In this document: positions 1 through 64,000 of the stretch, piece after piece
Layout of the letters: each line of letters begins with the position of its first letter
How positions within the stretch are numbered: position 1 is the first letter of the stretch
Source: Limisphaerales bacterium
GTDB lineage: Bacteria > Verrucomicrobiota > Verrucomicrobiia > Limisphaerales > DSYF01
Assembly: GCA_046290825.1 (NCBI GenBank)
Contig: JBKBTZ010000003.1
Location: forward strand, 9,881 to 73,880
DNA length: 64,000 nucleotides
Reading direction: 5' to 3'
Notes under the pieces: model-generated
What the model saw: only the letters and a program-made list of their open reading frames with translations
What the model was told of the DNA's origin: nothing
Databases searched by the model: none
Made by a program: the position numbers and the translations under genes

Positions 1-500
1 GCCGCGAGAATTTTTTCGCCGGTGGCGTAAGACCAGAGCGGCGTGCCGTCCGTGACGCTCAAGGCATGCAGCCGCCCATCGCCCGCCCCCACAATGACCC
101 GGCCACCCAACACCAGCGGCGGCGCTTCGACCGCCCCACCCGCCGGGAAGGACCACACCTTTGCGCCCGATGCCAAATCCAGCGCGTAAAGCTGCTGGTC
201 ATCCGAGCCGATGAAGACCTTGCCCCCCGCCACGACCGCCGACGATTTCACCGGACCGCCGGTCTTGAACGACCAGCGCAGGCGCAGCGGCAGCCGCAGT
301 TCGCCGGGAGCCACGCCGGTCAAGGCCGGGTTGCCGCGAAACTCGGGCCACTCCGTGACGGGGGGTTCCTGGCGCGGCGGGTCACTTTCGCGAACTGCTT
401 CGGAGACCTGCTCGCGACATCCCGCGCACAGACAGACAAATACCAGCGCAATGCCCGCCACGCTGACACGCGCCGCGGGCCAGAAAAACAACCGGTTCAT
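1..500 (-). CDS. PQQ-like beta-propeller repeat lipoprotein (BamB-like fold); C-terminus lies beyond the window
   Basis: Hand translation of the minus strand from ATG 500..498 gives MNRLFFWPAARVSVAGIALVFVCLCAGC (lipobox-like). It is followed by repeated blades: GGKVFIGSDDQQLYALD, GRVIVGAGDGRLHAL. It is absent from the ORF track because it runs off the window edge. Confidence 0.6.
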   Translation of the reverse strand, partial: MNRLFFWPAARVSVAGIALVFVCLCAGCREQVSEAVRESDPPRQEPPVTEWPEFRGNPALTGVAPGELRLPLRLRWSFKTGGPVKSSAVVAGGKVFIGSDDQQLYALDLASGAKVWSFPAGGAVEAPPLVLGGRVIVGAGDGRLHALSVTDGTPLWSYATGEKILA

Positions 501-577
501 GCAGGCGAGTATCGCGTTGTCGCGATGGTTGCGCAACGTCCCCGGCCGCCTGCCTGTGGTGGGCCCGGGCTGCCGCC

Positions 578-3500
578 TCAAGGCACCAGCCGGATCCGGT
601 AGTAGCGTTCGGGGGAGGTGGCCGCGTTGTCGGTGAAGTTGGTTTCCCCGCCGATACCCGTGATGACGCCGCCGAGGTTCTGCCACGCGCCCAAGACCAG
701 GTTGGTGCGGAATTCGACCTGATACCGCGCGCCCGGCACCGTCTGCCAGCGCAGATGGGCTGCGTTGCCGGAGACGGACGTTGCCGCAAGGGTGGGCGGC
801 GGGAATGCGGTGCAACACACACGGTTCGAGGTCACGAGGGTGACCGTCCAACCGCCCGGAATCGAGCCGCCCTTGGTGCTGAGGAAATCCTGAACATACA
901 GCTTCCACTCACCATTGGGCGTGGCCGCGAGGGCATTGACGCTGGTGCCGTAAGGTCCGGCTGGCGCGGGGGCGGTCAGCGGCGGGGCGCTGTTGTCCGT
1001 AGGCAACCAGGTGCCGGAGAGCAGCACGCCCCCATCGCCCGGAACGGGGCCGGAGGCATTGTCGTCAAAAACCAGTTGCGCGCTGCTGGCCGTCGCGGCC
1101 CCCGGGTAGCCCAGCAGCATGACCGTCTGCCCGCCGGGGCCTTCCGCCAGCACGGCGATGTCTGAAACGCGGGTGTGCGACAAACCATTCAGGCGGATGG
1201 TGGTTTTGATCACGTTTCCGTCCACGCCCGCCACGTTGACCCGTCCGGGATATGGCAGCGCGGTGCCGAAGGTGTTGATGGTAATGGGCGCCGTGCTGGT
1301 GAACTGCTGCGTCACGACCACCGGGCTGCCCATGGGAATGGCCACCACGGGCTGGCCGAGCACTGCCGCGTTGTCCGTCAGGCGAACCTGGGCGTTGACG
1401 TTGCTGGCGCACGGCCCGCTGGCGGTGAAGGTAAAGGCCCGGGTCACCATCTGGCCGGGGGCAATGACCCCGAGCGTCTCCGCCGGACCGGGCGCGAGGA
1501 CGCCGTTGGTCGCCAGCAAGGTGGCCAGGAGATTCGTGGTGGAGGCGAGACCGATGTTGCGGAAACGCAGTTCCATCGTGACCGTTTCGCCCGGGTCCAC
1601 GTTTTGGTTGCCGGGCGGACAGGATTCCAGAAGCACCGCGCCTCGTTCCACCACCAGCAGGGGAATCGGCAGCCCCGGCACCACGGTAAAATTGGTGTCC
1701 GAGACATCGTAGAAAATGTTGCCCGCCCCCTCGACCTTGATGCGGGCACGCGTCGAGGAAACCGGCGGCAGCACGACCTCGGCAGCGCCGGTGTTGGGCA
1801 CATTGCTGGCCAACAGGAATGGGAAATGGAGGCCTCCGTTGGTCGAGAGCCAGATGTTGACCCCGGCGGTGTTGATCGGCGCTGCCGCCGTGCCCGCGAC
1901 GTTCCACGTCACCGTCTGCACGTTGGACCAGGTAACCGCCGAGTTGGGCGCGGTGACCACGAATGGCCCGGCGTTGCTGATCACGGTGACGGTGGTGTCC
2001 GCGTCCGCCACGCCTCCGCCACCGGCGCGATTGTCGCGCACGGTAACGCGGAACTTCATGGTGCGGTTGAGCACCGGCAGCTTCTCCTGGTTCCAGTTGG
2101 TGTTGGCCAGCACACTGGTCAAGCGCGGGAAGAAGCGGGTTGGATTGTTGGTGGGCGGGAACGAGCGGAACAGCGGGCTGCTGCCGTTATCGGGGTCATT
2201 GAGTGACTGGGCCGCGCCGGTATCCATCTGCTCCCAGCAATAGGTGAGGGCATCCCCGTTGGGATCCGCGGCAATGGCAGTGAGCGCGAAGGGGGTCCGC
2301 GCCGGAATCACGTAGGCCGGTCCCGCATCCACCGACGGGGCGGCGTTGCCCGTGGGCACGTTGGCCGCGCAGGCGCCGCCGCTGCCGTTCAGGAACGCGA
2401 GAATCTCCGCCAGGCTGGTGGCGTGGAAATAGGGGTCGCTGTTGGGCTGCAGGTTGTTGGGGGCGCAGATGCCCGCGTAGGCCATGATGGTCGAACCGCT
2501 GCCCGGCTCGGTGGCGGTCGAGGCGTTCCGGTTGCCAAAACCGCAGGAGCCGCTGGTGGCGTTGAAGGTGTGGTTCGCGCCGAACTGATGTCCCATTTCG
2601 TGCGCCACGTAGTCCACCCAGAAGCTGTCCCCGGTGGGCGACGAACTGCCCGTCACTCCCTGGGCCTTGCGGGTGCTGCTGCACACGCTTCCCAGCGATG
2701 CCACACCGCCGCCACCCGTGCTGAACACATGGCCAATATCGTAGTTCGCGGAACCGATGATGCTGTTCACGGTGGTCTGGTTTTGCGTCAGCATGGTGAC
2801 CCCGTCATCGTTCGTGTAGGGATCGCTGCCGGGGTTGGTAAAGACCAGAAGGTCGTTGTTGGCCACGAGGATGAGCCGCACGGCAAACTCCCGCTCGAAG
2901 ATCCCGTTGATGCGGTTGATCGCAGTCACAATGGCCGCCTGGCCCTGGGCCACCGTGCCGCCGTGAAACTGCGTGTATTCTCCCGTGGCCGCGCAGGCCA
3001 GCCGGTAGGTGCGCAGCGTGGCGCCGAACAACGTGCGCTCCCCCTCGGGCCGGGGCAACACGCCCGGAACCGTTTCCCCACCCGGCACAAGACATTGGAA
3101 CGCTCCCGCTTCACGCCACTGCTCCGCCCGGCGGTAGCTCACATAATGCGTGGTGTCCCCGCGATACGCCGGATCCACATAAATGGCCCCTTCCGGCCCG
3201 AGGACCTGCGCATGGAAGCCGGCGGGAGTCACGTCGGCGCGCAGCGTGGTGGCCGGATCATCCACCGCCTCGCCCGCGAAGGTCTTGATCTCCGGGAATT
3301 TCACCGCCAGGCCCGGTTCCATGATGCTGGTCTCCACCACCCGAAACCACCGAACCTCCCCGTCCGGCAGGGGCACCGGCAGGAGCGCGCCCGCCGTGCG
3401 GGCCTGCCACGGTTCCCCCGAAGGCACCGCGCCCAGGCTCCCGCGAAACGCCGCCTCGTCCCATGCGAACATCGCTCCCCCCGTCGGCGCCACCCAACGC

Positions 3501-3658
3501 TCAACACCGGCACGGGACGCGGGTGGTTCCGGCAGATGCGTCCAAAGAATGTCAGACTGCGCCATCGCGGCGCCGGTCAGACCAATCAGGGCCAGACCGC
3601 CGGACCAGCGGCGAAGGCCGCGCCAAACAGGTAGGATAATTACGAGGATGAATTTCAT
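578..3658 (-). CDS. secreted reprolysin-like (metzincin) zinc metalloprotease with P-domain-like and C-terminal Fn3-like modules
   Basis: ORF 578..3952 trimmed to ATG 3658 (MKFILVIILPVW, signal-like). It has the HEMGHQFGANH motif (HExxHxxGxxH) and an IMAY Met-turn. It also has a DPNGDALTY module and CARDB-like and proprotein-convertase P-domain-like segments. Confidence 0.8.
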   Translation of the reverse strand: MKFILVIILPVWRGLRRWSGGLALIGLTGAAMAQSDILWTHLPEPPASRAGVERWVAPTGGAMFAWDEAAFRGSLGAVPSGEPWQARTAGALLPVPLPDGEVRWFRVVETSIMEPGLAVKFPEIKTFAGEAVDDPATTLRADVTPAGFHAQVLGPEGAIYVDPAYRGDTTHYVSYRRAEQWREAGAFQCLVPGGETVPGVLPRPEGERTLFGATLRTYRLACAATGEYTQFHGGTVAQGQAAIVTAINRINGIFEREFAVRLILVANNDLLVFTNPGSDPYTNDDGVTMLTQNQTTVNSIIGSANYDIGHVFSTGGGGVASLGSVCSSTRKAQGVTGSSSPTGDSFWVDYVAHEMGHQFGANHTFNATSGSCGFGNRNASTATEPGSGSTIMAYAGICAPNNLQPNSDPYFHATSLAEILAFLNGSGGACAANVPTGNAAPSVDAGPAYVIPARTPFALTAIAADPNGDALTYCWEQMDTGAAQSLNDPDNGSSPLFRSFPPTNNPTRFFPRLTSVLANTNWNQEKLPVLNRTMKFRVTVRDNRAGGGGVADADTTVTVISNAGPFVVTAPNSAVTWSNVQTVTWNVAGTAAAPINTAGVNIWLSTNGGLHFPFLLASNVPNTGAAEVVLPPVSSTRARIKVEGAGNIFYDVSDTNFTVVPGLPIPLLVVERGAVLLESCPPGNQNVDPGETVTMELRFRNIGLASTTNLLATLLATNGVLAPGPAETLGVIAPGQMVTRAFTFTASGPCASNVNAQVRLTDNAAVLGQPVVAIPMGSPVVVTQQFTSTAPITINTFGTALPYPGRVNVAGVDGNVIKTTIRLNGLSHTRVSDIAVLAEGPGGQTVMLLGYPGAATASSAQLVFDDNASGPVPGDGGVLLSGTWLPTDNSAPPLTAPAPAGPYGTSVNALAATPNGEWKLYVQDFLSTKGGSIPGGWTVTLVTSNRVCCTAFPPPTLAATSVSGNAAHLRWQTVPGARYQVEFRTNLVLGAWQNLGGVITGIGGETNFTDNAATSPERYYRIRLVP

Positions 3659-3911
3659 GGTTGTGGGGGTGGGCAAGGTTGCGCCCGGTCTAACCAAACC
3701 CAGGTCGGAACACAATCCGTGAATAGGTCGCGCTTGGGAATCAGGGCGTCCACACCAGTTGCCGTGAGGCAGGGCCGGGACAAGGCGGTCGGCAGAGCGC
3801 GGGAAATTCTTTCCCCCCACGCGGGTAGAGGCCTCCCCTGCTGACGGCACACAGCCAACTACCTCCCGACAAAAGCAATGAGCTCCACTGACCGCCCGCT
3901 CCAAGCGCCCA

Positions 3912-6900
3912 TCAAGGTTGCACCAGGATTCGGTAGAACCGCATCGGTTCATTCGGCGCCGCGTTGGTGATGCTGAGGAGCGTGTTGGTGCCGGGCACGG
4001 GCGCGCCCAGGTTTTGCCAAGAGCCGCTTGTGAGGTTGGTGCGGAATTGCACCTGGTAATTGGGGCCGGGCACTGCCGCCCACGTCAGCCGCGCCACGCC
4101 GTTCGACCAGGTGGTGCTGGTAAAGACCGGCGCGGGGAGCGTGCCGCAACAGACGGTGTTGGTGACCGCGGTCACAAACCGCAGCGTCCAACTGGCCAGC
4201 AATCCTGCGTCGGGCGACGCATAATCGAAGAAATAGAGGGACCAGGTGCCATTGGGTGAAACCGCCAACGGGGCCAGACGATAATCGTAATACCAACCCG
4301 GCGCCGGCGGGGGCAAATCGTAAGGCCCGGCTTCGCCATAGTAGTAATCGGTGGGCTGGTAGGTGCCCGAGGGAATTCCACCGGAATACGGCACGAGGCT
4401 CGCGGCCTCATCGTCGAAGGTCAACGTGATGCCGTTCACCGGCCCCGGATAGGTATAGCTCATGAGAATCGTGCGTTGTCCGTTGGGTGCGGCAAGCAAC
4501 ACGAACACGTCCTCCACGTAGGTGTGTGTCAGGCCGTTCAATGAAACGGTCATTTTGGTAACCGGGTTGGTCACACCGGACACGTTGATGGTAGAGGGAT
4601 ACGGCAGCGCGGTATTGTTGTCGCGGATGGTGATGGGCGAGGCGTTGTTGAAGACCTGCGTGACGACGTTGATCTGCGGCGCCCCTAGGTTGAACACCCG
4701 ACTGCGCGTGCCGTAATTGGCGGGCCCGTCGGCCAATTGCACCACCCCGGTCACCGCTCCGCCACACGGACCACCCGCCGTGAAGGTGAAGGGCCGCGAC
4801 ACGACGCCGCCGGGCGGAATGACACCATAGTTTTGCGGCGCACTCGGGAAATAGACCCCGTTGGTCGCCAGCAGCGTCGCCACCAGATTGGTGGTGGGCG
4901 CATTGCCGGAGTTGGTGATGGCCCAGTTGAGGGTCACCGTTTCATACGGGTCCACCACGCCGTTGGTCGGCAGGCAGCTTTCGGCCAGCAGCGTGACTGG
5001 CCCGACACTCAAATCGGGCGCAAGCGTGCTGATGGTGAAATTCACATCGGAGACGTCGTAAAAAATGCCGCCCGCCGCCTCGACCTTGATGCGCGCCTGC
5101 GTCGAGACCAGTCCCTGCACGTTGATGGTGCGTGAGCCGGTGTTGGGCACGTTGGTCGCAATCCAGTGCGGCCAGGTCTGCCCGCCGTCGGTGGAGAGAA
5201 AGATATTCACGTTGGCAACATTGATGGGCGATGACGCCGTTCCGGCCACATCCCATGTCACGGTGTGGGTATTGGACCACACGAGGGCGGTGTTGGGCGA
5301 AGTGACGCGGAAGGGCGCGCCAGTGTTGATCACATTAACCACGGTGTCGGCATCGGCCACACCGCCGCCCGCCGCGCGGTTGTCGCGCACCGTGACGCGA
5401 AAGTTGAGCGTGCGCGTGGTGGCGGGCAGCACCTCCTGGTTCCAGTTGGTGTTGGCGAGCACGCTGCTCACACGCGGAAAGAACCGCGTCGGACTGTTGG
5501 TCGGCGGGAGCGACCGGAACAGCGGGCCGCTGCCGCTGTCCATTCCCGTCAATCCGCTGGCCGGCCCCAAATCCCGCTGTTCCCAGCAATAGGTCAGCGC
5601 GTCGCCGTTTGGGTCCGTGGCGCTGGCGGTCAGGAAAAAGGGCGTCCCCGCCGGAATGGTGTAAGGCCCGCCCACGCTGACGGTCGGCGCGCTGTTGCCC
5701 GTAGCGGAGGTGGCCGCGCAACTCACGCTGGACAAAAATGCTTGGATCTCATCCAAGCTGGCCGTGTGAAAGTAGGCGTCCCCCTGCGATTGCAAATTGT
5801 TCGGCGAACAAATCCCCGCGTAGGCCATGATGGTGGAGCCGCTACCCGGCTCGTAGGCCGTCGAGGCATTCCGATTACCACCGCCGCAACTGCCGCTGGT
5901 GGCGTTGAAAGTATGGTTTGCGCCCAATTGATGGCCCATTTCATGCGCCACATAATCCACCCAGAAACTGTCCCCCGTTGGCGACGAACTGCCCGTCACG
6001 CCGCGCGCCTTGATTCCCGTCGTGCAAACACAGCCCAGGGTGGCAATCCCGCCCCCGCCCGTGCTGAACACATGCCCAATGTCGTAATTGGCGCTCCCGA
6101 TGATGGCGTCCACGGTGGCCTGGTTCTGCGATAACATCGCAGACCCGTCGAAGTTGTCATAGGGATCGGTCCCCGGGTTGGTGAAGACCAGCAGCGAGTT
6201 GTTGCCCACCAGCACCAGCCGCACGGCCAGTTCCTTTTCGAAAATGCCGTTGATGCGGTTGACCGCCGTCACAATCGCCGCCTGCCCCAAGGCCACCGTC
6301 CCGCCGTGAAACTGCGTGTATTCCCCCGTCGCCGCGCACGCCAGCCGGAAGGTCCGCAGCGCCGGCCCGGACTGCGTCTTTAATGCCGTGCCGCCGCCCG
6401 TTGCGATCGTTTCACGCAGGACAGCGCATTGCCACTCTTCCGCAAGCGGGACGTTGTCGCGCTTGTAGTAGCTCACCACATGATCACGGTCGCCCCGGAA
6501 CGCTGGATCCACGTAGATCGAGCCGTGCGGTGAAAGAATCTGCCCGTGAAAGCCGGCGGGCGTCACATCAAAGCGCGCCGTCGCCTCGGGATCGTCAATC
6601 CCCTCCCCGGCGTAAGTTTTGACGTCGGGAAACTGCGCCGCGAGTTCGGGCGCCATCACCGGCGTTTCCACAATCCGGAATCGCGCCGTCCCGCCGTCGG
6701 GCATCGGCACTGTTACCACTCGTCCCACCGCAGAAATCTCGGATGGTTCGGCCGGGGCAACCTCGGCGAGTTCCACCGCCAGTTGGGAATGGTTGACCCG
6801 AAACACGCCACCCCGCTGAGGGGCCACCCATCGTTCCGGCCCGCCGCGTTGGGCGGCAACTTCACCCAGATACTCCCACGGAGAAGAAGCTGCCGAGGAC

Positions 6901-6980
6901 GCTGACTGACCAGCCGCTGGACTCAGACAACCCAGGGCGAACGCAAAAACGGAAGTTGCCGCCAAAGCGCGTCGTTTCAT
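3912..6980 (-). CDS. secreted reprolysin-like (metzincin) zinc metalloprotease, tandem paralog of 578..3658
   Basis: 1022-aa ORF with a signal peptide (MKRRALAATSVFAFALGCLSPAAG) and HEMGHQLGANH. It is collinear with the neighbour across all domains (for example LACAATGEYTQFHGGTVA.GQAAIVTA.NRINGIFE). Confidence 0.85.
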   Translation of the reverse strand: MKRRALAATSVFAFALGCLSPAAGQSASSAASSPWEYLGEVAAQRGGPERWVAPQRGGVFRVNHSQLAVELAEVAPAEPSEISAVGRVVTVPMPDGGTARFRIVETPVMAPELAAQFPDVKTYAGEGIDDPEATARFDVTPAGFHGQILSPHGSIYVDPAFRGDRDHVVSYYKRDNVPLAEEWQCAVLRETIATGGGTALKTQSGPALRTFRLACAATGEYTQFHGGTVALGQAAIVTAVNRINGIFEKELAVRLVLVGNNSLLVFTNPGTDPYDNFDGSAMLSQNQATVDAIIGSANYDIGHVFSTGGGGIATLGCVCTTGIKARGVTGSSSPTGDSFWVDYVAHEMGHQLGANHTFNATSGSCGGGNRNASTAYEPGSGSTIMAYAGICSPNNLQSQGDAYFHTASLDEIQAFLSSVSCAATSATGNSAPTVSVGGPYTIPAGTPFFLTASATDPNGDALTYCWEQRDLGPASGLTGMDSGSGPLFRSLPPTNSPTRFFPRVSSVLANTNWNQEVLPATTRTLNFRVTVRDNRAAGGGVADADTVVNVINTGAPFRVTSPNTALVWSNTHTVTWDVAGTASSPINVANVNIFLSTDGGQTWPHWIATNVPNTGSRTINVQGLVSTQARIKVEAAGGIFYDVSDVNFTISTLAPDLSVGPVTLLAESCLPTNGVVDPYETVTLNWAITNSGNAPTTNLVATLLATNGVYFPSAPQNYGVIPPGGVVSRPFTFTAGGPCGGAVTGVVQLADGPANYGTRSRVFNLGAPQINVVTQVFNNASPITIRDNNTALPYPSTINVSGVTNPVTKMTVSLNGLTHTYVEDVFVLLAAPNGQRTILMSYTYPGPVNGITLTFDDEAASLVPYSGGIPSGTYQPTDYYYGEAGPYDLPPPAPGWYYDYRLAPLAVSPNGTWSLYFFDYASPDAGLLASWTLRFVTAVTNTVCCGTLPAPVFTSTTWSNGVARLTWAAVPGPNYQVQFRTNLTSGSWQNLGAPVPGTNTLLSITNAAPNEPMRFYRILVQP

Positions 6981-7033
6981 TGCCCAAACCTAGAAATGCC
7001 CGCCGGAAAAACGAGCCGAAACCTCCCGCGTCA

Positions 7034-8512
7034 TCAGTGGCCCGAAGCGCTGCTCAACAAACCGATCAACCCCGCCGGCGCGCAGCCCAGCGCCACCACT
7101 AGCACCGCCAACACCACCAACGTCAGGAGCGTCGCCAACGGCACTCGGATCGCATCGGCCCGGTCGGTCCCATCCGTCACATACACCGCCTTCAACACCC
7201 GCAGATAGTAGTAGAACGAAACCGCGCTCATCGCGATGGCCAGCACCACCAGCCACAACAGCCCGAGGTGCTTCGCCTCCGCCCCCACCACCGCGCTGAA
7301 CACAAAAAACTTTCCGATAAACCCCGCCAGCGGCGGAATGCCGCCCAGCGACAGCAGGAACACCAGCAAACACAATGACAAGACCGGTGCCCGGCGGCTC
7401 AAGCCCGCGAAGCTCGCGAGGGCATCATTCCCCGTCGCGTCCTCCACGACCTGCACGACGCCGAAAGCCCCAAGCGTGGTCACCGCGTAGGTGATGACGT
7501 AGAACAGCAAGGACGCCTGGCTCGTCTCCGTATTCGCCAGCACGCCGAGCAGCATGTAGCCCGCATGCGCAATCGCGGAATAAGCCAGCAGTCGCTTGAC
7601 GCTGCTTTGCGCGATGGCCGTGAGATTGCCCAGCACCATCGAAAGCGCCGCCACCACCGCCACCGTCGGCACCCAACCGGAAAGGAAACCGCGCCACACC
7701 CCGCTACCCTCCGCACCCGCGAACCCAATCATCATGACCTTTGCCAGAATGAAAAAGCTCGCCACCTTGGAACCCGTCGCAATGAACGCCGCGCTCGGCG
7801 TCGGCGCACCCTCATACGCGTCCGGCGCCCACAGATGGAACGGCACCGCCGCCACCTTGAACCCGAACCCGATCACCGTCATCACAATCGCGACGATCAA
7901 CATCGGGTCCAGCCCCTTGCCCGCCAGCCCGGTTGCAATCTCCCGCAGGTTCGTCGAACCCGACAGGCCATACAGCAGGCTGATGCCGAACAGCAGGCAC
8001 GCCGCCGCCATCCCGCCGAACAAGAAGTATTTCAGCGCCGCCTCCGCCGACCGGATGTTCCGCTTGTTGAACGCCGTCAGCACATAGAGCGAGAGACTGA
8101 GCAGTTCCAGCGAGATGAAGATCATCAGCAAATCCTCCGCACTCACGAGGAACATCATGCCCGCCGTCGCCAGCAGGATGAGCGCGAGATATTCGCCCAC
8201 GTGCTCGGTGAATTTGCTCGAAGTCGAAAGCACCACCGTGAAGATCGTCAGCCCGAGGATGGCCGCCTTGACCACGTTCGTCAGCGAATCCACCACGAAC
8301 ATGCCATTGGCAATGTTCGCCACGTCATGCCGCCCCACCGCCAGAAAGATGGCCAGCAGGCAGCCCACGCTGGCGATGGCCGCTCCCAGTCCGAATCGGA
8401 TGCGCACCGGCTGCTCGCGCAACGCCAGCAAATCCGCCGCCAGCACCGCCAGCGCCGTCAACACCACCGCCGTCTCCGGCGCGGCCAGCTTGAGTATTTC
8501 GAGATAGCTCAC
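7034..8512 (-). CDS. nuoN: NADH-quinone oxidoreductase subunit N
   Basis: ORF 7034..8563 trimmed to GTG 8512 (VSYLEILKL). GGGAGG lies 6 nt upstream and GTGA overlaps the nuoM stop. Polytopic ND2/NuoN-like sequence. Confidence 0.85.
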   Translation of the reverse strand: MSYLEILKLAAPETAVVLTALAVLAADLLALREQPVRIRFGLGAAIASVGCLLAIFLAVGRHDVANIANGMFVVDSLTNVVKAAILGLTIFTVVLSTSSKFTEHVGEYLALILLATAGMMFLVSAEDLLMIFISLELLSLSLYVLTAFNKRNIRSAEAALKYFLFGGMAAACLLFGISLLYGLSGSTNLREIATGLAGKGLDPMLIVAIVMTVIGFGFKVAAVPFHLWAPDAYEGAPTPSAAFIATGSKVASFFILAKVMMIGFAGAEGSGVWRGFLSGWVPTVAVVAALSMVLGNLTAIAQSSVKRLLAYSAIAHAGYMLLGVLANTETSQASLLFYVITYAVTTLGAFGVVQVVEDATGNDALASFAGLSRRAPVLSLCLLVFLLSLGGIPPLAGFIGKFFVFSAVVGAEAKHLGLLWLVVLAIAMSAVSFYYYLRVLKAVYVTDGTDRADAIRVPLATLLTLVVLAVLVVALGCAPAGLIGLLSSASGH

Positions 8513-10020
8513 AGCGCACCTCCCTTCGCCAGCAACCGTTGAAACAGCGGCGAGTTCAGGCACGGCTCAATCCAGTTCAGCAGCACGTTTGGGTAAAGCC
8601 CCACCAGCAGCGAAGTGCCGATCAGCAGCACCGCCCCAACCCGCTCCGGGACGGAGATCGGCTCCAGCTCGTGCGCGTGCTCGCCATCTGTCGAGCTGGT
8701 CACATCCGTCCCGTCTGCATAAAATCCCCGTTGCACCGCGCGCAACGTGTAAGCCACGCCCACCACGATGCCCACGCCCGCCAGCACCGCCGCCGCCGGA
8801 AAAGCCTTCCACGCGCCCATGAGCACCTGGAGTTCCGCCACAAATCCACTGAAGCCGGGCAGCCCCATCGAAGCCACGCCCGCGATGACAAACGTCACCG
8901 CCACGAACGGCAGCTTCCGGCTCAGGCCCATCAACTCCAGTTCGGTGAAGTCCCGCGTATGGGTCCGGTCATACAACATCCGGCCCACCACGGCGAACAG
9001 CAGCCCCGCGATAATGCCGTGCGAGAACATCTGCAACACCGCGCCGCTCAAGCCGACCGTGTTCAGCGTCGCCAGCCCCAGCAGCACGAAGCCCATGTGG
9101 CTCACGCTCGAATAGCCGATGACGAACTTGAAATCCTTCTGCACCAGCGCCACGCCCGCGCCATAGACGATGCCGATCACCGCCAGCACCGCGATGGCAG
9201 TCTTCCACATCGCCGCACCCTCGGGGAACAGCACCATCGCCACGCGCAGGCAGCCATAAGCGCCCAGCTTCATCACCACGCCGGCCAGCAACATCGAACC
9301 CGCCGTCGGTGCCGCCACGTGACCGGTCGGCGCCCACGTGTGGAACGGCCACAAGCCCGCGAGAATCGCGAACCCGACGAACGTCAGCGGGAAGGCCCAT
9401 TTCTGGAACTCCACCGGGAATGAAACTTTCGACAGCTCCACCAAATCCAGCGACGCGTGACCGAGTTGCCCCTTCGCCACCACCCAAGCCGCGATGAGTC
9501 CGATGAGCACGAGATGGCTGCCGACGAACGAATACAGCGCCAGCTTCATCGCGCCGTATTCCTTCCGCGTGCTGCCCCAGCGCGCGATGAGGAAATACTT
9601 CGGGATGATGGTCAACTCGTAGAACACGAACAGCAGCAGCAGATCGAAGCTGAGGAACACGCCATACACGCCGCCGATGAGCGCGAGGTAGAACGCGAAG
9701 AATTCCTTCGTCCGCTTCTCGATGTTCCAGGAAAACAAAATCCCCGCAATGGCTGCCAAGCCCGTTAGCACCACGAGCGTCAGACTAATGCCATCCGCCG
9801 CGAGATGATAATTCGCTCCCAGCGAAGGGATCCACGAGCAGTTCGTGATGGTCGCGATCTCGCCCGGATTGCCCTGCTGCAACGCGCCGATCAGCGCCAC
9901 GGCGAACCCGCCGATGGCCGTGAGCAGCGCCACCTTGCGCGCCGCCCGCGCGTCATCCCGCGGCAGGAGCATCAACACCAGCACGCCGAGAAACGAAATG
10001 TAAATGGTCCAAGCCAGCAT
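8509..10020 (-). CDS. nuoM: NADH-quinone oxidoreductase subunit M
   Basis: 503-aa ORF with ATG at 10020. ND4/NuoM-type antiporter-like subunit (WGSTRKEYGAMKLALYSFVGS). Confidence 0.9.
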   Translation of the reverse strand: MLAWTIYISFLGVLVLMLLPRDDARAARKVALLTAIGGFAVALIGALQQGNPGEIATITNCSWIPSLGANYHLAADGISLTLVVLTGLAAIAGILFSWNIEKRTKEFFAFYLALIGGVYGVFLSFDLLLLFVFYELTIIPKYFLIARWGSTRKEYGAMKLALYSFVGSHLVLIGLIAAWVVAKGQLGHASLDLVELSKVSFPVEFQKWAFPLTFVGFAILAGLWPFHTWAPTGHVAAPTAGSMLLAGVVMKLGAYGCLRVAMVLFPEGAAMWKTAIAVLAVIGIVYGAGVALVQKDFKFVIGYSSVSHMGFVLLGLATLNTVGLSGAVLQMFSHGIIAGLLFAVVGRMLYDRTHTRDFTELELMGLSRKLPFVAVTFVIAGVASMGLPGFSGFVAELQVLMGAWKAFPAAAVLAGVGIVVGVAYTLRAVQRGFYADGTDVTSSTDGEHAHELEPISVPERVGAVLLIGTSLLVGLYPNVLLNWIEPCLNSPLFQRLLAKGGAL

Positions 10021-10029
10021 GTTCAGTAT

Positions 10030-10223
10030 TTGGAGTGCGGTGACTTGTCACCGCTTTCACCGCTTTGGCGACTGGTCTCCAAAGCAGAGCCGCGTCCAGC
10101 GGCTCGACGAACAACGAAAGCCTGACGCTTCGCCGCCAGGCCGCCGCAAACAAATCGAACGCCCCGGGTGATTGACGGCGACAAGTCGCCTGCGGAAAGC
10201 GGCGACAAGTCACCGCACTCCAA
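10030..10223. repeat. about 194-bp palindromic element with terminal inverted repeats TTGGAGTGCGGTGACTTGTCACCGCTTTC / GAAAGCGGCGACAAGTCACCGCACTCCAA (family F)
   Basis: The arms at 10030..10058 and 10196..10223 are reverse complements. Each arm contains its own 8-bp hairpin (GCGGTGAC-TT-GTCACCGC). There are internal hairpins GCTTTGG..CCAAAGC and GGCGACAAGTCGCC. Confidence 0.75.
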
Positions 10224-10255
10224 GGCGGGCAGCCACCCCGCCACACCAGTTTCAA

Positions 10256-10285
10256 ATCCGTGTCTATCCGTGTTCATCCGTGGTT
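10256..10285. repeat. three tandem 10-nt units ATCCGTGTCT/ATCCGTGTTC/ATCCGTGGTT abutting the nuoM(2) stop codon
   Basis: Read directly from the sequence. A single related unit (CATCCGTGGTTA) follows the family F copy at 30409..30422. Confidence 0.7.
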
Positions 10286-11915
10286 AAAAATTCAGTTGCT
10301 CCACCAGCTTCACGACGGTCGCGTCCACCACGCCCAGCACGAGCTGCGGATACAGCCCCAGCACGAACATCAGCACCGTGCCCGGCAGCACGAGCAGCAG
10401 TTCGCCGGGCGACAAGTCAGGCAGGCGCGCCCACTTCTCGTTCAGTGGGCCGCAGAACACGCGCTGAATCAGCGTCAGCAGGAAAATCGCCGTCACGAGG
10501 ATGCCGATCGTGGAAATCGCCGCGGCCCACGGCGCGAGCGGAAACACGCCCTTGAAGATGAGGAATTCGCCGACGAACCCGTTCAGCCCTGGCAACCCGA
10601 GCGAGGAGAACAACGCGATGCCCATCAAGCCGGTGAACACCGGCACCACTTTGCGGATGCCGCCAAAGTCATCCAGCCCGCGCATTCCCCCGCTCCGCTT
10701 CTCCAGCAGGCTGACGAAGAGGAACAGCGCCGACGCCGTCAGGCCGTGGTTGAACATCTGGAGCAGCACACCGTTCAACGCGGCGGCTTTCTGGAGTTCC
10801 GGCTGGTTCACCGCCGTGGCCGCGCCGGCCGCCGCAAACATCGCGAGCAGACAGTAGCCAAGGTGGTTGATGGATGAGTAGGCCAGCATCCGCTTGAGAT
10901 CGCGCTGGGCGAACGCCGCGCACGCCGAGAGCACAATGGTCAGCACGGCGAGCCACAGCAGCGGCGTCAGCACGAGGCGGATTTGCTCGGGGAAGATCGG
11001 CAGCAGGATGCGGAGGAAGCCATACACGCCCATCTTCGACATCACGCCCGTGAGCAGCATCGTCACCGGGCTGGGGGCCTCGGAATACGCTGACGGCAGC
11101 CACGTATGAAACGGCACCACCGGCACCTTCACCGCGAACCCGAGAAACGCGCCACCGAAGATGATCAGCCCGAGCGTCTGGTAACTCAGCGTCTTCCAGC
11201 CGAGAGCATCGCCAAGTTTGGTGACGATTTCGCCGCGCTTGGCCATGTCCGAGAGTTCGATGAAATCAAAACTGCCCGTCGCCAGCCGCAGCGCGAGGAA
11301 GCTCAACAACAGCGCCACGCTCCCGACCATTGTGTAGATGAAAAACTGCGTCGCCGCCGGGCCGCGATTGGGTCCGCCCCAGAGCTTGATGAGGAAGAAC
11401 GCGGGGATCAGCGCCAGTTCCCAAAACAGGAACCAGTGGAAGAAATTCAGCGCCGTGAACGTGCCGAACAACCCCGCCTGCAACCACAACACCAGCGCGC
11501 CAAAAAGGTGGGCGTTGTCAACGCTCCCCTCACCCGCCCTTCGGGCACCCTCTCCCCGTCCGACGGGGAGAGGGCCGGGGTGAGGGGCCGCCCCGGCAAA
11601 TAGACGGTTGGAGGCCAGCAACGCCAGCGGCGTGACGATGGCCGTGAGCAACAGCATCAGCAGGCCCAGCCCGTCCACGCCCAGGCGGTATTGGATGCCG
11701 AGCGATTTCACCCAGTCGAACTGCTCGGTGAATTGCAGGTCACCCGACGCGGCGTTGAAGTTCTTCCACAAAAGCAGAGTCAGGCCGAGCGAGAGGAAGC
11801 TGAAGGTCAGCGTCAGCTTGCGCGCGAGCTTCTGCTGGTCACGCAGTCCAATGACCACAACCCCGCCGAAGACTGGCAGGAGCGTGAGGATGGTCAGCCA
11901 GGGAAAACCATTCAT
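10284..11915 (-). CDS. nuoM: NADH-quinone oxidoreductase subunit M, second paralog
   Basis: 543-aa ORF whose ATG overlaps the nuoL stop (ATGA). NuoM-type sequence (MNGFPWLTILTLLPVFGG.., WGGPNRGPAATQFFIYTMVGS). It carries a repeat-encoded insert, PHPGPLPVGRGEGARRAGEG. Confidence 0.85.
   Translation of the reverse strand: MNGFPWLTILTLLPVFGGVVVIGLRDQQKLARKLTLTFSFLSLGLTLLLWKNFNAASGDLQFTEQFDWVKSLGIQYRLGVDGLGLLMLLLTAIVTPLALLASNRLFAGAAPHPGPLPVGRGEGARRAGEGSVDNAHLFGALVLWLQAGLFGTFTALNFFHWFLFWELALIPAFFLIKLWGGPNRGPAATQFFIYTMVGSVALLLSFLALRLATGSFDFIELSDMAKRGEIVTKLGDALGWKTLSYQTLGLIIFGGAFLGFAVKVPVVPFHTWLPSAYSEAPSPVTMLLTGVMSKMGVYGFLRILLPIFPEQIRLVLTPLLWLAVLTIVLSACAAFAQRDLKRMLAYSSINHLGYCLLAMFAAAGAATAVNQPELQKAAALNGVLLQMFNHGLTASALFLFVSLLEKRSGGMRGLDDFGGIRKVVPVFTGLMGIALFSSLGLPGLNGFVGEFLIFKGVFPLAPWAAAISTIGILVTAIFLLTLIQRVFCGPLNEKWARLPDLSPGELLLVLPGTVLMFVLGLYPQLVLGVVDATVVKLVEQLNF
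11526..11587. repeat. 62-bp nested palindrome (family G): CCCCTCACCC..CCCTCTCCCCG-TCCGA-CGGGGAGAGGG..GGGTGAGGGG
   Basis: The outer 10-bp and inner 11-bp stems are perfect reverse complements. A near-identical copy lies at 63472..63532. Confidence 0.8.
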
Positions 11916-14068
11916 GACTTACGCCCCCACACGAGGAAGATGACCAGCACCACCAGCGCGACGCCGAGAACACGCAGGTAGGTTTGCACGCGGCCCGTGT
12001 GCAATTTGGACAGGCCGCCCCCGCCGCGCCGGATGCCCTCGCAGCCGGCGTCGAAACCCAGGTTCACCACAAATTCATCCGTGATGCGGTAGAGCCACGC
12101 CAGCCCGACCGTGATGCCGGACACAACCATTACCGCCCCGCCCCAAATCCAACGGTCTGCGAAATCGCACGCCTTGGCGAACCACGCGTTGAAGCGGATG
12201 ACGGTGGCTTCGTAAAGTTCATCCACGAAATACTTGTTCTTCAGCAGCGCGAAGATGTCGGGCCGCGCGACTTCGAGCACGTCCGGCTCCGCCGCCGTCT
12301 TGCGCTGACGTTTGCCGTAGAGCCACCAGCCAAGTCCGAGACCGGTGAACACGATGAGCGCCGAGGCGCCCATCAAACCGAGCGTGCCGGATTCGGTGAG
12401 CTTGCTGAAGTTGAACTCCGCGTGATGCCCGTTCAGATACGACTCAAACCACGGCCACGCGGGCGTGCCAATGATTCCCAGAAGCACGGCACAAACGGCG
12501 AGGGTGACGAGCGGCCACGTCATGACGCCGGGACTTTCGTGCGGCTCCTTGGAGTGCGCGGACTTGTCCGCGCTTTTCAAGAAGGCTCCGGTCGCGTGAA
12601 CGCCATCCGACTTCGCGTGGTTCTTGGAAAGCGGCGACGAGTCGCCGCACTCCACATGCCCGCCGCGATAGTGCCCGAAAAACACCAGCGCCACCTGCCG
12701 CGTCATGTAAAACGCGGTCAGCAGCGCGCCCGCGCAGCCGATGTAGAACGGCCAGTGCGACACCGGCCAGTTGTGCGCCGCGTGCAGGATTTCGTCCTTG
12801 CTCCAGAACCCGGAGAAGAACAGCGGGAAGCCCGCAAGCGCCAGCATGCCGACCGCGTAGGTCGCGAACGTCACCGGCATGAACTTCTTCAGCCCGCCCA
12901 TGTGCCGGATGTCCTGCTCTTCATGGCATCCGTGAATCACCGAGCCGGAACCGAGGAACAGCAGCGCCTTGAAGAATGCATGCGTAATGAGATGGAACAT
13001 GCCCACCGCCACACCACCGACGCCGAGGCCCATCATCATGTAGCCGAGCTGCGAAACCGTAGAGTAGGCGAGGATGCGCTTGATGTCATTCTGGGCGACG
13101 GCGATGGAGGCGGCGAAAATTGCGGTGAGTGCGCCAACCCAGGTCACGACCTGGAGCGCAGCAGTCACCGGCACACCGTCCGCCCCTGCCCCGCCTGCTC
13201 CCATCAACGGGAACACCCGCGCCACAAGGAACACGCCCGCCGCCACCATCGTCGCCGCGTGGATAAGCGCGCTGACGGGCGTCGGGCCTTCCATCGCGTC
13301 CGGCAACCACACGTGCAACGGCAACTGGCCGGACTTGCCGACCGCGCCGAGGAAGATGAGCAGGCCAATCGCGGTTGAAACGGCCATGCCCGCGCAAGTT
13401 GTCTTGGCAACCATCGCCGCGAGCGCAGATTGTTGCAGGCAGCCAGTGCCATCCTCGGTGTAAAAACTCAACGTGCCCGTTTGCGCGTAAAGCCAGACCA
13501 TGCCGATGAGCAGGCCGAGGTCGCCGATGCGCGTAGTGATGAATGCCTTCTTCGCCGCCGCCGCCGCGCTGGGTTTGTGATACCAGAAGCCAATGAGCAG
13601 ATAGCTGGTCAGGCCGACGATCTCCCACGACATGAACAACAGCAGAAGATTGTTCGCGATGACCACGCCGAGCATCCCCGCCGCGAACAGTGACAGGAAA
13701 CAGAAGAACCGCGTGAAATTCTCGTCGTGCGCCATGTAGCCGATGCTGAAGATGAAGATGAGCGCGCCGACGAACGTGACCATCACCAGCATCACCGCCG
13801 TGAGCGGGTCGAGCACCCAGCCAAGTTGCAGCCATTGCCCGCCAAACTGGAGCCAGTTGAAATTGAAGACCAAAGGCTCCGCCCCGTGCCCGCCATGCTT
13901 GAACGTCGCCGCCAGGGCACAAAGCGAGAGCAGGAACGCGCCGACCATCGAACCGACCGCAAGCGTCCAAGCCCGCGTCCGTTTCGGCTGCGTGCTGACG
14001 GCGATCAGCCCCGCCGCCAGCAAAGGCAGCGCGGGAATCAGCCAGAGGTTTTTTACGATCCAGATCAT
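11912..14068 (-). CDS. nuoL: NADH-quinone oxidoreductase subunit L (long form, 718 aa)
   Basis: ND5/NuoL-type sequence (MSWEIVGLTSYLLIGFW, HESP, C-terminal amphipathic helix plus final TM). ATG 14068 lies 1 nt after the vapC stop. Confidence 0.9.
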   Translation of the reverse strand: MIWIVKNLWLIPALPLLAAGLIAVSTQPKRTRAWTLAVGSMVGAFLLSLCALAATFKHGGHGAEPLVFNFNWLQFGGQWLQLGWVLDPLTAVMLVMVTFVGALIFIFSIGYMAHDENFTRFFCFLSLFAAGMLGVVIANNLLLLFMSWEIVGLTSYLLIGFWYHKPSAAAAAKKAFITTRIGDLGLLIGMVWLYAQTGTLSFYTEDGTGCLQQSALAAMVAKTTCAGMAVSTAIGLLIFLGAVGKSGQLPLHVWLPDAMEGPTPVSALIHAATMVAAGVFLVARVFPLMGAGGAGADGVPVTAALQVVTWVGALTAIFAASIAVAQNDIKRILAYSTVSQLGYMMMGLGVGGVAVGMFHLITHAFFKALLFLGSGSVIHGCHEEQDIRHMGGLKKFMPVTFATYAVGMLALAGFPLFFSGFWSKDEILHAAHNWPVSHWPFYIGCAGALLTAFYMTRQVALVFFGHYRGGHVECGDSSPLSKNHAKSDGVHATGAFLKSADKSAHSKEPHESPGVMTWPLVTLAVCAVLLGIIGTPAWPWFESYLNGHHAEFNFSKLTESGTLGLMGASALIVFTGLGLGWWLYGKRQRKTAAEPDVLEVARPDIFALLKNKYFVDELYEATVIRFNAWFAKACDFADRWIWGGAVMVVSGITVGLAWLYRITDEFVVNLGFDAGCEGIRRGGGGLSKLHTGRVQTYLRVLGVALVVLVIFLVWGRKS
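12549..12654. repeat. short (about 106 bp) family F element inside the nuoL coding sequence
   Basis: Arms TTGGAGTGCGCGGACTTGTCCGCGCTTTTC (12549..) and GAAAGCGGCGACGAGTCGCCGCACTCCA (..12654). It is translated in frame as ECGDSSPLSKNHAKSDGVHATGAFLKSADKSAHS. Confidence 0.7.
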
Positions 14069-14069
14069 G

Positions 14070-14477
14070 TCATTTGATCGGCGGACAAATCAGCGGGATG
14101 GTTTCCCGTTTGTTGCGGCGATAGACGCGAAAGTCCTCCCGGTCAGTGGTCAATATCGCGCGATCCGGGTTGAGTTCACTCATGCGGATCAGGCAAAGGT
14201 CGGCAAGATCAGGGGCGCGATCCTTGTAACGGTCCGCAAGTTCCACCAAATGCATGAGATGATCGTTTGCGTCAAAAGCCACGGCTACAAACTGATCCTC
14301 CAGCAAGCCTAGAATGGCGCGGGAGTCCTGGAGAAGGTAGGCGGCCTCCGCCAGCACAGCCTCACACGTCAGCACGGGAACATCCAACTGCGCCTCGACG
14401 CCCATGGCCCAATCGTGATGCGCATCCCGCGCATTGACATACGCCACAAGGAAACCGGTGTCGGCAATGGCCTTCAT
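14070..14477 (-). CDS. vapC: PIN-domain ribonuclease toxin VapC
   Basis: ORF 14070..14645 trimmed to ATG 14477 (MKAIADTGFLVAY). It shows the PIN acidic pattern: D6, E in TCEAVLAEA, D in DLADLCL, D in TTDRED. ATGA overlaps the upstream antitoxin. Confidence 0.8.
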   Translation of the reverse strand: MKAIADTGFLVAYVNARDAHHDWAMGVEAQLDVPVLTCEAVLAEAAYLLQDSRAILGLLEDQFVAVAFDANDHLMHLVELADRYKDRAPDLADLCLIRMSELNPDRAILTTDREDFRVYRRNKRETIPLICPPIK

Positions 14478-14689
14478 CCGCGCGAGAATCCCTTTCGCAT
14501 GGACAGGTCGCGTGGCCCGTTCTTGAGATAACCAGCCCAGCGCAGATGCGGACGCCCGCCCGCCGCTGCGCGGGCCTTCTCCAACTGGTCGCGAATCACC
14601 TTGCCCTGCGGCACACCGGTGCGCTCCGAGGTTTCCGCCAGCCACTCGGCCAGCTCCTTGTTAAGACGAACTGTGATTGTATGACTCAT
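14474..14689 (-). CDS. ribbon-helix-helix (CopG-like) antitoxin, VapB-type
   Basis: 71-aa ORF MSHTITVRLNKELAEWLAETSERTGVPQGKVIRDQLEKA with an RHH-like N-terminus. It is translationally coupled to vapC. Confidence 0.7.
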   Translation of the reverse strand: MSHTITVRLNKELAEWLAETSERTGVPQGKVIRDQLEKARAAAGGRPHLRWAGYLKNGPRDLSMRKGFSRG

Positions 14690-14713
14690 ACGGCAAAAGT
14701 GTATTCGCCCGGG

Positions 14714-15025
14714 TCAGCCTTTCAAGTTTCTCACTTCATCCAAATTCGCCGTCTTGTAATGGCGGTAGATGGCGATGATGAGCGCCAAACCCACCGCCGC
14801 CTCCGCCGCCGCGAGGGCGATGGAGAAGATCACGAATATCACGCCGGTCAACGCCTCGGGATTCGGGCCGAAGCGCCAAAACGCGATGAAGTTCAGGTTT
14901 GCCGCGTTGAGCATCAGTTCGATGCCGATGAGCGCGATGATGGCATTGCGCCGGGTCAGCGCGCCGGCCAACCCGATGGCGAAGAGCAGGGCACTGACCA
15001 GGAGGCAGCCTTGGAGCGAGGTCAT
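14714..15025 (-). CDS. nuoK: NADH-quinone oxidoreductase subunit K
   Basis: ORF trimmed to ATG 15025 ([42 protein letters not shown]). 103 aa, with ATGA overlapping the nuoJ stop. Confidence 0.9.
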
Positions 15026-15606
15026 GCTTTCCTCCCTGAAGTTGGAGGGTGGAGGATGGAGGATGGAGCGGACGGCTCTGCCATCTTCGATTCTCGATCT
15101 GCCATCTTCGTCCCCGGCACCTCGTCGCGCATTGCAATGATGACCGCCCCAATCATCGCCGCCGTGAGCAGCAGGCCCATGACTTCGAGCGGCAGGACGT
15201 ATTTGCTCATCAGCGCGTCGCCGATGTTCTTCACGGTCACGTCCGGCGCGGCGGGCGTTTCCTTCGCGATTGCGTTGCTGTTCAACACGGCCCAGCCGAG
15301 CGCGGTAAACACGAGGGCGGAGATGATGATTCCCGCAATCCATCCCGGTGCGAGGACGGCCTGGTTTGGCGTGTCACCACTGCGCGTGAGCAGGATGGCA
15401 AACACGATGAGAATGGCGACCGCCCCGATGTAAACGAGCACCTGCGCGAAGCCAACGAACTGCGCGTGAAGTTGCAGAAACAGCGCCGCGAGCCCCGCGA
15501 ACGTCACCACGAGCGACAGCGCGCAATGAACGAGGTTGCGCAGGCTCATGGCTGCCGCGGCGGAAAGCAGCGTCACCAGTGCGAGGATTAGGAATACGGG
15601 GGTCAT
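15022..15606 (-). CDS. nuoJ: NADH-quinone oxidoreductase subunit J
   Basis: The ORF track start at 15618 is TTG. ATG 15606 ([19 protein letters not shown]) lies 1 nt after the nuoH stop. ND6/NuoJ-like TM pattern. The C-terminal 33 aa are repeat-encoded. Confidence 0.8.
15044..15110. repeat. heptamer array GGAGGGT/GGAGGAT/GGAGGAT/GGAGCGG followed by a 21-nt direct repeat TCTGCCATCTTCG.. (family E)
   Basis: Read directly. The second part carries a partial complement (CCATCTTC) of the first. Confidence 0.6.
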
Positions 15607-15607
15607 G

Positions 15608-16804
15608 TCAGTCCGCAAACCGGTAGGTGCGTCGGCCCAGCCGCTTCTTTTCCATCAACCCGCGGCCAAGCAGGATGTAAGGGCCGACGACCAGCAGCGC
15701 GCAGACGATCCAGCGCGCAAAGCCCGGCCCCATGAAATGCCAGACGGCCGCGACAACCACGTTGATGAGGGCCAGGGGAATCATGAACTTCCAGGCAAAG
15801 TTCATGAGCTGGTCCATGCGCAGGCGGGGCAGCGTGCCGCGAATCCAGATGAACGTGAAGACGATGGCCAGCAGCTTGAGGAAAAACCACACATACGACG
15901 GCACCCATGTCAGGAACGGGAACGGCGCATGCCAGCCGCCGAGAAACAGGGTGATGCCCAGCCCGGCGATGGCGAACATGCCGAGGTATTCCCCAAGAAA
16001 GAAGAGGGCGAACTTGAACCCGGAGTATTCCGTGAAGTAACCCGCGATGATTTCCGATTCGGCCTCCGGGAGGTCAAAGGGGGCACGGTTCGACTCCGCG
16101 AGCGACGCGATAAAGAACAGCACAAAGCCCGCGAAGCCCCACGGCGTCAGCACAAACCAATTCGGCAGCAGGCCGGTGTGGCCCGCCTGGGCGGCGACAA
16201 TCGCATTCAGGTTCAGCGAGCCGACGATCATGATGACCGCCACAGAGGAAAGGATGAGGGGGATTTCGTAGCTGATCATCTGCGCGATGCCGCGCATGGC
16301 GCCGAGGAGCGAATACTTGTTGCGGCTGGACCAGCCCGCCATGAACACCGCCAGTTCCACCGCTCCGCCGACGGCGAAGAAAAACAGCACGCCGGCGTCG
16401 AAGTCCGCCACCGACATGTGGCGGCCAATGGGCAGCACCGCATAGGCGAGCAGCACGGGAATGAGCAGCACGACCGGAGCGAGGAAATGAACCACCTTGT
16501 CCGCCGCGCGCGGGACGACGTCCTCCTTGATGAGCGCCTTGATGCCGTCGGGAATGAACTGGCCAAAGCCGCACAGGCGGATGTCGGTGAAAGGAATGCC
16601 GACGCGATTGGGGCCGTAACGGTTCTGGATGCGGCCCAGCCCCTTGCGCTCGAAGATTGTCACCAGGGCAAACAAACCGCCGAACACGGCAACCAGCGGG
16701 GCGACTGACAGGACGGCCGAAGCAAGCGGCTGCCAGGCGTCGGGAAACAATCCGACGGCCCAGCGTTTCAAGATGACGAAAAATTGGTCCAGCGTGTCGG
16801 CCAT
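15608..16804 (-). CDS. nuoH: NADH-quinone oxidoreductase subunit H
   Basis: ORF 15608..16861 trimmed to ATG 16804 (MADTLDQFF). ND1/NuoH motifs: ERKGLGRIQNRYGPNRVG, FAESE-like LAESNRAPFDLPEAESE. Confidence 0.9.
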   Translation of the reverse strand: MADTLDQFFVILKRWAVGLFPDAWQPLASAVLSVAPLVAVFGGLFALVTIFERKGLGRIQNRYGPNRVGIPFTDIRLCGFGQFIPDGIKALIKEDVVPRAADKVVHFLAPVVLLIPVLLAYAVLPIGRHMSVADFDAGVLFFFAVGGAVELAVFMAGWSSRNKYSLLGAMRGIAQMISYEIPLILSSVAVIMIVGSLNLNAIVAAQAGHTGLLPNWFVLTPWGFAGFVLFFIASLAESNRAPFDLPEAESEIIAGYFTEYSGFKFALFFLGEYLGMFAIAGLGITLFLGGWHAPFPFLTWVPSYVWFFLKLLAIVFTFIWIRGTLPRLRMDQLMNFAWKFMIPLALINVVVAAVWHFMGPGFARWIVCALLVVGPYILLGRGLMEKKRLGRRTYRFAD

Positions 16805-16927
16805 GTTTACTTCACAGGCGGCGGCCCCTAGAGGGCCGCAGGGTTGACGGAAAACCCCCATGAATCAAGGCGTGAAACCGGGGCACGGGCGGGTGCCCGC
16901 CGGATTCAGGACACCTAACCGGCAGCA

Positions 16928-17512
16928 TTACGCGGCTTGAGTGGCGGGTTTCGCCTTCGCGTCCGCCGCCGCGCGCGCCTTGGCCTCGGCCTTGGCCTTC
17001 TCCGCGGCCAGCGCGGCATCGGAAGCCGCAGCATCGGCCGGATGAATTTTATGGTAGTGCGCGTTGGACTTGGCGAGGCGGTCCTTCGAGTAAAGCAGTC
17101 CGCCGAAGCGGTCGTCCGTGCTCAACTCGAATTCGGTGTCCATTTTGATGGATTCGAAGGGACAAACCTCCACACAGATCTGGCAGCTCATGCAGACCGA
17201 AATGTCGATGTCGAACACCGCCGGATAGAACTGCATCTGGCCCTTGTAGTCGGGCTTCTTGTCCTTGCTCTTGACGATGTAAATGCACTGGGGAGGACAC
17301 TCCTTTTCACAAATCTGGCAGGCCACACAGCGCAGCCCTTTTTCGGGGTCGTCCCCATCATAGACGAGGAAGGGAAACTGGCGGGCGTTCTCCTTGGGCG
17401 GCAGGCGCTCCTCCGGGTATTGGACCGTGGGCAGCCGGTCTTTCGAGACGTAACTCCCGAGAAAGTTTTTGGCGGTGACCGCCATGCCCTTGATGATGGC
17501 TTCGCCTAGCAT
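16928..17512 (-). CDS. nuoI: NADH-quinone oxidoreductase subunit I (2x[4Fe-4S])
   Basis: ORF trimmed to ATG 17512 (MLGEAIIKGMAVTAKNF). Two ferredoxin motifs, CVACQICEKECP and CMSCQICVEVCP. Ala/Lys-rich tail. Confidence 0.9.
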   Translation of the reverse strand: MLGEAIIKGMAVTAKNFLGSYVSKDRLPTVQYPEERLPPKENARQFPFLVYDGDDPEKGLRCVACQICEKECPPQCIYIVKSKDKKPDYKGQMQFYPAVFDIDISVCMSCQICVEVCPFESIKMDTEFELSTDDRFGGLLYSKDRLAKSNAHYHKIHPADAAASDAALAAEKAKAEAKARAAADAKAKPATQAA

Positions 17513-17519
17513 GGGGAAA

Positions 17520-17604
17520 GGTTGAGGGTTGAAGGTTGAAGGTTGAAGGTTCTCCAGGTTGAACGCACGCCAGCTGTCCCAACCTGCAACTGGCAACCTT
17601 CAAC
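17520..17604. repeat. heptamer array (GGTTGAR)x4 plus the complementary arm CAACCTTCAAC (family C hairpin)
   Basis: Units at 17520, 17527, 17534 and 17541. The segment 17594..17604 is the exact reverse complement of GTTGAAGGTTG. Confidence 0.7.
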
Positions 17605-17621
17605 TTGAAACCAACGCGCGC

Positions 17622-18788
17622 TCACCGGTCCACCTCCCCCAGGACAATGTCCACGCTGCCGAGGATGATCACAGCGTCGGCCACACGCTGCCCCAGACAC
17701 ATGTCCTCGAGAATGGTCAAATTGATAAAGCTGGGCGGCCGCACGCGGTAGCGATAGGGATTGGGCGAGCCGTCGCTGATCAGGTAGAATCCCAATTCTC
17801 CTTTCGGGGCTTCGATGCGGCCGTAAGCCTCGCCCGCCTTGGGGCGAAAGCCGCGCAACTTTGCCTTGGGGTCCATCACCGGGCCGGGGGGGATGTCCCG
17901 CAGGGCCTGGCGGAGAATTTTCACGCTCTCGCGCATCTCCAGCACGCGTATCATGAAGCGGTCGTAAAGATCGCCGTGTTCGCCCAGCGGCACCTTGAAG
18001 TCAAACCGGTCGTAGATCCCGTATTTGTCCACCTTGCGGATGTCGTAATTGACACCGCTGGCGCGGAGCATCGGTCCGGTGACGGACGCATTGATGGCCA
18101 GTTCGCGCGGCAGCACACCGACACCCTGGGTGCGGGCCAGGAGAATCTCGTTCTCGTTGAACAGCGTTTCGAACTCGTCCAAAAACGGGTCGTAGCCCTC
18201 AACCAGTTGCCGGGCACGCTGCAGCCAGGCGTCGGACACGTCGCAACGGACGCCGCCGAACCGCATGTAGTTATACATCATGCGGGCGCCGGTCAGCTCC
18301 TCGAACAGATCGAGGATCTTCTCTCGCTCCCGGAAGGCATACATGAGCGGCGTGCCGAGCGCGCCCATGTCCTGGACCAGGAAGCCGATGAGACAGGTGT
18401 GATTCTGAAGACGCGTGAGTTCGGCGGCAATCACGCGGATGTATTCGGCGCGCTCGGGAACCTGCAAACCCGCCAGCTTCTCGACAGTCAGGGCGTAGGC
18501 CCAGTTGTTCGTCATCGAACAGAAGTAGTCCAGCCGGTCCGTGTAAGGCATCGAGGCCAGATACGTTGTGCCCTCGGCAATCTTCTCGTGATTGCGGTGG
18601 AGGTAGCCGAAAACGGGCTTGAGCTTGACCACCTTCTCGCCGTCGAGCACCACGTCCATGCGAAACACCCCGTGGGTGGACGGATGATGCGGTCCCATCG
18701 AAACCTCCAGCAATTCCCCTTCGGGATCGGAGCCTTTGGGAAGCAGTTCGTAATTCTTCCGGGCGGGGATTTCGGTGATGGCGCTCAT
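17622..18788 (-). CDS. nuoD: NADH-quinone oxidoreductase subunit D
   Basis: 388-aa ORF, 49-kDa/NuoD-like ([14 protein letters not shown], ..RPPSFINL..), with ATGA overlapping the nuoC stop. Confidence 0.95.
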
Positions 18789-19420
18789 GGCTGGACCTCC
18801 CGCGCGTGGTGCGCCTTCACCCTCTCCAACACCCGGTCATGCGGCGTCGGCTCGTATTCGTAATCATCCGGCTCCACGTAATCTTTGCGCATGGGATGGC
18901 CTTCGAACTCGTCCCACATGAGGATGCGACGCAGATCGGGATGGCCGTCGAAGACGATTCCGAACAAGTCGTAGGCCTCGCGTTCCTGGAATTCGCAGCC
19001 GCGCCAGACGGGCGTCAGCGAAGGCACCCGGACCTTGTCGGCGCGATCCTCGGTGCGCAGGCGAAGGATCACGGGACCATGCTTGTGACGCATCGAATAG
19101 AGGTGATACACCACCTCCAGATGCCCGGAGCGGAGGGTGTCAATCGTCTCCTCGACCTCCTTCTCCACACCATCCACCACGACCCGCTTTTTCAACTTCG
19201 TTTTCACGACCGCTTCGGGCCAATCCACACCGGTGACGTTGGAGCAGTAGTCCAGCGCGAGGTCGGGATCATCCCGCAGGAAACGGGCGAAGGCCACGGC
19301 GTGCTCGTGATCCACGCGGAGGGAGCGCTGGCCAGCGGGGCTGTCGTTCTCAAGGATGTCGAGCCGGGCGCCGGGGCAGCGGTCCACGAAGCGGGCCTTG
19401 ATTTGTTCGAGCGTTTCCAC
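18785..19420 (-). CDS. nuoC: NADH-quinone oxidoreductase subunit C
   Basis: 211-aa ORF with a GTG start 3 nt after the nuoB stop. 30-kDa subunit motifs: [22 protein letters not shown]. Confidence 0.9.
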
Positions 19421-19423
19421 GGG

Positions 19424-20035
19424 TCAGCGGATGAGGGTGGGCGGGTGCCAGATCTGATCGTTTTTTGGTGGCTCCAGATCTTTCGGACCGTATTTCGGCA
19501 CGGGAAATTCACTGGGCGCATTGGGGTCAAGATGCCGCGGCTTGTCCGGCCCGGTGAGGCTCTGCGCTTCGATTTTTTTCTGCAAGGTCATGAACGCGTG
19601 AATCAATGCCTCGGGCCGGGGCGGGCAGCCCGGAATCACCACGTCCACCGGAATGTATCGGTCTATGCCCTTGAGCACGTTGTAACCCTGTTTGAACGGG
19701 CCGCCAGAGATGGCGCACGCACCCATGGCGATGACGTATTTTGGCTCGGGCATCTGGTTGTAGAGACGCACCACCAGCGGCGCCATCTTCTTCGTCACCG
19801 TGCCCGCGACGATCATGAGGTCCGCCTGTCGCGGCGAGGGACGGAACACTTCCGCGCCAAAGCGCGCCAGGTCGAAGCGCGCCATTGAAGTCGCAATCAT
19901 TTCGATGGCGCAACACGCGAGGCCAAACGTCAGGGGCCATACGGAGTTGGAGCGTCCCCAGTTGTAAAGCTCCTCCAGGGTCGTGGTGAACACGCCCTGT
20001 TTTTGCAATTCGCTTCTGAGTCCTTCGTCAATCAC
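19424..20035 (-). CDS. nuoB: NADH-quinone oxidoreductase subunit B
   Basis: PSST/NuoB motifs: [34 protein letters not shown] prefer GTG 20035 (GGAG 7 nt upstream). The ORF track start at 20125 would translate the AAGATT repeat. Confidence 0.8.
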
Positions 20036-20053
20036 GGCTTTGCTCCGGCTCGA

Positions 20054-20141
20054 GGGATCAAGATTAAGATTATGATCAAGAAAACCGGCGTAAGCCCCCG
20101 GCCTCCCTCTTAATCTTCCTTTCAATCATAATCTTAATCCC
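20054..20141. repeat. palindrome built on AAGATT hexamers (family A): GGGATCAAGATTAAGATTATGATCAAG ... CAATCATAATCTTAATCCC
   Basis: The 15-nt core GATTAAGATTATGAT and its reverse complement ATCATAATCTTAATC are separated by about 45 nt. It fills the nuoA/nuoB junction. Confidence 0.7.
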
Positions 20142-20147
20142 TTTCGG

Positions 20148-20525
20148 TTATTTCCACGTCAGCACACCCTTCCGCCACGCCCAAACCAGTCCCTCCACCA
20201 GCAACAACAGAAAAATCATCATCGCCACGAAAGCCCCCGCGCTGAGGCCGGTGAAGGAGACCGCGAAGGGCAGCAGAAAAATCGTCTCCACGTCGAAAAC
20301 GAGAAAGATGATGCCGTAGAGATAATACTCGGAGCGGAAATGGATCCATGCATCCCCCTTGGATTCCAGGCCGCACTCGTAAATGGCATTTTTGTCCGGC
20401 CCGGGTTTGGGGGGTGAAAAAAATTTCGCCCACAGCCACGCTAGTGTCAGCGGCGCCGCCGCGAAGGCGATGGCTGTCACCATGAGCACGGCAAGGACCA
20501 GATAGGGCGATTCAGCGGCGCTCAT
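20148..20525 (-). CDS. nuoA: NADH-quinone oxidoreductase subunit A
   Basis: ORF 20148..20903 trimmed to ATG 20525 (MSAAESPYLVLAVLMV). 125 aa, ND3/NuoA-like (YECG, FLVFDVE). Confidence 0.9.
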   Translation of the reverse strand: MSAAESPYLVLAVLMVTAIAFAAAPLTLAWLWAKFFSPPKPGPDKNAIYECGLESKGDAWIHFRSEYYLYGIIFLVFDVETIFLLPFAVSFTGLSAGAFVAMMIFLLLLVEGLVWAWRKGVLTWK

Positions 20526-20803
20526 GTTTCCTCCTGCGAACGCCGAAGCACAGCCCGCTGCAGGCCCACCTCCTGCGCGATGTCGTCGAATTCCTGTCGG
20601 CTGACCGTCTCCAGCCGCTTGCCGCGCGCCGCCAGCTTTTCGTTGATCTTGATGGCCTTCTCGGTCATGGCCTCGTGGGTTTCCGCCGTGCCCCCCGCGA
20701 GCAGGAAGTTTTCCCCGCGCGTCACCCGCTTGTGCCCGTCGGAATCCAATCCGAGGCCAAGCAGCATGGCGCGGCGCGCGCTTCTGGAATCGCCCTTCGG
20801 CAT
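20522..20803 (-). CDS. small conserved-looking hypothetical protein (93 aa), first cistron of the nuo operon
   Basis: ATG 20803 has promoter-like hexamers immediately upstream. The stop overlaps the nuoA ATG (ATGA). Hydrophilic, with no family I recognise. Confidence 0.55.
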   Translation of the reverse strand: MPKGDSRSARRAMLLGLGLDSDGHKRVTRGENFLLAGGTAETHEAMTEKAIKINEKLAARGKRLETVSRQEFDDIAQEVGLQRAVLRRSQEET

Positions 20804-20809
20804 GGCCGG

Positions 20810-20837
20810 AAGCTAGAGCAAGCGTTCGCGAGGTCAA
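20810..20837 (-). promoter_or_regulatory. putative sigma70-type promoter of the small ORF-nuo operon: TTGACC-16-TAGCTT, then 6 nt to ATG
   Basis: Hexamers read on the minus strand (plus-strand ggtcaa 20832..20837, aagcta 20810..20815). Confidence 0.45.
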
Positions 20838-20866
20838 GCCGACGGGCAGACCGCGCGACGCGCCGC

Positions 20867-20895
20867 TTGAATTTCCCCGCGCCAGCCCCGACGAT
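20867..20895 (+). promoter_or_regulatory. putative promoter of the M20 peptidase gene: TTGAAT-17-GACGAT, then 6 nt to ATG
   Basis: Same geometry as the other first cistrons, but the -10 is weak. Confidence 0.3.
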
Positions 20896-20901
20896 GCCGC
20901 C

Positions 20902-22284
20902 ATGCAAGCTGTCCTGGATCACCTCCATCAAAACCAACCCCGCGCGCTCGAGGAACTCTGCGCCTACCTCCGCTTTCCCAGCGTCTCCGCCCAGCCGCAA
21001 CACGCTTCCGACATGCGCGCCTGCGCCGACTGGCTCGCGCAGCATTGCCGCCGCATCGGCCTCACCGCCGAAGTCATTCCCACCGCCGGCCATCCGGTCG
21101 TCCTCGCCCGCACGCCGCGTTCCGCAAAGGCCGCGCGCGGACGCAAACACTTCGTCGTCTATGGTCATTACGACGTGCAGCCGCCCGAGCCGTTTGAGTT
21201 GTGGCACTCGCCGCCCTTCGAGCCGGTGGTCAAGGACGGGAAACTTTTTGCCCGCGGCGCCTGCGACAACAAGGGCCAGAACTTTGCCCATCTCAAGGCC
21301 GTTGAAGCCTACCTGAAAACCGGCACGCCCCTGCCCTGCGACCTCACATTCCTCATCGAAGGCGAAGAGGAGGTCGGCAGCAAGAGCCTGCCCGCGTTCC
21401 TGCGGCAGCACCGCAAGCAACTCGCCTGCGACGCTTTTGTTGTTTCCGACACCGGCATGCCCGCCCGGGGACTCCCCGCGCTAACCTACGGGCTGCGCGG
21501 CATCTGCGCCCTTGAAATCACCCTGCATGGCCCCGCCCGCGACCTCCACTCCGGCATCTTCGGCGGCTCGGTCGAAAACCCGGCGATGGCCCTTTGCCAG
21601 CTTTTGGGGAAACTCCGCGACGCCCGCGGCCGCATCACGGTGCCCGGCTTTTACGACGACGTGAAACCGCTCTCCGCCTATGAGCGCCGTCAACTCGCCC
21701 GCCTGCCCTACAACGAAGCCGCTTACAAAAAGCTCCTCGGCGTGAAGGCGCTCTTCGGCGAACGCGGCTTCACCGCCATCGAACAACGCAGCGCCCGCCC
21801 CACCCTTGAAATCAACGGCCTCACCAGCGGCTACCAGGGCGAGGGCAGCAAGACCATCATTCCCGCCTGGGCACGCGCCAAACTCACCCTGCGCCTGGTG
21901 CCCGACCAGGACCCCGAAAAAATCCTGCGCCTCCTGACCGCCCATCTGCGCCGCCTGTGCCCATCCACCGTGCGACTCGAAATCACGCCCGGCCACGGCG
22001 CGCGACCCTACGCCGTCTCACCGCAAAGCCCGCCCGCGCAGGCCGCCTTGCGCGCCCTGCGCCAGGCCTTTGGCACCGAACCCGTTCTCCTGCGCGAGGG
22101 CGGCTCGATTCCCATTGTGAACGAATTCAAACGAATCCTGGGCGCGGACACGCTGCTGCTCGGCCTCGCGCTGCCGGACGACAACGCTCATTCGCCAAAC
22201 GAGAAATTTGAGCTGGATTGTTTCGTCAAAGGCCAGCTCATGTCCGCGCACCTCTGGCCCGAACTGGCGGCGGCAGGCAAGTAG
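20902..22284 (+). CDS. M20 family dipeptidase / metallohydrolase
   Basis: 460-aa ORF with M20 hallmarks: FPSVSAQPQH, VVYGHYDVQP, ARGACDNKGQ, FLIEGEEEVGS. Confidence 0.85.
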   Translation: MQAVLDHLHQNQPRALEELCAYLRFPSVSAQPQHASDMRACADWLAQHCRRIGLTAEVIPTAGHPVVLARTPRSAKAARGRKHFVVYGHYDVQPPEPFELWHSPPFEPVVKDGKLFARGACDNKGQNFAHLKAVEAYLKTGTPLPCDLTFLIEGEEEVGSKSLPAFLRQHRKQLACDAFVVSDTGMPARGLPALTYGLRGICALEITLHGPARDLHSGIFGGSVENPAMALCQLLGKLRDARGRITVPGFYDDVKPLSAYERRQLARLPYNEAAYKKLLGVKALFGERGFTAIEQRSARPTLEINGLTSGYQGEGSKTIIPAWARAKLTLRLVPDQDPEKILRLLTAHLRRLCPSTVRLEITPGHGARPYAVSPQSPPAQAALRALRQAFGTEPVLLREGGSIPIVNEFKRILGADTLLLGLALPDDNAHSPNEKFELDCFVKGQLMSAHLWPELAAAGK

Positions 22285-22299
22285 TTCACCGGCGGCAGT

Positions 22300-23139
22300 T
22301 CAAGTCGTTCCAGCCGTCACGGCGTCCCGATACGCTGCCCACCATCGCCGCGTTTCCGGCGCGGACGGCAGCGGGTGACCGTCCACGGACGCCACTTCGA
22401 CAACGCCGTGCGAACTGAGCGTGAGGAAGATGCCGTCCGCGCCGCGAAGTTCATCGGGGCGGCAAACCGTTTCACGCACCGGCAGCCCCGAAGCCGCGGC
22501 CAGTTCGCAAATCAAACCGCGCGTCACTCCGGCCAGCACACCGGCCTTCACGGGCGGCGTGTGCAGGACGCCGTTGCCGAGCCAGAACAGATTCCCACTG
22601 GCCGCCTCGATCACGTTTCCCGCCGTGTCCAGCAGCAATGCCTCCTCCGCGCCCGCCGCCTCGGCCTCCGCGCGAGCCAGCACTTGCGCGAGCTTGTTGA
22701 CCGTCTTGAATGCCGCGAGACCATCGCCTGCCGGCAAACGGAACGATGCCACCCGCGTCCGCCAGCGGAGCAGTTCGGGCGCGGCTGTAAAAGGATGCGC
22801 CGTCATCACCACGGTGGGCCGGTCCGCGCCGCGTGGCGAATACCCGCGCGGTCCGACTCCCCGCGAAACCGTCAGCCGCAACAGCGCGTCCGCCAGCCCG
22901 TTTCGCCGGACCAGTTCCGCCGCCGCCCGCGCCAGTTCCGCGCGCGGGAACGGTAAAACGATGCCTAAAAACGCCGCGCCCCGTTCCAACCGGTCAAGAT
23001 GCCGTTCGAGCAAAAAAATGCGCCCGTTCGCCACGCGCATCGTCTCAAACAAACCGTCGCCATACAAAAAGCCGCGGTCGAACACCGACACCGTGGCGGC
23101 GGCTTCGGGCACGAACTGGCCGTTGAGAAAGACGGTCAT
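22300..23139 (-). CDS. pabC: aminodeoxychorismate lyase / class IV aminotransferase
   Basis: 279-aa ORF (VFDRGFLYGDGLFETMR). ATGA couples it to the upstream pabB-like gene. Confidence 0.75.
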   Translation of the reverse strand: MTVFLNGQFVPEAAATVSVFDRGFLYGDGLFETMRVANGRIFLLERHLDRLERGAAFLGIVLPFPRAELARAAAELVRRNGLADALLRLTVSRGVGPRGYSPRGADRPTVVMTAHPFTAAPELLRWRTRVASFRLPAGDGLAAFKTVNKLAQVLARAEAEAAGAEEALLLDTAGNVIEAASGNLFWLGNGVLHTPPVKAGVLAGVTRGLICELAAASGLPVRETVCRPDELRGADGIFLTLSSHGVVEVASVDGHPLPSAPETRRWWAAYRDAVTAGTT

Positions 23140-24638
23140 GGGCGGGCGGGGGATGATGCGTGATGCCTGATGCGTGAGGCCCCGGCGGCGTCCGCCTTAA
23201 CATTCGTCACCAAGTGGGAAGTCCCGGTGATTTCCAACGCTGCCAGGAAGCCGCGCGCTTTGGCCAGCGTTTCATCGTATTCGGCGGCGGGGTCGGAATC
23301 CGCCACGATGCCCGCGCCAACGGAGAAATGCGCCCGCCCTGCGTGGCAGACGGCGGTGCGGATGGCGATGCTCAACTGGCTCTCGCGGTTGAAACCGAGA
23401 TAACCAATGGCCCCGCAATACGGTCCGCGCGCAACCGGCTCCAGCTCGTCAATGATCTCCATCGCGCGGAACTTCGGCGCGCCCGTGATGCTGCCGCCCG
23501 GAAAACACGCGGCCAGCGCGGCCAGATGCGTGACATCCTTCCGCAGCCGGCCCTCGACGGTGGACACGAGATGCTGCACCTGCGCGAACTTCTCGAGCCG
23601 CAGCAGGTCCGGCACCTGCACCGTGCCGAATTCGCAGACGCGCCCGAGGTCGTTGCGCAGCAAATCGGTGATCATCACCAGTTCGGCCTGCTCCTTGGCG
23701 CTGGTCTGCAACTCAAAGGACAATTGCGCGTCGCGGGCCGGGTCAGCGTCGCGGGGGCGGGTGCCTTTGATGGGGCGCGTCTGGATGTGAGCGCCGCTCA
23801 TCCGCAGGAACAACTCGGGCGAGGACGAGGCCAGTTGAAAATCTCCCGCATCCACAAACGCCGCGAACGGCGCGGGCGAAACTTCGGCCAGCCGGAGGAA
23901 CAATTCCTCCGCTGGAAACGGGCACGCCGCGGTCAGCCGCTGCGCGAGGTTGACCTGGTAGATGTCGCCCTGGCGGATGTAACGCTGCGCGGCGTTGACG
24001 GCGGCGAGGAACTGGTCGCGGGTGAGGGTGGAAGTGATGCGGGATGCGGGATGCGGGAGGCGGGATGCCGGGCGCGAGGGCGTTGGAGCCGGTTCGGAAG
24101 CGAGGTGCGCTTGCCAGAAATCGCGCTGCGCGGCGGCGCGTTCCGGCGAACGCGAGCCGTCGGCGGCCAGGCCGGTGGCGATGATCCAGGCGTTTCCGGC
24201 GCGGTGATCGAACACCACCAAGCTGTCGTGGAAGCCCATGTGGCAGTCGGGCAGTTCCAGATCGTTGCCAGTGCGGACGCGCAGCTTCGGCTCGACGAAT
24301 TTCTTCAAGTCATAGCCCCAGAAACCGAATCCGCCGCCCAGTGGGAATGGTGTGTCCGGCTCGTCCGGCAATTCGTAACGCGCCAGCAACGCATCCAGCA
24401 GATGCCACGGGTTGCCGAAGGAGACCTGCTCCGCCTGACCGTCGCGTGCCGTGACGACGCACCGCGAACCGGACGAGCGGAACGTGAGAAAGGGACGTGC
24501 CGTCACCAACGAATACCGCGCCTGCGGCGACTCGAAATGCCGGCTGCGCAGCACCACCACGCCCGGCTCGCCCGCCAGCGACGCGAGGAGCGTCTCGGGC
24601 GTGTGCGCGGTGGCGATCGGTTCAATCAACGGAGGCAT
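23136..24638 (-). CDS. pabB: aminodeoxychorismate synthase component I (chorismate-binding enzyme)
   Basis: 500-aa ORF with chorismate-binding motifs: PIKGTRPR, FPGGSITGAPK, RGPYCGAIGY. It contains a repeat-encoded linker and tail. Confidence 0.8.
   Translation of the reverse strand: MPPLIEPIATAHTPETLLASLAGEPGVVVLRSRHFESPQARYSLVTARPFLTFRSSGSRCVVTARDGQAEQVSFGNPWHLLDALLARYELPDEPDTPFPLGGGFGFWGYDLKKFVEPKLRVRTGNDLELPDCHMGFHDSLVVFDHRAGNAWIIATGLAADGSRSPERAAAQRDFWQAHLASEPAPTPSRPASRLPHPASRITSTLTRDQFLAAVNAAQRYIRQGDIYQVNLAQRLTAACPFPAEELFLRLAEVSPAPFAAFVDAGDFQLASSSPELFLRMSGAHIQTRPIKGTRPRDADPARDAQLSFELQTSAKEQAELVMITDLLRNDLGRVCEFGTVQVPDLLRLEKFAQVQHLVSTVEGRLRKDVTHLAALAACFPGGSITGAPKFRAMEIIDELEPVARGPYCGAIGYLGFNRESQLSIAIRTAVCHAGRAHFSVGAGIVADSDPAAEYDETLAKARGFLAALEITGTSHLVTNVKADAAGASRIRHHASSPARP
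23152..23179. repeat. heptamer array GATGATG/CGTGATG/CCTGATG/CGTGAGG (family D)
   Basis: Read directly. It lies in the last codons of pabB, translated as ASRIRHHAS. Confidence 0.65.
24034..24071. repeat. heptamer array (GATGCGG)x5 variant (family D) inside pabB
   Basis: GTGATGCGGGATGCGGGATGCGGGAGGCGGGATGCCGGG, translated on the minus strand as RPASRLPHPASRIT. Confidence 0.7.
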
Positions 24639-24644
24639 GGCAAG

Positions 24645-24977
24645 TCAGGGCAAAAACAATACCCGCTCGACCGGGTCGGCATGGAAGGCGTGCAGCGTGA
24701 CCGAATGGGTGCGCAGCAGTTCCACGATGGTTTCCGTCGGGCAATTTCCAACCCGCAATCGAACCACTTTCGGCGGGCAGCCACGCACCAAGGCGCGTTC
24801 AACAAAGTCCGAGTCTTTCGAGACGAGGGTGAATTCATGGCGGGCGGCCCATTCCCAAATCCGCTCGTCCTCGGCGCGCTGCAAACCAGCCTCCCGGACA
24901 TGCTGGGAACCCGGATAGAGGTCCGCCAGCACCACGGATAGACGGGGCGGCAGGTTCTCGTCGAACAGGAGCTTCAT
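24645..24977 (-). CDS. DUF5615-family PIN-like protein (putative toxin)
   Basis: ORF trimmed to ATG 24977 (MKLLFDENLPPRL...VSKDSDF). ATGA overlaps the DUF433 gene. Confidence 0.7.
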   Translation of the reverse strand: MKLLFDENLPPRLSVVLADLYPGSQHVREAGLQRAEDERIWEWAARHEFTLVSKDSDFVERALVRGCPPKVVRLRVGNCPTETIVELLRTHSVTLHAFHADPVERVLFLP

Positions 24978-25198
24978 GCGGGGGGCGTGCCGAGCCGACG
25001 CTCCCGATTGGCCGCGTATCCCAAACAAGCGCGGATGTCCTCCAGGGTAAGGTCAGGAAACTCGGCCACGATCTGTTCCGGCGTCATGCCTCCCGCGAGG
25101 TATTCCAACACGTCCTGCACGGTGATGCGCAACCCCCGAATGCAGGCTTTGCCGCTCCGTTTCCCCGGCTCCACCGTGATGCGGTCTTCGTAATTCAT
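24974..25198 (-). CDS. DUF433-family protein (putative antitoxin)
   Basis: 74-aa ORF: ITVEPGKRSGKACIRGLRITVQDVLEYLAGGMTPEQIVAEFPDLTLEDIRACLGYA, the typical DUF433 signature. Confidence 0.75.
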   Translation of the reverse strand: MNYEDRITVEPGKRSGKACIRGLRITVQDVLEYLAGGMTPEQIVAEFPDLTLEDIRACLGYAANRERRLGTPPA

Positions 25199-25228
25199 GC
25201 TTCAGCTTGCCCCGCACCCCAACGGCCG

Positions 25229-26503
25229 TCAACGGCCCAAAAGACCGGCCAGTTCCCCCGCCAGTGGCCGACCGGGCCGACCCGCGCACACCACGGCCAG
25301 ATTCAACCGGTCGGGCCGGAAAAAATCCGCCGCCACGCGGCGCACCTCCGCCGCCGTCACCGCCGCGAGTCGGCGTTTCGTCACCGCCGGCGGCACGATG
25401 CGACCATAGCCGAGCAGTTGTTCCCCCAGCAGGTTCATTTGATTCTCCGTGCTCTCCAGGCTGAGGTCCATCTGGCCGATCGCGAAATCCCGCGCCCGCC
25501 GTAATTCGGCGGCCGAGACGGTTTCCTCCGCACAGCGACGCAGCTCGCGACGGATGAGCCGCACGACGCGGGGCAACTGCTCCACATCCAGCCCGGCGGA
25601 AATGACGAGGTCGCCCACGTCCGCATAAAAGGACAGCCCGCTGTAAATGTTGTAGGCCAGGCCGAGGTCTTCGCGGATGCGTTGAAACAGGCGCGAACTC
25701 ATGTTCTCGCCGAGCAGCGCATTGAGCAGGCGCAACGCGAACCGCCGCTCGTCATGCCGCGAACAGGTGCGGATGCCAAGGGCCAGTTGCGCCTGCTCGG
25801 TGTCCTGCGCCACCAGGCGGACGCGCGGCCCGGTCTGCCGGGCGTTCGCGGGCGCAAACGTCGGCGCGGGGCCGGCTGTAAAGCGATTCACCACGGGCCG
25901 GACCGCACGCAAAACGGTGTCATGGGAGAGCGGTCCCGCCACCGCGAGCACCGTGTTGGCGGCGCGGTAGTGCGTGGCCAGAACTCCCAGCAATTCCCGC
26001 CGCCCGATCCGGTTCAGCGACCGCGCTGAGCCGGTGATGCTGCGCCCGAGCGGCTGTCCGGGCCAGGTAAGCGCATTGAGGATTTCCTGCACGTGCTGCG
26101 CGGGCTGGTCGCGATACATGGCAATCTCTTCCTTGATCACCTCGCGCTCCTTGGCCACGTCCGCCGGGGCAAATCGCGATCCCAGCATCATGTCGAGCAA
26201 CACTTCGAGCACGTCCGAAAAATGCCGGTGATGGACGCGGGCGTGAAAGCAGGTGTGCTCCTCGCTGGTGAAGGCGTTCAGGTAGCCGCCCAAACCCTCG
26301 ACCGCCTCCGAAATCTCCCGGGCCGAGCGCCGCTGTGTGCCTTTGAACAGCATGTGCTCGATGAAGTGGCAGGCGCCGTTCAGTTCCGCCGGCTCGTAAC
26401 GCGAGCCGGTGCCGACCCAAAGCCCCAGGCTTACGCCTGCCATTTCTGGCAGCGTGGCGGTGGCAACGCGCAGGCCATTGGGCAGGCTGGTGAGGCGATA
26501 CAT
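25229..26503 (-). CDS. M16 family (insulinase-like) zinc peptidase
   Basis: HFIEHMLFKG (HxxEH). I prefer ATG 26503 (MYRLTSLPNGLRV). The ORF track start at 26536 lies inside the AAGATT repeat. Confidence 0.85.
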   Translation of the reverse strand: MYRLTSLPNGLRVATATLPEMAGVSLGLWVGTGSRYEPAELNGACHFIEHMLFKGTQRRSAREISEAVEGLGGYLNAFTSEEHTCFHARVHHRHFSDVLEVLLDMMLGSRFAPADVAKEREVIKEEIAMYRDQPAQHVQEILNALTWPGQPLGRSITGSARSLNRIGRRELLGVLATHYRAANTVLAVAGPLSHDTVLRAVRPVVNRFTAGPAPTFAPANARQTGPRVRLVAQDTEQAQLALGIRTCSRHDERRFALRLLNALLGENMSSRLFQRIREDLGLAYNIYSGLSFYADVGDLVISAGLDVEQLPRVVRLIRRELRRCAEETVSAAELRRARDFAIGQMDLSLESTENQMNLLGEQLLGYGRIVPPAVTKRRLAAVTAAEVRRVAADFFRPDRLNLAVVCAGRPGRPLAGELAGLLGR

Positions 26504-26514
26504 CGTTTGGCTCT

Positions 26515-26595
26515 GAATCGTAATCTTACTCTTCATCTTAAGCTCCCCCGACCGGTGGCGGGATTAAGATTAAGATTATGAGCAAGATTATGAGA
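26515..26595. repeat. second AAGATT-hexamer palindrome (family A)
   Basis: Left arm GAATCGTAATCTTACTCTTCATCTTAAG. Right arm GGGATTAAGATTAAGATTATGAGCAAGATTATGAG. Confidence 0.6.
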
Positions 26596-26603
26596 AGGTG
26601 GCG

Positions 26604-27305
26604 TCAGCGGAACGCGCTCGGCACGATGTCCGGCGGGCCGACGCGGCGCTCGTAGTCGAGGATGATTTCCACCGCTTCGTCCGCGGTTTCGACCAGCGAA
26701 AACAGGTCAAGGTCTTCCGGGCTGATGAGTTTGCGGCGTTCCACCATTTGCGCCTTCATCCAGGCCAGCAGCCCCAACCAGAACTGGCGCCCGATCAGGA
26801 TCAACGGAAATTGCGGAATGCGGCCGGTCTGCACCAGCGTGGCAATCTCGGCAAACTCATCGAGCGTGCCGAATCCGCCGGGCAGATACACGAAGCCCAT
26901 GCTGTATTTCGCGAAGCACACCTTGCGGGCGAAGAAATAGTGGAAATGCAGCGGGATGTTGGCATAGCGGTTGCCCTTTTGCTCGTGCGGCAGTTCGATG
27001 TTCAACCCCACCGACTTGCCGCGCCCCTTCGCCGCGCCGCGATTGGCCGCCTCCATGATGCCCGGCCCGCCCCCGGTGATGACCGCAATCTTGTGCTTGG
27101 CCAGTTGCCGCCCCAGTTCCACCGCCACCTTGTAGCACGGGTCCGACGGCTTCATCCGCGCCGAGCCAAAGACCGACACCGCCGGACCCACTCGCGACAT
27201 CGTTTCAAATGAATCCACGAACTCCGCCATGATGCGGAAGATGCGCCACGGATCCTCGCGGATGAAGTTGCGGTCGCCGTTGCCAAAGCCATTGTGGTTG
27301 TTCAT
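26604..27305 (-). CDS. LOG family protein (TIGR00730-type nucleotide phosphoribohydrolase)
   Basis: ORF trimmed to ATG 27305 (MNNHNGFG). Motifs GGGPGIMEAANRGA and PGGFGTLDE. Confidence 0.85.
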   Translation of the reverse strand: MNNHNGFGNGDRNFIREDPWRIFRIMAEFVDSFETMSRVGPAVSVFGSARMKPSDPCYKVAVELGRQLAKHKIAVITGGGPGIMEAANRGAAKGRGKSVGLNIELPHEQKGNRYANIPLHFHYFFARKVCFAKYSMGFVYLPGGFGTLDEFAEIATLVQTGRIPQFPLILIGRQFWLGLLAWMKAQMVERRKLISPEDLDLFSLVETADEAVEIILDYERRVGPPDIVPSAFR

Positions 27306-27312
27306 GCGGGCC

Positions 27313-27340
27313 AAGATACCCGCCCGCGCCGGGGCGGCAA
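27313..27340 (-). promoter_or_regulatory. putative promoter of the LOG gene: TTGCCG-16-TATCTT, then 7 nt to ATG
   Basis: Read on the minus strand (plus-strand cggcaa 27335..27340, aagata 27313..27318). Confidence 0.4.
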
Positions 27341-27361
27341 ACCCCAAGTCGGGGGCGCTGA

Positions 27362-27444
27362 GGGAACATCCAACGTCCAAGGACCGCTCGGCTCCACTCG
27401 GATGTTGGATGTTGGATGTTGGATGTTGGTCGTTGGATGTTCCC
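27362..27444. repeat. hairpin with a (GGATGTT)x6 heptamer array (family B)
   Basis: GGGAACATCCAACG (27362..27375) is the perfect reverse complement of CGTTGGATGTTCCC (27431..27444). The array spans 27400..27441. Confidence 0.75.
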
Positions 27445-27526
27445 ATATTCTCCGAGCCGAGACCACCGCCGAGTTGGTCGAGTGGTTGCCCGCCATCCTC
27501 GACCGCGCCTTCAATGGCCATCCAAC

Positions 27527-27555
27527 TTGACAGGGGGCGGCGTCAAACATAGTTT
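27527..27555 (+). promoter_or_regulatory. putative promoter of the abrB-doc operon: TTGACA-17-TAGTTT, then 6 nt to ATG
   Basis: Consensus -35. An inverted repeat TTGAC..GTCAA spans the spacer and could be an operator. Confidence 0.5.
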
Positions 27556-27561
27556 TACACC

Positions 27562-27789
27562 ATGATAAAGACGATTACGAAAATTGGAAATTCACAGGGG
27601 CTGATGTTCGATTCCGCCTTGATGGATTTGGCGCGCCTGCGCGTCGGCGACGAGGTGGCCGTGAGCGTGCATGAGGGCGGTTCGATTGTGTTGACCCCGG
27701 TGCGCCCGGTCATTACGCCCGCCAAGGCCGCAACCACGACAAGGCGGCTGATCAAGAAAAACGCGGAATTATTCCGTCGGCTGGCATGA
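27562..27789 (+). CDS. AbrB/MazE/SpoVT-type antitoxin
   Basis: 75-aa ORF: MIKTITKIGNSQGLMFDSALMDLARLRVGDEV (swapped-hairpin signature). ATGA overlaps doc. Confidence 0.75.
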   Translation: MIKTITKIGNSQGLMFDSALMDLARLRVGDEVAVSVHEGGSIVLTPVRPVITPAKAATTTRRLIKKNAELFRRLA

Positions 27790-28184
27790 GGAGTCCGCTG
27801 GCGCATCTCACGGTGGAGGCGGTGAAGGCGATTCACGCCGAAGTGTTGAACGCACACGGCGGCGACACGGGATTGCGCGAGGAAGCATTGTTGGAATCGG
27901 CCGTGGCCGCGCCGCAAGCGACGATGGCAGGCGAGCCGCTGTTCACGGACCCGGTGGAAATCGCGGCAGCGTATTTGTTTTACTTGTGCCGCAATCACCC
28001 GTTTGTGGACGGCAACAAACGAACGGCGCTGGCAACCTGTCTGGTGTTTTTGAGCGAGAACGATTTGCTGCCGAATGAAAAACTCGACGTGGATGCGTGG
28101 GAATTGTTGATACTGGACGTGGCGGACGGCCAACTTGACCGCGAGCAAACGACCCGGCGGCTGCGAAAGCTGCTGCTGCCATAA
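27786..28184 (+). CDS. doc: Doc (death-on-curing) Fic-family toxin
   Basis: 132-aa ORF with the Fic/Doc motif HPFVDGNKRTA. Confidence 0.85.
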   Translation: MRSPLAHLTVEAVKAIHAEVLNAHGGDTGLREEALLESAVAAPQATMAGEPLFTDPVEIAAAYLFYLCRNHPFVDGNKRTALATCLVFLSENDLLPNEKLDVDAWELLILDVADGQLDREQTTRRLRKLLLP

Positions 28185-28185
28185 C

Positions 28186-28253
28186 GGAATGCGGCGGACT
28201 GCGACCTCTGCGCTTCGATGTCGGGGGTTGGATGTTGGATGTTCCGCCATTCC
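28186..28253. repeat. family B hairpin (GGAATGCGGCGGA ... GGATGTTGGATGTT-CCGCCATTCC) immediately after the doc stop
   Basis: Inverted repeat with a 2-nt bulge. Two GGATGTT units lie at 28230..28243. Confidence 0.6.
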
Positions 28254-28298
28254 TCTAACCCGCCCAAATCCCGACCCGGCGCCGACACTGACCCTATT

Positions 28299-28329
28299 TG
28301 TTGACATATCAACATTCCGGCGCTAAACA
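28299..28329 (+). promoter_or_regulatory. putative marR promoter with an overlapping 16-bp palindromic operator TGTTGA-CATA-TCAACA
   Basis: -35 TTGACA (28301..28306), 17-nt spacer, TAAACA (28324..28329), then 7 nt to ATG 28337. The palindrome 28299..28314 has perfect 6-bp arms. Confidence 0.5.
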
Positions 28330-28336
28330 TTACGTC

Positions 28337-28807
28337 ATGAACACCCGCCGCGCCGCCGACGTTCGTTACGAGGCCCTGCTGCACCTGCTCGCCACCGCCG
28401 ATACCGTCTGGAACGCCAGCCGCCTGTTCTTTGCCCGCTGGGACCTCAGCCCCAGCCAGTTCAATATTCTGAACCTCCTGTGCGGCGAGCCGGAGGGTCT
28501 CGCGCAAATCGAGCTGGGCCGCCGGCTCATCATGCACCGCTCGAACGTCACCGGCCTGGTGGACCGGCTGGAAAAGCGCGGCCTCGTGGTCCGCCGGGAC
28601 GACGCGCACGACCGGCGCGCCTACCGCGTGGTGCTCACCGCTGGCGGCCGTCGGCTGCTGGACGAGATTTACCCGCATTACCGCGCAGCGGCGGAAGCGG
28701 CCTGGGACGGCGTGAAGTCCGCCGTCATCGAACAAACGGTCACCGCCCTCACTCAAGTGGCGCGGAACGCGGAACAAATCGCGACCGCGCGGAAAGGCAC
28801 CGCATGA
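28337..28807 (+). CDS. MarR family transcriptional regulator
   Basis: ORF trimmed to ATG 28337. wHTH region: SPSQFNILNLL..LAQIELGRRLIMHRSNVTGLVDRLEKRGLVVRRDDAHDRRAYRV. Confidence 0.85.
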   Translation: MNTRRAADVRYEALLHLLATADTVWNASRLFFARWDLSPSQFNILNLLCGEPEGLAQIELGRRLIMHRSNVTGLVDRLEKRGLVVRRDDAHDRRAYRVVLTAGGRRLLDEIYPHYRAAAEAAWDGVKSAVIEQTVTALTQVARNAEQIATARKGTA

Positions 28808-30176
28808 ACTCCCCCGCCCCCGTGTCTGCAATCGGATGGAAGGCTCATGCCGCGTGGGCGTTGGTGGCGATTGTTTTCTTTCATCTGGCTCACGGCATCG
28901 GCACGGGTTGGTTGCTGCTGCCCTGCGCCTACGCCCTCATTGAAATAAGCCGGGCGGCCACGCGGCGGCTCGTCTTTTACCCAATGCTGGGCGTGGGCTT
29001 TCTGTTTTACGCGCCGCAACTGGGCTTCTTCTGGAGCATCTTCGGTCCCCCCGCCATCGCCCTTTGGCTGGTGCTGGCGTTCTGGATCGGACTGTTCGGC
29101 CTGTTGTTGCGGCTGGTGCGCCTGCGCTTCGGCAACGGCTGGATGCTCGCGCTGACGCCGTTTGTCTGGACCGGTCTCGAATACTTCCGCAGCGAACTCT
29201 ACTATCTGCGTTTTGGCTGGCTGACGTTTGGCATGGCGGGTTTGGTCCGGGCCTGGCCGCGCTGGGCGTCTTCGGCTGGGGCTTCGCGATCATGGCCGCC
29301 GCCGCCGGGCTGCACGCGCTGCGCAACAGGAAGCCCGGGTTCGCGGTGGCGCTGCTCACCTTGGGGCTGGTGGCCACGAGCGGGCTTTGGTTTCCAACAG
29401 CGGCAAAGGATGAAACCGGCGACGGACTGGCCGTTGCAGGAGTGCAGCTTGAATTCCCCGACGAGGCACAGGTGCTCGCCGGCCTGGACCGCGCCCGCGC
29501 GAGATTTCCCGATGCACAGTTGTTTTTGCTCAGCGAATACACCTTCCAAACGCCGCCGCCACCATCGGTTCTCGCTTGGTGCGCGTCCAACCAGGTGCAT
29601 CTCGTGGTGGGGGGCAAGGAGCCGCTCGGTGAGACCAACTTCCACAACATGGCCTACGTCATCAGCACCAACGGAGCCGTCGTCCATCAGCAGGCCAAGA
29701 GCGTGCCCATTCAGTTTTTCCAGGACGGCCTGCCCGCGCCGGAGCGCAAGGTCTGGGATTCGCCCTGGGGCAAGCTCGGTGTGCTGACCTGCTACGACCT
29801 GAGTTACACGCGCATCGTGGACGACTTTGTGCGGCAGGGTGCCATCGCGCTGCTGAACCCGACGATGGACGTGGTCGAGTGGGGCGAACATGAACATCGG
29901 TTGCACGCCCGCGTTGCGCCAATTCGCGCCGCCGAATACGGCATCCCCATCTTTCGGGTGGCCAGTTCCGGCATTTCGCAACTGGTCACTGCGCGGGGCC
30001 GCGTCGTTACTTCGGCTCCCTTCCCCGGAGAGGGCGAAACCATCGGTGGCCGGCTGCCGCTTAACGCCCAACCGCGCCTGCCACTGGATCGCTGGCTCGC
30101 GCCCGCGTGCGTTGGCATCACAGGACTGGCGCTGGCTCTCAGCCTCCTTCCCGCTCGCAAACGGAACCCATTGTGA
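28804..30176 (+). pseudogene. lnt: apolipoprotein N-acyltransferase-like (polytopic N-terminus plus CN-hydrolase domain) gene interrupted by a -1 frame change near 29239..29245
   Basis: Frame 1 (from ATG 28804, ATGA with marR) reads sensibly up to ..LRFGWLTFGMAG. The frame shifted by -1 continues GFGPGLAALGVFGWGF.. through the E/K/C triad context (LSEYTF, QQAKSVP, VLTCYD) to stop 30176. Confidence 0.7.
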
Positions 30177-30208
30177 ACTCGAAGAAACCCGACAATCCCG
30201 GCAGCCAT

Positions 30209-30390
30209 TTGGACTGCGGTGACCCATCACCGCGTTCCGTGAGCGACCTGTCGCTGTCGAATTGCCGCCGCAGCAGTTTTGGCGGCAGCCTGAACGCGAG
30301 GCGTCAGGCACCTGTCATTAGTCGCGTGTCTGAACGCGGCACTGCTTTGGCGAGCAGTCACCAAAGCAGCCCCTGGTCGTTGCACTCCAA
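30209..30390. repeat. diverged family F element (termini TTGGACTGCGGTGAC.. / ..GCACTCCAA)
   Basis: It shares the terminal inverted repeat and the internal hairpin CTGCTTTGG-N10-CCAAAGCAG with 10030..10223. It is followed by CATCCGTGGTTA, as at 10276..10287. Confidence 0.55.
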
Positions 30391-30435
30391 AATCCAAGTT
30401 TCCTCTTGTCCATCCGTGGTTACTCTCTTCGCAAC

Positions 30436-32601
30436 ATGATTCCCATCCTGCGCCTCCTGCTCCGCTTGTTGTTCGGGTTCCGGGCCTACGGCGCCGACGC
30501 GCTGCGCACGCCCGGCCCGGTGCTGCTGCTGCCCAATCACGTTTCGTGGTGGGACTGGCTGTTCCTCGGCGTGTGCCTCGACAAGGACTGGCGGTTCGTG
30601 ACCTCGGCGACGACGGCCCGGACCAGTTGGATTCACCGCCTCATCATGGTCAACCGTCGCACGTTCCCGGTGGAAAACGATTCGCCCTACGCGGTGAAGC
30701 GCATGGCCGAATACCTGCAAGGCGGCGGACGGCTGGTGCTGTTCCCGGAAGGCCGGCTCTCGCGCACCGGCTCGTTGATGAAACTGTTCGATGGCACCGG
30801 CTTTCTCATCCACAAGACGCGGGCCAGGGTGGTGGTCGGCTATCTGCGCAACGCCAACCAGCTCAAGCCCGCCGTGCATCCCGGGTTCACCCGCTGGTTT
30901 CCGCGTGTCTCGGCGCACTTTACCCCTGCGCTCACCGCGCCCCAGCCCGAGCACGTCAGCACCGCCGTGGCCCGGACGCGCATCACCAACTGGCTGCGGG
31001 ATGAAATGACGCGGCTGCAATTTGAGACCGAAATGGCCTTCGGCCCGACCACCGTGCCCGCCGCCATCGCCGAACGCGTGGCCGAGCGGCCAGGTTTCAA
31101 GGTGCTGGAAGACGTGACCTGGCAGCCGCTCAGCTACCGGCGAATTGCGCTGGGAGCCAAATTGCTCGCCGCCCAGTGGCGGGCACGCCTAAGCGGGGCG
31201 CAGGCAGGGCGGCCTGCGCTACCGTCGGAGCGCATCGGCGTCTTGCTGCCAAACGTCAACGCCCTGCCCGTGACTCTGCTCAGCCTGTGGCGCGCCGGGT
31301 TCACGCCCGCCATCCTCAACTACACCACCGGTCCCGCCGTCATGCTGGCCTGCGCGGAACTGGCGGGGCTGAAACACATCATCACCGCGCGCAACTTCCT
31401 CGCGAAAGCCCGGCTCGACGTGAAACCTCTGGAACAGGCGGGCGTGCAATTCCATTACCTCGAAGACGTCCGCGCGAGCATCGGCGCGGGCACGAAGCTG
31501 GCCGCGCTGGTGGCCAACTGGTTCGCCCCGGCGCGCGGCCTCACCACCCCGCAAACCGCTGACGACACCGCCGTGGTGCTGTTCACCAGCGGTTCCGAAG
31601 GCGTGCCCAAGGGCGTCGAACTTTCCCATCGCAACCTGCTAGCCAACCTCCGGCAAATGTGCGCGGTGTGTGATTTGCAGGACACCGACCGGTTCTTCAC
31701 CGCGCTGCCGTTGTTCCACAGCTTTGGGCTGACGGTCGGCACGCTCCTGCCGCTGGCGCGCGGCGCGCGGGTGTTCTTGTATCCGTCGCCGCTGCACTAC
31801 CGCGTGGTGCCGACGGTGCTCTACGACAAGGACGCGACGGTGTTCCTCGCGACCAACACCTTTCTCGCCGGCTACGCGCGCAAGGCGCATCCCTATGACT
31901 TTCGCAGCCTGCGCTACCTGTTTGCCGGCGCGGAAAAGGTTCAGGAAACGACGGTCCGCCTGTGGAGCGACCGCTTTGGCGTGCGCGTGCTCGAGGGCTA
32001 CGGGGCGACCGAATGCAGCCCGTGCATCAGCGTGAATGTGCCATTGCAACCCCGCCCCGGGAGCGTGGGGCGGCTGCTGCCCGGCATGGAGGGACGCGTG
32101 GAACCCGTTGAGGGCGTGACCGAGGGCGGCCGCCTGTTCGTGCGCGGGCCGAACGTGATGAAGGGCTATCTGAACCCGGAGGCCGACGCGAAGTTCCGGG
32201 CGCTCGGCGGCTGGTATGACACCGGGGACATTGTTCACGTGGATGAGGACGGATTTCTGCACATTCGCGGGCGGCTGAAACGCTTTGCGAAGGTCAGCGG
32301 CGAGATGGTCAGCCTGACCGCGGTCGAAGAGGCGCTGGCTGGCGCGTTCCCGCACTACGGCCTGCGCTTTGCCGCCGCAGTCGTCGCCATGCCCGATGCG
32401 GACAAGGGCGAACGTCTCATCGCCGTCACCAACGAATCCCGGCTGACGCTGGAAGAAGTGCGGAACGCCATCAAGGCCAGGGGCCTGAGCAACCTCGCCG
32501 TGCCGCGCGAAATCAAGGTGGTGCGGGAGATTCCCAAACTCGGCACGGGGAAGGTGAATCATCGCGAACTGGAGCGGGTGATACGGGAGGAAACGGTGTG
32601 A
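30436..32601 (+). CDS. aas: bifunctional 2-acyl-GPE acyltransferase / acyl-ACP synthetase (Aas-like)
   Basis: ORF trimmed to ATG 30436. PlsC-type HX4D motif (NHVSWWD) and FPEGRLSRTG, followed by AMP-binding motifs (LFTSGSEGVPKGV, YGATE, GDIV). Confidence 0.85.
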   Translation: MIPILRLLLRLLFGFRAYGADALRTPGPVLLLPNHVSWWDWLFLGVCLDKDWRFVTSATTARTSWIHRLIMVNRRTFPVENDSPYAVKRMAEYLQGGGRLVLFPEGRLSRTGSLMKLFDGTGFLIHKTRARVVVGYLRNANQLKPAVHPGFTRWFPRVSAHFTPALTAPQPEHVSTAVARTRITNWLRDEMTRLQFETEMAFGPTTVPAAIAERVAERPGFKVLEDVTWQPLSYRRIALGAKLLAAQWRARLSGAQAGRPALPSERIGVLLPNVNALPVTLLSLWRAGFTPAILNYTTGPAVMLACAELAGLKHIITARNFLAKARLDVKPLEQAGVQFHYLEDVRASIGAGTKLAALVANWFAPARGLTTPQTADDTAVVLFTSGSEGVPKGVELSHRNLLANLRQMCAVCDLQDTDRFFTALPLFHSFGLTVGTLLPLARGARVFLYPSPLHYRVVPTVLYDKDATVFLATNTFLAGYARKAHPYDFRSLRYLFAGAEKVQETTVRLWSDRFGVRVLEGYGATECSPCISVNVPLQPRPGSVGRLLPGMEGRVEPVEGVTEGGRLFVRGPNVMKGYLNPEADAKFRALGGWYDTGDIVHVDEDGFLHIRGRLKRFAKVSGEMVSLTAVEEALAGAFPHYGLRFAAAVVAMPDADKGERLIAVTNESRLTLEEVRNAIKARGLSNLAVPREIKVVREIPKLGTGKVNHRELERVIREETV

Positions 32602-32623
32602 TGCGTGATGCGTGATGCGTGAA
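32598..32623. repeat. heptamer array (GATGCGT)x3.5 (family D) starting at the aas stop codon
   Basis: GTGATGCGTGATGCGTGATGCGTGA has TGA at 32599, 32606, 32613 and 32620, which covers all three forward frames. Confidence 0.75.
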
Positions 32624-32645
32624 AAGGGACGAGGAACAACTGCGG

Positions 32646-33440
32646 ATGCGCGTGCATGGCTCTTCTGCCCTGCCCGCGCTGATCTATCTGCCGGGGATTC
32701 ACGGCGACTGGACGCTGGTGGGCAGTTTTCGCGCCGCGCTGGCGGGGCGGGTGCGGTTCATCGAGTTCACCTATCCCCGCCGCCCGGGCTGGTCACTGGA
32801 CGAATACGCGGCAGCCATTGAATCGGCGTTGCGGGACGCGGGCGTGACGTCGGGCTGGGTGCTGGGAGAATCCTTCGGCTCGCAGCCCGCGTGGCAACTG
32901 GTGGCGCGGCAACTGGCGGGAAACGGAGCGCTCTCCATTGAAGGACTGATTCTGGCCGGCGGCTTTGTGAAGCATCCGTGGCCCTGGGGTGCCCGATTTT
33001 TGCGATGGTTGACGGAACGGACGCCGCGCTGGTTGTTGCGCGGAATGTTGGGCGGCCTCGAAAGGCTCGCCGGCTGGCGGCACCGGCACGCGCCGGAGAC
33101 GCGCCGCGACGTTGCCGAGTTCGTCCGCAACCGGCTGCATTCCGATGACCCGGCCGCGTGGTGTCATCGTTACACGTTGATTGCGGGCGCCGACCTGCGC
33201 CCGGTGGCGCGGCAGTTTCGCGGGCCGGTGTTTCAGTTGACCGGCGCGCTGGACCCGATTGTGCCCGCGCCCCTCGTGCGGCGCTGGCTGCGGCGGCATT
33301 GTCCGGGCTTTCGCGGGTCGCGCACGGTTTGGTTCGCCGACCACAACGTCCTCGGCACCGCGCCCGCGGCGTCGGCCGCGATTATTGCCACCTGGATGGC
33401 CGACGCTCACCGACGGGAAGCAGCCGAAGCGCCCGCCTGA
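32646..33440 (+). CDS. alpha/beta hydrolase
   Basis: Nucleophile elbow GESFGS. I prefer ATG 32646 (MRVHGSSALPALIYLPGIHGD). The GTG at 32619 in the ORF track lies inside the repeat. Confidence 0.7.
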   Translation: MRVHGSSALPALIYLPGIHGDWTLVGSFRAALAGRVRFIEFTYPRRPGWSLDEYAAAIESALRDAGVTSGWVLGESFGSQPAWQLVARQLAGNGALSIEGLILAGGFVKHPWPWGARFLRWLTERTPRWLLRGMLGGLERLAGWRHRHAPETRRDVAEFVRNRLHSDDPAAWCHRYTLIAGADLRPVARQFRGPVFQLTGALDPIVPAPLVRRWLRRHCPGFRGSRTVWFADHNVLGTAPAASAAIIATWMADAHRREAAEAPA

Positions 33441-33521
33441 ATGACAAGCCTGGCCGGGGCGAAGCCGTCGCCCGGCGAAGTTCCCCTTTACTCCGCCGTC
33501 GGCGCCTGATTCGCTTCGGGC

Positions 33522-35165
33522 ATGGCGTTGCATCCTCTGGCCGGACAACCTGCCCCCGCTGCGCTGTTGATTGATGTCGCGCAGCTCGAACGTGATTATT
33601 ACAGCAAACAGCCCGACCTCGCGGATCCGGGCCAGCTCGTCAGTTTTGGCACGAGCGGCCATCGCGGCACGCCGTTGCAGGGCACGTTCACCGAAGCCCA
33701 CATCCTCGCCATCACCCAGGCCCTGTGCGAACACCGCCGGGCGCGCGACATCACGGGGCCGCTTTACCTGGGCCGGGATTCCCACGCGATTTCCGCGGCG
33801 GCCCAGCGCACCGCGCTCGAGGTGCTGGCGGCCAACGGCGTTGAGATCTTCATTCAAGAGAACAACGGACTGACGCCCACCCCCGCGGTCTCCCACGCCA
33901 TTCTCACGCACAACCGGGGCCGCCCCGCCGGACTGGCCGACGGCATCGTCATCACCCCATCCCACAACCCGCCCGAGGATGGCGGCTTCAAATACAATCC
34001 GCCCAACGGCGGCCCCGCCGACACGGACATCACCACGTGGGTGCAAAACCGCGCCAACGAAATCCTGCGTGGCGGCAACCGCGAGGTGAAACGCCGTCCT
34101 TACGAGGCCGCGTTGCGGGCGCCCACCACGCACGCGTTTGATTTCATTGCGCCCTACGTGGCCACGCTCGGCGAGGTGGTGGATATGGAAGCCATCAAGG
34201 CGGCCGGTGTGCGCATCGGCGTGGACCCGCTGGGCGGCGCCTCGTTGCCGTATTGGGAGCCGATTGCCGCGCGTTACGGCCTGAACCTGACCCTTGTCAG
34301 CCAGCAATTGGACCCGCGCTTCGGGTTCATGACCGTGGACCACGACGGCAAAATCCGCATGGACTGCTCCAGTCCGCACGCGATGGCGGGACTGCTGGGA
34401 TGGAAGGACAGGTTTGACGTCGCGTTCGGCAACGACCCCGACGCGGACCGGCACGGCATTGTCACGCCCTCGGCGGGTCTGCTGAATCCGAACCATTACC
34501 TGGCGGTGGCCATTCGCTACCTGCTTACGCACCGGCCCGGATGGAACCCCGCCGCCGCGGTCGGCAAGACGCTGGTCAGCAGCTCGCTGATTGACCGGGT
34601 GGTGGCCGACCTCGGGCGTCGGTTGCTCGAGGTGCCCGTGGGATTCAAGTGGTTCACCCCGGGATTGTTTGACGGCTCGGTGTGTTTTGGCGGCGAGGAA
34701 AGCGCGGGGGCGAGTTTCCTGCGCCGGGACGGGACGGTGTGGAGCACGGACAAGGACGGTCTCATCCTCGGATTGCTGGCGGCGGAAATTTGCGCGACGA
34801 CCGGCAAGGACCCCGGGCAGCATTACGCGGAAATCACTGCAAAGTTTGGCGCGCCGTGCTATCAGCGCAGGGATGCGCCCGCCACGCCCGAGCAAAAGCG
34901 GGCCTTCAAAAAACTGACGCCCGAAGCCGTGAAAGCCGGGACGCTGGCCGGCGACGCCATCACGGCCAAGCTCACGCGCGCGCCCGGCAACAACGCGGAG
35001 ATCGGCGGCTTGAAAGTCTGCACCGCGAATGGCTGGTTCGCCGCGCGCCCGTCCGGCACGGAAAACATCTACAAGGTGTATGCCGAAAGCTTCAAAGGGG
35101 CCGCGCATCTGGAAGCCATCCTCGCCGAAGCGCAGCAGATCGTGACCGCGGCGCTGCGGGCGTAA
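33522..35165 (+). CDS. pgm: phosphoglucomutase, alpha-D-glucose-phosphate specific
   Basis: 547-aa ORF with FGTSGHRG (active-site Ser loop) and [11 protein letters not shown] (metal loop). Confidence 0.9.
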
Positions 35166-35243
35166 AGGGCTGACGGATTTCGCCGGGGAGTTTGAACAGT
35201 CCGCCAGTCCCGCTGTCATTCTGTCGGCAACCCATTCAAAACC

Positions 35244-36233
35244 ATGAGCCACGGACTCGCCGCCATCAACGCCGCCGTCACCGAGGCGGGCGCCTTCACC
35301 CGTCCCCTCTTCAACGAACTGGCCAAGGTCATCGTCGGGCAGCAATACCTCGTCGAGCGACTGGTCATCGGCCTGCTGGCCAACGGTCATGTCCTCCTCG
35401 AGGGCGTGCCCGGGCTGGCCAAAACCACGGCCGTCAAGGCGCTGGCCAATGCCCTGCGGGTGAAGTTCTCCCGCCTGCAATTCACGCCGGACATGCTGCC
35501 CGCCGACGTCATTGGCACCCAGGTCTATAATCCCCAGTCCGGCACCTTCAGCACCCGCAAAGGCCCCATCTTTGCCCACCTGATTCTGGCCGACGAAATC
35601 AACCGCGCGCCCGCCAAGGTGCAGTCCGCCCTGCTCGAGGCCATGCAGGAAAAGCAGGTCACCATTGGCGAACAAAGTTACCGGTTGGAGGAGCCCTTCC
35701 TGGTCCTGGCCACACAGAACCCGATCGAACAAGAGGGCACGTATCCGCTGCCGGAAGCGCAGGTGGACCGGTTCATGTTGAAGCTCAAAATCGGCTACCC
35801 GACCCGCGCCGAGGAGCGGCAAATCCTGGAACTCATGGCCCGCACGACCAATCCGCCGCACGCCGAACCCGTGGTGGACCCGCAACAAATCCTCCGGGCC
35901 CGCGAGGTCATCAACGACATCTACGTGGACGACAAGGTGAAGGACTACATCGTGGACGTGGTGTGCGCCACGCGCGATCCCGGCCATTACAAAATCGCGG
36001 TCAAGGAGTTCATCCAACTCGGGGCCTCCCCCCGCGCCACCATTGCGCTCACGCTCGCCGCCAAGGCTTACGCCTTTCTCAAGGGCCGCGGCTACGTGAC
36101 GCCGCAGGACGTCAAGAGCATCGGCATGGACGTGCTCCGTCACCGTGTGGCCATCACCTACGAGGCCGAGGCGGAGGAAAAGACCAGCGAGGACATCATT
36201 CGGAAGATCTTTGACGAACTGCCCGTGCCGTAA
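35244..36233 (+). CDS. MoxR-family AAA+ ATPase
   Basis: 329-aa ORF. Walker A GVPGLAKT and Walker B LILADEINRAPAKVQSALLEAMQE. Confidence 0.9.
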   Translation: MSHGLAAINAAVTEAGAFTRPLFNELAKVIVGQQYLVERLVIGLLANGHVLLEGVPGLAKTTAVKALANALRVKFSRLQFTPDMLPADVIGTQVYNPQSGTFSTRKGPIFAHLILADEINRAPAKVQSALLEAMQEKQVTIGEQSYRLEEPFLVLATQNPIEQEGTYPLPEAQVDRFMLKLKIGYPTRAEERQILELMARTTNPPHAEPVVDPQQILRAREVINDIYVDDKVKDYIVDVVCATRDPGHYKIAVKEFIQLGASPRATIALTLAAKAYAFLKGRGYVTPQDVKSIGMDVLRHRVAITYEAEAEEKTSEDIIRKIFDELPVP

Positions 36234-36257
36234 GCGGCATGGCGAGCGCGGGAGGGG

Positions 36258-36331
36258 TGGAGCGGGCGAAGGGAATCGAACCCTCGTGTGCAGCTTGGAA
36301 GGCTGCCGTTCTACCATTGAACTACGCCCGC
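36258..36331 (-). tRNA. tRNA-Gly (anticodon UCC), CCA encoded
   Basis: Manual cloverleaf: GCGGGCG-TA-GTTC-AATGGTA-GAAC-G-GCAGC-CTTCCAA-GCTGC-ACAC-GAGGG-TTCGATT-CCCTT-CGCCCGC-T-CCA. Confidence 0.85.
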
Positions 36332-36362
36332 GCCGCGCCGCATCGTATCGGGGTCGCCCGCC

Positions 36363-36390
36363 TTGTCAACCTTGCCCCCCCGTGTATGCT
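36363..36390 (+). promoter_or_regulatory. putative pyrC promoter: TTGTCA-16-TATGCT, then 8 nt to ATG
   Basis: Hexamers read directly from the sequence. Confidence 0.45.
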
Positions 36391-36398
36391 CGCCGCGC

Positions 36399-37784
36399 AT
36401 GAATTCGCTGCTGCTGACCGGCGGGCGCGTGATTGACCCGGCCCACTCGTTCGACGCCGTCGCCGATCTGCTCATTGCCGACGGTCGGATCGCAGCCGTG
36501 GGCGCCGGGGCGGCCCGGCACGCACCGGCGGACTTCCGGCGGCTGGACGTCTCCGGATTGGTGGTGTGTCCCGGCCTGATTGACCTGCACGTCCATCTGC
36601 GCGAGCCGGGCCAGACGGCCAAGGAAACCATCGCTTCCGGCACCGCCGCCGCCGCGCGGGGCGGGTTCACGTCGGTGGTCTGCATGCCCAACACGGCCCC
36701 GGCGATTGACAGTGCCGCCACCGTGGCGCTGGTCCATGAGCGCGCCAAGCAATCCGCGGTCGTCAATGTATTTGTCGCCGGGGCGATCACCAAGGGCATC
36801 GCCGGCGAGGAACTGGCCCCCATCGGCTCCCTGCACCGCGCGGGGGTCGTGGCCATCACCGATGACGGTCATTGCGTGCAGAACCATGAACTCATGCGCC
36901 GCGCCCTGGAATACGCCCACATGTTCGGGCTGCCGGTGATGGACCACTGCCAGGACTACGGCCTGGTGACCGACGGCGTGATGCACGAGGGCTACTGGAG
37001 CATCGCCCTCGGGCTGCGCGGCTGGCCGTCCGTGGGCGAGGAGATGATCGTTGCCCGCAACATTCTCCTCGCCGAACAGACCGGCTGCCACGTGCATTGC
37101 CAGCATCTCAGCGCGGCCGGCAGCGTCCGCCTGCTTCGCGAGGCCAAACGCCGCGGCGTGCCCGTTTCCGGCGAGGCCTGTCCGCACCATTTCACCCTGA
37201 CGGACGCGGCGGTGGCGGGCAGCGACAAATTCTGGGCCGCCGACGGGAACGGCGTGACCGGCATTGCCTCCATGCGCCCCGCCCTGCCCGCCTGGCCCGC
37301 GTATCACACGCATTTCAAAATGAACCCCCCGCTCCGGTCCGCCGCGGACCGCGAGGCCATCCTCGAGGGGCTGGTGGACGGCACCATCGAGATTCTCGCC
37401 AGCGACCACGCGCCGCATTGCAATTACGAAAAGGAGGTCGAGTTTGACTACGCCCCGTTCGGCATCACCGGCCTGGAAACCGAGCTGGCCCTCTCGCTGA
37501 TGCAGCTCTACCACGGGCGCCGGCTCGGCCTGGCGGAAGTCCTCGCCAAGTTCACCGTCCACCCCGCCCGGCTGCTCAAGCTGAACAAGGGCACGCTGGC
37601 CGTCGGCGCAGACGCGGACGTCACGGTGTTCGATCCTGACCGCGAATGGGTCTTCACCCCGGGCGAATCCGTCAGCAAATCCCGCAACAGCCCGTTCTTC
37701 GGTTGGACGCTCAAGGGGCGGGCGATGGCCACGATTGTCGGGGGCCGTCCGGTCTGGCTGGACCAGCGGCTGGCCGCCGCGTGA
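36399..37784 (+). CDS. pyrC: dihydroorotase (amidohydrolase family)
   Basis: ORF trimmed to ATG 36399 (MNSLLLTGGRVIDP). Metal-binding motif GLIDLHVHLREPG and ..ASDHAPH. Confidence 0.85.
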   Translation: MNSLLLTGGRVIDPAHSFDAVADLLIADGRIAAVGAGAARHAPADFRRLDVSGLVVCPGLIDLHVHLREPGQTAKETIASGTAAAARGGFTSVVCMPNTAPAIDSAATVALVHERAKQSAVVNVFVAGAITKGIAGEELAPIGSLHRAGVVAITDDGHCVQNHELMRRALEYAHMFGLPVMDHCQDYGLVTDGVMHEGYWSIALGLRGWPSVGEEMIVARNILLAEQTGCHVHCQHLSAAGSVRLLREAKRRGVPVSGEACPHHFTLTDAAVAGSDKFWAADGNGVTGIASMRPALPAWPAYHTHFKMNPPLRSAADREAILEGLVDGTIEILASDHAPHCNYEKEVEFDYAPFGITGLETELALSLMQLYHGRRLGLAEVLAKFTVHPARLLKLNKGTLAVGADADVTVFDPDREWVFTPGESVSKSRNSPFFGWTLKGRAMATIVGGRPVWLDQRLAAA

Positions 37785-37839
37785 ACGACGCGCGCCAACT
37801 TCCCCTTGCGCTTTGCCCCTGCGCCGCCACCCTTGCGCG

Positions 37840-38730
37840 GTGAGCGCCACGCCCCTCCTGCATCTGGACCTCCCCGGCATCCCGCGCGTCCGCAGCGGCA
37901 AAGTCCGGGAGATTTTCGACCTCGGCGACGGCCTGTTGCTCGTCGCCACCGATCGCCTGTCCGCCTTCGACGTCATCCTTCCCAACGGCATCCCGCGCAA
38001 GGGCGAGGTGCTGACGCAAATCTCGCATTTCTGGTTCGCCCGCTTCGCCGACCTCGTCCCCAACCATCTGCTGGCCGGCGCCGACGCCCCGCTGCCCGCC
38101 CGGTTGCAGCCCTTCGCGGCGCAACTGGCCCGGCGCTGCATGATCGTCAAAAAGGCGCAGCCGCTCGCCATTGAATGCATCGTGCGCGGCTACCTCAGCG
38201 GCTCGGGCTGGAAGGAGTATCAAAAAAACCAGACCGTGTGCGGCATCCGGCTCCCGGCCGGACTGGTGGAATCCGCCGAACTGCCGGAACCGATTTTCAC
38301 CCCCTCCACCAAGGCCGCCTCCGGTCATGATGAAAACATTTCCTTTGACCGCGCCCGGGAAATCCTCGGTCCGGACCTGGCGGAACAGGCGCGCGACCTG
38401 AGCCTGCGGCTTTACCGGGCGGGCCGGGACTACGCCCGGACGCGCGGCATTCTCATCGCAGACACCAAATTCGAGTTTGGCCTCTGGGAGGGGAGGCTCA
38501 TCCTGATTGACGAGGTGCTCACGCCCGACTCGTCCCGTTTCTGGCCCGCCGACCAGTATGTCCCGGGCCGCAGCCAGCCGAGCTTCGACAAGCAATTCGT
38601 CCGCGATTACCTGGAGACGCTGGACTGGGACAAAACGCCGCCCGGCCCCGTGCTGCCCGACGAGGTGGTGGCGCGCACCAGCGCCAAATACCTCGAGGCC
38701 TACGAACGCCTCACCGGACGGCCGCTCTAA
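37840..38730 (+). CDS. purC: phosphoribosylaminoimidazole-succinocarboxamide synthase
   Basis: SAICAR synthetase motifs: SGKVREIF, VATDRLSAFD, LIADTKFEFG. I infer a GTG start at 37840 (VSATPLLHLDLPG); the upstream part of the ORF overlaps pyrC. Confidence 0.8.
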   Translation: MSATPLLHLDLPGIPRVRSGKVREIFDLGDGLLLVATDRLSAFDVILPNGIPRKGEVLTQISHFWFARFADLVPNHLLAGADAPLPARLQPFAAQLARRCMIVKKAQPLAIECIVRGYLSGSGWKEYQKNQTVCGIRLPAGLVESAELPEPIFTPSTKAASGHDENISFDRAREILGPDLAEQARDLSLRLYRAGRDYARTRGILIADTKFEFGLWEGRLILIDEVLTPDSSRFWPADQYVPGRSQPSFDKQFVRDYLETLDWDKTPPGPVLPDEVVARTSAKYLEAYERLTGRPL

Positions 38731-38767
38731 CGCGGTGCCCGGGCGGCAAACTGTGATCATTCGCCCG

Positions 38768-39739
38768 TCAATCCGGGTAACCAGTCGGATGCTTCACGTG
38801 CCACGCCCACGCCGTGGCGACGATGTCCTCGAGTTTGGGGAAGCGCGGTTTCCAGCCCAGTTCCCGGATGGCCTTCTCGGCGGAGGCCACCAGCTTCGGC
38901 GGATCGCCCGGGCGGCGCGGCCTGGCCACGGCGGGGATTTTCTTTCCGGTAACGCGTTCGCACGTTTCGATGACCTGTTTGACGGAATAACCGTCCCCGT
39001 TGCCGAGGTTGTAAAAGCCGGTCTTGCCGGGCGTGAGACCAAGGATGTGCGCCTGGGCCAGGTCCTGGATGTGGATGTAATCGCGGATGCAGGTGCCGTC
39101 CGGCGTCGGGTAATCCGTGCCGTAGATTTCGCAATGGGTCGCCTGCCCGAGCGCCACCTTGAGCACGTTGGGAATGAGATGCGTCTCGACGCGGTGATGT
39201 TCCCCGAATTTTTCGCTCGCCCCGGCCGCGTTGAAGTAGCGGAACGCGATGAACTCCAGTCCGTAAATCCGCTGATACCAGCTCAGCGCCTTCTCGAACA
39301 TGAGCTTGGATTCGCCATAGGGATTGATGGGCCGCTGCGGCAGGTCCTCCGTCATGGGCACGCGGTCGGGCGGGCCGTAGGTGGCGCAGGTGGAGCTGAA
39401 GACGAATTTCTTCACGCCGTGCGCCACGGCGGCATCGGCGAGCTGGAGCGCGTGGCAGAAGTTGTTGCGGAAATACTTGGACGGATTGGTCATGGACTCG
39501 CCGACCAGCGTAAACGCGGCGAAGTGCATAATGGCGTCGGGCTTCACGGCGGCCACGGCGGCGGCGATGTTTCCCGGCTCCTCGGGACGGGCCTGCACAA
39601 AGGCTGCCCGCGCGTCCACCGCCGAGCGGTGCCCTTCCGAAAGGTCGTCATAAACCGTGACGTCATGCCCCGCGTTGAGCAGTTCCTCGACGCAGATGGA
39701 CCCGATATAACCGGCACCGCCGGTAACCAGAACTTTCAT
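38768..39739 (-). CDS. galE: UDP-glucose 4-epimerase
   Basis: 323-aa ORF: MKVLVTGGAGYIGS, YGESK (YxxxK). Confidence 0.9.
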   Translation of the reverse strand: MKVLVTGGAGYIGSICVEELLNAGHDVTVYDDLSEGHRSAVDARAAFVQARPEEPGNIAAAVAAVKPDAIMHFAAFTLVGESMTNPSKYFRNNFCHALQLADAAVAHGVKKFVFSSTCATYGPPDRVPMTEDLPQRPINPYGESKLMFEKALSWYQRIYGLEFIAFRYFNAAGASEKFGEHHRVETHLIPNVLKVALGQATHCEIYGTDYPTPDGTCIRDYIHIQDLAQAHILGLTPGKTGFYNLGNGDGYSVKQVIETCERVTGKKIPAVARPRRPGDPPKLVASAEKAIRELGWKPRFPKLEDIVATAWAWHVKHPTGYPD

Positions 39740-40074
39740 GGCGGGCGCAGGCTACCGCAGGACCGCCACCCGGCTCAACGCGCATTTCGATCGCATCAAA
39801 TCGAAACCCAGCCTTGGTCCGGATGACCGTGCCAGCCCCGTAGCGGCGCCTCGGCAAAGCGCTGCCATCTTGCCCGCAGCCCCCCGCCGCACCGCCCGAG
39901 AAGTCACCGTCGGTCTCCGGCGCCGTAGCCCCACGACCAGCCACGCGGCTGCGGATGAGGACATCCGCGCTCCACGCCACCGGCGCGCGGACGGCCTGCA
40001 CTAGCCCCGGGAGCGGCGGCGCGGGTGTTTTCCCGGTTGCGGGCGATTGCCCGGGCGTGAATACTGCGGCCTGT

Positions 40075-40152
40075 CGGAGCGTAGCTCAGCCTGGCTAGAG
40101 CACTTGCTTTGGGAGCAAGACGTCGCAGGTTCGAATCCTGTCGCTCCGACCA
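40075..40152 (+). tRNA. tRNA-Pro (anticodon UGG), CCA encoded
   Basis: Manual cloverleaf: CGGAGCG-TA-GCTC-AGCCTGGCTA-GAGC-A-CTTGC-TTTGGGA-GCAAG-ACGTC-GCAGG-TTCGAAT-CCTGT-CGCTCCG-A-CCA. Confidence 0.85.
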
Positions 40153-40199
40153 TTTCTTTTTTCCCCCGCCGCCGACCGCTGCCCACCGCGCCAGAGAAG

Positions 40200-41090
40200 T
40201 TATTGCTTTGCGACCGGACGGCCGAAACCGCGTTCGCGCAGCCAGAATTCGCAGTCGCGCGTCCAGGGATGGCGGGACTCGGGCTGCCACTGGCTGGTGC
40301 CCAAACCAAGACCATGACCACCGCGTTCGTAAATGTGCAGGGCGAACGGCACGCCCGCCCGGCGGAGGGCGGCGGCGAATTGAAGGGAGTTTTCGACCGG
40401 GACGCCTTTGTCCTCCCAAGTGTGCCAGATGAAACAAGGCGGGGTGTTCGAGGTGACCTGACGCTCGTTGGAGAGCAGTTCGATCAGCGCAGGGTCGGGG
40501 TCGTCGCCGAGAAGGTTCTTGCGGGAGCCGCGATGGGTAAATTCTCCCAGGGTGATAACCGGGTAGCACAGGATGCCGAGGTCCGGGCGGCTGGATTGGC
40601 GTTCGATGGCGTCAGCCGCATCGGGCTGGCCGGCGTCGAAATGGGTGAGCAGGGTGGAGGCGAGGTGGCCGCCGGCGGATGAACCCATGATGCCGACGCG
40701 GCGCGGGTCCACGCCCCATTCGGCAGCGCGGGCGCGGACGGTGCGAAGGGCGCGGGCGGCGTCCTGCAGCATGGCCGGATGCCGGTAGCCCGCAGACCCG
40801 AGGCGGTAGCGGAGCACGAAACCGGCAATGCCCTGTTCGTTGAGCCAGCGGGCGTAGTCCTCGCCTTCGTGCCGGGCGAGATGGCCGTAGCCGCCGCCCG
40901 GACAAATGACGATGGCCGCGCCGGTGGCAAGGTTGGTGGCGGGGAGATAAGCGGTCAGTTTTGGGATGTCGTTGGAGGAATTGCCCAGCGCACCGGGGGC
41001 ACCGTCGGGCCAGAGAGGAAATTGCATCGGCGTTTCACCTTGGGCCAGGAGGGCGGCGGACAGCAGGCTGGCGAGGAAGAGCGTTTTCAC
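40200..41090 (-). CDS. secreted alpha/beta hydrolase (esterase/lipase-like)
   Basis: GSSAGGH (GxSxG) and HGGG-like CPGGGYG. I infer a GTG start at 41090 (VKTLFLASLLSAALLAQG signal peptide, GGTGGA upstream). Confidence 0.7.
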   Translation of the reverse strand: MKTLFLASLLSAALLAQGETPMQFPLWPDGAPGALGNSSNDIPKLTAYLPATNLATGAAIVICPGGGYGHLARHEGEDYARWLNEQGIAGFVLRYRLGSAGYRHPAMLQDAARALRTVRARAAEWGVDPRRVGIMGSSAGGHLASTLLTHFDAGQPDAADAIERQSSRPDLGILCYPVITLGEFTHRGSRKNLLGDDPDPALIELLSNERQVTSNTPPCFIWHTWEDKGVPVENSLQFAAALRRAGVPFALHIYERGGHGLGLGTSQWQPESRHPWTRDCEFWLRERGFGRPVAKQ

Positions 41091-41229
41091 GCTTCCACCA
41101 TATCGTTCGGGCGGGGCGGCGCACGCGGAAATTTGCGTCATCCACCGGGTCCGCGACTCGGGCCGGAAATGGCTCCCCAAGCAAGGGAGGCGCGGCCCCC
41201 GGCCATGGCCGTTTTCGCCGGAGCGCTGG

Positions 41230-42612
<1,383 letters not shown>

Positions 42613-42656
42613 GACAATGCGCGGGGTTGACCGGACCGGGGACGGCCCGGGGGCGA

Positions 42657-43124
42657 TCAGAGCGGGCGGACCCGGAAAATGGGCTGGCCGAACTCGACCG
42701 GTTTGGCGTTTTCCACCAACACTTCCGTGATCACGCCCCGGACTTCAGCCTTGATCTCGTTCATGACCTTCATGGCCTCAATGATGCAGACCACGGTGTC
42801 CGGGTTCACTTCCGTGCCCACTTCGACATAGGCAGCCGCTTCCGGGGAGGGCGAACGGTAGAAGGTGCCGATCATCGGCGATTTGATCTCGATGCCCCCG
42901 GCTGACGCCGGGGCGGCAGCGGGCGCGGGCAGAGCGGCAGGCGCTCCCCCGGTTGCTGGACCAGGAGCGGGTGCATAGGCTACCGGTGCCTCTTCATACA
43001 CCACGGGTGCTCCGGCTCCGCCCCGCTTGAGGCGGATTTTGAAGCCCTCACGCTCCATCTCGAACTCCGAAACGGAGTTCTTTTTCATCAGGTCAATGAT
43101 CGCTTTGATGTCCTTGAGGTCCAC
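42657..43124 (-). CDS. accB: acetyl-CoA carboxylase biotin carboxyl carrier protein
   Basis: GTG start at 43124 with GGAGA upstream. Ala/Pro linker and biotinylation motif EAMKVMNEI. Confidence 0.9.
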
Positions 43125-43321
43125 AACGAGTGTCTCCGGGTATTTTTGTTAAGATTGGATGTCGTTAATGAAAAAGGCACCGCGAAAACCCGGGAATAAG
43201 GCCAAAACCATCGTCAAAACGGGGCGACGCTAGCAGCGCAGGAAGGTGAGTCAAGCGAAGAGTCGGAATCATCGCCGCTCGACAATCGTCGCTAGCAGGT
43301 GTCATTCCGGGCCGATTCGGA

Positions 43322-43753
43322 CTATTCTTTAACGCTAACCGCAGCGATTAATCCTAGGATATACGAGTTTTTCCCAAAACCGGCGATGATCCCCTTGCAA
43401 ACCGGCGCGATCATCGAGTGATGCCGGAACTCCTCCCGCGCATGGACGTTGGAAAGGTGGATTTCGATGGCGGGAACGCCGGTGGCCGCCAAAGCATCAC
43501 GGATGGCAACGCTCGTGTGGGTGTAAGCGGCGGCGTTGATGACGATGGCATCGAACTGGCCCTTGGCCTGTTGTATCCAAGTGACCAGTTCGCCCTCGAG
43601 GTTCGACTGGCGAAAGGCGATTTCCACCCCACGCCGGTCGGCTTCCGCCCGGACGGCCTGCTCGATTTCACCCAGGGTCAGGGTTCCGTAAATGCCCGGT
43701 TCCCGGGTGCCCAGCAGGTTCAGGTTGGGGCCGTTGAGGAACAGCACTTTCAT
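43322..43753 (-). CDS. aroQ: type II 3-dehydroquinate dehydratase
   Basis: 143-aa ORF: [23 protein letters not shown].., [12 protein letters not shown]. Confidence 0.9.
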
Positions 43754-43761
43754 CGGCGACG

Positions 43762-43790
43762 AGTTTGGGAGCCGCAGCCCGGGTTGTCGA
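43762..43790 (-). promoter_or_regulatory. putative aroQ-accBC promoter: TCGACA-17-CAAACT, then 8 nt to ATG
   Basis: Read on the minus strand (plus-strand tgtcga 43785..43790, agtttg 43762..43767). Confidence 0.4.
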
Positions 43791-43813
43791 ATCTTTAGCG
43801 GGCAGGCCGTCGG

Positions 43814-43842
43814 TTGCCATCGGGGCGGGTTCCGGCTTAACT
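43814..43842 (+). promoter_or_regulatory. putative promoter of the ABM-ADH genes: TTGCCA-17-TTAACT, then 6 nt to ATG
   Basis: Hexamers read directly. It lies back to back with the aroQ promoter. Confidence 0.4.
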
Positions 43843-43848
43843 CCGCCC

Positions 43849-44154
43849 ATGCTCGTCGTCCACGTTCACGTTCAGGTCAAACCGGAATATGTCGAGGCCT
43901 TTGTTGCCGCCACGCTGGCCAATGCGCGGGAAAGCATCCGCGAGCCGGGGGTGGCGGCGTTTGACGTCGTGCAGCAGGAAGACGATCCCACCCGCTTTGT
44001 GTTGGTTGAGGCCTACCGGACGCCCGACGCCCCGGCAGCCCACAAGGAAACCGCCCATTACAAGGCCTGGCGCGATGCCGTGGCTCCCATGATGGCCGAA
44101 CCGCGTTCCAGCGTGAAATTCCGCAACCTGTTTCCCGACGACGCCAACTGGTGA
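43849..44154 (+). CDS. ABM-domain (antibiotic biosynthesis monooxygenase-like) protein
   Basis: ORF trimmed to ATG 43849 ([25 protein letters not shown]). About 100 aa, typical ferredoxin-like ABM pattern. Confidence 0.7.
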
Positions 44155-44155
44155 C

Positions 44156-45310
44156 ATGCGCTGGGAATTCGCCACCGCCGCGCGCGTCCTTTTCGGGCCG
44201 GGCGTCCGCCGGGAAATCGGCCCCCTGGCCCGCGAATTCGGGCGACGGGCGCTGGTCGTGACTGGAGCCAGGCCAGACCGGGCGGCGGAACTGCTGGCAT
44301 TGCTCCGGGCGGCGGGCCTTGAGGCGGACGTTTTCCCGGTCAGCGGCGAACCCACGGTGGCGACGGCGGAAACCGGCGTGGCACGCGCACGGGAAAGGGC
44401 CTGCGAACTCGTCATCGCCTGCGGCGGTGGCAGCGCGCTGGACGCTGGAAAGGCCATCGCCGCGCTGCTGACGAACCCCGGCCCGGTGACGGATTATTTG
44501 GAAGTCGTCGGGCGCGGCCAACCGTTGGGCGCGCCGCCGGTGCCGTTTATTGCCATTCCCACCACCGCCGGAACCGGCGCGGAAGTGACCCGCAATGCCG
44601 TCCTGGCCGTGCCCGAACGGCGGGTCAAAGTCAGCCTCCGCAGCCCGCTCATGCTGCCCCGGCTGGCGCTGGTGGACCCCGAACTTACCCTCGCACTGCC
44701 TCCCAACGTCACCGCCGCCACCGGTCTCGACGCCCTGACGCAACTCATCGAGCCGTATGTTTCCTGCCGGGCGAATCCGATGACCGACGCCTTGTGCGCG
44801 GCGGGCATTCCGCTGGTTGCGCGGGCCTTGCCGCGCGCCTTCGCCAACGGCCACGACCTCGCCGCCCGGACAGACATGGCGCAAGCCAGCTTGTGGAGCG
44901 GCATGGCCCTGGCCAACGCCGGCCTGGGTGCCGTGCATGGCCTGGCGGGGCCGATTGGCGGGCGGTTTACCGCGCCGCACGGGGCGGTCTGCGCTGCTCT
45001 GTTGCCGCATGTGTTTGCGGTCAACTGGCGGGCGGTGCGGGAACGCGGTGCCAATCCGCCACTGTCCGCCCGCTTCGCTGCCATCGCCCGCTGGCTCACC
45101 GGACAGGAATCGGCGGAGCCGGAAGACGCGGGGCGCTGGCTGGGCGAGCGGGTGCGGGAGTTTGGGATTCCGCCGCTCCGGCATTACGGCATCGCGGAAG
45201 GAGATTTTGACGAACTCATCACCCAGTCCGCCGCGGCCAGCAGCATGAAGGGCAACCCGGTGCCGCTGACGCCGGGGGAGGTGCGGGGGATTCTCCGGGC
45301 GGCGTGGTAG
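44156..45310 (+). CDS. iron-containing alcohol dehydrogenase
   Basis: 384-aa ORF. Fe-ADH pattern: GGGSALDAGKAIA, AIPTTAGTGAEVT, conserved His residues. Confidence 0.85.
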   Translation: MRWEFATAARVLFGPGVRREIGPLAREFGRRALVVTGARPDRAAELLALLRAAGLEADVFPVSGEPTVATAETGVARARERACELVIACGGGSALDAGKAIAALLTNPGPVTDYLEVVGRGQPLGAPPVPFIAIPTTAGTGAEVTRNAVLAVPERRVKVSLRSPLMLPRLALVDPELTLALPPNVTAATGLDALTQLIEPYVSCRANPMTDALCAAGIPLVARALPRAFANGHDLAARTDMAQASLWSGMALANAGLGAVHGLAGPIGGRFTAPHGAVCAALLPHVFAVNWRAVRERGANPPLSARFAAIARWLTGQESAEPEDAGRWLGERVREFGIPPLRHYGIAEGDFDELITQSAAASSMKGNPVPLTPGEVRGILRAAW

Positions 45311-45325
45311 CCGCGTGGGAAAACT

Positions 45326-45429
45326 GAAATCCGAATGACGAAGGACCGCTCAGGCCGCCACCTGCGGAATGAGCTTTGACAGGAAGCACGACGACACCGT
45401 CCCGGCGGTGAAATTCACCTTCGGATTTC
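45326..45429. repeat. inverted repeat GAAATCCGAA ... TTCGGATTTC with an about 82-nt spacer (family H)
   Basis: Arms at 45326..45335 and 45420..45429. A related pair lies at 63381..63429. Confidence 0.55.
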
Positions 45430-45606
45430 GACACTGAGTATTCATCCGCCCAGGCGGGCGGAGCGTTGCCGTCTTGGCCAGGTTGCGCATTTTCTTCATC
45501 CCGCGCATTGCGCCGCGCGGCATCGGGTTTATGTTGGTTTACCGGCCTGCGCGATGGAGCAGTGTCGGCAATTCAACCAAGGTCGTTCAACGGGAAAGGA
45601 TGCATC

Positions 45607-45900
45607 ATGACAGAGGAAGCCAACATGGAGAAAATCATTACCGACTTGAAGGTTTTGTCACGGGACGCGGAGGCTGTGCTGCACGCCACCGCCGGTCAGG
45701 CGGGCGACAAGATGGCGGAAGTCCGCCAGAAACTCGCCCAGGCCCTCGAATCGGCGAAGGCCACGTGCCACAAGTTTGAAGAGAAGGCCATCGCCGGGGC
45801 GAAAGCGGCGGACAAAACCATCCGCGCGCATCCCTACGAGTCCATGGGCGTTGCCTTCGGCATCGGGCTGTTGATCGGGGTGCTCGTCGCCCGGCGTTGA
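45607..45900 (+). CDS. ElaB/YqjD/DUF883 family membrane-anchored protein
   Basis: ORF trimmed to ATG 45607 (GGAAAGGA upstream). C-terminal signature HPYESMGVAFGIGLLIGVLVARR. Confidence 0.8.
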   Translation: MTEEANMEKIITDLKVLSRDAEAVLHATAGQAGDKMAEVRQKLAQALESAKATCHKFEEKAIAGAKAADKTIRAHPYESMGVAFGIGLLIGVLVARR

Positions 45901-45903
45901 GCC

Positions 45904-46290
45904 ATGAGCGACACTTCCAGTTCGGAAGGCGGACTGTTTGCGGCCCTGCCGCGCTTGTGGCGGACGCTCCGCCTGCTGGCCACCAGCCGCGTCGAGCTGT
46001 TCCTCCTGGAACTCAAGGAGGAACGGCTCCGGCTGTTTGACGCGCTGCTGCTGGCAGCGGCGGTCGTCGTGTGCGGGGCGTTCGCGCTCGGCCTGCTCAC
46101 CCTGACGCTCGTGGTGGCCTTCTGGGACCAATACCGTGTGCTGGTGCTGGCCTTGTTGACGCTGGCGTTCGCCGGCGGAGCGGGCGGCTGCTTCTGGACG
46201 CTGCGCCGCCGGTTACTGCGCTGGCAGGCGTTCGCCGCCACGCGTGAGCAACTCAAGAAAGACTGCGCATGTTTCACCGCCGACAACTAG
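45904..46290 (+). CDS. YqjE-like / holin-X (DUF1469) family membrane protein
   Basis: 128-aa ORF: RVELFLLELKEERLRL followed by two TM helices. Position after the DUF883 gene matches yqjD-yqjE. Confidence 0.65.
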   Translation: MSDTSSSEGGLFAALPRLWRTLRLLATSRVELFLLELKEERLRLFDALLLAAAVVVCGAFALGLLTLTLVVAFWDQYRVLVLALLTLAFAGGAGGCFWTLRRRLLRWQAFAATREQLKKDCACFTADN

Positions 46291-46571
46291 ACGCCCTCCA
46301 GCGGCGCAAGGAATTGCTGGTGCTCCAGTGCGACGCCACCCGCAGCCTGCTCACGCTCGAATGTCGCCGCCTCAAATCGCCCGGTCTGTGGCTGGGCGAG
46401 GCGGGGCGGCTCGCGCGGGAGCATCCGCTGTGGACGGCGGGCCGGGAAGTGGTGGCGGGGGCCGCCGTCGCCCGGATGGCCTCGCGCCCGCGCCAATGGG
46501 CCGGGTGGCTGCGCGTGGGCATGCAAGCGTTGCCGACCGCGCTCAGCCTGTGGCGGACCTTGCGCAAGTAG
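46269..46571 (+). CDS. YqjK-like small protein
   Basis: 100-aa ORF overlapping the yqjE-like 3' end by 22 nt. Arg-rich coiled N-terminus and a hydrophobic segment. Called mostly from synteny. Confidence 0.45.
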   Translation: MFHRRQLDALQRRKELLVLQCDATRSLLTLECRRLKSPGLWLGEAGRLAREHPLWTAGREVVAGAAVARMASRPRQWAGWLRVGMQALPTALSLWRTLRK

Positions 46572-46688
46572 GCGGAGACCTCTCCGCGAGCGCTGGCTCA
46601 GGGCGGACTCGCTGAGCCGGGTTCTTTACGCCGTCGCATCGCCCGGTGTTTTCCCTCCGCCGCCGACCGCCTGCTCCCGAGTCTGCGG

Positions 46689-46717
46689 TTGAATTCGCGT
46701 CCCCGGCGCAACATCCT
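46689..46717 (+). promoter_or_regulatory. putative kpsF promoter: TTGAAT-17-CATCCT, then 6 nt to ATG
   Basis: Hexamers read directly from the sequence. Confidence 0.4.
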
Positions 46718-46723
46718 CCGCGC

Positions 46724-47695
46724 ATGACGCACCTCGCCCGCGCCCGCGAAGTTTTCGATATCGAACTCGCCGCCGTCCGCGCCGTCCGCGCCCAACTCGA
46801 CGAGCAATTCAGCCGGGCCGTCGAGACGATTGTCGCCGCGCTCCGGAATCGCGCCAAGCTGGTCCTCGTGGGCATCGGCAAATCCGGCGCGGTGGGCCGC
46901 AAGATCGCCGCCACCCTCACCAGCACCGGCTCCACCTGCGTGGTTCTGGACAGCGTGGACGCGCTGCACGGCGACCTCGGCATCGTCAACGACGGCGACG
47001 TGGTGCTCGCCCTGAGCTATTCCGGCGAGTCGGAGGAGTTGTTGAACCTGCTCCCCGCCCTCAAGCGGTTCGCCGTGAAAATCATTGCCCTCACCGGCGG
47101 GGTGAAATCCTCGCTGGCGAAGCACAGCGACATTGTGCTGAACGTCCGCGTGCCCAAAGAGGCCTGCCCCTTCAACCTCGCCCCCACCGCCAGCACCACC
47201 GCCACGCTCGTCATGGGCGACGCCCTCGCGATGGCCGTGCTGCAGGCGCGCGGCTTCAAGCGGAGCGATTACGCCCGCTATCATCCCTCCGGCGCGATTG
47301 GCCGCGCGATGCTGCTGCGGGTCGGCGACATCATGCGCGCCGGCGACCGCAACGCCGTGGCCGCCGAAACGCTCACCGTCAAGGAAGCCCTCCTCGTGAT
47401 GACGCGCGCCAAGTCCGGCAGCCTCGCCGTCGTGAACGCGCGCGGCAAACTCACCGGCGTCTTCACCGACGGCGATTTCCGCCGGCACATGTCGAAGGAC
47501 GACGGCCTGCTCACCCGCCCGCTGAAATCCGTCATGACGCCCCACCCGATCACCATCCGCGACACCGCACTGGCCGTCGAAGCGTTGAAGATCTTCAACG
47601 AGCGCAACATTGACGACCTCATCGTGGTGAACGCGAAGCGCGAGCCGGTGGGTCTGGTAGATTCGCAAGACCTGCCGAAGCTGAAGATGATGTGA
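46724..47695 (+). CDS. kpsF: KpsF/GutQ family arabinose-5-phosphate isomerase (SIS plus 2 CBS domains)
   Basis: ORF trimmed to ATG 46724. Motifs GIGKSGAVGRKIAATLTSTG and SYSGESEE, plus tandem CBS domains. Confidence 0.85.
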   Translation: MTHLARAREVFDIELAAVRAVRAQLDEQFSRAVETIVAALRNRAKLVLVGIGKSGAVGRKIAATLTSTGSTCVVLDSVDALHGDLGIVNDGDVVLALSYSGESEELLNLLPALKRFAVKIIALTGGVKSSLAKHSDIVLNVRVPKEACPFNLAPTASTTATLVMGDALAMAVLQARGFKRSDYARYHPSGAIGRAMLLRVGDIMRAGDRNAVAAETLTVKEALLVMTRAKSGSLAVVNARGKLTGVFTDGDFRRHMSKDDGLLTRPLKSVMTPHPITIRDTALAVEALKIFNERNIDDLIVVNAKREPVGLVDSQDLPKLKMM

Positions 47696-47717
47696 CTTCG
47701 CCCGTCCCCTCCGCGCC

Positions 47718-48647
47718 ATGACCTCCACCCTCAAATCACTCCGCGCGCTGTCCGACCAAACCCGCCTCCGGCTGCTGGCGCTGCTGGAACATGAGGAGTT
47801 GTCGGTCAACGAGCTGCAGGAGGTAACGCGGCTGGGGCAGTCCCGCATCTCGACGCATCTGGGCCAGCTCCAGGACGCCGGGCTGGTGCAGTCCCGGCGC
47901 GAGGGCAAGCGCACCTTCTACCGCCTGAACCCGGCGGCGGACGCCACCGCGCGGGAGTTCATCGAACTGGCAATCCGCGGGGCGCGTGAGATGACCGAGC
48001 ACGAGGGGGACCAGTTGAACCTCAAGCGGCTGCTGGCCCGGCGACGCGAGCAGGCGCAGATTTTTTTCAACCAGGTGGCCGGGCGGTTTGACCGGGTCTA
48101 TGGCCCGGGCCGTTCGTGGCAGGCGTTCGGGCATCTGCTGTTGCGCATCCTGCCCCCGCTCGTCGTCGCCGATCTCGGCGCGGGCGAGGGGCTGCTGAGC
48201 GAACTGCTCGCGCGCCGCTGCAAACAGGTCATTGCCGTGGACAACTCGGAGAAGATCGTCGAGTTCGGCGCGCGGAAGGCCAAAAAGAACGGGCTGAAGA
48301 ACCTCGAATTCCGGCTGGGCGATTTGCAAAACCCGCCCATCGAACCGGAAAGCGTGGACCTGGTCGTCCTCAGCCAGGCGCTGCACCATGCGGAGAACCC
48401 CGCGCTGGCCCTGCAATCCGCGCATCGCCTGCTCCGGCCGGGCGGGGCGGTGATGATTCTCGATCTCCGGCAACATGCCTTCGAGGAGGCGCGCAAGCTT
48501 TATGGCGACCGCTGGCTGGGCTTCGCCGAGGCCGATTTGCACCGTTGGCTCGAGGCGGCGGGCTTCAAGCAGATCGAAATCAGCACCGTAGCCCGCGAGG
48601 AGGAACCGCCGCACTTCGAAACCCTGCTGGCCAGCGGAACGAAGTGA
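47718..48647 (+). CDS. ArsR-family wHTH fused to a class I SAM-dependent methyltransferase
   Basis: N-terminus LSDQTRLRLLALLEHEELSVNELQEV..SRISTHLGQL. C-terminus VADLGAGEGLLS (motif I). Confidence 0.8.
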   Translation: MTSTLKSLRALSDQTRLRLLALLEHEELSVNELQEVTRLGQSRISTHLGQLQDAGLVQSRREGKRTFYRLNPAADATAREFIELAIRGAREMTEHEGDQLNLKRLLARRREQAQIFFNQVAGRFDRVYGPGRSWQAFGHLLLRILPPLVVADLGAGEGLLSELLARRCKQVIAVDNSEKIVEFGARKAKKNGLKNLEFRLGDLQNPPIEPESVDLVVLSQALHHAENPALALQSAHRLLRPGGAVMILDLRQHAFEEARKLYGDRWLGFAEADLHRWLEAAGFKQIEISTVAREEEPPHFETLLASGTK

Positions 48648-48654
48648 GTCCGTT

Positions 48655-49155
48655 TCAGCGCGTTTCGCCGGGCGCGGCCTCGTCCAGGAACACGATCTTC
48701 GGCGCGGCGGGCTTGGCGTCGGCCATCCGGTCCATCAGGGTTGCCGCTGCCGGGGCGGGAGCGGGCTGGTCCACGGACGGCGGGCCGGCTCCCAGCGCGG
48801 AGCGCAGCGCGCCCTCCACGAGTTGCGCGCAGTGAATCTTCATGGGCGGCAGCGGGCCTAATTCGCCCGCCAGTTGCTCGGTTTTCAACGCCAGCGCCTC
48901 GGCGGCGGTCTTGCCGCGGATCAGCTCGGTGGCGAGGCTGGCCACGGCGATGGCCGTTTCGCAGCCAAAGGACTGGAAGGTGGCGCGGTCAATCACCTTG
49001 CGCCCGTTCTCCTCGCGAAACTTCACCCACATGCGCAGCATTTCGCCGCAGTCGGAATTGCCCACGGTGCCGACCGCGTCGGCGTCCGGCATCTCGCCGA
49101 CATTTTGCGGCCGGGCGAGGGCGGCCTGAAGACGTTCCTGAAGGTTTTCGTTCAT
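48655..49155 (-). CDS. IscU/NifU N-terminal-domain-like Fe-S scaffold protein
   Basis: 166-aa ORF with three scaffold cysteines in the expected contexts: NSDCGE, SFGCETAIA, IHCAQL. Confidence 0.8.
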   Translation of the reverse strand: MNENLQERLQAALARPQNVGEMPDADAVGTVGNSDCGEMLRMWVKFREENGRKVIDRATFQSFGCETAIAVASLATELIRGKTAAEALALKTEQLAGELGPLPPMKIHCAQLVEGALRSALGAGPPSVDQPAPAPAAATLMDRMADAKPAAPKIVFLDEAAPGETR

Positions 49156-49190
49156 GGCGGATCCAGCGTTGGTTCGGGAAAACAGGAAGG

Positions 49191-49739
49191 TCAGCCGCCG
49201 AGACGGTAGCGGCGCACGGTGGGGTCCACTTCCTGCGCCCAGGCGTCAATGCCGCCGCGCAGGCACCGCACGTTTTGCAGGCCGTGCCCGGCAAAATACG
49301 CCGCCGCGTCCAGCCCGTGCCGGCCCTGATGATCCACGATGACGATGGGGCGGGTGTTGGTGCCCTCGGCCAGCAACTCTTGCATGACGGTTTGCGAGAG
49401 CAGCACGGAACCGGCGATGTGGACCGCCTCGAACTCCTCGCGCGAGCGGATGTCCACCAGCAGCACCGCCGGATCGGTGGCGCGCCAGCGTGCGAGTTCC
49501 TGCGGTTCGATCAACACCCGGCGGTCCTCGGCGTGGCTGGCGCGTAGATGCTCGAGCACCTCGGCCACGGGCAGGTTGCCGTGGCGGGCGCAGACCTCGG
49601 CCAGCGTCTCGGTCGGCTGGAAGCCGCAACTGCTGCAGCCGCCAATGTGATAACGGCGGAACAGCGCCCGTTGCGCCCCGGGAAACGCCGCCAGCACGGC
49701 GCTCATCGGCGAATGGCCCGAAAGCTCGGTCTCGTTCAT
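49191..49739 (-). CDS. DUF1858 (redox-disulfide-like) domain fused to a rhodanese-homology domain
   Basis: ORF trimmed to ATG 49739. N-terminus VLAAFPGAQRALFRRYHIGGCSSCG. Rhodanese fold LLVDIRSREEFEAVHIAGS.., with the loop IVDHQGRHG carrying Asp where the catalytic Cys is expected. Confidence 0.75.
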   Translation of the reverse strand: MNETELSGHSPMSAVLAAFPGAQRALFRRYHIGGCSSCGFQPTETLAEVCARHGNLPVAEVLEHLRASHAEDRRVLIEPQELARWRATDPAVLLVDIRSREEFEAVHIAGSVLLSQTVMQELLAEGTNTRPIVIVDHQGRHGLDAAAYFAGHGLQNVRCLRGGIDAWAQEVDPTVRRYRLGG

Positions 49740-49746
49740 GCCGCGC

Positions 49747-49775
49747 AATCTGCCCGCGACCCGTCGCGCTGTCCA
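49747..49775 (-). promoter_or_regulatory. putative promoter of the rhodanese-iscU-like pair: TGGACA-17-CAGATT, then 7 nt to ATG
   Basis: Read on the minus strand (plus-strand tgtcca 49770..49775, aatctg 49747..49752). Confidence 0.4.
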
Positions 49776-49833
49776 CTGTGGCGCGGCCATTCATCGCTGG
49801 ACTTGGCGGGGGCGGCCCCGGCACCTTGCGGTC

Positions 49834-51228
49834 ATGAAAGTCCACTTCTTCGGGGCCACGCGCACCACCACCGGCTCGCTTTACCTGCTTGAGGTCAACG
49901 GCCGCCGCCTCGTGCTCGAGTGCGGCCTGTTTCAAGGGCGGCGGGGCGAGTCCATCGAGCGCAACCGGCGGTTTCCGTTCGACCCGAAAACGGTGGACGC
50001 GGTCATCCTCAGCCACGCGCACATTGACCATTGCGGCAACCTGCCCAACCTCTGCTGCCAGGGCTTCGAGGGGAACATTTACAGCACGTTCGCCACGCGG
50101 GACCTCGCCAGCATCATGCTCGAGGACTCGGCGGAAATTCAGCGGGCGGACGCAGCGTTTGTCTCCAAGCAGCGCGCCAAACAGGGGCTGCCGCCGGTCG
50201 AACCGCTGTATTCGGCGACCGACGCGGAGAAGGCGGTCCGGCAGTTCGTGGCGCTGAACTATGACCGGCCTTTTCCGGTGTGCGACGGCGTGACCTGCAC
50301 CTTCAAGGACGCCGGGCACATCCTCGGGTCGGCGCAGGTGGTGCTGGACATCCGTGAGCAGGGGCGGTCGTTTCGCTACCTGTTCACCGGCGACCTCGGG
50401 CGCGGGCGGGACGAAATCCTGCGCGACCCGGAGCCGGTGGAGAATGTGGATTACCTGCAAATCGAGAGCACCTACGGCGCGCGCGATCACGTGGCCAAAC
50501 GCGAGGCGGACGACGCGGTGTGCGAACTGGTGTGCGGGACGCTGCAGCAGAACGGCAAAGTGATCATCCCCGCGTTTTCGGTGGGACGCACGCAACAAAT
50601 GGTCTATACGCTGCACCAGCTCACGCTTGCGGGGCGGCTGCCGCGCGTGCCGATTTACGTGGACAGCCCGTTGAGCGTGAACGCCACCGAGGTCTATCGG
50701 CTGCATCCGGAGTGTTTCAACGCGGACATCTACGCCTTCATGCGCGAGAAGGCCAACCCCTTCGGCATGGAGAACCTGACCTACATCCGCGAGCTGGCCC
50801 ACTCGATGAAGCTGAACGACCTGCGCGAGCCGGCCATCATCATCAGCGCCTCGGGCATGTGCGAGGCCGGGCGCATCCGGCATCATCTCAAGAACCACAT
50901 TGGCAATCCGGCCAACCTCGTCCTGTTCATCGGTTACTGCGCCGAGCACACGCTGGGCGCGCAGATCCTCCAGGGCCGCAATCCCGTCAACATCTTCGGT
51001 CAACCGGTCAAGGTGGCCGCGCGGGTGGCCTCCATTGACTCCTTCTCGGGCCATGCCGACCGCACGGAGTTGACCGCCTACGTCAAACGGCTGACGGGGA
51101 AGATCAAGCGCATCGCCTGCGTCCACGGCGAGGAGGAGCAATGCCTGGCCTGGGCGAAAACGCTCGAGGGGCTGTTTCCCCACGCGAAGGTCTTCGCGCC
51201 CGAATATCAGCAGGTGATGGAGGTTTGA
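49834..51228 (+). CDS. MBL-fold beta-CASP family hydrolase (RNA-processing nuclease-like)
   Basis: ORF trimmed to ATG 49834 (MKVHFFGATRTTTGS). HAHIDHCG (HxHxDH) and C-terminal beta-CASP/RMMBL-like motifs (SGHAD). Confidence 0.85.
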   Translation: MKVHFFGATRTTTGSLYLLEVNGRRLVLECGLFQGRRGESIERNRRFPFDPKTVDAVILSHAHIDHCGNLPNLCCQGFEGNIYSTFATRDLASIMLEDSAEIQRADAAFVSKQRAKQGLPPVEPLYSATDAEKAVRQFVALNYDRPFPVCDGVTCTFKDAGHILGSAQVVLDIREQGRSFRYLFTGDLGRGRDEILRDPEPVENVDYLQIESTYGARDHVAKREADDAVCELVCGTLQQNGKVIIPAFSVGRTQQMVYTLHQLTLAGRLPRVPIYVDSPLSVNATEVYRLHPECFNADIYAFMREKANPFGMENLTYIRELAHSMKLNDLREPAIIISASGMCEAGRIRHHLKNHIGNPANLVLFIGYCAEHTLGAQILQGRNPVNIFGQPVKVAARVASIDSFSGHADRTELTAYVKRLTGKIKRIACVHGEEEQCLAWAKTLEGLFPHAKVFAPEYQQVMEV

Positions 51229-51558
51229 CGGGACGGGCGCAAGCCGAGGCCCGAAAAATCGAACGCGTCTGGCGCGAAGATTCCTCACCAGGCGCTGAGC
51301 GGCGGCGGCACTGTCCTGTTTATGGCACGACCACCGGGTGAAGCCGAAATCGCAACGGGAAGCCGTTTCTTTCTTCTGACAATCCCGTGGCAGCCAGCGG
51401 GAGCGGAAGCGTTGGCGGAGCGCGGTTTCCGGCGGACTGACGTGAGCGCGCAAAAGTGAGAGCGGAAACGCCCTTTCGCACGCCTGCGGCAAAAGCGCCT
51501 GGGACAGTTGGTTTGCGCAGCATGGCACTGGCGATGCTGGGAAGCGCCCCAACAGTCC

Positions 51559-52440
51559 ATGCAACACGGGCCAGCCAGCCGGGATTTCAAGGTCAGCCCT
51601 CTCCACGTCGCGCGCGTCGTTCTGTGTCTCTTGTTCTGCGCCCGCTTCGCGCTGTGTTCGCCCGCCGCCAACGGCACCAACAACTTCGGCGTGGACCAAG
51701 CCATCCGGCTGCGGGCCTTGCCGGAGCCGCCCGCGCCGGAGCCGGTGACGTTCATGGGCCGGTTCCAGGCGGCGGTGGACCAGCGGGCGGATGATGTGTT
51801 TGCCGACCGGCTGCATCCGCTCAAATGGATGCAGTGGGGGGTCAGCCGACCGTCCGGTTTCCCGGATTGGGTGCGGGACCGCACCGACCGCGCCGCGCGC
51901 CGCGCCCTCGGCAAGTCGCTCGAATACGGCCTGCGCGACGCGCTGGTGGACGCGGCACTGGTGGGCTGGGTGGAGGACCGCGCCGACGCGCTCGGAGAAT
52001 TCCTCCTCGGCTCGCTGGACGCGGTGGAGGAGGAGGAACTCGCCCCGTTTGAACTGGGCTACGGCGCGGTCGAGCGCGCCTGGTGGCGGAGCGTGGCGGA
52101 GCGGCGGTCGTGGCGTTACGGGCTGCGGCCGTTGCGGGCCGATCCGTATGCGTTTCTGAGCCTGCAGGTGCGGGAACGGGGCCGACCGCTGCTCCTCGGC
52201 CATGCCCGCTACTACTTCCAGAACCTGACCGACCACAAGTTTGAGCTGGCGGTTTCCTTCCCGCTGGCACACGGGTTCATGCTCGATTGCGGCACCTCCT
52301 ACCAGTTCGGCGAAAATCCCGACCAGCAGCGGCTGGTGGTGAAACTGTTCAAGCCGATTGGCGACGCCGGCCTGATCCACATCGGGCTGGATCTGCGGGA
52401 GAAGCCGGAAGTGCTCGCCGGGGTGACGATCGCGCTCTGA
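51559..52440 (+). CDS. hypothetical secreted protein
   Basis: Part of ORF 51508..52440. ATG 51559 gives a signal-like N-terminus (VARVVLCLLFCARFALCSPAANG). No family recognised and the start is uncertain. Confidence 0.45.
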   Translation: MQHGPASRDFKVSPLHVARVVLCLLFCARFALCSPAANGTNNFGVDQAIRLRALPEPPAPEPVTFMGRFQAAVDQRADDVFADRLHPLKWMQWGVSRPSGFPDWVRDRTDRAARRALGKSLEYGLRDALVDAALVGWVEDRADALGEFLLGSLDAVEEEELAPFELGYGAVERAWWRSVAERRSWRYGLRPLRADPYAFLSLQVRERGRPLLLGHARYYFQNLTDHKFELAVSFPLAHGFMLDCGTSYQFGENPDQQRLVVKLFKPIGDAGLIHIGLDLREKPEVLAGVTIAL

Positions 52441-52452
52441 GCACGGCGCGCG

Positions 52453-52938
52453 TCAATCGCGGAAGTTCACGAACTGGAGGGCAACCGGGAATTCCTTCGC
52501 CCGCACGGCGGCAATGACGGCCTGCAACTCGTCCCGGCTCTTGCCGGTGACCCGCACCTCCTCGCCCTGAATCGCGGTGGTGACCTTGAATTTGGCGTCG
52601 CGGATGAAGGTGGTGACCTCCTTCGCGGTTTTCGCGTCGAGGCCCTGTTTGATCTTGAGCACCTGCCGGGCATGGCCGAGCGGGGAGACGTCTGCCGGCG
52701 GACGCTCGATGTTCTTCAGGCTGACGCCGCGTTTGGCCAGCTTGCCCAGCACAATGTCCACCAGGGTGTTCACCTTGAACTGGTCCTCGGCGGCGAGCTG
52801 GATCTCGTTTTTCTCGAGCACGATGGTCGCCTTGCTGCCGCGAAAATCGAAGCGGCTGGCCAGTTCTTTGTTGGCCTGGTTGACGGCGTTCTCGATTTCC
52901 ATCGAGTTGACCTTGGAAACAATGTCGAAAGACGGCAT
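52453..52938 (-). CDS. YajQ family (UPF0234) nucleotide / cyclic-di-GMP-binding protein
   Basis: ORF trimmed to ATG 52938: MPSFDIVSKVNSMEIENAVNQANKELASRFDFRGS, the classic YajQ N-terminus. Confidence 0.9.
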   Translation of the reverse strand: MPSFDIVSKVNSMEIENAVNQANKELASRFDFRGSKATIVLEKNEIQLAAEDQFKVNTLVDIVLGKLAKRGVSLKNIERPPADVSPLGHARQVLKIKQGLDAKTAKEVTTFIRDAKFKVTTAIQGEEVRVTGKSRDELQAVIAAVRAKEFPVALQFVNFRD

Positions 52939-53026
52939 GGCCGAAGAATAGCGAGGCAGCGCGGGGGGCACGATGAAAAACCCCGCGCCACGGAACGCAG
53001 CGCGGGGTGGAAGACACAGGCACGCC

Positions 53027-54955
53027 TTACCGCGCCACGCCCCACGGGCTGAAGATGACGTAGAGAATCAGGGTCACGATCACAACCGCAATGCCGGCGA
53101 TCTTCGAGCTGGCGCACGATTCGAGGTTGAGGCGGGTGTTGACCTTGAACTCAACCGGCTGCGGCAGCGGCTTCAGCGAGGCAATGATCCACATCACGGC
53201 CAGCACGGTGAAGAAGCAGATGGCCATCGCGTCGAGGAAGGCGATGTCCGTGAACCGGTCGAGCGCCCAGTAAAGCACGGGGTTGAGGAGCAGCCCGACG
53301 ACGCCGCAGAGGCCGGGGCCGCGGCGGTTCAGGATGCCAAACACGAACACGGCCAGGATGCCGGGCGAGGCGTAGCCCTGGAACATCTGGATGTATTTGA
53401 AGATGGACCCGAACTTGTCGAGGTTGGGCGCGAGCAGGCAGCCCGTCAGCGCAAAGAGGCCGACCGCCACGCGGCCCGCCAGCACGAGGTTCTTTTGCGA
53501 GGCGTTGCGGTTCATGTAGCGGTGGTAAATGTCCATCGTGAAGATGGTGGAGGCGGCGTTGAGCACGGCGGCGAGCGAGCTGATGATGGCGCCGAGCAGC
53601 GCGGCCAGCACAAACCCGACCAGGCCGCTGTTGGCCGGCAGCAGGTTCTTGATGAGCAGGTTCAGCGCGGCGTCGTATTTGTAGCCCGCGAGGGTGTGAA
53701 CGGTGACGTCCTTCAGCTTGGCCAGCGCAGAGGGCACGGTGACGAAACGCTGCTCGTCCGTGAGCGGACCCTCACCCAGCCCCGGAACGCTGACGCCCTT
53801 CGCCTTGAGCACCGCGAGGTTGTGGGCATCCACCTGCGCGGCCTTCTCGGGGTTGATGCGCGCCCACTGAATGCCAACGGCAAAGGCGTGGCCTGAATCG
53901 GGCTTGCCGAGGTGCTGCTCAAACGCGGCCCACTCGGCGGCGTTCTTGCGGGCGTCAATGGCCGCGAGGTCCTTGCTGTAAAGGTTGAAGGCGATGATGC
54001 CCGGGATGACGATCACGAACGGGATGATGAGCTTCATGGCCGCCGCGAACACGATGCCCTTCTGGCCCTCCTTCAACGACGCCGAGCCAAGGATGCGCTG
54101 GGTAATGTATTGATTCAGGCCCCAGTAGTAGAAATTCGGAATCCACAGGCCGATGAGCAGCGCCGTCCACGGAATGTTCTTGTCCCAGCGGGGCAGGTCC
54201 ATGCGGAGCTTCTCGTGGTTGAGGGCGATGAGCTTCTGCAGGCCGCTCGCGCCGTCGGCCACGTCGCGCGGGCTGGCACTGCTGGCGGTGAGGTCGGCCA
54301 CGGGCGTCGCGCCCAGCTTGTGGATGGCGAAATACGCGATGATGCCGCCGCCAACGATGAGGGCGAGGCCCTGGATCAGATCGGCCCAGGCCGAGGCGTT
54401 CAGACCACCCGCCGCGATGTAGGCCGCCGCGAGCAGGCCGATGATCCAGCACCAGCCGGCCAGCCCGAAGTTGAACGTCGGGTGCCCGGCGAACAGCTCG
54501 CTCATGGTCAGGCCGCCCGCGTAAATCACGCCGGTCAACGACACAAACACCAGCAGCACCATCATCATGAACGCCATGATGGCGCGGGTGCTGTCGCCAT
54601 AACGATGTTCGAGAAACTGCGGCATGGTGAAGATGCCCGTTTTGAGGAAGTAGGGCAGAAACGCGAACGCCACCACGACCAGGGTGATGGCCGCCATCCA
54701 CTCGTAGCTGGCGATGGACATGCCGAGGTAATCCGCCGCCGAACCGGACATGCCGACGAACTGCTCGGAGGAGATGTTGGCCGCGATGAGCGACACGCCG
54801 ATCAGCCACCACTTGAGGCCGCGCCCGGCCAGGAAGTAGGCCTCCGAGTCCTTGCCCTCGCCCTTGCTCTTGTAGAGGCCGAGCGAAATGACCGCCGCGA
54901 TGAACGCGAGGAAGATGAGGATGTCCAGCGTCGAGATGCCGAAGGTTTCGTTCAT
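53027..54955 (-). CDS. sodium:solute symporter (SSS/SGLT-like), probably a sugar transporter
   Basis: 642-aa polytopic ORF: YFLAGRGLKWWLIGVSLIAANISSEQFVGMSG. It lies immediately downstream of galK. Confidence 0.9.
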   Translation of the reverse strand: MNETFGISTLDILIFLAFIAAVISLGLYKSKGEGKDSEAYFLAGRGLKWWLIGVSLIAANISSEQFVGMSGSAADYLGMSIASYEWMAAITLVVVAFAFLPYFLKTGIFTMPQFLEHRYGDSTRAIMAFMMMVLLVFVSLTGVIYAGGLTMSELFAGHPTFNFGLAGWCWIIGLLAAAYIAAGGLNASAWADLIQGLALIVGGGIIAYFAIHKLGATPVADLTASSASPRDVADGASGLQKLIALNHEKLRMDLPRWDKNIPWTALLIGLWIPNFYYWGLNQYITQRILGSASLKEGQKGIVFAAAMKLIIPFVIVIPGIIAFNLYSKDLAAIDARKNAAEWAAFEQHLGKPDSGHAFAVGIQWARINPEKAAQVDAHNLAVLKAKGVSVPGLGEGPLTDEQRFVTVPSALAKLKDVTVHTLAGYKYDAALNLLIKNLLPANSGLVGFVLAALLGAIISSLAAVLNAASTIFTMDIYHRYMNRNASQKNLVLAGRVAVGLFALTGCLLAPNLDKFGSIFKYIQMFQGYASPGILAVFVFGILNRRGPGLCGVVGLLLNPVLYWALDRFTDIAFLDAMAICFFTVLAVMWIIASLKPLPQPVEFKVNTRLNLESCASSKIAGIAVVIVTLILYVIFSPWGVAR

Positions 54956-54994
54956 GGTTTTCTGTGTTGTGGGGTTGTTCGGTGGGGGAAAGGG

Positions 54995-56176
54995 TCAGCC
55001 CTGCAACAAGGTTGCGCCCTGGCCGGGCCGGGAAACGAACAGGGTCGGGGTGATTTTCGTCCGCGCGCGGTAGGCCTTCGCCAGTTTCGCGGCGATGGTC
55101 TTCACTTTGGCGGATTCCACCAACGCGACGCAGCAGCCGCCAAAGCCGCCGCCCGTCATGCGGCAGCCGAAGACGCCGCCCTTGCGGCCGAGGCCGTGCG
55201 CGATGGCCACCACCTCATCCAGTTCCGGGCAGCTCACCTCGTAGTCTCCGCGCAACGAGCCGTGGCTGGCATACATCAATTCGCCGGCGGCGGCCCAGTC
55301 GCCGGCGGCAAACGCGGCGGCCGCCTCGGTGGTGCGCGCGATTTCGGTGACCACGTGCCGGGCGCGGCGAAACTGCAGATTGGTCAGTTGGGCGGGGGCC
55401 GCGTTCACGTCGGCCAGCGTGGCCTGCCGGAGGGATTTCACGCCCAGGGCGCGGGCCGCCTCCTCGCATTGCCGGCGGCGGTCGGGGTATTCGCTGCCGG
55501 TGAGTTCGTGTTTGACGTTGGTGTTGATGACCAGGATGGCGACGCGCCTGGACCGCATCGGCACCTGGCGGGTTTTGCGGGTGGCGCAGTCGAGCAGGAG
55601 CACATGGTCCTTGCGGCCCATGACGGAGATGAACTGGTCCATGATGCCGCAGGGCATGAGGGCGAACTCGTGTTCGGCTTTCTGGCACAGCAGCCCCTTT
55701 TGCACCGGGGTGAGCTTCTTTTTCGTCGCCGCCTCGAGCAGCGTGGCGGTGGCCACCTCGAGCGCGGCGCTGCTGGAAACGCCGCCGCCCGGCGGCACGG
55801 TGGATTCGATGTGCGCGTCGAAGCCGGGAATGTCCGCGCCCAGCCGCTGGAAGCCGGCGAGGACGCCCTTCACGTAGTTGGCCCACGCGGGTTCGCCGCG
55901 CTGCAGCGGCTGTTCCAGGTCAATCGTGGCCGCGCCCTTGGCGGTGCTGCTGGTCAGCGTAATCCGGCGTGACTGGTTCGGGGCGGCGGCAATGACGGTG
56001 TAGCGCTCGAGGGCCATCGGAAACACAAAGCCGTCGTTGTAATCGGTGTGCTCCCCGATGAGATTGACGCGCCCCGGAGCGGCGGCAATCCACCGGGCGG
56101 GCCGTCCGGCGTGGTGATGAAAGGCAATGGCGGTGGAACGGGCGAGCTGTTCGAGGGGTGTGTTTGAGCCGATCAT
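54995..56176 (-). CDS. galK: galactokinase
   Basis: ORF trimmed to ATG 56176. GRVNLIGEHTDYNDGFV signature, GGGVSSSAALEVA and MTGGGFGGC. Confidence 0.9.
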   Translation of the reverse strand: MIGSNTPLEQLARSTAIAFHHHAGRPARWIAAAPGRVNLIGEHTDYNDGFVFPMALERYTVIAAAPNQSRRITLTSSTAKGAATIDLEQPLQRGEPAWANYVKGVLAGFQRLGADIPGFDAHIESTVPPGGGVSSSAALEVATATLLEAATKKKLTPVQKGLLCQKAEHEFALMPCGIMDQFISVMGRKDHVLLLDCATRKTRQVPMRSRRVAILVINTNVKHELTGSEYPDRRRQCEEAARALGVKSLRQATLADVNAAPAQLTNLQFRRARHVVTEIARTTEAAAAFAAGDWAAAGELMYASHGSLRGDYEVSCPELDEVVAIAHGLGRKGGVFGCRMTGGGFGGCCVALVESAKVKTIAAKLAKAYRARTKITPTLFVSRPGQGATLLQG

Positions 56177-56307
56177 GGATGGTCGCAACGGGGTAACCCG
56201 GGAACGTCTGGACGGCGCGGAGTATGCCGCAACCTGCCCGCCCGTCGAGCCATTCCTTGTCATCCCTTTGGGTGATGGACAGGCCGGCGGCGGTCGCCCG
56301 CCTGGCC

Positions 56308-59300
56308 TCATCCGGCGTGGTGGAGGCCGGCCAGCGCCTGTTCCAGCCGTTTCACGGAAACCGTCTCAGCCGTGCCCAGTTCCTGCGCAAACAGCGAAAC
56401 CTTGAACTCCTCGACCAGCCAGCGGAACGCCTCCACCCGCCGCCGTCCTTCCTCGCTCGCCGGCGGCTTTGCCTGCCACTGCCGGAGGGCGGTAACAAAC
56501 GGCGCGAGCTGGCGGGCGCGTTCCCGGTCCTTCACCGGATTCAATGCCGCGCGCTCCGCCCGGATGCCGAGGGCCTTGAGGTAACGCGCCAGATGCGGCA
56601 GCCGCTCGTGCGGGGTCACGACGAGAAACCGCGCGGGCAGCAGCGCGTCCAATTCGGCCTGCAACGGGTGCGGCGGTTTGGCGGCGACGGGCACAGCGGC
56701 AAGCTGGCGGAAATCCTTCAGGCTGGCAGGCCGACCGGGCGCGGCGGACTGACTCGCGCCGAGCTTGAGCGCCACTTGCTGCCGTAACTGGAGCAGCGCC
56801 TCGAGTTGGTCGCAAAAGCGGGGCACCAGGCCGGCCAGCCGCTGGCGCGCAGCGGCGACGCGCGCATGGAATTCGGCCTCGCGCAGGGCGGGCAGCGGTT
56901 CCGTGCCGAGGACGTGGTTCCGTAAGTGTTCCGCTGCGGTTTCGCGCAGTTCCTCGGCGGAGCCGATCGGCGCGTAAAGCGGGGCCAGCTTGTGCAGGGC
57001 GCGCAGGTCGTTTTCCAGCCACGCGAGGTCCTTTTGCAGGACCAGTTCAAGCAGCCGTTGCAGGCCCGCCACACCCGCTTCCCGGGCCAGTTCCGCGCTG
57101 CGGAACAGGCGCACGCTGACGTGTCCGTCCTCCACGGCCAGACCCGGCCAGGCGAAAACGGGCGGAGGTCCCGCCGCCGAAGTTTCACTGCCGCCGACGA
57201 CAATCCGTTCCGGCAAATCACCAAACGTCCATCCACTGAGGGAAACCCGTTCCCACCGCGCCGCCGCGCGCCGCCAGTCGGCGTTCTCGGTGTTCCGGCC
57301 CGTTGGCACGGCGCGCAGTTGGTCCCGCAACGCTGCCAGTTCCCGCCCGGAAACCACGGCCCGGCCGCCGGCATCCACCACCTCGATGCGGGGCCGGAGA
57401 TGCGCGGGCACGGCGTCCGCTTTCCAGGCCTCCGCCGGCACCGCGACCCCGTAACGCCGGTGGAGAAACCGCGCCAGGTCTTCGGTCAGCGCCGCGCCGG
57501 ACGGTTGCAGTTCGCGCACGATCTCCTCGATCTTGGGCTCGAGCGGCTGCAGTTCGCGCCGGAGAGACTTGGGCAACGAACGCAGCAGTTCCGCCACCTG
57601 TTCCCGGCGCAGGCCCGGCACCGCCCACGCCACCGCTGCGCCCGGCAGCGACCGCGCCAGCTCGACCGGCATCTGCACCGTGACGCCGTCCCACTCCTCG
57701 CCCGGCGCGTAGGCGTAGCGCACCGTTAGCGGCTGACCGGCCAGTTCCACGGCCTCGGGGAATTCCGTCGCATTGAAGTCCAGTTTCAAATCGCCAACCA
57801 AATCCGCCTCGGTGGCGCAGAGGAAGCTTTGATCCGGCCGCTCGCGCAGCAGGCGGTTCAGCTCATCGAAGGACGAGAGGTCGCCCAGCCGCGCCGCGTA
57901 GAAATCACACAGGGCCTGGTCCAGGTCCACCAGCCCGTGGTGGCGCGTGCGTCGCTGCCAGTCCTCAATGCGTTGCCGCACGGCGCGGTTGTGCTCCAGA
58001 AAGCGATACTGCGAACGCGCAGCGGGGAACGCGGAGCGCGGAGCCGGGCCGTCCTCGATCCCGGCCCAGTCGCTCGGGCGGAACCTGGCGTTCCGCGTTT
58101 CGCGTTCCGGGTTCTCCGTATCTTCCTCCACCTCCACCAGCGCGGCCCGGATGAAAATGGCCGCCGCCTCTTTCGGCGCGATGTTGCCGTAGGCCACGCG
58201 CTTGCGTTGCACTTCCAGCCCTTGGAAGGTCACCACCTCGTCCGCGATCACGCGGCGGGATTTCGCGTCCCAGCGCGGATGCTGGTGGGCGACCTTGCAG
58301 CAATGGGGCGCGAGTTCGTAAATCCACTCCGGCTCGATGCCCGCGAGAGTGCGGATAAACAGTTGCGAGGTCTCCACCACTTCGCCCGCAACGACCCATT
58401 CCGGCTGGCTCGACTTTGGCTCCGGCGTGGTCGGCTGGGCAGGGCTGGCCGGACGCCCTTTCGCCGGCTTCTCACCGCGAACGAACAGCGCCGAACCGGG
58501 AAAGACCGTCACCCGCCGATTGCCCGACGCCTTGTAGCGGTTCCGCTCCTCGCGCCGCGCGACATGGCCGACCAACCCCGCGAGAATCGAGCGGTGAATG
58601 GCGGCGTAGGCCGGATGGCTTTTTGCTTCCCTCTCCCCATCGGACGGGGAGAGGAATTGAGGGTGTGGGGCCAGACCCCGCTTGGCGTGTTCGCCCCGGG
58701 GAGAATTTTGAACTGTAGGTTGTCCCAACTCCTCACCCCGGCCCTCGCCCCGTCCGACGGGGCGAGGGAGGTCAGAGAGCGCGTCCTCCAATTGCGCGTG
58801 CAAGTCCTGCCACTCGCGCATCCGCACATACGAGAGGAAGTGGCGCTGGCAGAATTTCCGGCGCTGGTTCTGGCTCGGCAGCTTCTCCCATTCGTCATGC
58901 ACCGCGTTCCAGATGTTCAGCAGCGTCAGGAAGTCCGAAGTCGGGTCGGTGAACCGCTGATGCGCGGCGTTGGCGGCGGCCTGCTGGTCCAGCGGACGTT
59001 CGCGCGGGTCCTGGATGCTCAACCCGGCGGCGATGATGAGCACCTCGCGGGTCGCGTGTTCCCGCTGCGCCTGGAGCAACATCCGGCCCAGGGTCGGATC
59101 AATCGGCAGCCGCGCGAGATCGCGCCCGAGGCCGGTCAACGCGCGTTGCGCATCCAGCGCGCCCAGTTCCTGCAACAGCGCGTAACCCGCCGCGATGGCG
59201 GCCGGCGTGGGCGGCTGGAGGAACGGGAACGTCTCGATGTCGCCCAGCCCGAACGCCTTCATCCGCAGGATGACCTCGGCCAGGTTGGCGCGTTGAATCT

Positions 59301-60603
59301 CCGGCTGCGTAAAGGCCGGGCGCTTCGCAAAGTCGTCCTCCGCATACAGCCGGAGGCACACGCCCGCCTGCACACGGCCCGCGCGGCCCTTGCGCTGGTT
59401 CGCGCTGCTTTGCGACACCGGCTCGATGGGCAGCCGCCGCGTGCGGGTGCGGGGGTTGTAACGACTGATGCGCGCCAGCCCGGCATCAATCACAAACCGG
59501 ATGCCCGGAATGGTCAGCGAGGTCTCGGCGATGTTGGTCGCCACCACCACCTTGCGCCGCGCGCCGGGCGCGAACGCGCGCTGCTGCTCGCCCGCGCTGA
59601 GCCGGCCAAAGAGCGGGATGATTTCCGCCTCGCGCCCGAGCCGGCCCTCCAGTTGATCGCGCGCCTCGCGGATATCCCGTTCGCCCGGCAGGAAAATCAG
59701 CACGTCGCCGAAATCCGATTCAATCAGCACGCGCTCCGTCGCCTCCACCGCCGCGTCCACGTAGCTCACGTCTCCTTGTTCCTCCGAGGCTGCCGCCAGC
59801 GGTTGATAGACCACCTCGACCGGATACATCCGCCCCGAGACCTCGATGATGGGGGCGTCGTTGAAGTGTTTCGCGAACGACTCCGTATCAATCGTGGCCG
59901 AAGTGATGATGAGCTTGAGGTCGGGGCGGCGCGCGAGCAGGCCCTTGAGATGCCCCAGCAGAAAATCAATGTTCAGGCTCCGCTCGTGCGCCTCGTCAAT
60001 GAGGATGGCCTCGTATTCGGACAGTTGGGGGTCGCCCTGCGCCTCGGCCAGCAGGATGCCATCGGTCATCAGCTTGATGTAGGTCTGCGGGCTGGACCGG
60101 TCGTCGAAGCGGATTTTGCAGCCCACCTGCCGGCCCCACTGGACGTTCAACTCCTCCGCGATGCGCCGCGAAATGGACAACGCCGCCACGCGCCGCGGCT
60201 GGGTGCAGCCGATCTTTGCCCGGATGCCCAGCCCGGCTTCGAGGCACATCTTCGGCAACTGTGTCGTCTTGCCGGAACCGGTTTCGCCCGCGATGACCAC
60301 CACCGGATGGGCGCGAATGGCCGCCACGATCTCATCTTTGCGCGCCGTGATGGGCAGGTCTGGCGGATAGCTGACGACGGGAACCGCCCGTTGCCGTTCT
60401 TCGCGCAAGGCCACCGATGCCCGCGCCTGTTCCAGCAGGCGCTGCAACACGGCGTCATGTTTGTCTGGATGCAGCCGGTCGCGGAGTAACCGGTTCGCGC
60501 GCAGGCCGAGCCGCACCCAGTCAGGCAGCATGGCCTGCGGGAGCAACTGGCGGAGTTCCTGGATGCGCGGGTCGTTCAGCACCGGACGCAGGTTGTAACC
60601 CAA
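56308..60603 (-). CDS. hrpA: ATP-dependent RNA helicase HrpA (DEAH-box)
   Basis: 1431-aa ORF: GETGSGKTTQLPK, DEAHERS, SATID, QRKGRAGR. The start is uncertain (TTG 60603 or GTG 60582). It carries a repeat-encoded insert. Confidence 0.9.
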   Translation of the reverse strand: MGYNLRPVLNDPRIQELRQLLPQAMLPDWVRLGLRANRLLRDRLHPDKHDAVLQRLLEQARASVALREERQRAVPVVSYPPDLPITARKDEIVAAIRAHPVVVIAGETGSGKTTQLPKMCLEAGLGIRAKIGCTQPRRVAALSISRRIAEELNVQWGRQVGCKIRFDDRSSPQTYIKLMTDGILLAEAQGDPQLSEYEAILIDEAHERSLNIDFLLGHLKGLLARRPDLKLIITSATIDTESFAKHFNDAPIIEVSGRMYPVEVVYQPLAAASEEQGDVSYVDAAVEATERVLIESDFGDVLIFLPGERDIREARDQLEGRLGREAEIIPLFGRLSAGEQQRAFAPGARRKVVVATNIAETSLTIPGIRFVIDAGLARISRYNPRTRTRRLPIEPVSQSSANQRKGRAGRVQAGVCLRLYAEDDFAKRPAFTQPEIQRANLAEVILRMKAFGLGDIETFPFLQPPTPAAIAAGYALLQELGALDAQRALTGLGRDLARLPIDPTLGRMLLQAQREHATREVLIIAAGLSIQDPRERPLDQQAAANAAHQRFTDPTSDFLTLLNIWNAVHDEWEKLPSQNQRRKFCQRHFLSYVRMREWQDLHAQLEDALSDLPRPVGRGEGRGEELGQPTVQNSPRGEHAKRGLAPHPQFLSPSDGEREAKSHPAYAAIHRSILAGLVGHVARREERNRYKASGNRRVTVFPGSALFVRGEKPAKGRPASPAQPTTPEPKSSQPEWVVAGEVVETSQLFIRTLAGIEPEWIYELAPHCCKVAHQHPRWDAKSRRVIADEVVTFQGLEVQRKRVAYGNIAPKEAAAIFIRAALVEVEEDTENPERETRNARFRPSDWAGIEDGPAPRSAFPAARSQYRFLEHNRAVRQRIEDWQRRTRHHGLVDLDQALCDFYAARLGDLSSFDELNRLLRERPDQSFLCATEADLVGDLKLDFNATEFPEAVELAGQPLTVRYAYAPGEEWDGVTVQMPVELARSLPGAAVAWAVPGLRREQVAELLRSLPKSLRRELQPLEPKIEEIVRELQPSGAALTEDLARFLHRRYGVAVPAEAWKADAVPAHLRPRIEVVDAGGRAVVSGRELAALRDQLRAVPTGRNTENADWRRAAARWERVSLSGWTFGDLPERIVVGGSETSAAGPPPVFAWPGLAVEDGHVSVRLFRSAELAREAGVAGLQRLLELVLQKDLAWLENDLRALHKLAPLYAPIGSAEELRETAAEHLRNHVLGTEPLPALREAEFHARVAAARQRLAGLVPRFCDQLEALLQLRQQVALKLGASQSAAPGRPASLKDFRQLAAVPVAAKPPHPLQAELDALLPARFLVVTPHERLPHLARYLKALGIRAERAALNPVKDRERARQLAPFVTALRQWQAKPPASEEGRRRVEAFRWLVEEFKVSLFAQELGTAETVSVKRLEQALAGLHHAG
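58629..58773. repeat. composite of two family G half-elements in inverted orientation around an about 58-bp spacer, inside hrpA
   Basis: Half a is CCCTCTCCCCATCGGACGGGGAGAGG + TGAGGGTGTGGGG. Half b is CCTCACCCC + GGCCCTCGCCCCGTCCGACGGGGCGAGGG. Translated as RPVGRGEGRGEE...FLSPSDGERE. Confidence 0.6.
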
Positions 60604-60777
60604 AGCGGGCGGAGGGTCAGCCCTTCCTTTTTCCGCGGCCGCTCGGCGCTTTCGGCGGCCAGGCGGACCGCGGTTGGACAGCCCGGCGGAACTGCGCTAG
60701 CGTCGTTCCGGCGGCGGATTGAACAATTTCGCCGCCTCGCCGTCCAAAGTCCGTCCGAACAAACCAAAACGCATCCC

Positions 60778-61212
60778 ATGAAAACCTCACTGCTCGCCGT
60801 CCTCACGCTGGCCGCCGCCCTGTCCTCGGCCTCCGCGCTGCAATGGCACACCGACCTGCCCAAGGCGCAGGAACTGGCCAAAAAGGAAAACAAACTCGTC
60901 CTCATGAACTTCACCGGCTCCGACTGGTGCGGCTGGTGCATCAAGCTCAAGAAGGACGTGTTCGACACGGAGAAGTTCAAGGCTTACGCGGAGAAAAACC
61001 TCGTGCTGGTGGAGATTGATTTCCCGCGCCGGAAGGAGCAGAGCGAGGAACTCAAAAAAGCCAACCAGGCCCTCCAGCGGAAATACAAAATTCAGGGCTA
61101 TCCGACGCTGATCGTCCTGAATGGCGATGGCAAACAGCTCGGCGAACTGGGCTACGAGAAAACGCCCGAGGCCTTCATCGCCAAACTGGAGGCGGCCGCA
61201 AAAAAGAAGTAA
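60778..61212 (+). CDS. secreted thioredoxin-fold protein (CxxC)
   Basis: 144-aa ORF with a signal peptide. FTGSDWCGWCIKL active site and GYPTL cis-Pro loop. Confidence 0.85.
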   Translation: MKTSLLAVLTLAAALSSASALQWHTDLPKAQELAKKENKLVLMNFTGSDWCGWCIKLKKDVFDTEKFKAYAEKNLVLVEIDFPRRKEQSEELKKANQALQRKYKIQGYPTLIVLNGDGKQLGELGYEKTPEAFIAKLEAAAKKK

Positions 61213-61232
61213 GGCGCCGATGTTTTCCGCCG

Positions 61233-61268
61233 CGCGCGACGGTTCCTCCCGTCGCGCGTTTTGCTTTC
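61233..61268 (+). terminator. Rho-independent terminator after the thioredoxin-fold gene
   Basis: Perfect 10-bp stem CGCGCGACGG / CCGTCGCGCG with a 6-nt loop, followed by TTTTGCTTTC. Confidence 0.65.
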
Positions 61269-61301
61269 GCCAGGCACGGCAGAGGGGGGCCTCCGCCCTC
61301 C

Positions 61302-61330
61302 TTGCCCCGGCGCTTCACCCACCCTATTGT
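61302..61330 (+). promoter_or_regulatory. putative promoter of the HAD hydrolase gene: TTGCCC-17-TATTGT, then 9 nt to ATG
   Basis: Hexamers read directly from the sequence. Confidence 0.35.
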
Positions 61331-61339
61331 CCCGCGCCC

Positions 61340-62023
61340 ATGATCCGACTGGTGCTCTTCGACATTGACGGCACGCTGGTGCATACCGGCGGGGCGGGCG
61401 TGAAGGCGTTTGCGAAGGTGTTCGCCAGCGAGTTCGGCGCGGACGGCGCGGAGCGGTTGCGTTTTGCCGGGCGGACGGATGTGAGCCTGGTGCGCGAATT
61501 TTTTCAGCTCCATGGGATCCCCGCCACGGCGGCAAACTTTGCGCGGTTCTTCGATCGTTACGTCTTCTGGCTGGATCACATTCTGGCGCACAGCCACACG
61601 GAGGAGTGTCCCGGGGTGCGGGCCTTGATCCACGAGCTGGAGGCGCTACCCGACCCGCCCCTGATCGGCCTGCTCACGGGCAACATCCGGCTCGGCGCGG
61701 AGATCAAGCTGCGGCATTTCGGGCTGTGGGAACATTTCGTCACCGGTGGGTTTGCGGACGACCACGAAGATCGCGACCGCATAGCCGCCGCCGCCAAACA
61801 ACGGGGGGAGCGGGTGCTGGGCCGCGCGCTGGCCGGAGAAGAGGTGCTGGTGATCGGCGACACGCCGCTGGACATCCGTTGCGGGCGGGCCATCGGCGCG
61901 CGCGTGCTGGCGGTGGCCACCGGCGGTTCCCACATGGAAGAACTGGCCCGGCACCAGCCCGATCGGTTGGTGGCTGACGTGCGCGGATTGCGGGCGGCGG
62001 AGCTTTGCGGGCGGACGAAGTAG
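61340..62023 (+). CDS. HAD-superfamily hydrolase
   Basis: Part of ORF 61121..62023. ATG 61340 gives MIRLVLFDIDGTLV (DxDGT motif I). Motif IV is IGDTPLD. Confidence 0.8.
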   Translation: MIRLVLFDIDGTLVHTGGAGVKAFAKVFASEFGADGAERLRFAGRTDVSLVREFFQLHGIPATAANFARFFDRYVFWLDHILAHSHTEECPGVRALIHELEALPDPPLIGLLTGNIRLGAEIKLRHFGLWEHFVTGGFADDHEDRDRIAAAAKQRGERVLGRALAGEEVLVIGDTPLDIRCGRAIGARVLAVATGGSHMEELARHQPDRLVADVRGLRAAELCGRTK

Positions 62024-62070
62024 GTGGCAAACCAGGCCCCGTTTTCGGGCCGCCGTTCGCCAAGCGTTGG

Positions 62071-63312
62071 CTATCGGACGGCGGTTCCGCCGCGCTTCAG
62101 GCCGAGGTCGTCCTCGTAGGTGCCCAGCTTGATCGCGGCGACGGACTGCTGACCGCGCAATTCCAGCCGCAGCCGTTCGATGCGGTTCTGCGCCACCTGC
62201 GCCGCGCCGGCTTCAGGGTCGAGGTCAATGATCCGCTGGAGCGTGCCGCGCACGGTGTCGTAGTCCGCGCCGCCCTTCACCTGGAAATCCGCCAGCAGGT
62301 TCAACCAGCGGACGACGTCCCGCGTCGGCTGGTTGGGGAACTGGATCAACTGCTCCAACTGATCCATCGCCAGATCCAGCCGGTGGTAGTGCTCGAGGTA
62401 AAGGCGCGCCAGTTTCTCGCGGATTTCATTGTCGTGCGGAAACTCTTCGAGGTGCTTCACCCATTGCGCGGCCTGGCGGTCCGGGTCCACCTCGGGCGGC
62501 GCGGTCACGCGGCCCCGTTCGAGGCCGGGATCGCCCTCAATGGGCGCGACCTTGAAGGTCCGGCGTTCGTTGCGCTGGTCGAGCTGCGCGCGGCTGGGCA
62601 GGTGGGCGATGCGTTGCTGCGCGCGCAAGGCCCATTCCGATTCCGGCAGCCGCTCGACGATGCGCGTCAGGGCGGCGCGCGCGCCGTCCAAATCCTGCGT
62701 GACTTGCAGATGCCAGTCGGCCAGCGCGTTCCAGGCGAGGGCGATGTTGGGGGCGGGCAGGTTGGGCAGGGCGGTGGCGCGGGCAATGGCGACTTCGGCG
62801 GCGGGCAGATCCTTGAAGTTGAGCGCCTCGATCTCGGCGAGCAGCATGTGGCCCTCGAAATCGTGGGGGAACTGCCGCAGTTGCTCACGCACCTCGGCCC
62901 GCGCGCCGTGAAAGTCGCCGCGCTGCCGCCGGGCCTGGGCGGCGGAGTATTGCGGCTTGGGTTCGGCCTCGAGATCGCCGCCGTCGTAGAGCGAAGCGAA
63001 AGGTTTGGCGATGAGCATGGTGAGGTTGTGCCGCCAGATCAGGGCGAGCACCAGGCCCATCACCGCCGCGGCCGGAATGCCGACAAACGCGCCCTCGTAT
63101 CCTCCCTGCTGAACCATCGGCACCACCACGCGGATCAGGATGGCCAGCGCGACGGCGGTCATGATCCATTTGAACAGCAGCCGGGGCGGGTCGTCTGAGC
63201 GTCGCAACGCGCGCCAGAACATCCAGCCGAGGCCGCCCACCAGCGTCACCACGAGGGCGATGCCGATCAGCCAGTCCCAAAAATCCGGCGTGGGTGCGGG
63301 GGTGGGTTGCAT
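62071..63312 (-). CDS. hypothetical membrane-anchored helical-repeat (TPR-like) protein
   Basis: ORF 62071..63606 trimmed to ATG 63312 (MQPTPAPTPDFWDWLIGIALVVTLVGG). Three predicted N-terminal TM helices, then a helical repeat region. The upstream part of the ORF is repeat DNA. Confidence 0.5.
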   Translation of the reverse strand: MQPTPAPTPDFWDWLIGIALVVTLVGGLGWMFWRALRRSDDPPRLLFKWIMTAVALAILIRVVVPMVQQGGYEGAFVGIPAAAVMGLVLALIWRHNLTMLIAKPFASLYDGGDLEAEPKPQYSAAQARRQRGDFHGARAEVREQLRQFPHDFEGHMLLAEIEALNFKDLPAAEVAIARATALPNLPAPNIALAWNALADWHLQVTQDLDGARAALTRIVERLPESEWALRAQQRIAHLPSRAQLDQRNERRTFKVAPIEGDPGLERGRVTAPPEVDPDRQAAQWVKHLEEFPHDNEIREKLARLYLEHYHRLDLAMDQLEQLIQFPNQPTRDVVRWLNLLADFQVKGGADYDTVRGTLQRIIDLDPEAGAAQVAQNRIERLRLELRGQQSVAAIKLGTYEDDLGLKRGGTAVR

Positions 63313-63380
63313 GGGGAACTCTGCGGGAACGTTCCTCCCGGTGGGCGGAAAAACAAGTGGATTGTGGGCGGCAAAGGACA

Positions 63381-63429
63381 GAAATCCGAAAGCCAGAAGT
63401 TGGAGCCTTGGGTCTCGGCCTTCGGAATT
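63381..63429. repeat. family H inverted repeat GAAATCCGAAAGCC ... GGCCTTCGGAATT
   Basis: Imperfect 13-nt arms separated by 22 nt. Confidence 0.45.
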
Positions 63430-63471
63430 AGAGCGCTGGCAACAACGTCGTGGCATCGCGAACGCTCGCCG

Positions 63472-63532
63472 CCCCTCACCCGCCCTTTGGGCACCCTCTC
63501 CCCTTCCGAAGGGGAGAGGGAAGGGTGAGGGG
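63472..63532. repeat. 61-bp nested palindrome (family G), intergenic copy
   Basis: CCCCTCACCCGCCCTTTGGGCACCCTCTCCCCTTCCGAAGGGGAGAGGGAAGGGTGAGGGG, nearly identical to 11526..11587. Confidence 0.8.
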
Positions 63533-63571
63533 CCAAGCGTTGATGGCCCGCCGCGCATGGATGGAATTGCC

Positions 63572-64000
63572 CTATATCCCCTCGCCGCCGATGAAGCCGG
63601 GCGCAAACACTTCCTGGCTGGCCACGGGCGCGCCCTTGGCCACGGCCTCGAGCGTGGCGTTGTCCATCAGCCGCGTGACGTAGTTCCGCGCGTCCAGAAA
63701 CACGCGGCGGAAGCGGCACACCGGTTCCTGCGTGCAACGTTCGTAACCCGACGTGGAGACGCAGCCGATGGGCGCGATGATGCCGTCGAAATGACGCACC
63801 ACCTCGCCCATCGTGATCTTCGCGGGCGGCTTCGCGAGGAAGATGCCACCCCGCACGCCAGCCACGCTGTCCACCCAGCCCCGGCGTTTGAGGTCGAGGA
63901 CGATCTGCTCGAGAAACCGCTTGGGCACGTCGTTGCGCCGCGCCAGTTCGCGGATGGGAATCGGCCCGCGCCCGTAGTGCTCGACCAGCGTGAACAGCGT
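63572..64000 (-). CDS. Rrf2 family transcriptional regulator; N-terminus lies beyond the window
   Basis: ORF 63572..63928 continues in frame upstream (..TLFTLVEHYGRGPIPIRELARRNDVPKRFLEQIVLDLKRRGWVDSVAGVRGG). Three Cys residues (C..C....C) suggest a cluster-binding type. Confidence 0.8.
   Translation of the reverse strand, partial: TLFTLVEHYGRGPIPIRELARRNDVPKRFLEQIVLDLKRRGWVDSVAGVRGGIFLAKPPAKITMGEVVRHFDGIIAPIGCVSTSGYERCTQEPVCRFRRVFLDARNYVTRLMDNATLEAVAKGAPVASQEVFAPGFIGGEGI

Follow-up and report, generated by a model that had tools for sequence, protein, structure and literature searches.

The window that we analyzed, a 64,000-nucleotide stretch of DNA from a Limisphaerales bacterium, carries a nuoA-B-C-D-I-H-J-K-L-M-M-N operon without nuoEFG, presumably encoding a "2M" complex I with two NuoM subunits. 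The NuoM-like antiporter subunit gene that adjoins nuoL contains a perfect nested palindrome of 62 bp (Table 1). An initial annotation of this DNA had described the palindrome, and the sequence at 11526-11587 bears out both of its perfect stems, an outer one of 10 bp and an inner one of 11 bp. That annotation was also correct in placing the element within the coding sequence and in giving its translation as PHPGPLPVGRGEGARRAGEG, which corresponds to residues 111-130 of the 543-aa reading frame, although it had overlooked that the host gene lies on the minus strand.

Table 1. Coordinates of the host gene, of the nested palindrome with its predicted triplex-motif parts, and of the other copies in the window.
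Feature	Position	Strand	Description
NuoM-like antiporter subunit gene (host)	10284..11915	-	543 aa, Pfam PF00361, intact
Nested palindrome, putative double triplex-motif unit	11526..11587	.	minus-strand translation is NuoM residues 110-130
Outer left arm CCCCTCACCC	11526..11535	+	perfect complement of 11578-11587; minus strand is GGGTGAGGGG, third block (G-block 2) of the minus-strand triplex motif
Mini-hairpin linker GCCC-TTC-GGGC-A	11536..11547	+	minus strand TGCCCGAAGGGC is the 12-nt "loop 2"
Inner hairpin CCCTCTCCCCG-TCCGA-CGGGGAGAGGG	11548..11574	+	C-block, loop 1, G-block 1
Loop 2, CCG	11575..11577	+	"type B" of Holder et al. (PMC4666352)
Outer right arm GGGTGAGGGG	11578..11587	+	G-block 2, mirror repeat of G-block 1
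Partial copy	58629..58670	+	inner hairpin and degenerate right arm; translated within hrpA
Partial copy, opposite orientation	58729..58768	-	translated within hrpA as PRPVGRGEGRGEE
Second full copy	63472..63532	.	intergenic, spacer between Rrf2 gene and TPR gene; loop 2 is AA

Read along the plus strand, the element has the order CCCCTCACCC-GCCCTTCGGGCA-CCCTCTCCCCG-TCCGA-CGGGGAGAGGG-CCG-GGGTGAGGGG. Its 12-nt left linker is itself a mini-hairpin with a 4-bp stem (GCCC-TTC-GGGC), so the predicted fold is Y-shaped, and this linker is nearly invariant across phyla. The mini-hairpin had gone unnoticed in the first, sequence-only reading. As single-stranded DNA, the 62-bp element folds at -31 kcal/mol (z = -5.3, Watson-Crick folding only), and none of 200 shuffled sequences equaled this value. 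The core pattern was observed three times in the window, against an expectation of 0.00. By inspection, GGGTGAGGGG set antiparallel to GGGGAGAGGG yields ten triads, all ten of which are canonical for the purine motif (eight G*G:C, one T*A:T and one A*A:T).

The near-identical copy that had been reported at 63472-63532 is real, and it is intergenic because it falls between the Rrf2 gene and the point where the TPR gene probably starts. In its inner stem, a G:C pair has been replaced by T:A in a compensatory change. Two partial copies in hrpA had been overlooked; the inner stem of the one at 58729-58768 shows a compensatory change from T:A to G:C.

The initial reading had not recognized the palindrome as a BoxC/PIT/TMECO repeat. 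Literature searches with the peptide strings returned nothing relevant, and the DNA strings led to the paper on the intrastrand triplex motif. In repeats of this class, one loop separates a C-rich block from a G-rich block, and a short second loop leads to another G-rich block, the mirror of the first G-rich block (PMC4666352). The motif and the types A (TTA) and B (CCG) of its second loop were defined by Holder et al. (2015; PMC4666352), who cite Hoyne et al. (2000). Single strands can adopt either a hairpin or an intrastrand purine-motif triplex in vitro, and a stable triplex was not detected in vivo (PMC4666352). In E. coli K-12 MG1655, all 23 TMECO copies are intergenic, and no tie was found between the motif and mobile elements (PMC4666352).

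Judged by its sequence, the window element belongs to this known class. A CCCTCNCCC block is followed by a complementary GGGNGAGGG block, here CCCTCTCCC ... GGGAGAGGG at 11548-11574; next come CCG and GGGTGAGGG at 11575-11586 (in the copy at 63494 this loop is 2 nt long, AA); and the third block is a mirror in which every triad is G*G:C, A*A:T or T*A:T. The window copy matches CCCTCNCCC-N-GGGNGAGGG-CCG-GGGNGAGGG. The literal Holder pattern, with a first loop of 3-6 nt, has no matches in the window because 9 nt separate the 9-nt blocks, and widening this loop to N{3,11} recovered both full copies. Four of these 9 nt lengthen the stem (C-G, G-C), leaving the 5-nt TCCGA loop. The nuoM copy is not intergenic, a location that is a trait of the 23 E. 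coli MG1655 copies and not part of the definition. The element is a variant of the class in which one linker is replaced by the conserved mini-hairpin. The E. coli phnP-yjdP spacer has the same nested architecture without the mini-hairpin, and a Y-shaped version is present on S. meliloti pSymB. Rfam searches of the window and of ten motif-holding loci returned two tRNAs only, and no family for the element. To our knowledge, these repeats have been known for some 30 years, and neither a function nor a mode of spread has been assigned to them.

As first reported, the paralog at 8509-10020 has no comparable insert, and comparison with other NuoM sequences gave the same result. Orthologs with 81-84% identity lack the insert, solved NuoM chains contain no such segment, and the closest insert-free orthologs, L002 among them, read ...FWRNEDRPH... 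at this position. The empty site is present in both L002 and L127. We also looked for conservation of the segment at the protein level in orthologs that are free of the repeat, and found none. The insert is derived: the element entered nuoM and is not ancestral sequence. These comparisons support the earlier proposal that a dispersed palindromic repeat was inserted in frame, in a loop that separates hydrophobic helices. In an AF2 model built with 42 close orthologs, of which only the N-terminal third was used, residues 107-132 have a pLDDT of about 33 and are flanked by helices 82-101 and 135-154; this hints weakly at disorder of the insert, given the low quality of the model as a whole (mean pLDDT 55). 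The TM3-TM4 loop, which joins helices 3 and 4, probably faces the cytoplasm.

Among 120 orthologs, at least six unrelated palindromic inserts are found in this same loop, and the site is therefore a repeat "nest". Its hot-spot character, with other repeats in other lineages, had been missed at first. The L003, L125 and L126 inserts start with GTAGGGCG and end with CCCTAC, as is characteristic of REP sequences. A 5' flank, CTATTTGCYGG, is common to alleles with different cores. We considered this flank ("LFAG") as a part of the inserted repeats and rejected the idea, since the flank of the REPIN-like 26-mer at L125:21132 is unrelated. Of the other nuoM inserts, the L005 type and the REPIN-like type alone recur elsewhere in the ortholog DNA, which was read without contigs P0011 and P0062, and none of the other lineages' inserts was found in the 64-kb window.

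The 30-nt core of the element occurs at more than 117 loci among the matches listed, which come from Verrucomicrobia, Thermoanaerobaculia, Xanthomonadaceae, Hyphomicrobiales, Bacteroidales, Isosphaeraceae and others. Across loci, the positions that the search pattern did not fix hardly vary. Because most genome-scan matches are MAGs, mis-binning may have affected some of the taxonomic labels. None of 2.9 million viral contigs matched the 30-nt core, and we therefore see no sign of phage carriage. Some 28% of sampled copies (36 of 127) lie in frames that stay open over 100 codons or more in either direction, divided among GEGARRAGEG (10 copies), GERVPEGRVRG (10), LTRPSGTLS (8), HPPFGHPL (5) and SPALRAPS (3). 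Five of the six frames of the element are stop-free and all five are used; the use of frames is arbitrary. Pfam-confirmed hosts include an RND pump, an Eco57I-type methylase and RapA, with hrpA of the window as another. Because all five stop-free frames are used and so many sampled copies lie in long open reading frames, the 20-residue NuoM peptide is most likely a passive linker.

The initial annotation had called the insertion recent, which our comparison does not bear out. The element sits at the identical position and in the same orientation in four alleles (the window, L001, L128 and L129) whose four-fold degenerate sites are only 66-79% identical, and it therefore predates their divergence. 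Changes between alleles are restricted to loops and linkers, and members of the family carry compensatory stem changes. In three diverged alleles, all 14 four-fold sites within the element are invariant, compared with 57% over the remainder of the gene (P=4e-4), and these invariant sites include non-preferred T- and A-ending codons. The nucleotide sequence, rather than the peptide, is what stays conserved. This conservation of synonymous sites is a poor fit to a purely neutral passenger and leaves room for a cis-acting nucleic-acid function at the locus, kept by selection rather than merely tolerated. A stable mRNA hairpin could pace NuoM translation and membrane insertion or protect the polycistronic nuo mRNA, and the coding-strand RNA of the loop region does fold at about -68 to -75 kcal/mol; a DNA structure could also modulate replication or transcription. 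We nevertheless consider such a function unlikely. The L001 allele has lost the outer right arm and gained a stem mismatch, yet its gene is intact, and sister lineages have unrelated palindromes or an empty site. In E. coli, neither promoter nor terminator activity was observed for PIT/TMECO repeats, nor was a triplex footprint in vivo (PMC4666352). Moreover, gene conversion from other copies would leave the same synonymous-site signal.

Selection at the protein level would instead make a longer cytoplasmic TM3-TM4 loop useful in the two-NuoM complex I, for example through contact with the extended NuoL lateral helix, such that any repeat encoding ~20-30 hydrophilic residues could become fixed. 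Inserts are indeed concentrated in one loop, filled alleles are frequent across the clade, and many inserts are similar in length: hosts have 540-547 aa, compared with 511-521 aa for proteins without an insert, and the recurrence of inserts of about 26-30 aa could mean that loop length matters. We regard this explanation as quite improbable, however, because insert sequences are unrelated between lineages and span 4 to 43 residues, and because insert-free alleles neighbor filled ones in the tree, including alleles that are 84% identical to the window protein. In addition, the same DNA element is read in five frames in unrelated proteins. The nuoL and hrpA genes of the window also hold similar repeat-derived inserts, which argues for a genome-wide process and against a NuoM-specific need. 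Long spurious open reading frames are common in high-GC DNA, but a palindrome that arose by chance, or an artifact of assembly or annotation (wrongly joined reading frames, or a pseudogene), has a negligible probability and is refuted by the shuffled sequences, by the pattern expectation in the window, by the alignment of both insert flanks in one frame to full-length NuoM, and by the occurrence of the same filled allele in four independent assemblies.

The element had also been called mobile, and this description holds in part. In favor of it are the dispersal of the repeat and its presence in another phylum, the Thermoanaerobaculia, within a ~200-bp element that has 28-bp terminal inverted repeats (TIRs) and at least eight copies. 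Against it, no target-site duplication (TSD), transposase or excision footprint was found for the element in the window, nor any terminal repeats other than the arms, and no direct repeats flank either full copy. A tblastn search of the 64-kb window with the Y1_Tnp of L127 found no Y1 transposase. The L127 gene, which lies in a related nuo operon, has hairpins of other families on its flanks and so provides no link to the element. The outer arms, 10 bp each, could function as TIRs. From the dispersal and from the carriage in a TIR-bearing MITE, we infer that the element is mobile.

Together, these results make it probable that a BoxC/PIT/TMECO repeat inserted into nuoM in an ancestor, and that it has been read through as a passive linker while its DNA sequence was kept. 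The window copy would be a "double" form, in which the central hairpin is common to one triplex unit per strand and which is a nested palindrome because the two third blocks pair together; in the minus-strand unit, the conserved 12-nt mini-hairpin would stand in place of a 3-nt second loop. The repeat would have entered the codons of the NuoM helix 3-4 loop in a common ancestor of four or more sampled lineages. The site would already have been tolerant and was probably occupied by another palindromic repeat, which the element appears to have replaced. Persistence could be explained by a length that keeps the frame, by the stop-free frames and by the five encoded peptides, which are rich in Gly, Pro, Arg and Glu and resemble disordered linkers. 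The ribosome would read straight through, and the 20-residue peptide would have no role of its own. Upkeep of the sequence may reflect either selection on DNA or RNA structure or repeated homogenization against other genomic copies. For the spread of the element, a single-strand, hairpin-dependent route is our best guess.

A broader reading, which we offer tentatively and rate as possible but on balance doubtful, is that mini-hairpin triplex units form a pan-bacterial family whose sequence is maintained even in coding regions, overriding codon choice, and that certain loops become "nests" in which repeats replace one another in frame. If true, DNA structure would drive the making and remodeling of protein loops outside Rickettsia, in free-living bacteria; the nests would concern particular loops of membrane and helicase proteins. 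Earlier descriptions placed BoxC/PIT/TMECO repeats in intergenic regions of Proteobacteria, with no link to mobile elements. New here are a motif variant found in many phyla, its translation in five frames within essential genes, its ability to ride in a MITE, and synonymous sites that are kept over long periods. At the NuoM loop, empty, filled, decayed and replaced alleles form a natural series, which could separate local instability, homogenization by conversion, and selection. For annotation, Gly/Pro/Arg/Glu-rich "low-complexity" inserts in proteins of the PVC group may often be read-through repeat DNA.

REP sequences are marked by a GTAG/CTAC tetranucleotide next to the hairpin, and RAYT (Y1) transposases mobilize REP, BIME and REPIN elements. 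The window element resembles these in being a short GC-rich hairpin, often found in inverted pairs, mosaics and nests, and Y1_Tnp genes with flanking inverted hairpin repeats occur in related nuo operons. Unlike REP and REPIN, it lacks the tetranucleotide, which the L003, L125 and L126 inserts at the same site possess; the window has no RAYT gene, and the Y1_Tnp that we observed is associated with other hairpin families. ERIC and MITE sequences, such as QMITE1 of Coxiella and the cyanobacterial MITEs, can form in-frame fusions with host ORFs (PMC10969869). The window element is likewise a small non-autonomous repeat able to make such fusions, but intragenic ERIC and MITE copies have recognizable TIRs and usually TSDs, neither of which was found for the solitary verrucomicrobial copies. 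Rickettsia palindromic elements (RPEs) are dispersed palindromic repeats that lie in frame in unrelated housekeeping genes and encode tolerated protein segments (PMC10969869). The window element is similarly in frame within unrelated genes and read through. RPEs measure about 100-150 bp and use one frame per family to encode one conserved peptide, whereas the window element is 62 bp long, uses five frames in roughly comparable numbers and in both orientations, contains triplex-motif blocks, and has no sequence similarity to RPEs.

Compared with published BoxC/PIT/TMECO repeats, the window element has a first loop that exceeds the published range because the hairpin stem is extended, and its other-strand second loop is the conserved 12-nt mini-hairpin instead of TTA. 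This variant is found far beyond the Proteobacteria, and in one other phylum the unit lies inside a TIR-bearing MITE. Unlike the E. coli MG1655 copies, those of the window are translated within nuoM and hrpA. The element nevertheless shares with this class the three identical blocks CCCTCTCCC, GGGAGAGGG and GGGTGAGGG, the identical 3-nt type B loop, the paired form in which one hairpin is common to units of both strands (as in the E. coli phnP-yjdP spacer), and several dispersed copies at loci that are hypervariable among relatives.

The palindrome reads CCCCTCACCC GCCCTTCGGGCA CCCTCTCCCCG TCCGA CGGGGAGAGGG CCG GGGTGAGGGG. The 10-bp outer arms pair perfectly with each other, as do the 11-bp inner arms, which confirms the nested stems described in the initial annotation. 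A further 4-bp hairpin is formed by the 12-nt left linker, which gives the single strand a Y-shaped fold. The calculated folding energy of the DNA is -31 kcal/mol (z = -5.3), with 0 of 200 dinucleotide shuffles as stable, and the opposite strand showed the same folding behaviour. Three matches to the core hairpin pattern lie in the 64-kb window, compared to 0.00 expected. A second full copy, also annotated previously, was verified and carries a two-sided G:C/T:A stem change.

The element covers codons 110-130 of its host gene, giving the peptide A-PHPGPLPVGRGEGARRAGEG. The closest named homologs of the host protein are from Verrucomicrobiia / Limisphaerales MAGs, and orthologous contigs have the operon order nuoA-B-C-D-I-H-J-K-L-M-M-N, without nuoEFG. 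Complex I variants with two NuoM subunits are on record. A PIN-domain ORF occupies the 645-bp nuoK/nuoL gap of the window; nuoK and nuoL overlap without an intervening gene in the orthologous loci L001, L002 and L005, and the same junction of locus L004 carries PIN and DUF2130 genes. ParE-like and Y1_Tnp genes lie within the nuo operon of another contig. Downstream of the operon, two adjacent metallopeptidase genes are 72-81% identical over long stretches and form a tandem duplication, which is present in L004 too.

Coordinates of the element, its copies and associated features (window positions unless a locus is named)
Feature	Position	Strand	Remarks
Element under study	11526-11587		
Host ORF	10284-11915	minus	543 aa, Pfam PF00361
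nuoL	11912-14068	minus	neighbour of host ORF
Second NuoM-like gene	8509-10020		other neighbour of host ORF; nuoN next
Second full copy	63472-63532		pair adjoining CCCC/GGGG run T:A, not G:C (both sides changed)
Partial copy	58629-58670		inside hrpA
Partial copy	58729-58768		opposite orientation; stem T:A to G:C double change; inside hrpA
hrpA	56308-60603	minus	DEAH helicase gene
TTGGAGTGCGGYGACTTGTCRCCGCTTT pair in nuoL	about 12547-12657	minus	in-frame inverted pair (strand given for nuoL)
TTGGAGTGCGGYGACTTGTCRCCGCTTT copies	10028-10058, 10195-10225		intergenic inverted pair, nuoM-nuoM spacer
TTGGAGTGCGGYGACTTGTCRCCGCTTT copy	30209-30236		
GGGATYAAGATTAAGATTATGA and tandem TTGGATG units	20054-20141, 26560-26599, 27398-27450, 28214-28252		other short repeat families
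PIN-domain ORF	14070-14645	minus	191 aa
Reprolysin-like metallopeptidase genes	about 1200-3000, about 4600-6320		M12B family, about 1020 aa
Strict TMECO copy	L004 8681-8713		within 75-residue in-frame nuoL insert (...LTPALSPSEEE...HPLPAGEGRGEGE...)
Strict TMECO copies	L002 11674-11706, L005 11749-11781		nuoM-nuoM spacers
Y1_Tnp gene	L127 11549-12280		148 aa, IS200/RAYT-like; between two nuoM genes

That the palindrome had inserted in frame was proposed before, and our comparisons bear this out. Alignment of the two NuoM proteins showed that the paralog has no segment matching the element-encoded peptide, and four orthologs at 81-84% identity (P0012-P0015) read through the insert site as an uninterrupted ...MAFWRNEDRPHIFGAL... 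sequence. For the NuoM chains of known structure from Paracoccus (8qby_M) and Mycobacterium (8e9g_M), the sequence to either side of the site can be aligned, and the alignment is broken or gapped across query residues 103-143. At the DNA level, the site in the empty alleles L002 and L127 is a short, non-palindromic stretch. In the AlphaFold2 model, which is poor overall, residues 107-132, lying between helix 82-101 and helix 135-154, have a pLDDT of about 33, and there is a beta-hairpin (61-80) in the loop preceding helix 82-101. The equivalent beta-hairpin is on the periplasm side in published complex I structures, and therefore the TM3-TM4 loop of the window NuoM would lie on the cytoplasm side.

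The initial annotation also called the insertion recent, which does not hold. The same element occurs at the same position and orientation in the nuoM loci L001, L128 and L129, and four-fold degenerate sites outside it are 66-79% identical among these loci and the window. Differences among the elements of the window, L128 and L129 are confined to the loop of the mini-hairpin, a single linker base and a single terminal base. Inside the element 14 of 14 four-fold sites, T- and A-ending codons among them, are invariant in these three, versus 57% of 265 elsewhere in the gene (binomial P = 4e-4). L001 is the exception, having lost the outer right arm and acquired a stem mismatch in a gene that is still intact. 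Given the divergence of the alleles that share it and its invariant sites, the element is old in nuoM, and in most lineages its nucleotides have stayed constant beyond the requirement of the peptide. The cause of this constancy is either structure-level selection or homogenisation against other copies.

Alignment of 120 NuoM orthologs revealed many different inserts in the same TM3-TM4 loop. These include the type encoded by the element (HPGPLPVGRGEG...), RAGSPLPAA..DGAHGVTRPT, RADLPVGQDARQRVPT, PALAG..GDRLKPGLQ, SPRDEGAGRGPGRG..LLSPALSS, LTPALSHPMGEGG... and several singletons; some orthologs have none. Every insert with readable DNA is itself a strong palindrome. Two types start with GGT AGG GCG and end with CCT ACC, giving the GTAG...CTAC hallmark of REP/REPIN sequences, and the 26-mer GTAGGGCGGGCAGTCCTCTGCCCGCC of a REPIN-like insert is found again elsewhere in locus L125. 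When the loop is left out of the tree, filled and empty alleles are interleaved. On the 5' side, nearly all filled alleles have a common flank that encodes LF[ADG]G (CTATTTGCYGG in the window, L001 and L003; TTGTTTSCYGG in L125 and L126). We rejected this flank as part of the REPIN, because a REPIN copy elsewhere lacks it. We infer that the filled alleles derive from one old insertion, whose core was later replaced by other repeats, including the element. Independent site-specific insertions, or recombination between lineages, could also have generated them.

Other repeats of the window are translated as well. The TTGGAGTGCGGYGACTTGTCRCCGCTTT pair in nuoL is translated VECGDSSPLSK...KSADKSAHSKE, and its position holds unrelated sequence in L002 and L005. 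The partial copies in hrpA are translated too, and account for 44 residues (...PRPVGRGEGRGEE...APHPQFLSPSDGERE...) missing between residues 613 and 614 of E. coli HrpA. For 36 of the 127 core copies sampled, a reading frame stays open over 100 or more codons to either side, and these use all five stop-free frames (10, 10, 8, 5 and 3); the sixth contains the TGA of GGGTGAGGGG. Pfam domains (ACR_tran, Eco57I methylase, RapA, F5/8-PD40, DUF7133-cytochrome c and PSD5) were on the expected sides in six of seven frames checked. This arbitrary choice of frame speaks against the peptide as the thing being propagated.

Scanning one genome per species with the pattern CCTCACCCNCCCNNNGGGNNCCCTCNCCCC yielded at least 117 loci. 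The matches listed include Verrucomicrobia, Thermoanaerobaculia, Pseudoxanthomonas/Lysobacter/Xanthomonas isolates, Devosia/Hyphomicrobium/Litorimonas, Bacteroidales, Isosphaeraceae, Geomonas and others, and in them the seven free positions are nearly always G, TTC, CA and T. Verrucomicrobial copies mostly have the double form with the right arm (44 distinct sequences). In most other phyla this arm is absent, and the other strand is a single triplex unit with the mini-hairpin as loop 2. The hairpin apex is freely variable, yet self-complementary in every case. Rfam has no matching family, and the core is absent from the 2.9 million viral contigs searched.

In Thermoanaerobaculia SMAG_U3271 (loci L009, L010, L014, L033, L035, L039, L055, L064 and L114), a MITE-like element of ~200 bp has the unit with its mini-hairpin as its left half. 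It also contains a second unit in inverted orientation, and its terminal inverted repeats are 28 bp long (TGTCATCCCAATGGCCTTAACTTAGCGC). It occurs at no fewer than eight places with differing flanks, and many copies are at the ends of contigs. This MITE shows that a transposable element can carry the triplex unit. For the nuoM element, previously termed mobile, dispersal is upheld and we infer mobility; neither target duplication nor transposase was found in the 64-kb window. Of the original interpretation, the in-frame insertion of a dispersed palindrome stands, without its recency. The best-supported reading is that a structured DNA repeat entered a permissive loop-coding site and would be translated through as a flexible Gly/Pro/Arg/Glu linker while persisting as a DNA entity.

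A literature search with the block sequences identified the family as BoxC / PIT / 'TMECO' (Holder et al. 2015; PMC4666352), with the motif CCCTCNCCC-N3-6-GGGNGAGGG-N3-GGGNGAGGG and a second loop of TTA (type A) or CCG (type B). The paper counts 3610 copies across 262 proteobacterial genomes. E. coli MG1655 has 23, which are intergenic without exception and unconnected to mobile elements; the triplex is stable in vitro, an in vivo footprint is absent, and motif loci are more variable than usual between strains (PMC4666352). The turnover at the nuoM site is in keeping with this instability. On the plus strand, the window copy is a motif unit with a type B loop, and GGGTGAGGGG placed antiparallel on GGGGAGAGGG forms canonical purine-motif triads only. 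The sole reason that the literal published pattern does not match is a hairpin stem longer by two pairs, which puts 9 nt instead of 3-6 nt between the 9-nt blocks. Strict-pattern copies occur in orthologous nuo operons.

Y1_Tnp genes in related nuo operons are flanked by hairpins of other families. The L127 gene, for example, lies between 49-nt and 24-nt inverted repeats composed of several small hairpins, a classic REP-RAYT layout, although these hairpin families are distinct from the triplex motif. The S. meliloti pSymB element is Y-shaped like the window element but has a different mini-hairpin. The E. coli phnP/yjdP spacer has the same nested architecture (CCCCTCACCC-TAA-CCCTCTCCCC-AGA-GGGGCGAGGG-CCG-GGGTGAGGGG), with type A and type B units on opposite strands sharing one common hairpin. 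The window element repeats this construction, but with the mini-hairpin TGCCCGAAGGGC in place of the TTA loop. The element represents a variant within a known family, in a context that is new to the family: it is translated, distributed across phyla, equipped with a mini-hairpin loop, conserved at synonymous sites and located in a repeat nest.

Follow-up and report, generated by a model that had tools for sequence, protein, structure and literature searches.

An old in-frame hairpin doublet in a variable loop of the nuoL gene of a Limisphaerales bacterium

Results

Host gene and location of the insert

The window (the whole 64-kb stretch of Limisphaerales DNA that was analyzed) contains a nuo operon with the gene order nuoA-B-C-D-I-H-J-K-L-M-M-N and without nuoEFG; the word "essential" that the earlier note applied to the respiratory host gene is presumptive. 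The open reading frame from 11912 to 14068 on the minus strand was identified as nuoL, encoding 718 amino acids, by its match to NCBIfam NF005141 (625 bits; cut-off 556), its translation, and its hydropathy and secondary structure. In the translation the peptide ECGDSSPLSKNHAKSDGVHATGAFLKSADKSAHS is followed at once by KEPHESP, and the frame is intact; the claim of an earlier note on this DNA, that a repeat element lies inside nuoL with the reading frame preserved, was therefore confirmed. The insert comprises residues V472 to K507 and lengthens, by about 36 residues, a variable loop between TM13 (about 438–464) and TM14, which starts at the PHESP motif at residue 509. SDGVHATGAFLK would be the diagnostic tryptic peptide of the insert.

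Two hydrophobic helices (515–533 and 561–579) are located between the insert loop and the lateral helix HL, which runs along the cytoplasmic side (PMC7419157). From the helix count and the side on which HL lies, we infer that the insert loop, the hypervariable TM13-TM14 loop, is cytoplasmic, in agreement with the earlier placement in a cytoplasmic loop just before HESP. A periplasmic TM14-TM15 placement was considered and dropped, because FWSKDEIL corresponds to TM12 and two hydrophobic helices precede HL. With 43 close homologs as input, AlphaFold2 gave a poor model (mean pLDDT 45.8, pTM 0.38), of which the secondary-structure string alone was used. The insert was predicted to be coil between two predicted TM helices, with the lowest pLDDT in this overall poor model; the insert loop is probably disordered.

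Structure of the element

The whole in-frame element (12548–12656) is an inverted doublet of a GGAGTGC hairpin family, 107 bp from TTGGAG to CTCCAA and 108–109 bp when the flanking T/A is included. The inverted repeat has arms of 34 nt each at 12550–12583 and 12621–12654, which are 82% complementary and separated by a gap of 37 nt. The gene-proximal (5′) arm, at 12623–12659 on the minus strand, reads VECGDSSPLSK and was recognized by stem comparison and by a covariance model (40.7 bits, E 2.3e-11); it is itself a local hairpin, GCGGCGAC-GA-GTCGCCGC at 12631–12648 (GCGGCGAC-TC-GTCGCCGC on the gene strand). The spacer, at 12584–12620 on the minus strand, was defined by sequence comparison among lineages and reads approximately NHAKSDGVHATGAF. 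The gene-distal (3′) arm, at 12545–12581 on the plus strand (50.8 bits, E 8.5e-15), reads LKSADKSAHSK on the gene strand and also forms a local hairpin, GCGCGGAC-TT-GTCCGCGC at 12554–12573.

The arms lie where the earlier note had described a 106-bp palindrome (12549–12654), but the family termini, TTTGGAGTGC...GCACTCCAAA, place the limits of the element better at 12548/12549 to 12655/12656, giving 107–109 bp. In the TTGGAG terminus of this copy the first T is mutated to G. No target-site duplication was visible at the nuoL copy, whose flanks (GGGCAT and GGAGCC on the gene strand) contain no direct repeat.

Members of the repeat family

The family hairpin has the REP-like form TTTGGAGTGC-NNN-GAC-NN-GTC-NNN-GC-TTT. 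Its arm consensus is nnnTTTGGAGTGCGGnGACTTGTCnCCGCTTT, with a conserved 5′ tail, TTTGGAGTGC, and a conserved 3′ tail, TTT. Eight matches to the motif GGAGTGCGGYGACNNGTCRCCGC with three or fewer mismatches were found in the window, compared with 0.06 expected in the shuffled window, and all of them lie within 10032–10221, 12626–12653, and 30211–30238. An arm covariance model built from metagenome copies alone picked out three doublets, and no more, in the 64-kb window. One is the nuoL element, whose arms scored as strongly as those of the second, an intergenic 194-bp doublet with extra internal hairpins at 10026–10227 (53 and 44.3 bits), located between the two tandem nuoM genes; its inverted repeat at 10030–10223 has 29-nt arms that are 97% complementary. 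The third (30205–30394; 21.8 and 19.4 bits) is a degenerate intergenic member upstream of an acyltransferase/AMP-binding gene (30406–32601). Motif matches and the covariance model thus bear out the earlier assignment of the intergenic copies at 10030 and 30209 to the same family as the nuoL element.

The doublet at 10026–10227 has orthologous copies in the relatives L087 and L081 and is absent from L083; in L087 the hairpin is kept by means of two compensatory pair changes. This was the second of the two copies inspected for a target-site duplication, and it too had none (flanks CAGTAT and GGCGGG, without a direct repeat). The "empty" state of the site in L083 is of the deletion type and revealed no duplication.

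Outside the window, the 25-nt core, consisting of an 8-bp stem and a 2-nt loop, was found in more than 120 metagenome stretches, and the family is abundant in soil metagenomes. Among the matches listed, the variable stem triplets are perfectly complementary in 97 of 112 copies, with at least eight variants. Stem pairing reached 99.6% in a hand-picked subset of 50, and the covariation score in the hand-picked subset was 0.258, as against 0.066 in shuffles. Inverted doublets among the matches listed (80 loci) comprised 23 strict cases and a looser set of 39, with a spacing of 57–314 bp; their lengths are spread over the same range with no dominant size class. The earlier description of the element as MITE/REP-like holds in so far as it is a REP doublet (REPIN-like); it does not fit a classical MITE with terminal inverted repeats, because each arm forms its own hairpin, the lengths vary, and no target-site duplication is visible.

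Family copies also occur in nuo loci of distant Verrucomicrobia, including intergenic spacers within nuo operons just after nuoL (L021, L043, and L078), and in none of the Acidobacteria nuo loci examined. Other verified genes contain the family in frame: uvrA twice, in the same frame and with the same 107-bp size, one amidohydrolase gene, and two MFS-spermidine-synthase-like genes. Such genic copies are a minority, about 7 of 112 arms among the matches listed. All six reading frames of the consensus arm are open, with no stop codon, and neither strand of the consensus contains a GTAG or CGTC tetranucleotide. When 1534 ORFs from the 80 loci that bear repeats (112 copies), mostly on short contigs, were clustered all against all, no recurrent neighbor protein or transposase emerged, and no IS sharing the family's termini was seen in these loci. 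The nuoL element had no match in Rfam or in a plasmid collection, and nothing relevant came up in a full-text literature search for the motif and its peptides. A 40-residue alignment of six element peptides gave no matches in a protein database, in a comparison of seven word-sharing candidates that does not amount to a census.

Distribution and decay in relatives

Most NuoL orthologs do not contain the element: about 113 of 120 close homologs lack it, as do all 80 genome representatives. The loop in orthologs without it is non-homologous and 7–54 residues long. In about 96 of the 120 closest homologs the loop is H/S-rich and contains no recognizable hairpin, and in the best solved homolog, NdhF1 (6hum_F), the homologous loop is H-rich and about 22 residues long. 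The alignment of orthologs proposed in the earlier note thus established the absence of the element; it did not define the insertion boundaries or any target-site duplication, because the outgroup loops are not alignable and therefore provide no empty nuoL site.

These results bear on the explanation that the segment is ancestral NuoL protein sequence resembling the repeat by chance or convergence. Many relatives do have H/S/K-rich loops with KSAH-like strings (e.g., GHEEKSAHGHSAH), but both arms match, in inverted orientation, a model derived from unrelated metagenome copies (E values of 1e-11 to 1e-14), the segment is missing from nearly all of the close homologs, and the loop cannot be aligned outside the carrier clade. 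We regard this explanation as extremely improbable. The earlier note had proposed that the same segment in orthologs from repeat-free genomes would mark it as ancestral; that scenario is contradicted by the results given here, and the note's view that the segment is an insertion is upheld by the family match of both arms and the absence from most orthologs.

Three relatives (L083, L081, and L086) have the element at the same site, in a 43-residue loop, and they cluster with the window in a neighbor-joining tree made without the loop. The insertion is common to these four lineages, which are 91–97% identical outside the loop, and the frame is preserved in four independent metagenome assemblies of relatives. 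In a fifth lineage (L208) the right arm and a spacer homologous to that of L081 remain, and the 5′ arm is deleted; a sixth (L085) retains a 16-nt remnant (15/16 nt). The 5′ arm hairpin is perfect in the window and L081 and decayed in L083 and L086. The spacer is fast-evolving, with 66–72% nucleotide identity among the window, L083, and L081 over a 47-nt interval; that of L086 is essentially non-homologous. Judged from this distribution, the nuoL insertion is old, or ancient, rather than recent. L208 belongs to a more distant clade, and the intervening clades do not have the right arm; its presence in L208 requires either several losses or replacements in between, or else recombination.

Conservation of the 3′ arm

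The hairpin core of the 3′ (right) arm, GCGCGGACAAGTCCGCGCAC (12554–12573), is invariant in five lineages, synonymous sites included, and forms the longest five-lineage invariant run in the 2.1-kb nuoL gene despite its position in the most variable loop. The synonymous sites were frozen in 6 codons among the five lineages (p about 0.002) and in 10 codons when L081 is compared with L208 (p about 0.005), values that come from few codons in one of three inspected segments. The four-way invariance of the arm was not an outlier within nuoL, and the run became the longest only once L208 was added, so that these p-values are modest and in part post hoc. Such a freeze is not expected of a purely neutral passenger, and the constancy of the arm suggests that the DNA or RNA hairpin itself is constrained in some way.

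One explanation for this constancy is exaptation, in which the 3′-arm hairpin, or the whole 107-nt structure, would act at the RNA or DNA level in the nuo operon, the peptide being a by-product. The possible roles are an exonuclease barrier or processing site that sets the mRNA levels of upstream relative to downstream nuo genes, a pause in translation once TM13 has been made, or a site for protein binding. Consistent with this, the predicted fold of the mRNA-sense element has an energy of −62 kcal/mol (z = −3.1), family copies recur in intergenic spacers of nuo operons (10026–10227 and the three copies after nuoL in relatives), the compensatory changes in L087 preserve the intergenic hairpin there, and in other relatives this loop contains hairpins of unrelated families. 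However, the 5′ hairpin is broken in two carriers and its arm deleted in L208, and half of the 3′ hairpin is gone in L085, which indicates that the structure is dispensable. Most of the closest homologs have no recognizable hairpin in the loop, no Rfam family was matched, and the p-values have the restricted basis given above. We therefore consider exaptation quite unlikely.

Other repeats in the same loop

The NuoL loops of five other relatives (L004, L007, L026, L003, and L209) contain GTAG-tagged REP dimers that are unrelated to the family in the window; their form is GTAG followed by a 7- to 8-bp stem and a 3- to 4-nt loop, in inverted pairs. GTAG hairpins near nuo loci numbered 34 in 1.6 Mb, against 11 in shuffled sequence, and since this excess is just about threefold, the assignment of the relatives' loops rests on the form of the repeats and a few nearby copies. 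The adjoining nuoM gene contains another in-frame palindrome, and a loop of nuoM bears other repeat families in relatives. The nuoL copy is thus not a one-gene curiosity.

Three unrelated families (the window, L209, and L003 types) stop at one and the same junction, directly before GA(A/G) CCN CAC GAA (E-P-H-E), and a fourth stops 4–5 codons earlier. This arrangement is one expected if the element arrived not by transposition but by recombination, gene conversion, or template switching between other repeat copies and a hairpin already present in the loop, with families overwriting each other. The L086 element, which has the same arms, position, and 107-bp length and yet a spacer non-homologous to those of the window, L083, and L081, is in line with such an event, as are the identical right arm in the distant L208 and the absence of a target-site duplication. 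Against it, no donor copy was found, the shared junction may merely mark the start of conserved protein sequence, and the reading frame imposes equal length; on the whole this route seems unlikely.

A broader suggestion, which we make tentatively and with more doubt than confidence, is that the NuoL TM13-TM14 and NuoM TM3-TM4 loops are long-lived "REP traps" in subdivision-3 Verrucomicrobia. Hairpins of unrelated origin (the GGAGTGC family, three or more GTAG-REP types, and further palindromes) would have landed or overwritten each other repeatedly at the same junction, with at least one hairpin (12554–12573) kept synonymously constant in lineages whose residues outside the loop are about 18% different. 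If true, this would mean hairpin-targeted integration or conversion, or selection for structured nucleic acid at fixed points in genes for complex I membrane subunits, and not mere tolerance.

Discussion

The explanation that we strongly favor is that a REP-doublet (REPIN/MITE-like) element inserted into the loop DNA of an ancestral nuoL gene and was translated, tolerated, and vertically inherited. The inserting element would have been a non-autonomous doublet of a Verrucomicrobia-wide hairpin family, and its target the DNA for the TM13-TM14 loop in an ancestor of this Limisphaerales/subdivision-3 lineage. The consensus arm is free of stops in all six frames, a property that could account for the tolerance of the element. 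The inserted block is 36 codons, and the reading frame therefore continues. The element would be translated as an extra hydrophilic segment (VECGDSSPLSK...LKSADKSAHSK), and because this segment is hydrophilic and placed in a loop that already varies in length, NuoL presumably stays functional. After insertion, the element would have been passed on vertically; the spacer appears to have drifted almost neutrally, and the 5′ arm to have decayed or been deleted in some lineages, while the 3′ arm hairpin would have stayed unchanged at the nucleotide level.

Such insertions suggest that in REP-rich free-living bacteria selfish hairpin repeats can steadily supply new translated loop sequence, membrane proteins of core bioenergetics included, and that an insertion can outlast substantial divergence of its host gene. 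For annotation, odd Cys/His/Ser-rich segments (ECGDLSPL...SGDKSPHSK, EPTHVGCY, RQAGSLSY, PLPxGEGxGEG) should be read as repeat-derived and not as functional motifs or metal sites. The carrier clade, with its intact, half-deleted, and remnant states, offers a natural time series of insert decay, and its frozen right-arm hairpin is a hint that constraint at the nucleic-acid level acts on some intragenic REPs.

Among known systems, MITEs that fuse in frame with genes (ERIC, BOX, Correia, and cyanobacterial elements; reviewed in PMC10969869) resemble the nuoL element in being small, non-autonomous, bounded by terminal inverted repeats, and readable through in genes. They differ in that the family described here has no visible target-site duplication at the two copies inspected, no uniform length, and no parent IS in the 80 loci, and in that each terminus is its own hairpin. 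The likeness to the REPIN-RAYT system (Nunvar et al. 2010, PMC2817692; Bertels and Rainey 2011, PMC3116915) extends to the inverted hairpin pair with a short spacer, to the high copy number and covarying stems, and to long persistence by vertical descent; however, the GTAG recognized by RAYT is missing, the clustering of the 80 loci turned up no RAYT or other Y1 transposase near the copies, and REPINs are described as extragenic (PMC3116915, PMC2817692), whereas the nuoL copy is intragenic.

Rickettsia palindromic elements (RPE; Ogata et al. 2000), as summarized in PMC10969869 and PMC3733652, are mobile palindromes located between genes and in frame in unrelated housekeeping genes, and the extra translated segments are regarded as compatible with the fold and function of their proteins (PMC10969869). 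By that description the nuoL element, also a clear case of this sort, shares with them the in-frame, presumably translated palindromic insertion and the occurrence of genic and intergenic copies. The host phylum is different, and here the genome is large and free-living, whereas that of Rickettsia is reduced and intracellular. RPE-1 is about 150 bp long with a conserved encoded peptide and RPEs are reported to be very often genic, in contrast to doublets of 57–314 bp and, among the matches listed, the small genic minority of arms in the family described here.

Clear precedents, besides the RPEs, are the intragenic GTAG/CGTC REPs (Di Nocera, De Gregorio and Rocco 2013, BMC Genomics 14:522, PMC3733652). 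These are short G+C-rich hairpins found chiefly between genes and frequently as head-to-head dimers; a minority of them lie wholly inside ORFs of known function and encode 20–30 residues or more. The verrucomicrobium Opitutus terrae had the largest number of intragenic GTAG repeats, with hosts including both uvrA genes and a subunit of NADH:ubiquinone oxidoreductase, and a CGTC-class hairpin dimer of R. conorii lies in Mrp antiporter subunit D, of the same superfamily as NuoL (PMC3733652); nuoL was not among the "NADH" matches in the supplement of that paper. The window's family is like these REPs in its short hairpins, dimers, and minority of genic copies, and relatives carry GTAG REP dimers in the NuoL loop itself, but it has no GTAG or CGTC tag, having instead the tails TTTGGAGTGC and TTT. 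Persistence across lineages and the reuse of one loop by several families were outside the scope of the 2013 study. Because the general phenomenon has been published, the gain is incremental: the nuoL case is a clean, old example of what was already described in Rickettsia and Opitutus terrae.

The nuoL element and its reading frame

The ORF at 11912–14068 (−) was identified as NuoL by NCBIfam model NF005141 (625 bits against a cut-off of 556). It contains, within 12549–12654, an inverted repeat with arms at 12550–12583 and 12621–12654, each 34 nt long, 82% complementary and separated by 37 nt. Each arm is a small palindrome in its own right: GCGCGGAC-TT-GTCCGCGC (12554–12573) in the right, gene-distal arm, and GCGGCGAC-GA-GTCGCCGC (12631–12648) in the left, gene-proximal arm. 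Translation across the element gives ...FFGHYRGGHV-ECGDSSPLSKNHAKSDGVHATGAFLKSADKSAHS-KEPHESPGVM... with the frame unbroken; the earlier note, which described an inverted repeat in frame in nuoL, was thus correct on this point. Folding of the element in the mRNA sense gave −62 kcal/mol (z = −3.1).

The conserved FWSKDEIL, which we take to be TM12 in E. coli numbering (NuoL K399/D400), lies upstream of the helix ending in FFGHYR. After the loop come hydrophobic helices at 515–533 and 561–579, a long lateral helix region, and a last TM at 697–715. Helix HL spans TMH15 to TMH16 on the cytoplasmic side (PMC7419157). From this helix order and the side of HL we infer that the loop is TM13–TM14 and cytoplasmic, which agrees with the location first proposed. 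An AlphaFold2 model of NuoL (mean pLDDT 45.8) was too poor to be read beyond secondary structure; it had coil at 465–512, where pLDDT was lowest.

The operon order is nuoA-B-C-D-I-H-J-K-L-M-M-N. Because nuoE, nuoF and nuoG are missing, the operon specifies a complex-I-like enzyme whose NADH-oxidising module is not encoded in cis, so that calling nuoL an essential respiratory gene amounts to an assumption. The tandem nuoM paralogs (8509–10020 and 10284–11915, both −) have a 194-bp repeat doublet between them. Foreign genes (a PIN toxin-antitoxin pair, DUF2130 and HEAT-repeat proteins) are found between nuoK and nuoL or between the nuoM genes in the nuo operons of two related loci (L081, 8147–9841 and 13987–15126; L086, 2846–4875). 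The sequences suggest that an EFG-less nuo operon is common to Verrucomicrobia and Acidobacteria, possibly by transfer. NuoLs from Acidobacteriaceae/Terracidiphilus MAGs (loci L009–L080) are 58–67% identical to that of the window and among its nearest genome representatives; some of these records are implausibly named (Klebsiella, Akkermansia, Bifidobacteriaceae), probably through binning or labelling errors.

A family of hairpin repeats

With three or fewer mismatches permitted, the terminal motif GGAGTGCGGYGACNNGTCRCCGC had eight matches in the window, where shuffles predicted 0.06. All eight fall in the nuoL element and the copies at 10030 and 30209, bearing out the kinship claimed for these three places. 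Scanning metagenomes for the pattern TTGGAGTGC-NNN-GAC-NN-GTC-NNN-GC, in which the inner stem may take any sequence, gave at least 120 matching stretches, with 80 loci among the matches listed. The free stem triplets were perfectly complementary in 97 of the 112 copies listed, against a chance expectation of 1 in 64, and occurred in at least eight variants (GGC/GCC, GGT/ACC, GCC/GGC, GCT/AGC, GCG/CGC, TGC/GCA, GCA/TGC and GAT/ATC). The 3′ TTT of the arm was more than 90% conserved, though absent from the pattern. A covariation score of 0.258 (0.066 shuffled) came from 50 hand-picked copies and is biased by that choice; the unbiased measure is the proportion of complementary triplets. Strict inverted doublets numbered at least 23 among the metagenome loci listed, spaced 57–314 bp with no prevailing size. 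We conclude that this GGAGTGC family is a REP-like hairpin family, often present as REPIN-like doublets. One locus (L102, 10453–10652) has a BIME-like cluster and no doublet: a single (+) hairpin is followed by four (−) copies every 43 bp.

A covariance model of the arm (R1), trained on metagenome copies alone, found exactly six arms in the window, making up three doublets. These are the intergenic doublet at 10026–10062(+)/10191–10227(−) (53 and 44.3 bits), that in nuoL at 12545–12581(+)/12623–12659(−) (50.8 and 40.7 bits), and a degenerate one at 30205–30241(+)/30358–30394(−) (21.8 and 19.4 bits). R1 also matched nuo-operon loci of distant Verrucomicrobia MAGs (L043, L021, L078, L010, L036 and L029) and had zero matches in the Acidobacteria nuo loci scanned. 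An Rfam search with the nuoL element gave no match, and a full-text literature search for the family motif and peptides found no paper. The family is untagged and apparently undescribed.

In-frame copies were found in other genes, all confirmed by Pfam; arms in verified genes made up approximately 7 of the 112 copies among the metagenome matches listed. A UvrA-like ORF (L141) contains two full doublets, reading LECGDLSPLSKNAPGS...KSGDPSPHSK and WECGDLSPLFKNAPGS...KSGDKSPHSK, one of which measured 107 bp; an amidohydrolase (L108) contains one tight doublet, and two orthologous MFS-spermidine-synthase-like proteins (L134, L146) a single arm each. Across four or five independent events, translation of the arms follows the ECGD.../...SGDKSPHSK frame and not the two Arg-rich frames. 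Because this frame recurs though all six frames of the consensus arm are open, the results suggest that selection filters genic copies by frame. The UvrA-like ORF (L141, 2–5074, −) exceeds 1690 aa and has further repeat-like segments, e.g., GQASRLS...RRDTRPT and GKMPPSTSAKMADAT.

Insertion and decay in nuoL

The closest genome representatives placed the window in Verrucomicrobia subdivision 3/Limisphaerales, with top NuoL matches at 74–78% identity. Aligning the 120 closest protein clusters showed the segment from FFGxYR to PHESP to be hypervariable; loop length ranged from 7 to 54 residues in the 32 loci with an extractable loop, and cyanobacterial NdhF1 (6hum_F), the best homolog with a solved structure, has approximately 22 H-rich residues there. 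Both arms were present in clusters P0001 (L083), P0002 (L081) and P0004 (L086), which are 96.6, 90.9 and 91.4% identical to the window NuoL with the loop excluded; their DNA has the element at the same site, with the same 107 bp and a 43-aa loop. The right arm alone was present in P0056, P0066 (L208) and P0070. In a neighbor-joining tree with the loop left out, the window clustered with L083, L081 and L086, and P0003 (L085) was nested among them. The L085 loop, GGKSSHSSHSKSGSHSSSK, is a deletion derivative, because it keeps AAGTCCTCGCACTCCA, which agrees with the right arm at 15 of 16 positions. L208, on a separate branch with approximately 82% identity outside the loop, still has the right arm, with an identical stem variant; its left arm is gone, and its upstream spacer codons are homologous to those of L081 (HRSGSDL vs. 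HPSGSDL). Since the carriers are divergent and show intact, half-lost and remnant states, the sequences indicate that the insertion is old, inherited through considerable divergence, and decaying by deletion. The scenario that the earlier note named as refuting an insertion, in which the peptide is ancestral protein sequence, is contradicted by this distribution of orthologs and remnants.

Among the four full copies, nucleotide identity was 80–90% in the left arm and 90–100% in the right arm. The spacer was 66–72% identical among the window, L083 and L081, and 23–30% identical to that of L086, i.e., non-homologous. In the left arm, the window and L081 have a perfect hairpin, L083 and L086 a broken one. 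In a five-way codon alignment (window, L083, L081, L086 and L208), the 20 nt GCGCGGACAAGTCCGCGCAC formed the longest invariant run in the 2.1-kb nuoL, located in the loop that varies most; of the degenerate codon columns with an identical aa, only 33% were also codon-identical across the five. With codon-specific rates, the six consecutive identical codons (ADKSAH) gave p ∼0.002 and the ten shared by L081 and L208 gave p ∼0.005, modest values for one of three inspected segments that became notable only once L208 was added. In the four-taxon comparison without L208, the right-arm run was not an outlier. These alignments suggest that the right-arm hairpin may be under nucleotide-level constraint, or else kept by a repeat-specific maintenance process. 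In the orthologous intergenic copy between the nuoM genes, two compensatory changes of base pairs (GCTGCGAC/GTCGCAGC vs. GCGGTGAC/GTCACCGC) preserve the hairpin of the right arm in L087; in L083 this copy is wholly lost.

Other repeat families in NuoL and NuoM loops

The same NuoL loop contains inverted pairs of GTAG-tagged hairpins in L004, L007 and L026 (e.g., GTAGCAGCCGAC-GTGA-GTCGGCT), encoding ...SSGRESAH...EPTHVGCY..., a signature present in approximately 14 of 120 homologs. L003 and L005 have a different GTAG hairpin there, and L209 (P0022) has GTAGGACAGGCG-TCC-CGCCTGTC with an inverted partner, encoding RRTGVPPVS...LRQAGSLSY. The L209 hairpin recurs in L002 as an intergenic inverted pair; the L002 loop itself holds yet other palindromes. 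Three of the loop families stop directly before one junction, GA(A/G)-CCN-CAC-GAA (E-P-H-E).

The adjacent nuoM (10284–11915, −) has an in-frame palindrome of a different family at ∼11520–11600, with a perfect 13-nt hairpin at 11548–11574, encoding GAAPHPGPLPVGRGEGARRAGEGS in the TM3–TM4 loop. This family (CCTCACCC...CTCTCCCC...GGGGAGAG...GGGTGAGG) recurs at 63470–63550 and 58731–58757. The nuoM orthologs of L085 and L208 have an empty site (517 vs. 543 aa), and those of L081, L087 and L209 have different repeat-like peptides there. In P0002 NuoL, a different loop has a 66-aa insert from this PLP..GEG palindrome family, also in frame (residues 303–368; L081 10907–11104), and L081 has intergenic copies at 15270–15302 and 15398–15419. 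Elsewhere in the window, a GTAG-tagged hairpin (∼31199–31222, −; GTAGCGCAGGC-CGCCCT-GCCTGCG) is read as GAQAGRPAL in ORF 30406–32601 (acyltransferase plus AMP-binding) and may be another intragenic REP singlet.

Comparison with known systems

Palindromic repeats that lie in frame within genes are the defining trait of the Rickettsia RPEs (summary in PMC10969869). Di Nocera et al. catalogued intragenic GTAG/CGTC REPs and argued that they occupy permissive linkers or loops; intragenic GTAG repeats peak in the verrucomicrobium Opitutus terrae, where both uvrA genes have two insertions each and an NADH:ubiquinone oxidoreductase subunit is also a host, and the R. conorii Mrp antiporter subunit D houses a CGTC-class hairpin dimer (PMC3733652). 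The L141 UvrA-like ORF recalls the REP-decorated uvrA genes of O. terrae. The earlier note proposed a MITE/REP-like insertion: the insertion and its REP-like hairpin doublet stand, whereas a classical MITE does not, no TSD being visible at the nuoL and 10030 copies and the doublets having no uniform size (57–314 bp). The family resembles RAYT-type REPs in hairpin, copy number and doublets but does not have the GTAG tag. The nuoL case works like the intragenic REPs of Di Nocera et al., except that its family has neither GTAG nor CGTC, the tags of the two published REP superfamilies; that persistence and a decay series are documented here across lineages; and that several families reuse one loop. 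The point of interest beyond the published phenomenon is that the same loops were colonised repeatedly and one hairpin was frozen at synonymous sites, which together could reflect targeting or function.

Follow-up and report, generated by a model that had tools for sequence, protein, structure and literature searches.

A VapBC-type toxin-antitoxin cassette lodged between nuoK and nuoL in the nuo operon of a Limisphaerales bacterium

The window analysed here, a 64,000-nucleotide stretch of DNA from a Limisphaerales bacterium, carries a nuo operon of the form lacking the N-module, in which NuoA, B, C, D, H, I, J, K, L, M and N are all co-oriented (Table 1). Genes for the 24-kDa, 51-kDa and 75-kDa subunits (nuoE, nuoF and nuoG) were not found within the nuo cluster, from 20522 to 7034. 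Between nuoK and nuoL lie two further genes, coding for an RHH antitoxin and a PIN toxin. This arrangement had been described in a sequence-only reading of the same DNA, and we could confirm it on the minus strand in every detail: the coordinates of both reading frames, the 24 nt that follow nuoK, the ATGA overlap of the pair (PIN ATG at 14477-14475 over RHH TGA at 14476-14474) and the TGAcATG junction with nuoL. The nuoK product scores 105 bits against the NCBIfam NuoK equivalog NF004320 (cut-off 57) and its ATG is preceded by a GGGAGG Shine-Dalgarno motif, and the 3' end of nuoL shares 4 nt with nuoM. The pair is annotated by NCBI in a Limisphaerales MAG as MFN3407524.1 (RHH) and MFN3407523.1 (VapC family toxin), and the PIN-nuoL arrangement of an independent Logan assembly is identical to the window's.

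Table 1. Coordinates of the cassette, its flanking genes and the host operon in the window.
Feature	Position	Strand	Details
nuo operon hosting the cassette, nuoA-B-C-D-I-H-J-K-[RHH-PIN]-L-M-M'-N	7034..20522	-	Pfam and NCBIfam per ORF
nuoK, 103 aa	14714..15025	-	TGA stop 14716-14714; Pfam Oxidored_q2 93 bits
Sigma-70-type promoter-like site	14698..14725	-	-35 TTGAAA 14725-14720, 16-nt spacer, -10 TACACT 14703-14698
nuoK-RHH spacer, 24 nt (CCCGGGCGAATACACTTTTGCCGT)	14690..14713	-	No Shine-Dalgarno motif
RHH antitoxin gene, 71 aa, VapB-like	14474..14689	-	Pfam RHH_3 24.3 bits (curated cut-off 21.6)
PIN toxin gene, 135 aa, VapC-like	14070..14477	-	Pfam PIN 26.7 bits (curated cut-off 23.6)
PIN-stop/nuoL-start junction TGAcATG	14066..14072	-	PIN TGA 14072-14070, C 14069, nuoL ATG 14068
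nuoL, 718 aa	11912..14068	-	NCBIfam NF005141 625 bits; Pfam Proton_antipo_N/M

The catalytic acidic residues of the PIN protein (D6, E44, D93 and D112) are invariant in an alignment of 28 diverse homologues, and they align with Asp4, Glu42, Asp97 and Asp116 of VapC26 (VapC26 residues from PMC5737657). An AlphaFold2 model of the protein (pLDDT 91.4) gave VapC26 (5x3t, TM 0.80) and VapC20 (5wzf) as its best Foldseek matches. In the antitoxin, the RHH_3 domain spans residues 5-33 with a score above the cut-off; the N-terminus, a TITVRL strand followed by helices, is predicted to be the DNA-binding part, and the C-terminal tail (MRWAG..PRDLSMRKGFS) is conserved in the alignment. The RHH gene lies directly upstream of the PIN gene in 88 of 88 loci, and in the nuo-embedded loci the two genes were confirmed to overlap by 4 nt. 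No NCBIfam or PADLOC model matched either protein. The claim that the two genes form a type II RHH-PIN module thus held, the active site being intact, and a decayed module, which the sequence-only reading had named as the outcome that would speak against it, was rejected on the conservation of these acidic residues. At the sequence level, the pair is a genuine, intact VapBC-type module.

The closest structural relatives offer a guide to its likely biochemistry. Like the window pair, VapBC26 (Rv0581/Rv0582; PDB 5X3T) and VapC20 (PDB 5WZF) of M. tuberculosis are encoded as an RHH gene followed by a PIN gene, and VapC26 shares the fold and the four aligned active-site residues. Sequence identity of VapC26 and VapC20 to the window PIN is, however, only ~22%, and the window pair differs from them in standing inside a respiratory operon, apparently coupled to nuoL, and in belonging to a family that spans several phyla at ~60% identity. 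[quoted passage not shown] The PIN protein would be expected to be a toxic, Mg2+-dependent endoribonuclease that is neutralised by the RHH C-terminal tail. VapC20 and VapC26 cleave the sarcin-ricin loop of 23S rRNA (PMC5175351), and this loop may serve as a lead for the PIN target, not as a result.

The sequence-only reading, correct as to the genes, had missed that the cassette carries what appears to be a conserved promoter of its own, which was found here as a family-wide -35/-10 motif. A consensus promoter scan returned one site versus 0.3 expected. Its -35-like TTGAAA is provided by the last codons of nuoK (AAC TTG AAA GGC TGA), and its -10 ends 8 nt ahead of the RHH ATG, a spacing typical of a leaderless transcript. 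Across the family the motif reads TTG, 17 nt, TACAnT, 8 nt, ATG; of 86 distinct family loci, 84 carry TAnnnT-N8-ATG and ~70% carry TTG at -37..-35, and nucleotide conservation extends from -17 to +12 upstream of and into the RHH gene, synonymous sites included. The nuoK-RHH spacers of 39-47 nt in short-spacer loci are essentially the promoter alone, and the window spacer, from CGGGCGAA on, matches the promoter spacer and -10 region of another carrier, L006. These features suggest a sigma-70-type promoter that would be active in the cell, from which the rhh-pin transcript would probably start without a leader, and which is probably repressed by the RHH-PIN complex. TA transcripts of M. tuberculosis are reported to be predominantly leaderless (PMC3898074, PMC8485053). 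The leaderless type II TA operons of that species resemble the window both in a -10 that puts the start at the antitoxin ATG or directly beside it and in having no Shine-Dalgarno motif; they differ in that the start in the window, which belongs to another phylum, is deduced solely from a conserved motif and its spacing, and in that the window transcript would run on into a respiratory gene.

Since RHH, PIN and nuoL are co-oriented, with no convincing terminator between them, and the cassette ends 1 nt before nuoL, nuoL-M-M-N would be transcribed through the cassette, from the nuo promoter, the TA promoter or both. The same three features bear out the earlier statement that expression of these genes is physically threaded through the cassette. 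A terminator-like stem in the PIN 3' end (14108-14094) was discarded, as two such stems were counted versus 2.1 in shuffled sequence, and known RNA families gave only sub-threshold chance matches across 13000-16000. Given that the PIN/nuoL junction holds no Shine-Dalgarno motif for nuoL, translation of nuoL is most likely coupled to PIN termination by termination-reinitiation. In cassette-free relatives, the nuoL start overlaps the nuoK stop.

The pair goes far beyond what chance would give: thousands of homologues were found, with lengths of 125-139 aa, nearly all 135, among the 120 listed. The RHH-PIN family is present in Acidobacteriota, Proteobacteria, Binatia and other phyla at 58-70% identity, mostly outside nuo and always with the RHH gene upstream; it stands beside uvrC in Acidobacteriaceae, and in one locus (L170) it adjoins a polysaccharide pyruvyl transferase gene. 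In several phyla the copies are vertically stable and syntenic, with no rapid turnover. The same cassette occupies the nuoK-nuoL junction in at least ten Limisphaerales-type lineages (carrier loci L002-L009, L012, L027, L050, L052, L055, L105, L133, L169 and L171), whose NuoL identity goes down to 57%. The PIN-nuoL gap in these other lineages is -4, about 0, 0, 1, 7 or 130 nt, and between -4 and +7 nt in most of them, usually 0-7 nt; L169 has ~2.8 kb of other cargo between PIN and nuoL, and L002-L004 and L133 have 1.7-2.4 kb of foreign DNA between nuoK and RHH. Strict monophyly of the nuo-embedded copies was considered and set aside, the neighbour-joining tree, built without bootstrap, not being decisive: most of these copies fall in one neighbourhood, interleaved with non-nuo verrucomicrobial copies, and that of L055 is placed apart. 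Full-text literature searches listed nothing relevant to TA or PIN genes located in nuo operons or associated with the complex I of Verrucomicrobia.

The survey of relatives covered 70 NuoK-anchored metagenomic loci in which the sequence reaches far enough past nuoK for the junction to be assessed. As the sequence-only reading had assumed, nuoK and nuoL are normally adjacent: they are so in 51 of the 70, 16 of these 51 with an ATGA overlap, and the remainder comprises five loci with this TA or a remnant of it and 14 with other content or a large gap. One locus, L107, whose NuoK and NuoL are both 94% identical to those of the window, has the ATGA overlap and no cassette. Within a clade of 14 close NuoK/NuoL relatives no carrier other than the window is present, so that vertical descent with losses and lateral re-acquisition would both fit these sequences. 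A search for cassette scars in other nuoK-nuoL spacers (30-330 nt) gave no significant match except in L124, which retains a PIN C-terminal remnant (residues 111-134, E 8e-13). Other cargo at the junction comprises Mrr, MazF/PemK, another PIN, an IetA-like AAA protein, SUKH, an IS200-like Y1 transposase and HNH, and several loci have cargo blocks with pseudo-copies of the 5' end of nuoL at their boundaries. With fixed core genes on both flanks and, between them, variable unrelated cargo or none among relatives, the junction has the character of an insertion hot spot.

Both cassette genes are under purifying selection, with a median dN/dS of 0.11 for PIN and 0.17 for RHH, next to 0.13 for NuoK and 0.23 for NuoL. 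The ratio pN/pS is equal in nuo-embedded and other family copies; this comparison revealed no PIN residue specific to the embedded copies, and in RHH two weakly discriminating columns only. The divergence of RHH (dN) co-varies with that of NuoK (rho 0.59) and NuoL (rho 0.71), and the divergence of PIN does not follow that of the Nuo proteins (rho 0.05-0.15). An acquired role in nuoL expression would also fit the tight PIN-nuoL junction of most lineages and the way in which RHH diverges together with NuoK and NuoL. The PIN proteins of the window and L006 are 89% identical and the NuoL proteins 70%, a hint of recent transfer between the two lineages that was rejected: dS between the PIN genes is saturated (2.1), so the high amino-acid identity reflects constraint and not recency. 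Imported DNA flanking the cassette was likewise rejected, since the window and L107 keep a uniform identity (~0.85-0.92) up to both junctions, with no visible recombination tract.

Taken together, we think it likely that the window holds an intact type II RHH-PIN cassette of a widespread conserved family, long lodged as a passenger in a lineage-specific nuoK-nuoL insertion hot spot of Limisphaerales-type Verrucomicrobia. Its anatomy, conservation, promoter motif, distribution and selection are shown by the sequences; its transcription, translational coupling, toxicity and target are inferred. Considering that other selfish or defence genes, or nothing, occupy the same spot in relatives, the cassette is most likely to be a hitch-hiker of long standing and not a component of complex I. 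Of the two alternatives that the sequence-only reading had offered, hitch-hiking on an essential operon is the one that agrees with a patchy distribution and with other selfish cargo at the same junction. A cassette of this kind would be dispensable for complex I and would persist by the usual TA addiction or selfish dynamics, and also because nuoL would remain expressed only if a deletion were precise.

The other alternative, modulation of the distal membrane arm by VapBC, found no positive evidence. In its full form it would make RHH-PIN a domesticated regulator, whose autoregulated promoter is a conditional internal promoter for nuoL-M-M-N and/or whose PIN RNase processes nuo mRNA, tuning L/M/N stoichiometry to stress. 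The retention of the cassette at one junction across lineages as divergent as those described above, the narrow PIN-nuoL gap in most of them, the co-variation of RHH dN with NuoK and NuoL dN, and a promoter motif kept even in nuoK-RHH spacers reduced to 24-47 nt would all agree with such a role, as would L002-L004 and L133, where the long insertion before RHH means that the TA promoter may mainly drive nuoL. Against this, most relatives, the closest included, have nuoK and nuoL directly coupled without the cassette, and the same family is found with the same promoter and unshifted constraint in unrelated settings, next to uvrC or the pyruvyl transferase gene. The lack of nuo-specific PIN residues and the cargo that separates PIN from nuoL in L169 point the same way, and we regard domestication as unlikely. 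A defence function, with the pair acting as an abortive-infection TA in a small anti-phage islet within nuo, is compatible with the passenger reading as a sub-function of it. The company kept at the junction in relatives would suit it (the type IV methyl-directed restriction enzyme Mrr, the IetA-like AAA ATPase, HNH, PemK/MazF and a second PIN TA), but neither RHH nor PIN matches a PADLOC model and in several phyla the family shows vertical stability and conserved synteny instead of rapid turnover, which makes this proposal improbable.

The mobility often seen in TA modules, a trait that the sequence-only reading had named, and the position of the window as sole carrier among its close relatives might point to a recent insertion or an assembly artefact specific to this genome. 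Such an origin is highly improbable: the independent Logan assembly reproduces the arrangement, at least ten other divergent lineages share the architecture at the same junction, synonymous sites are saturated to the nearest sampled copy, and identity to L107 runs uniformly to both junctions, with no imported flank. The comparison of base composition with the flanks that the same reading had proposed also speaks against a recent event, GC being almost equal (0.58-0.61 in the cassette, 0.62-0.63 in the flanks), as expected of ameliorated DNA. Decay does occur at this site, as the remnant in L124 demonstrates; for the window, where both ORFs are full length, catalytic residues are intact, the promoter motif is present and dN/dS is 0.1-0.2, a non-functional remnant has next to nothing in its favour.

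The boundaries of the cargo blocks open a more speculative possibility, in which nuoK-nuoL is a previously undescribed cassette-capture site in an essential operon. Each block of cargo, be it TA, Mrr, Y1 transposase or another, would end 0-4 nt from a duplicate of the initial 60-95 nt of nuoL, giving arrays of the form cargo/nuoL'/cargo/nuoL'/RHH-PIN/nuoL that recombination between these 5' repeats could resolve, and in large-array lineages the RHH-regulated leaderless TA promoter would have become the actual nuoL-M-M-N promoter. We put this forward tentatively and think it rather doubtful as a whole. Chromosomal integron arrays contain TA cassettes and are the basis of comparison. Like integron arrays and defence hot spots, the junction gathers variable small selfish or defence cargo at one fixed site, mostly co-oriented and including a TA with its own putative promoter, and, as in integron arrays, repeated boundary sequences part the cargo blocks, here copies of the nuoL 5' end. 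Unlike integron arrays, it showed neither integrase nor attC-like hairpins, and it differs from both kinds of site in that what is repeated is the opening 60-95 nt of an essential gene and in lying inside an operon, not between operons. An integron-like cassette array was rejected on these grounds, the repeated boundaries being nuoL 5' pseudo-copies and not attC hairpins; the genes called in L002-L008, L169 and L171 include no integrase or recombinase family. The idea that Y1 transposases target a hairpin at the start of nuoL was also discarded, the ssDNA fold of the nuoL 5' end not being significant (z -1.28).

TA modules are usually regarded as free-standing, mobile two-gene operons. Here a member of a single TA family is wedged in a respiratory operon across many lineages, under strong purifying selection, with what appears to be its own promoter and probable coupling to the next essential gene. 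The cassette is a natural case on which to test whether selfish addiction or usefulness as an internal regulated promoter keeps chromosomal TA modules in place, and how an essential operon with such tight packing can bear insertions time and again at one site; the cargo blocks bounded by nuoL 5' copies point to a recombination mechanism that is directly testable. If the cassette is merely a passenger, caution in annotation follows, in that respiratory regulation should not be read from the presence of a TA pair within nuo. If the capture-site reading were true, expression of the proton-pumping arm would be tied to the state of a toxin-antitoxin switch.

The nuo cluster of the window is read on the minus strand and holds, between unambiguous nuoK and nuoL genes, a cassette consisting of an RHH antitoxin gene and a PIN toxin gene in the same orientation as the operon (see table). 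The RHH stop and PIN start overlap as ATGA, a single nucleotide separates the PIN stop from the nuoL start (TGAcATG), and nuoL overlaps nuoM by 4 nt; the coordinates and spacings of the sequence-only reading, which had placed a VapBC cassette here, all proved correct on the minus strand. One independent assembly has an identical PIN-nuoL arrangement, and NCBI annotates the pair, in a Limisphaerales MAG, as a VapC-family toxin and an RHH protein. A consensus and terminator scan of the region revealed no convincing terminator between the cassette and the operon genes. The nuoL gene has no Shine-Dalgarno motif, and its start overlaps the nuoK stop in cassette-free relatives. Whether started at the nuo promoter, the TA promoter or both, transcripts of nuoL-M-M-N would have to traverse the cassette, and translation of nuoL is probably relayed by termination-reinitiation across these junctions, from rhh to pin, nuoL and nuoM.

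After nuoL come three antiporter-like genes, namely nuoM, another nuoM-like gene and nuoN, and domain assignments found no nuoEFG in the cluster, a composition that suggests a complex I-like variant equipped with one additional pumping subunit. REP/MITE-like inverted arms (TTGGAGTGCGGTGACTTGTCACCGCTTTC and its complement) lie between the two nuoM-like genes, and a second copy, in frame within nuoL (..ECGDSSPLSKNHAKSDGVHATGAFLKSADKSAHSKE..), may contribute to the approximately 100 residues that the window NuoL has in excess of the NCBIfam model. The in-frame insertion PHPGPLPVGRGEGARRAGEGS in nuoM (residues 111-130) looks like another dispersed repeat tolerated in a membrane subunit gene, since it shares 76-80% protein identity with two other sites of the window. 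Directly downstream of the operon stand two large Reprolysin-like (M12B) metallopeptidase genes in tandem.

Coordinates of the nuo operon, the cassette and related features (window positions unless a locus handle, L, is given for a compared metagenomic or database locus; nuoL' is a pseudo-copy of the nuoL 5' end)
Feature	Position	Strand	Remark
Whole cluster	20522 to 7034	-	nuoA-B-C-D-I-H-J-K-[RHH-PIN]-L-M-M'-N
nuoJ	15618..15022	-	
nuoK	15025..14714	-	assigned by family match
-35 TTGAAA	14725-14720	-	in last codons of nuoK
-10 TACACT	14703-14698	-	16-nt spacer from -35
nuoK-RHH spacer	24 nt	-	between nuoK and 71-aa ORF
RHH antitoxin ORF	14689..14474	-	71 aa; RHH_3 24.3 bits, above Pfam curated cut-off
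PIN toxin ORF	14477..14070	-	135 aa; PIN 26.7 bits, above Pfam curated cut-off
nuoL	14068..11912	-	assigned by family match
Antiporter-like genes	7034-11915	-	three
REP/MITE-like arms	10028-10225		
REP/MITE-like copy in nuoL	12547-12657		
nuoM insertion	~11526-11585		copies at 63472-63531, 58731-58781
Metallopeptidase genes	578-6980	-	two
Cargo directly after nuoK	L162 1465-1866	-	one of set: PIN, PemK/MazF, IetA-like AAA, Mrr, SUKH/SMI1
Cargo directly after nuoK	L168 521-907	-	same set
Cargo directly after nuoK	L133 2093-2518; 2946-4295	-; +	same set
Cargo directly after nuoK	L166 926-1837	+	same set
Cargo directly after nuoK	L135 1086-1448	+	same set
ArgJ-like ORF	L114 636-1970	-	
ArgJ-like ORF	L116 1301-1600		
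PIN remnant	L124 4330-4398		
nuoL' copies	L003 3487-3558; 4673-4747		first 60-95 nt of nuoL
nuoL' copy	L002/L005 4673-4747		first 60-95 nt of nuoL
nuoL' copy	L006 4682-4777		first 60-95 nt of nuoL
nuoL' copy	L133 4292-4360		first 60-95 nt of nuoL
nuoL' copy	L166 1837-1932		first 60-95 nt of nuoL
nuoL' copy	L169 5343-5417		first 60-95 nt of nuoL

Homologues of the PIN protein number in the thousands, and the best 120 are nearly all exactly 135 aa long. Alignment of 28 diverse homologues left 41 columns without variation, D6, E44, D93 and D112 among them, so that the loss of acidic residues which the sequence-only reading had named as a sign of decay is not found. A profile search of solved structures matched PIN to M. 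tuberculosis VapC26, aligning these four residues to Asp4, Glu42, Asp97 and Asp116, its metal-binding active site (PMC5737657). The confident AlphaFold2 model (pLDDT 91.4) has VapC26 (TM 0.80) and VapC20 as best structural matches. Both cleave the 23S rRNA sarcin-ricin loop (PMC5175351), which is a lead to the PIN target rather than a result; free PIN would be a Mg2+-dependent endoribonuclease. In the RHH protein the N-terminal strand TITVRL and the C-terminal tail are conserved, a layout matching that of VapB26, in which the C-terminus occludes the active site of the toxin (PMC5737657). VapBC26 is the nearest characterised relative, at approximately 22% identity. Median dN/dS for nuo-embedded copies is 0.11 for PIN and 0.17 for RHH, as low as NuoK (0.13) and below NuoL (0.23). 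By every sequence-level criterion, the pair is a VapBC-type type II TA module.

A consensus scan, weak evidence on its own, gave one sigma-70-like site in the region, and its layout recurs 5' of the RHH gene across the family in any genomic context. Over 86 distinct loci, conservation reaches 99-100% at T-14, A-13, C-12 and T-9 and 79% at A-11; in 84 of them TAnnnT stands exactly 8 nt ahead of the ATG, about 70% have TTG at -37..-35, and the stretch -8..-1 is conserved together with the initial 12 nucleotides of the coding region, synonymous sites included. This conserved motif likely confers promoter activity, which the RHH-PIN complex would repress. The -10 distance puts the expected start at the ATG or the adjoining nucleotide, and no Shine-Dalgarno motif precedes the RHH ATG (nuoK, in contrast, has an upstream GGGAGG); the rhh-pin transcript is therefore likely leaderless. 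M. tuberculosis TA transcripts have been reported as predominantly leaderless (PMC3898074, PMC8485053). In some lineages the gap between nuoK and RHH has been reduced to 39-47 nt, hardly more than the promoter itself; in the window the original -35 is lost, and its place is taken by a suitably spaced TTGAAA from the 3' end of nuoK.

Homologues of 58-70% identity place the RHH-PIN family in Acidobacteriota, Burkholderiales, Binatia, Rokubacteria, Planctomycetes, Cyanobacteria and Verrucomicrobia, with the RHH gene always directly 5' of PIN and the majority of copies away from nuo genes. In Acidobacteriaceae MAGs (L058, L060, L064, L074, L076, L080, L082, L084, L086) it adjoins a divergent uvrC-like gene, assigned by eye from sequence, in syntenic loci with a downstream ORF in common, so the family is stably settled in the chromosomes of a further phylum as well. 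The cassette lies exactly between nuoK and nuoL in Verrucomicrobia L002-L009, L012, L027, L050, L052, L055, L105, L133, L169 and L171. These nuo-embedded loci have diverged deeply from the window, with NuoL 57-70% identical to it and nuo gene dS of about 0.9-1.7, PIN-nuoL gaps mostly of -4, about 0, 0, 1 or 7 nt (130 nt in L055, approximately 2.8 kb in L169) and nuoK-RHH gaps of 24 to 2354 nt. Since the GC content of the cassette (0.58-0.61), a comparison the sequence-only reading had proposed, is near that of the flanks (0.62-0.63), and PIN dS against the nearest sampled relative, L006 (89% aa identity), is saturated at 2.1, the cassette is an old resident and no recent arrival.

A NuoK-anchored scan gave 80 metagenomic loci (NuoK 69-94% identical to the window), 70 of them informative after nuoK. 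The normal adjacency was confirmed, nuoL following nuoK directly in 51 of the 70, with an ATGA overlap in 16 and a 1-nt gap in 9; five have this TA or a remnant, and 14 other content or a large gap. The closest relative, L107 (NuoK and NuoL both 94% identical), has a pristine ATGA overlap and no cassette, and L124 keeps between nuoK and nuoL PIN residues 111-134 alone (E 8e-13), a C-terminal remnant and thus a deletion scar. Junction cargo in relatives includes an Mrr-type methyl-directed (type IV) restriction enzyme, a PemK/MazF toxin, a different PIN toxin on the opposite strand, an IetA-like AAA ATPase, a SUKH/SMI1 protein, IS200-like Y1 transposases with REP-like repeats and an HNH protein. 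From these comparisons the cassette appears dispensable, and the nuoK-nuoL site is an insertion hot spot. By eye, L114 and L116 have an ArgJ-like ORF after nuoK on the opposite strand; nuoL was not seen in the remaining 0.5-1.7 kb of contig, and possibly the operon is interrupted at this point.

In L002-L008 and L133 a nuoL pseudo-copy (59-81 nt, approximately 80-92% identical, from the ATG to about codon 20-27; with a stop codon in L133) stands immediately 5' of the TA promoter, so that nuoL 5'-end sequence lies as a direct repeat on either side of the cassette. The -35 box of these loci, GCGCTTGCC, falls on codons 23-25 of nuoL (GCGCTTGCG in the genuine nuoL of L006), which suggests microhomology at the left junction. 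Two copies occur in L003 and L004 (ORF255-nuoL'-Y1_Tnp+ORF156-nuoL'-RHH-PIN-nuoL), and further arrays in L166 (Mrr-nuoL'-REP) and L169 (ORF215-nuoL'-Y1_Tnp-nuoL); each cargo ORF ends 0-4 nt from a nuoL or nuoL' ATG. Pseudo-copies were seen to precede each cargo block at the junction. Homologous recombination between the repeats could excise the cassette precisely and would then restore the ancestral nuoK-nuoL junction; excised circles could re-integrate, and unequal exchange could build arrays. The loci examined contain no integrase, and the ssDNA fold of the 5' end of nuoL is not significant. The window has lost the upstream nuoL' copy; its spacer still matches the L006 promoter spacer from CGGGCGAA onward, so the window cassette stems from that nuo-embedded lineage and is by now fixed in place.

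The data fit either vertical inheritance with recurrent exact deletion or renewed lateral acquisition. On a rough estimate from a NuoK+NuoL(1-110) neighbour-joining tree, cassette presence changed state at least about 10 times among 62 loci, the window being the sole carrier among the 14 members of its clade. Window and L107 keep an even level of identity as far as both junctions, with no imported flank visible around the cassette. RHH divergence tracks that of NuoK (rho 0.59) and NuoL (rho 0.71), and PIN divergence does not. Constraint bears on whether the cassette is a passenger or a regulator: pN/pS in nuo-embedded versus other copies reveals no shift (PIN 0.30 vs 0.28; RHH 0.31 vs 0.40), and PIN has no residues that set the nuo-embedded copies apart. 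This result and the patchy distribution favour a selfish passenger, maintained through addiction and by the fact that nuoL stays expressed only after a precise deletion. Co-option of the TA as an internal regulated promoter is less probable; it would be most plausible where kilobases of foreign DNA separate nuoK from RHH.

Among the papers listed by full-text searching, none relevant to a TA or PIN gene within a nuo operon or verrucomicrobial complex I was found. New in this setting are a recurrent, ancient cassette coupled to nuoL in a respiratory operon, its own promoter of probable leaderless type, and an insertion hot spot with cargo blocks bounded by 5'-end copies of an essential gene.
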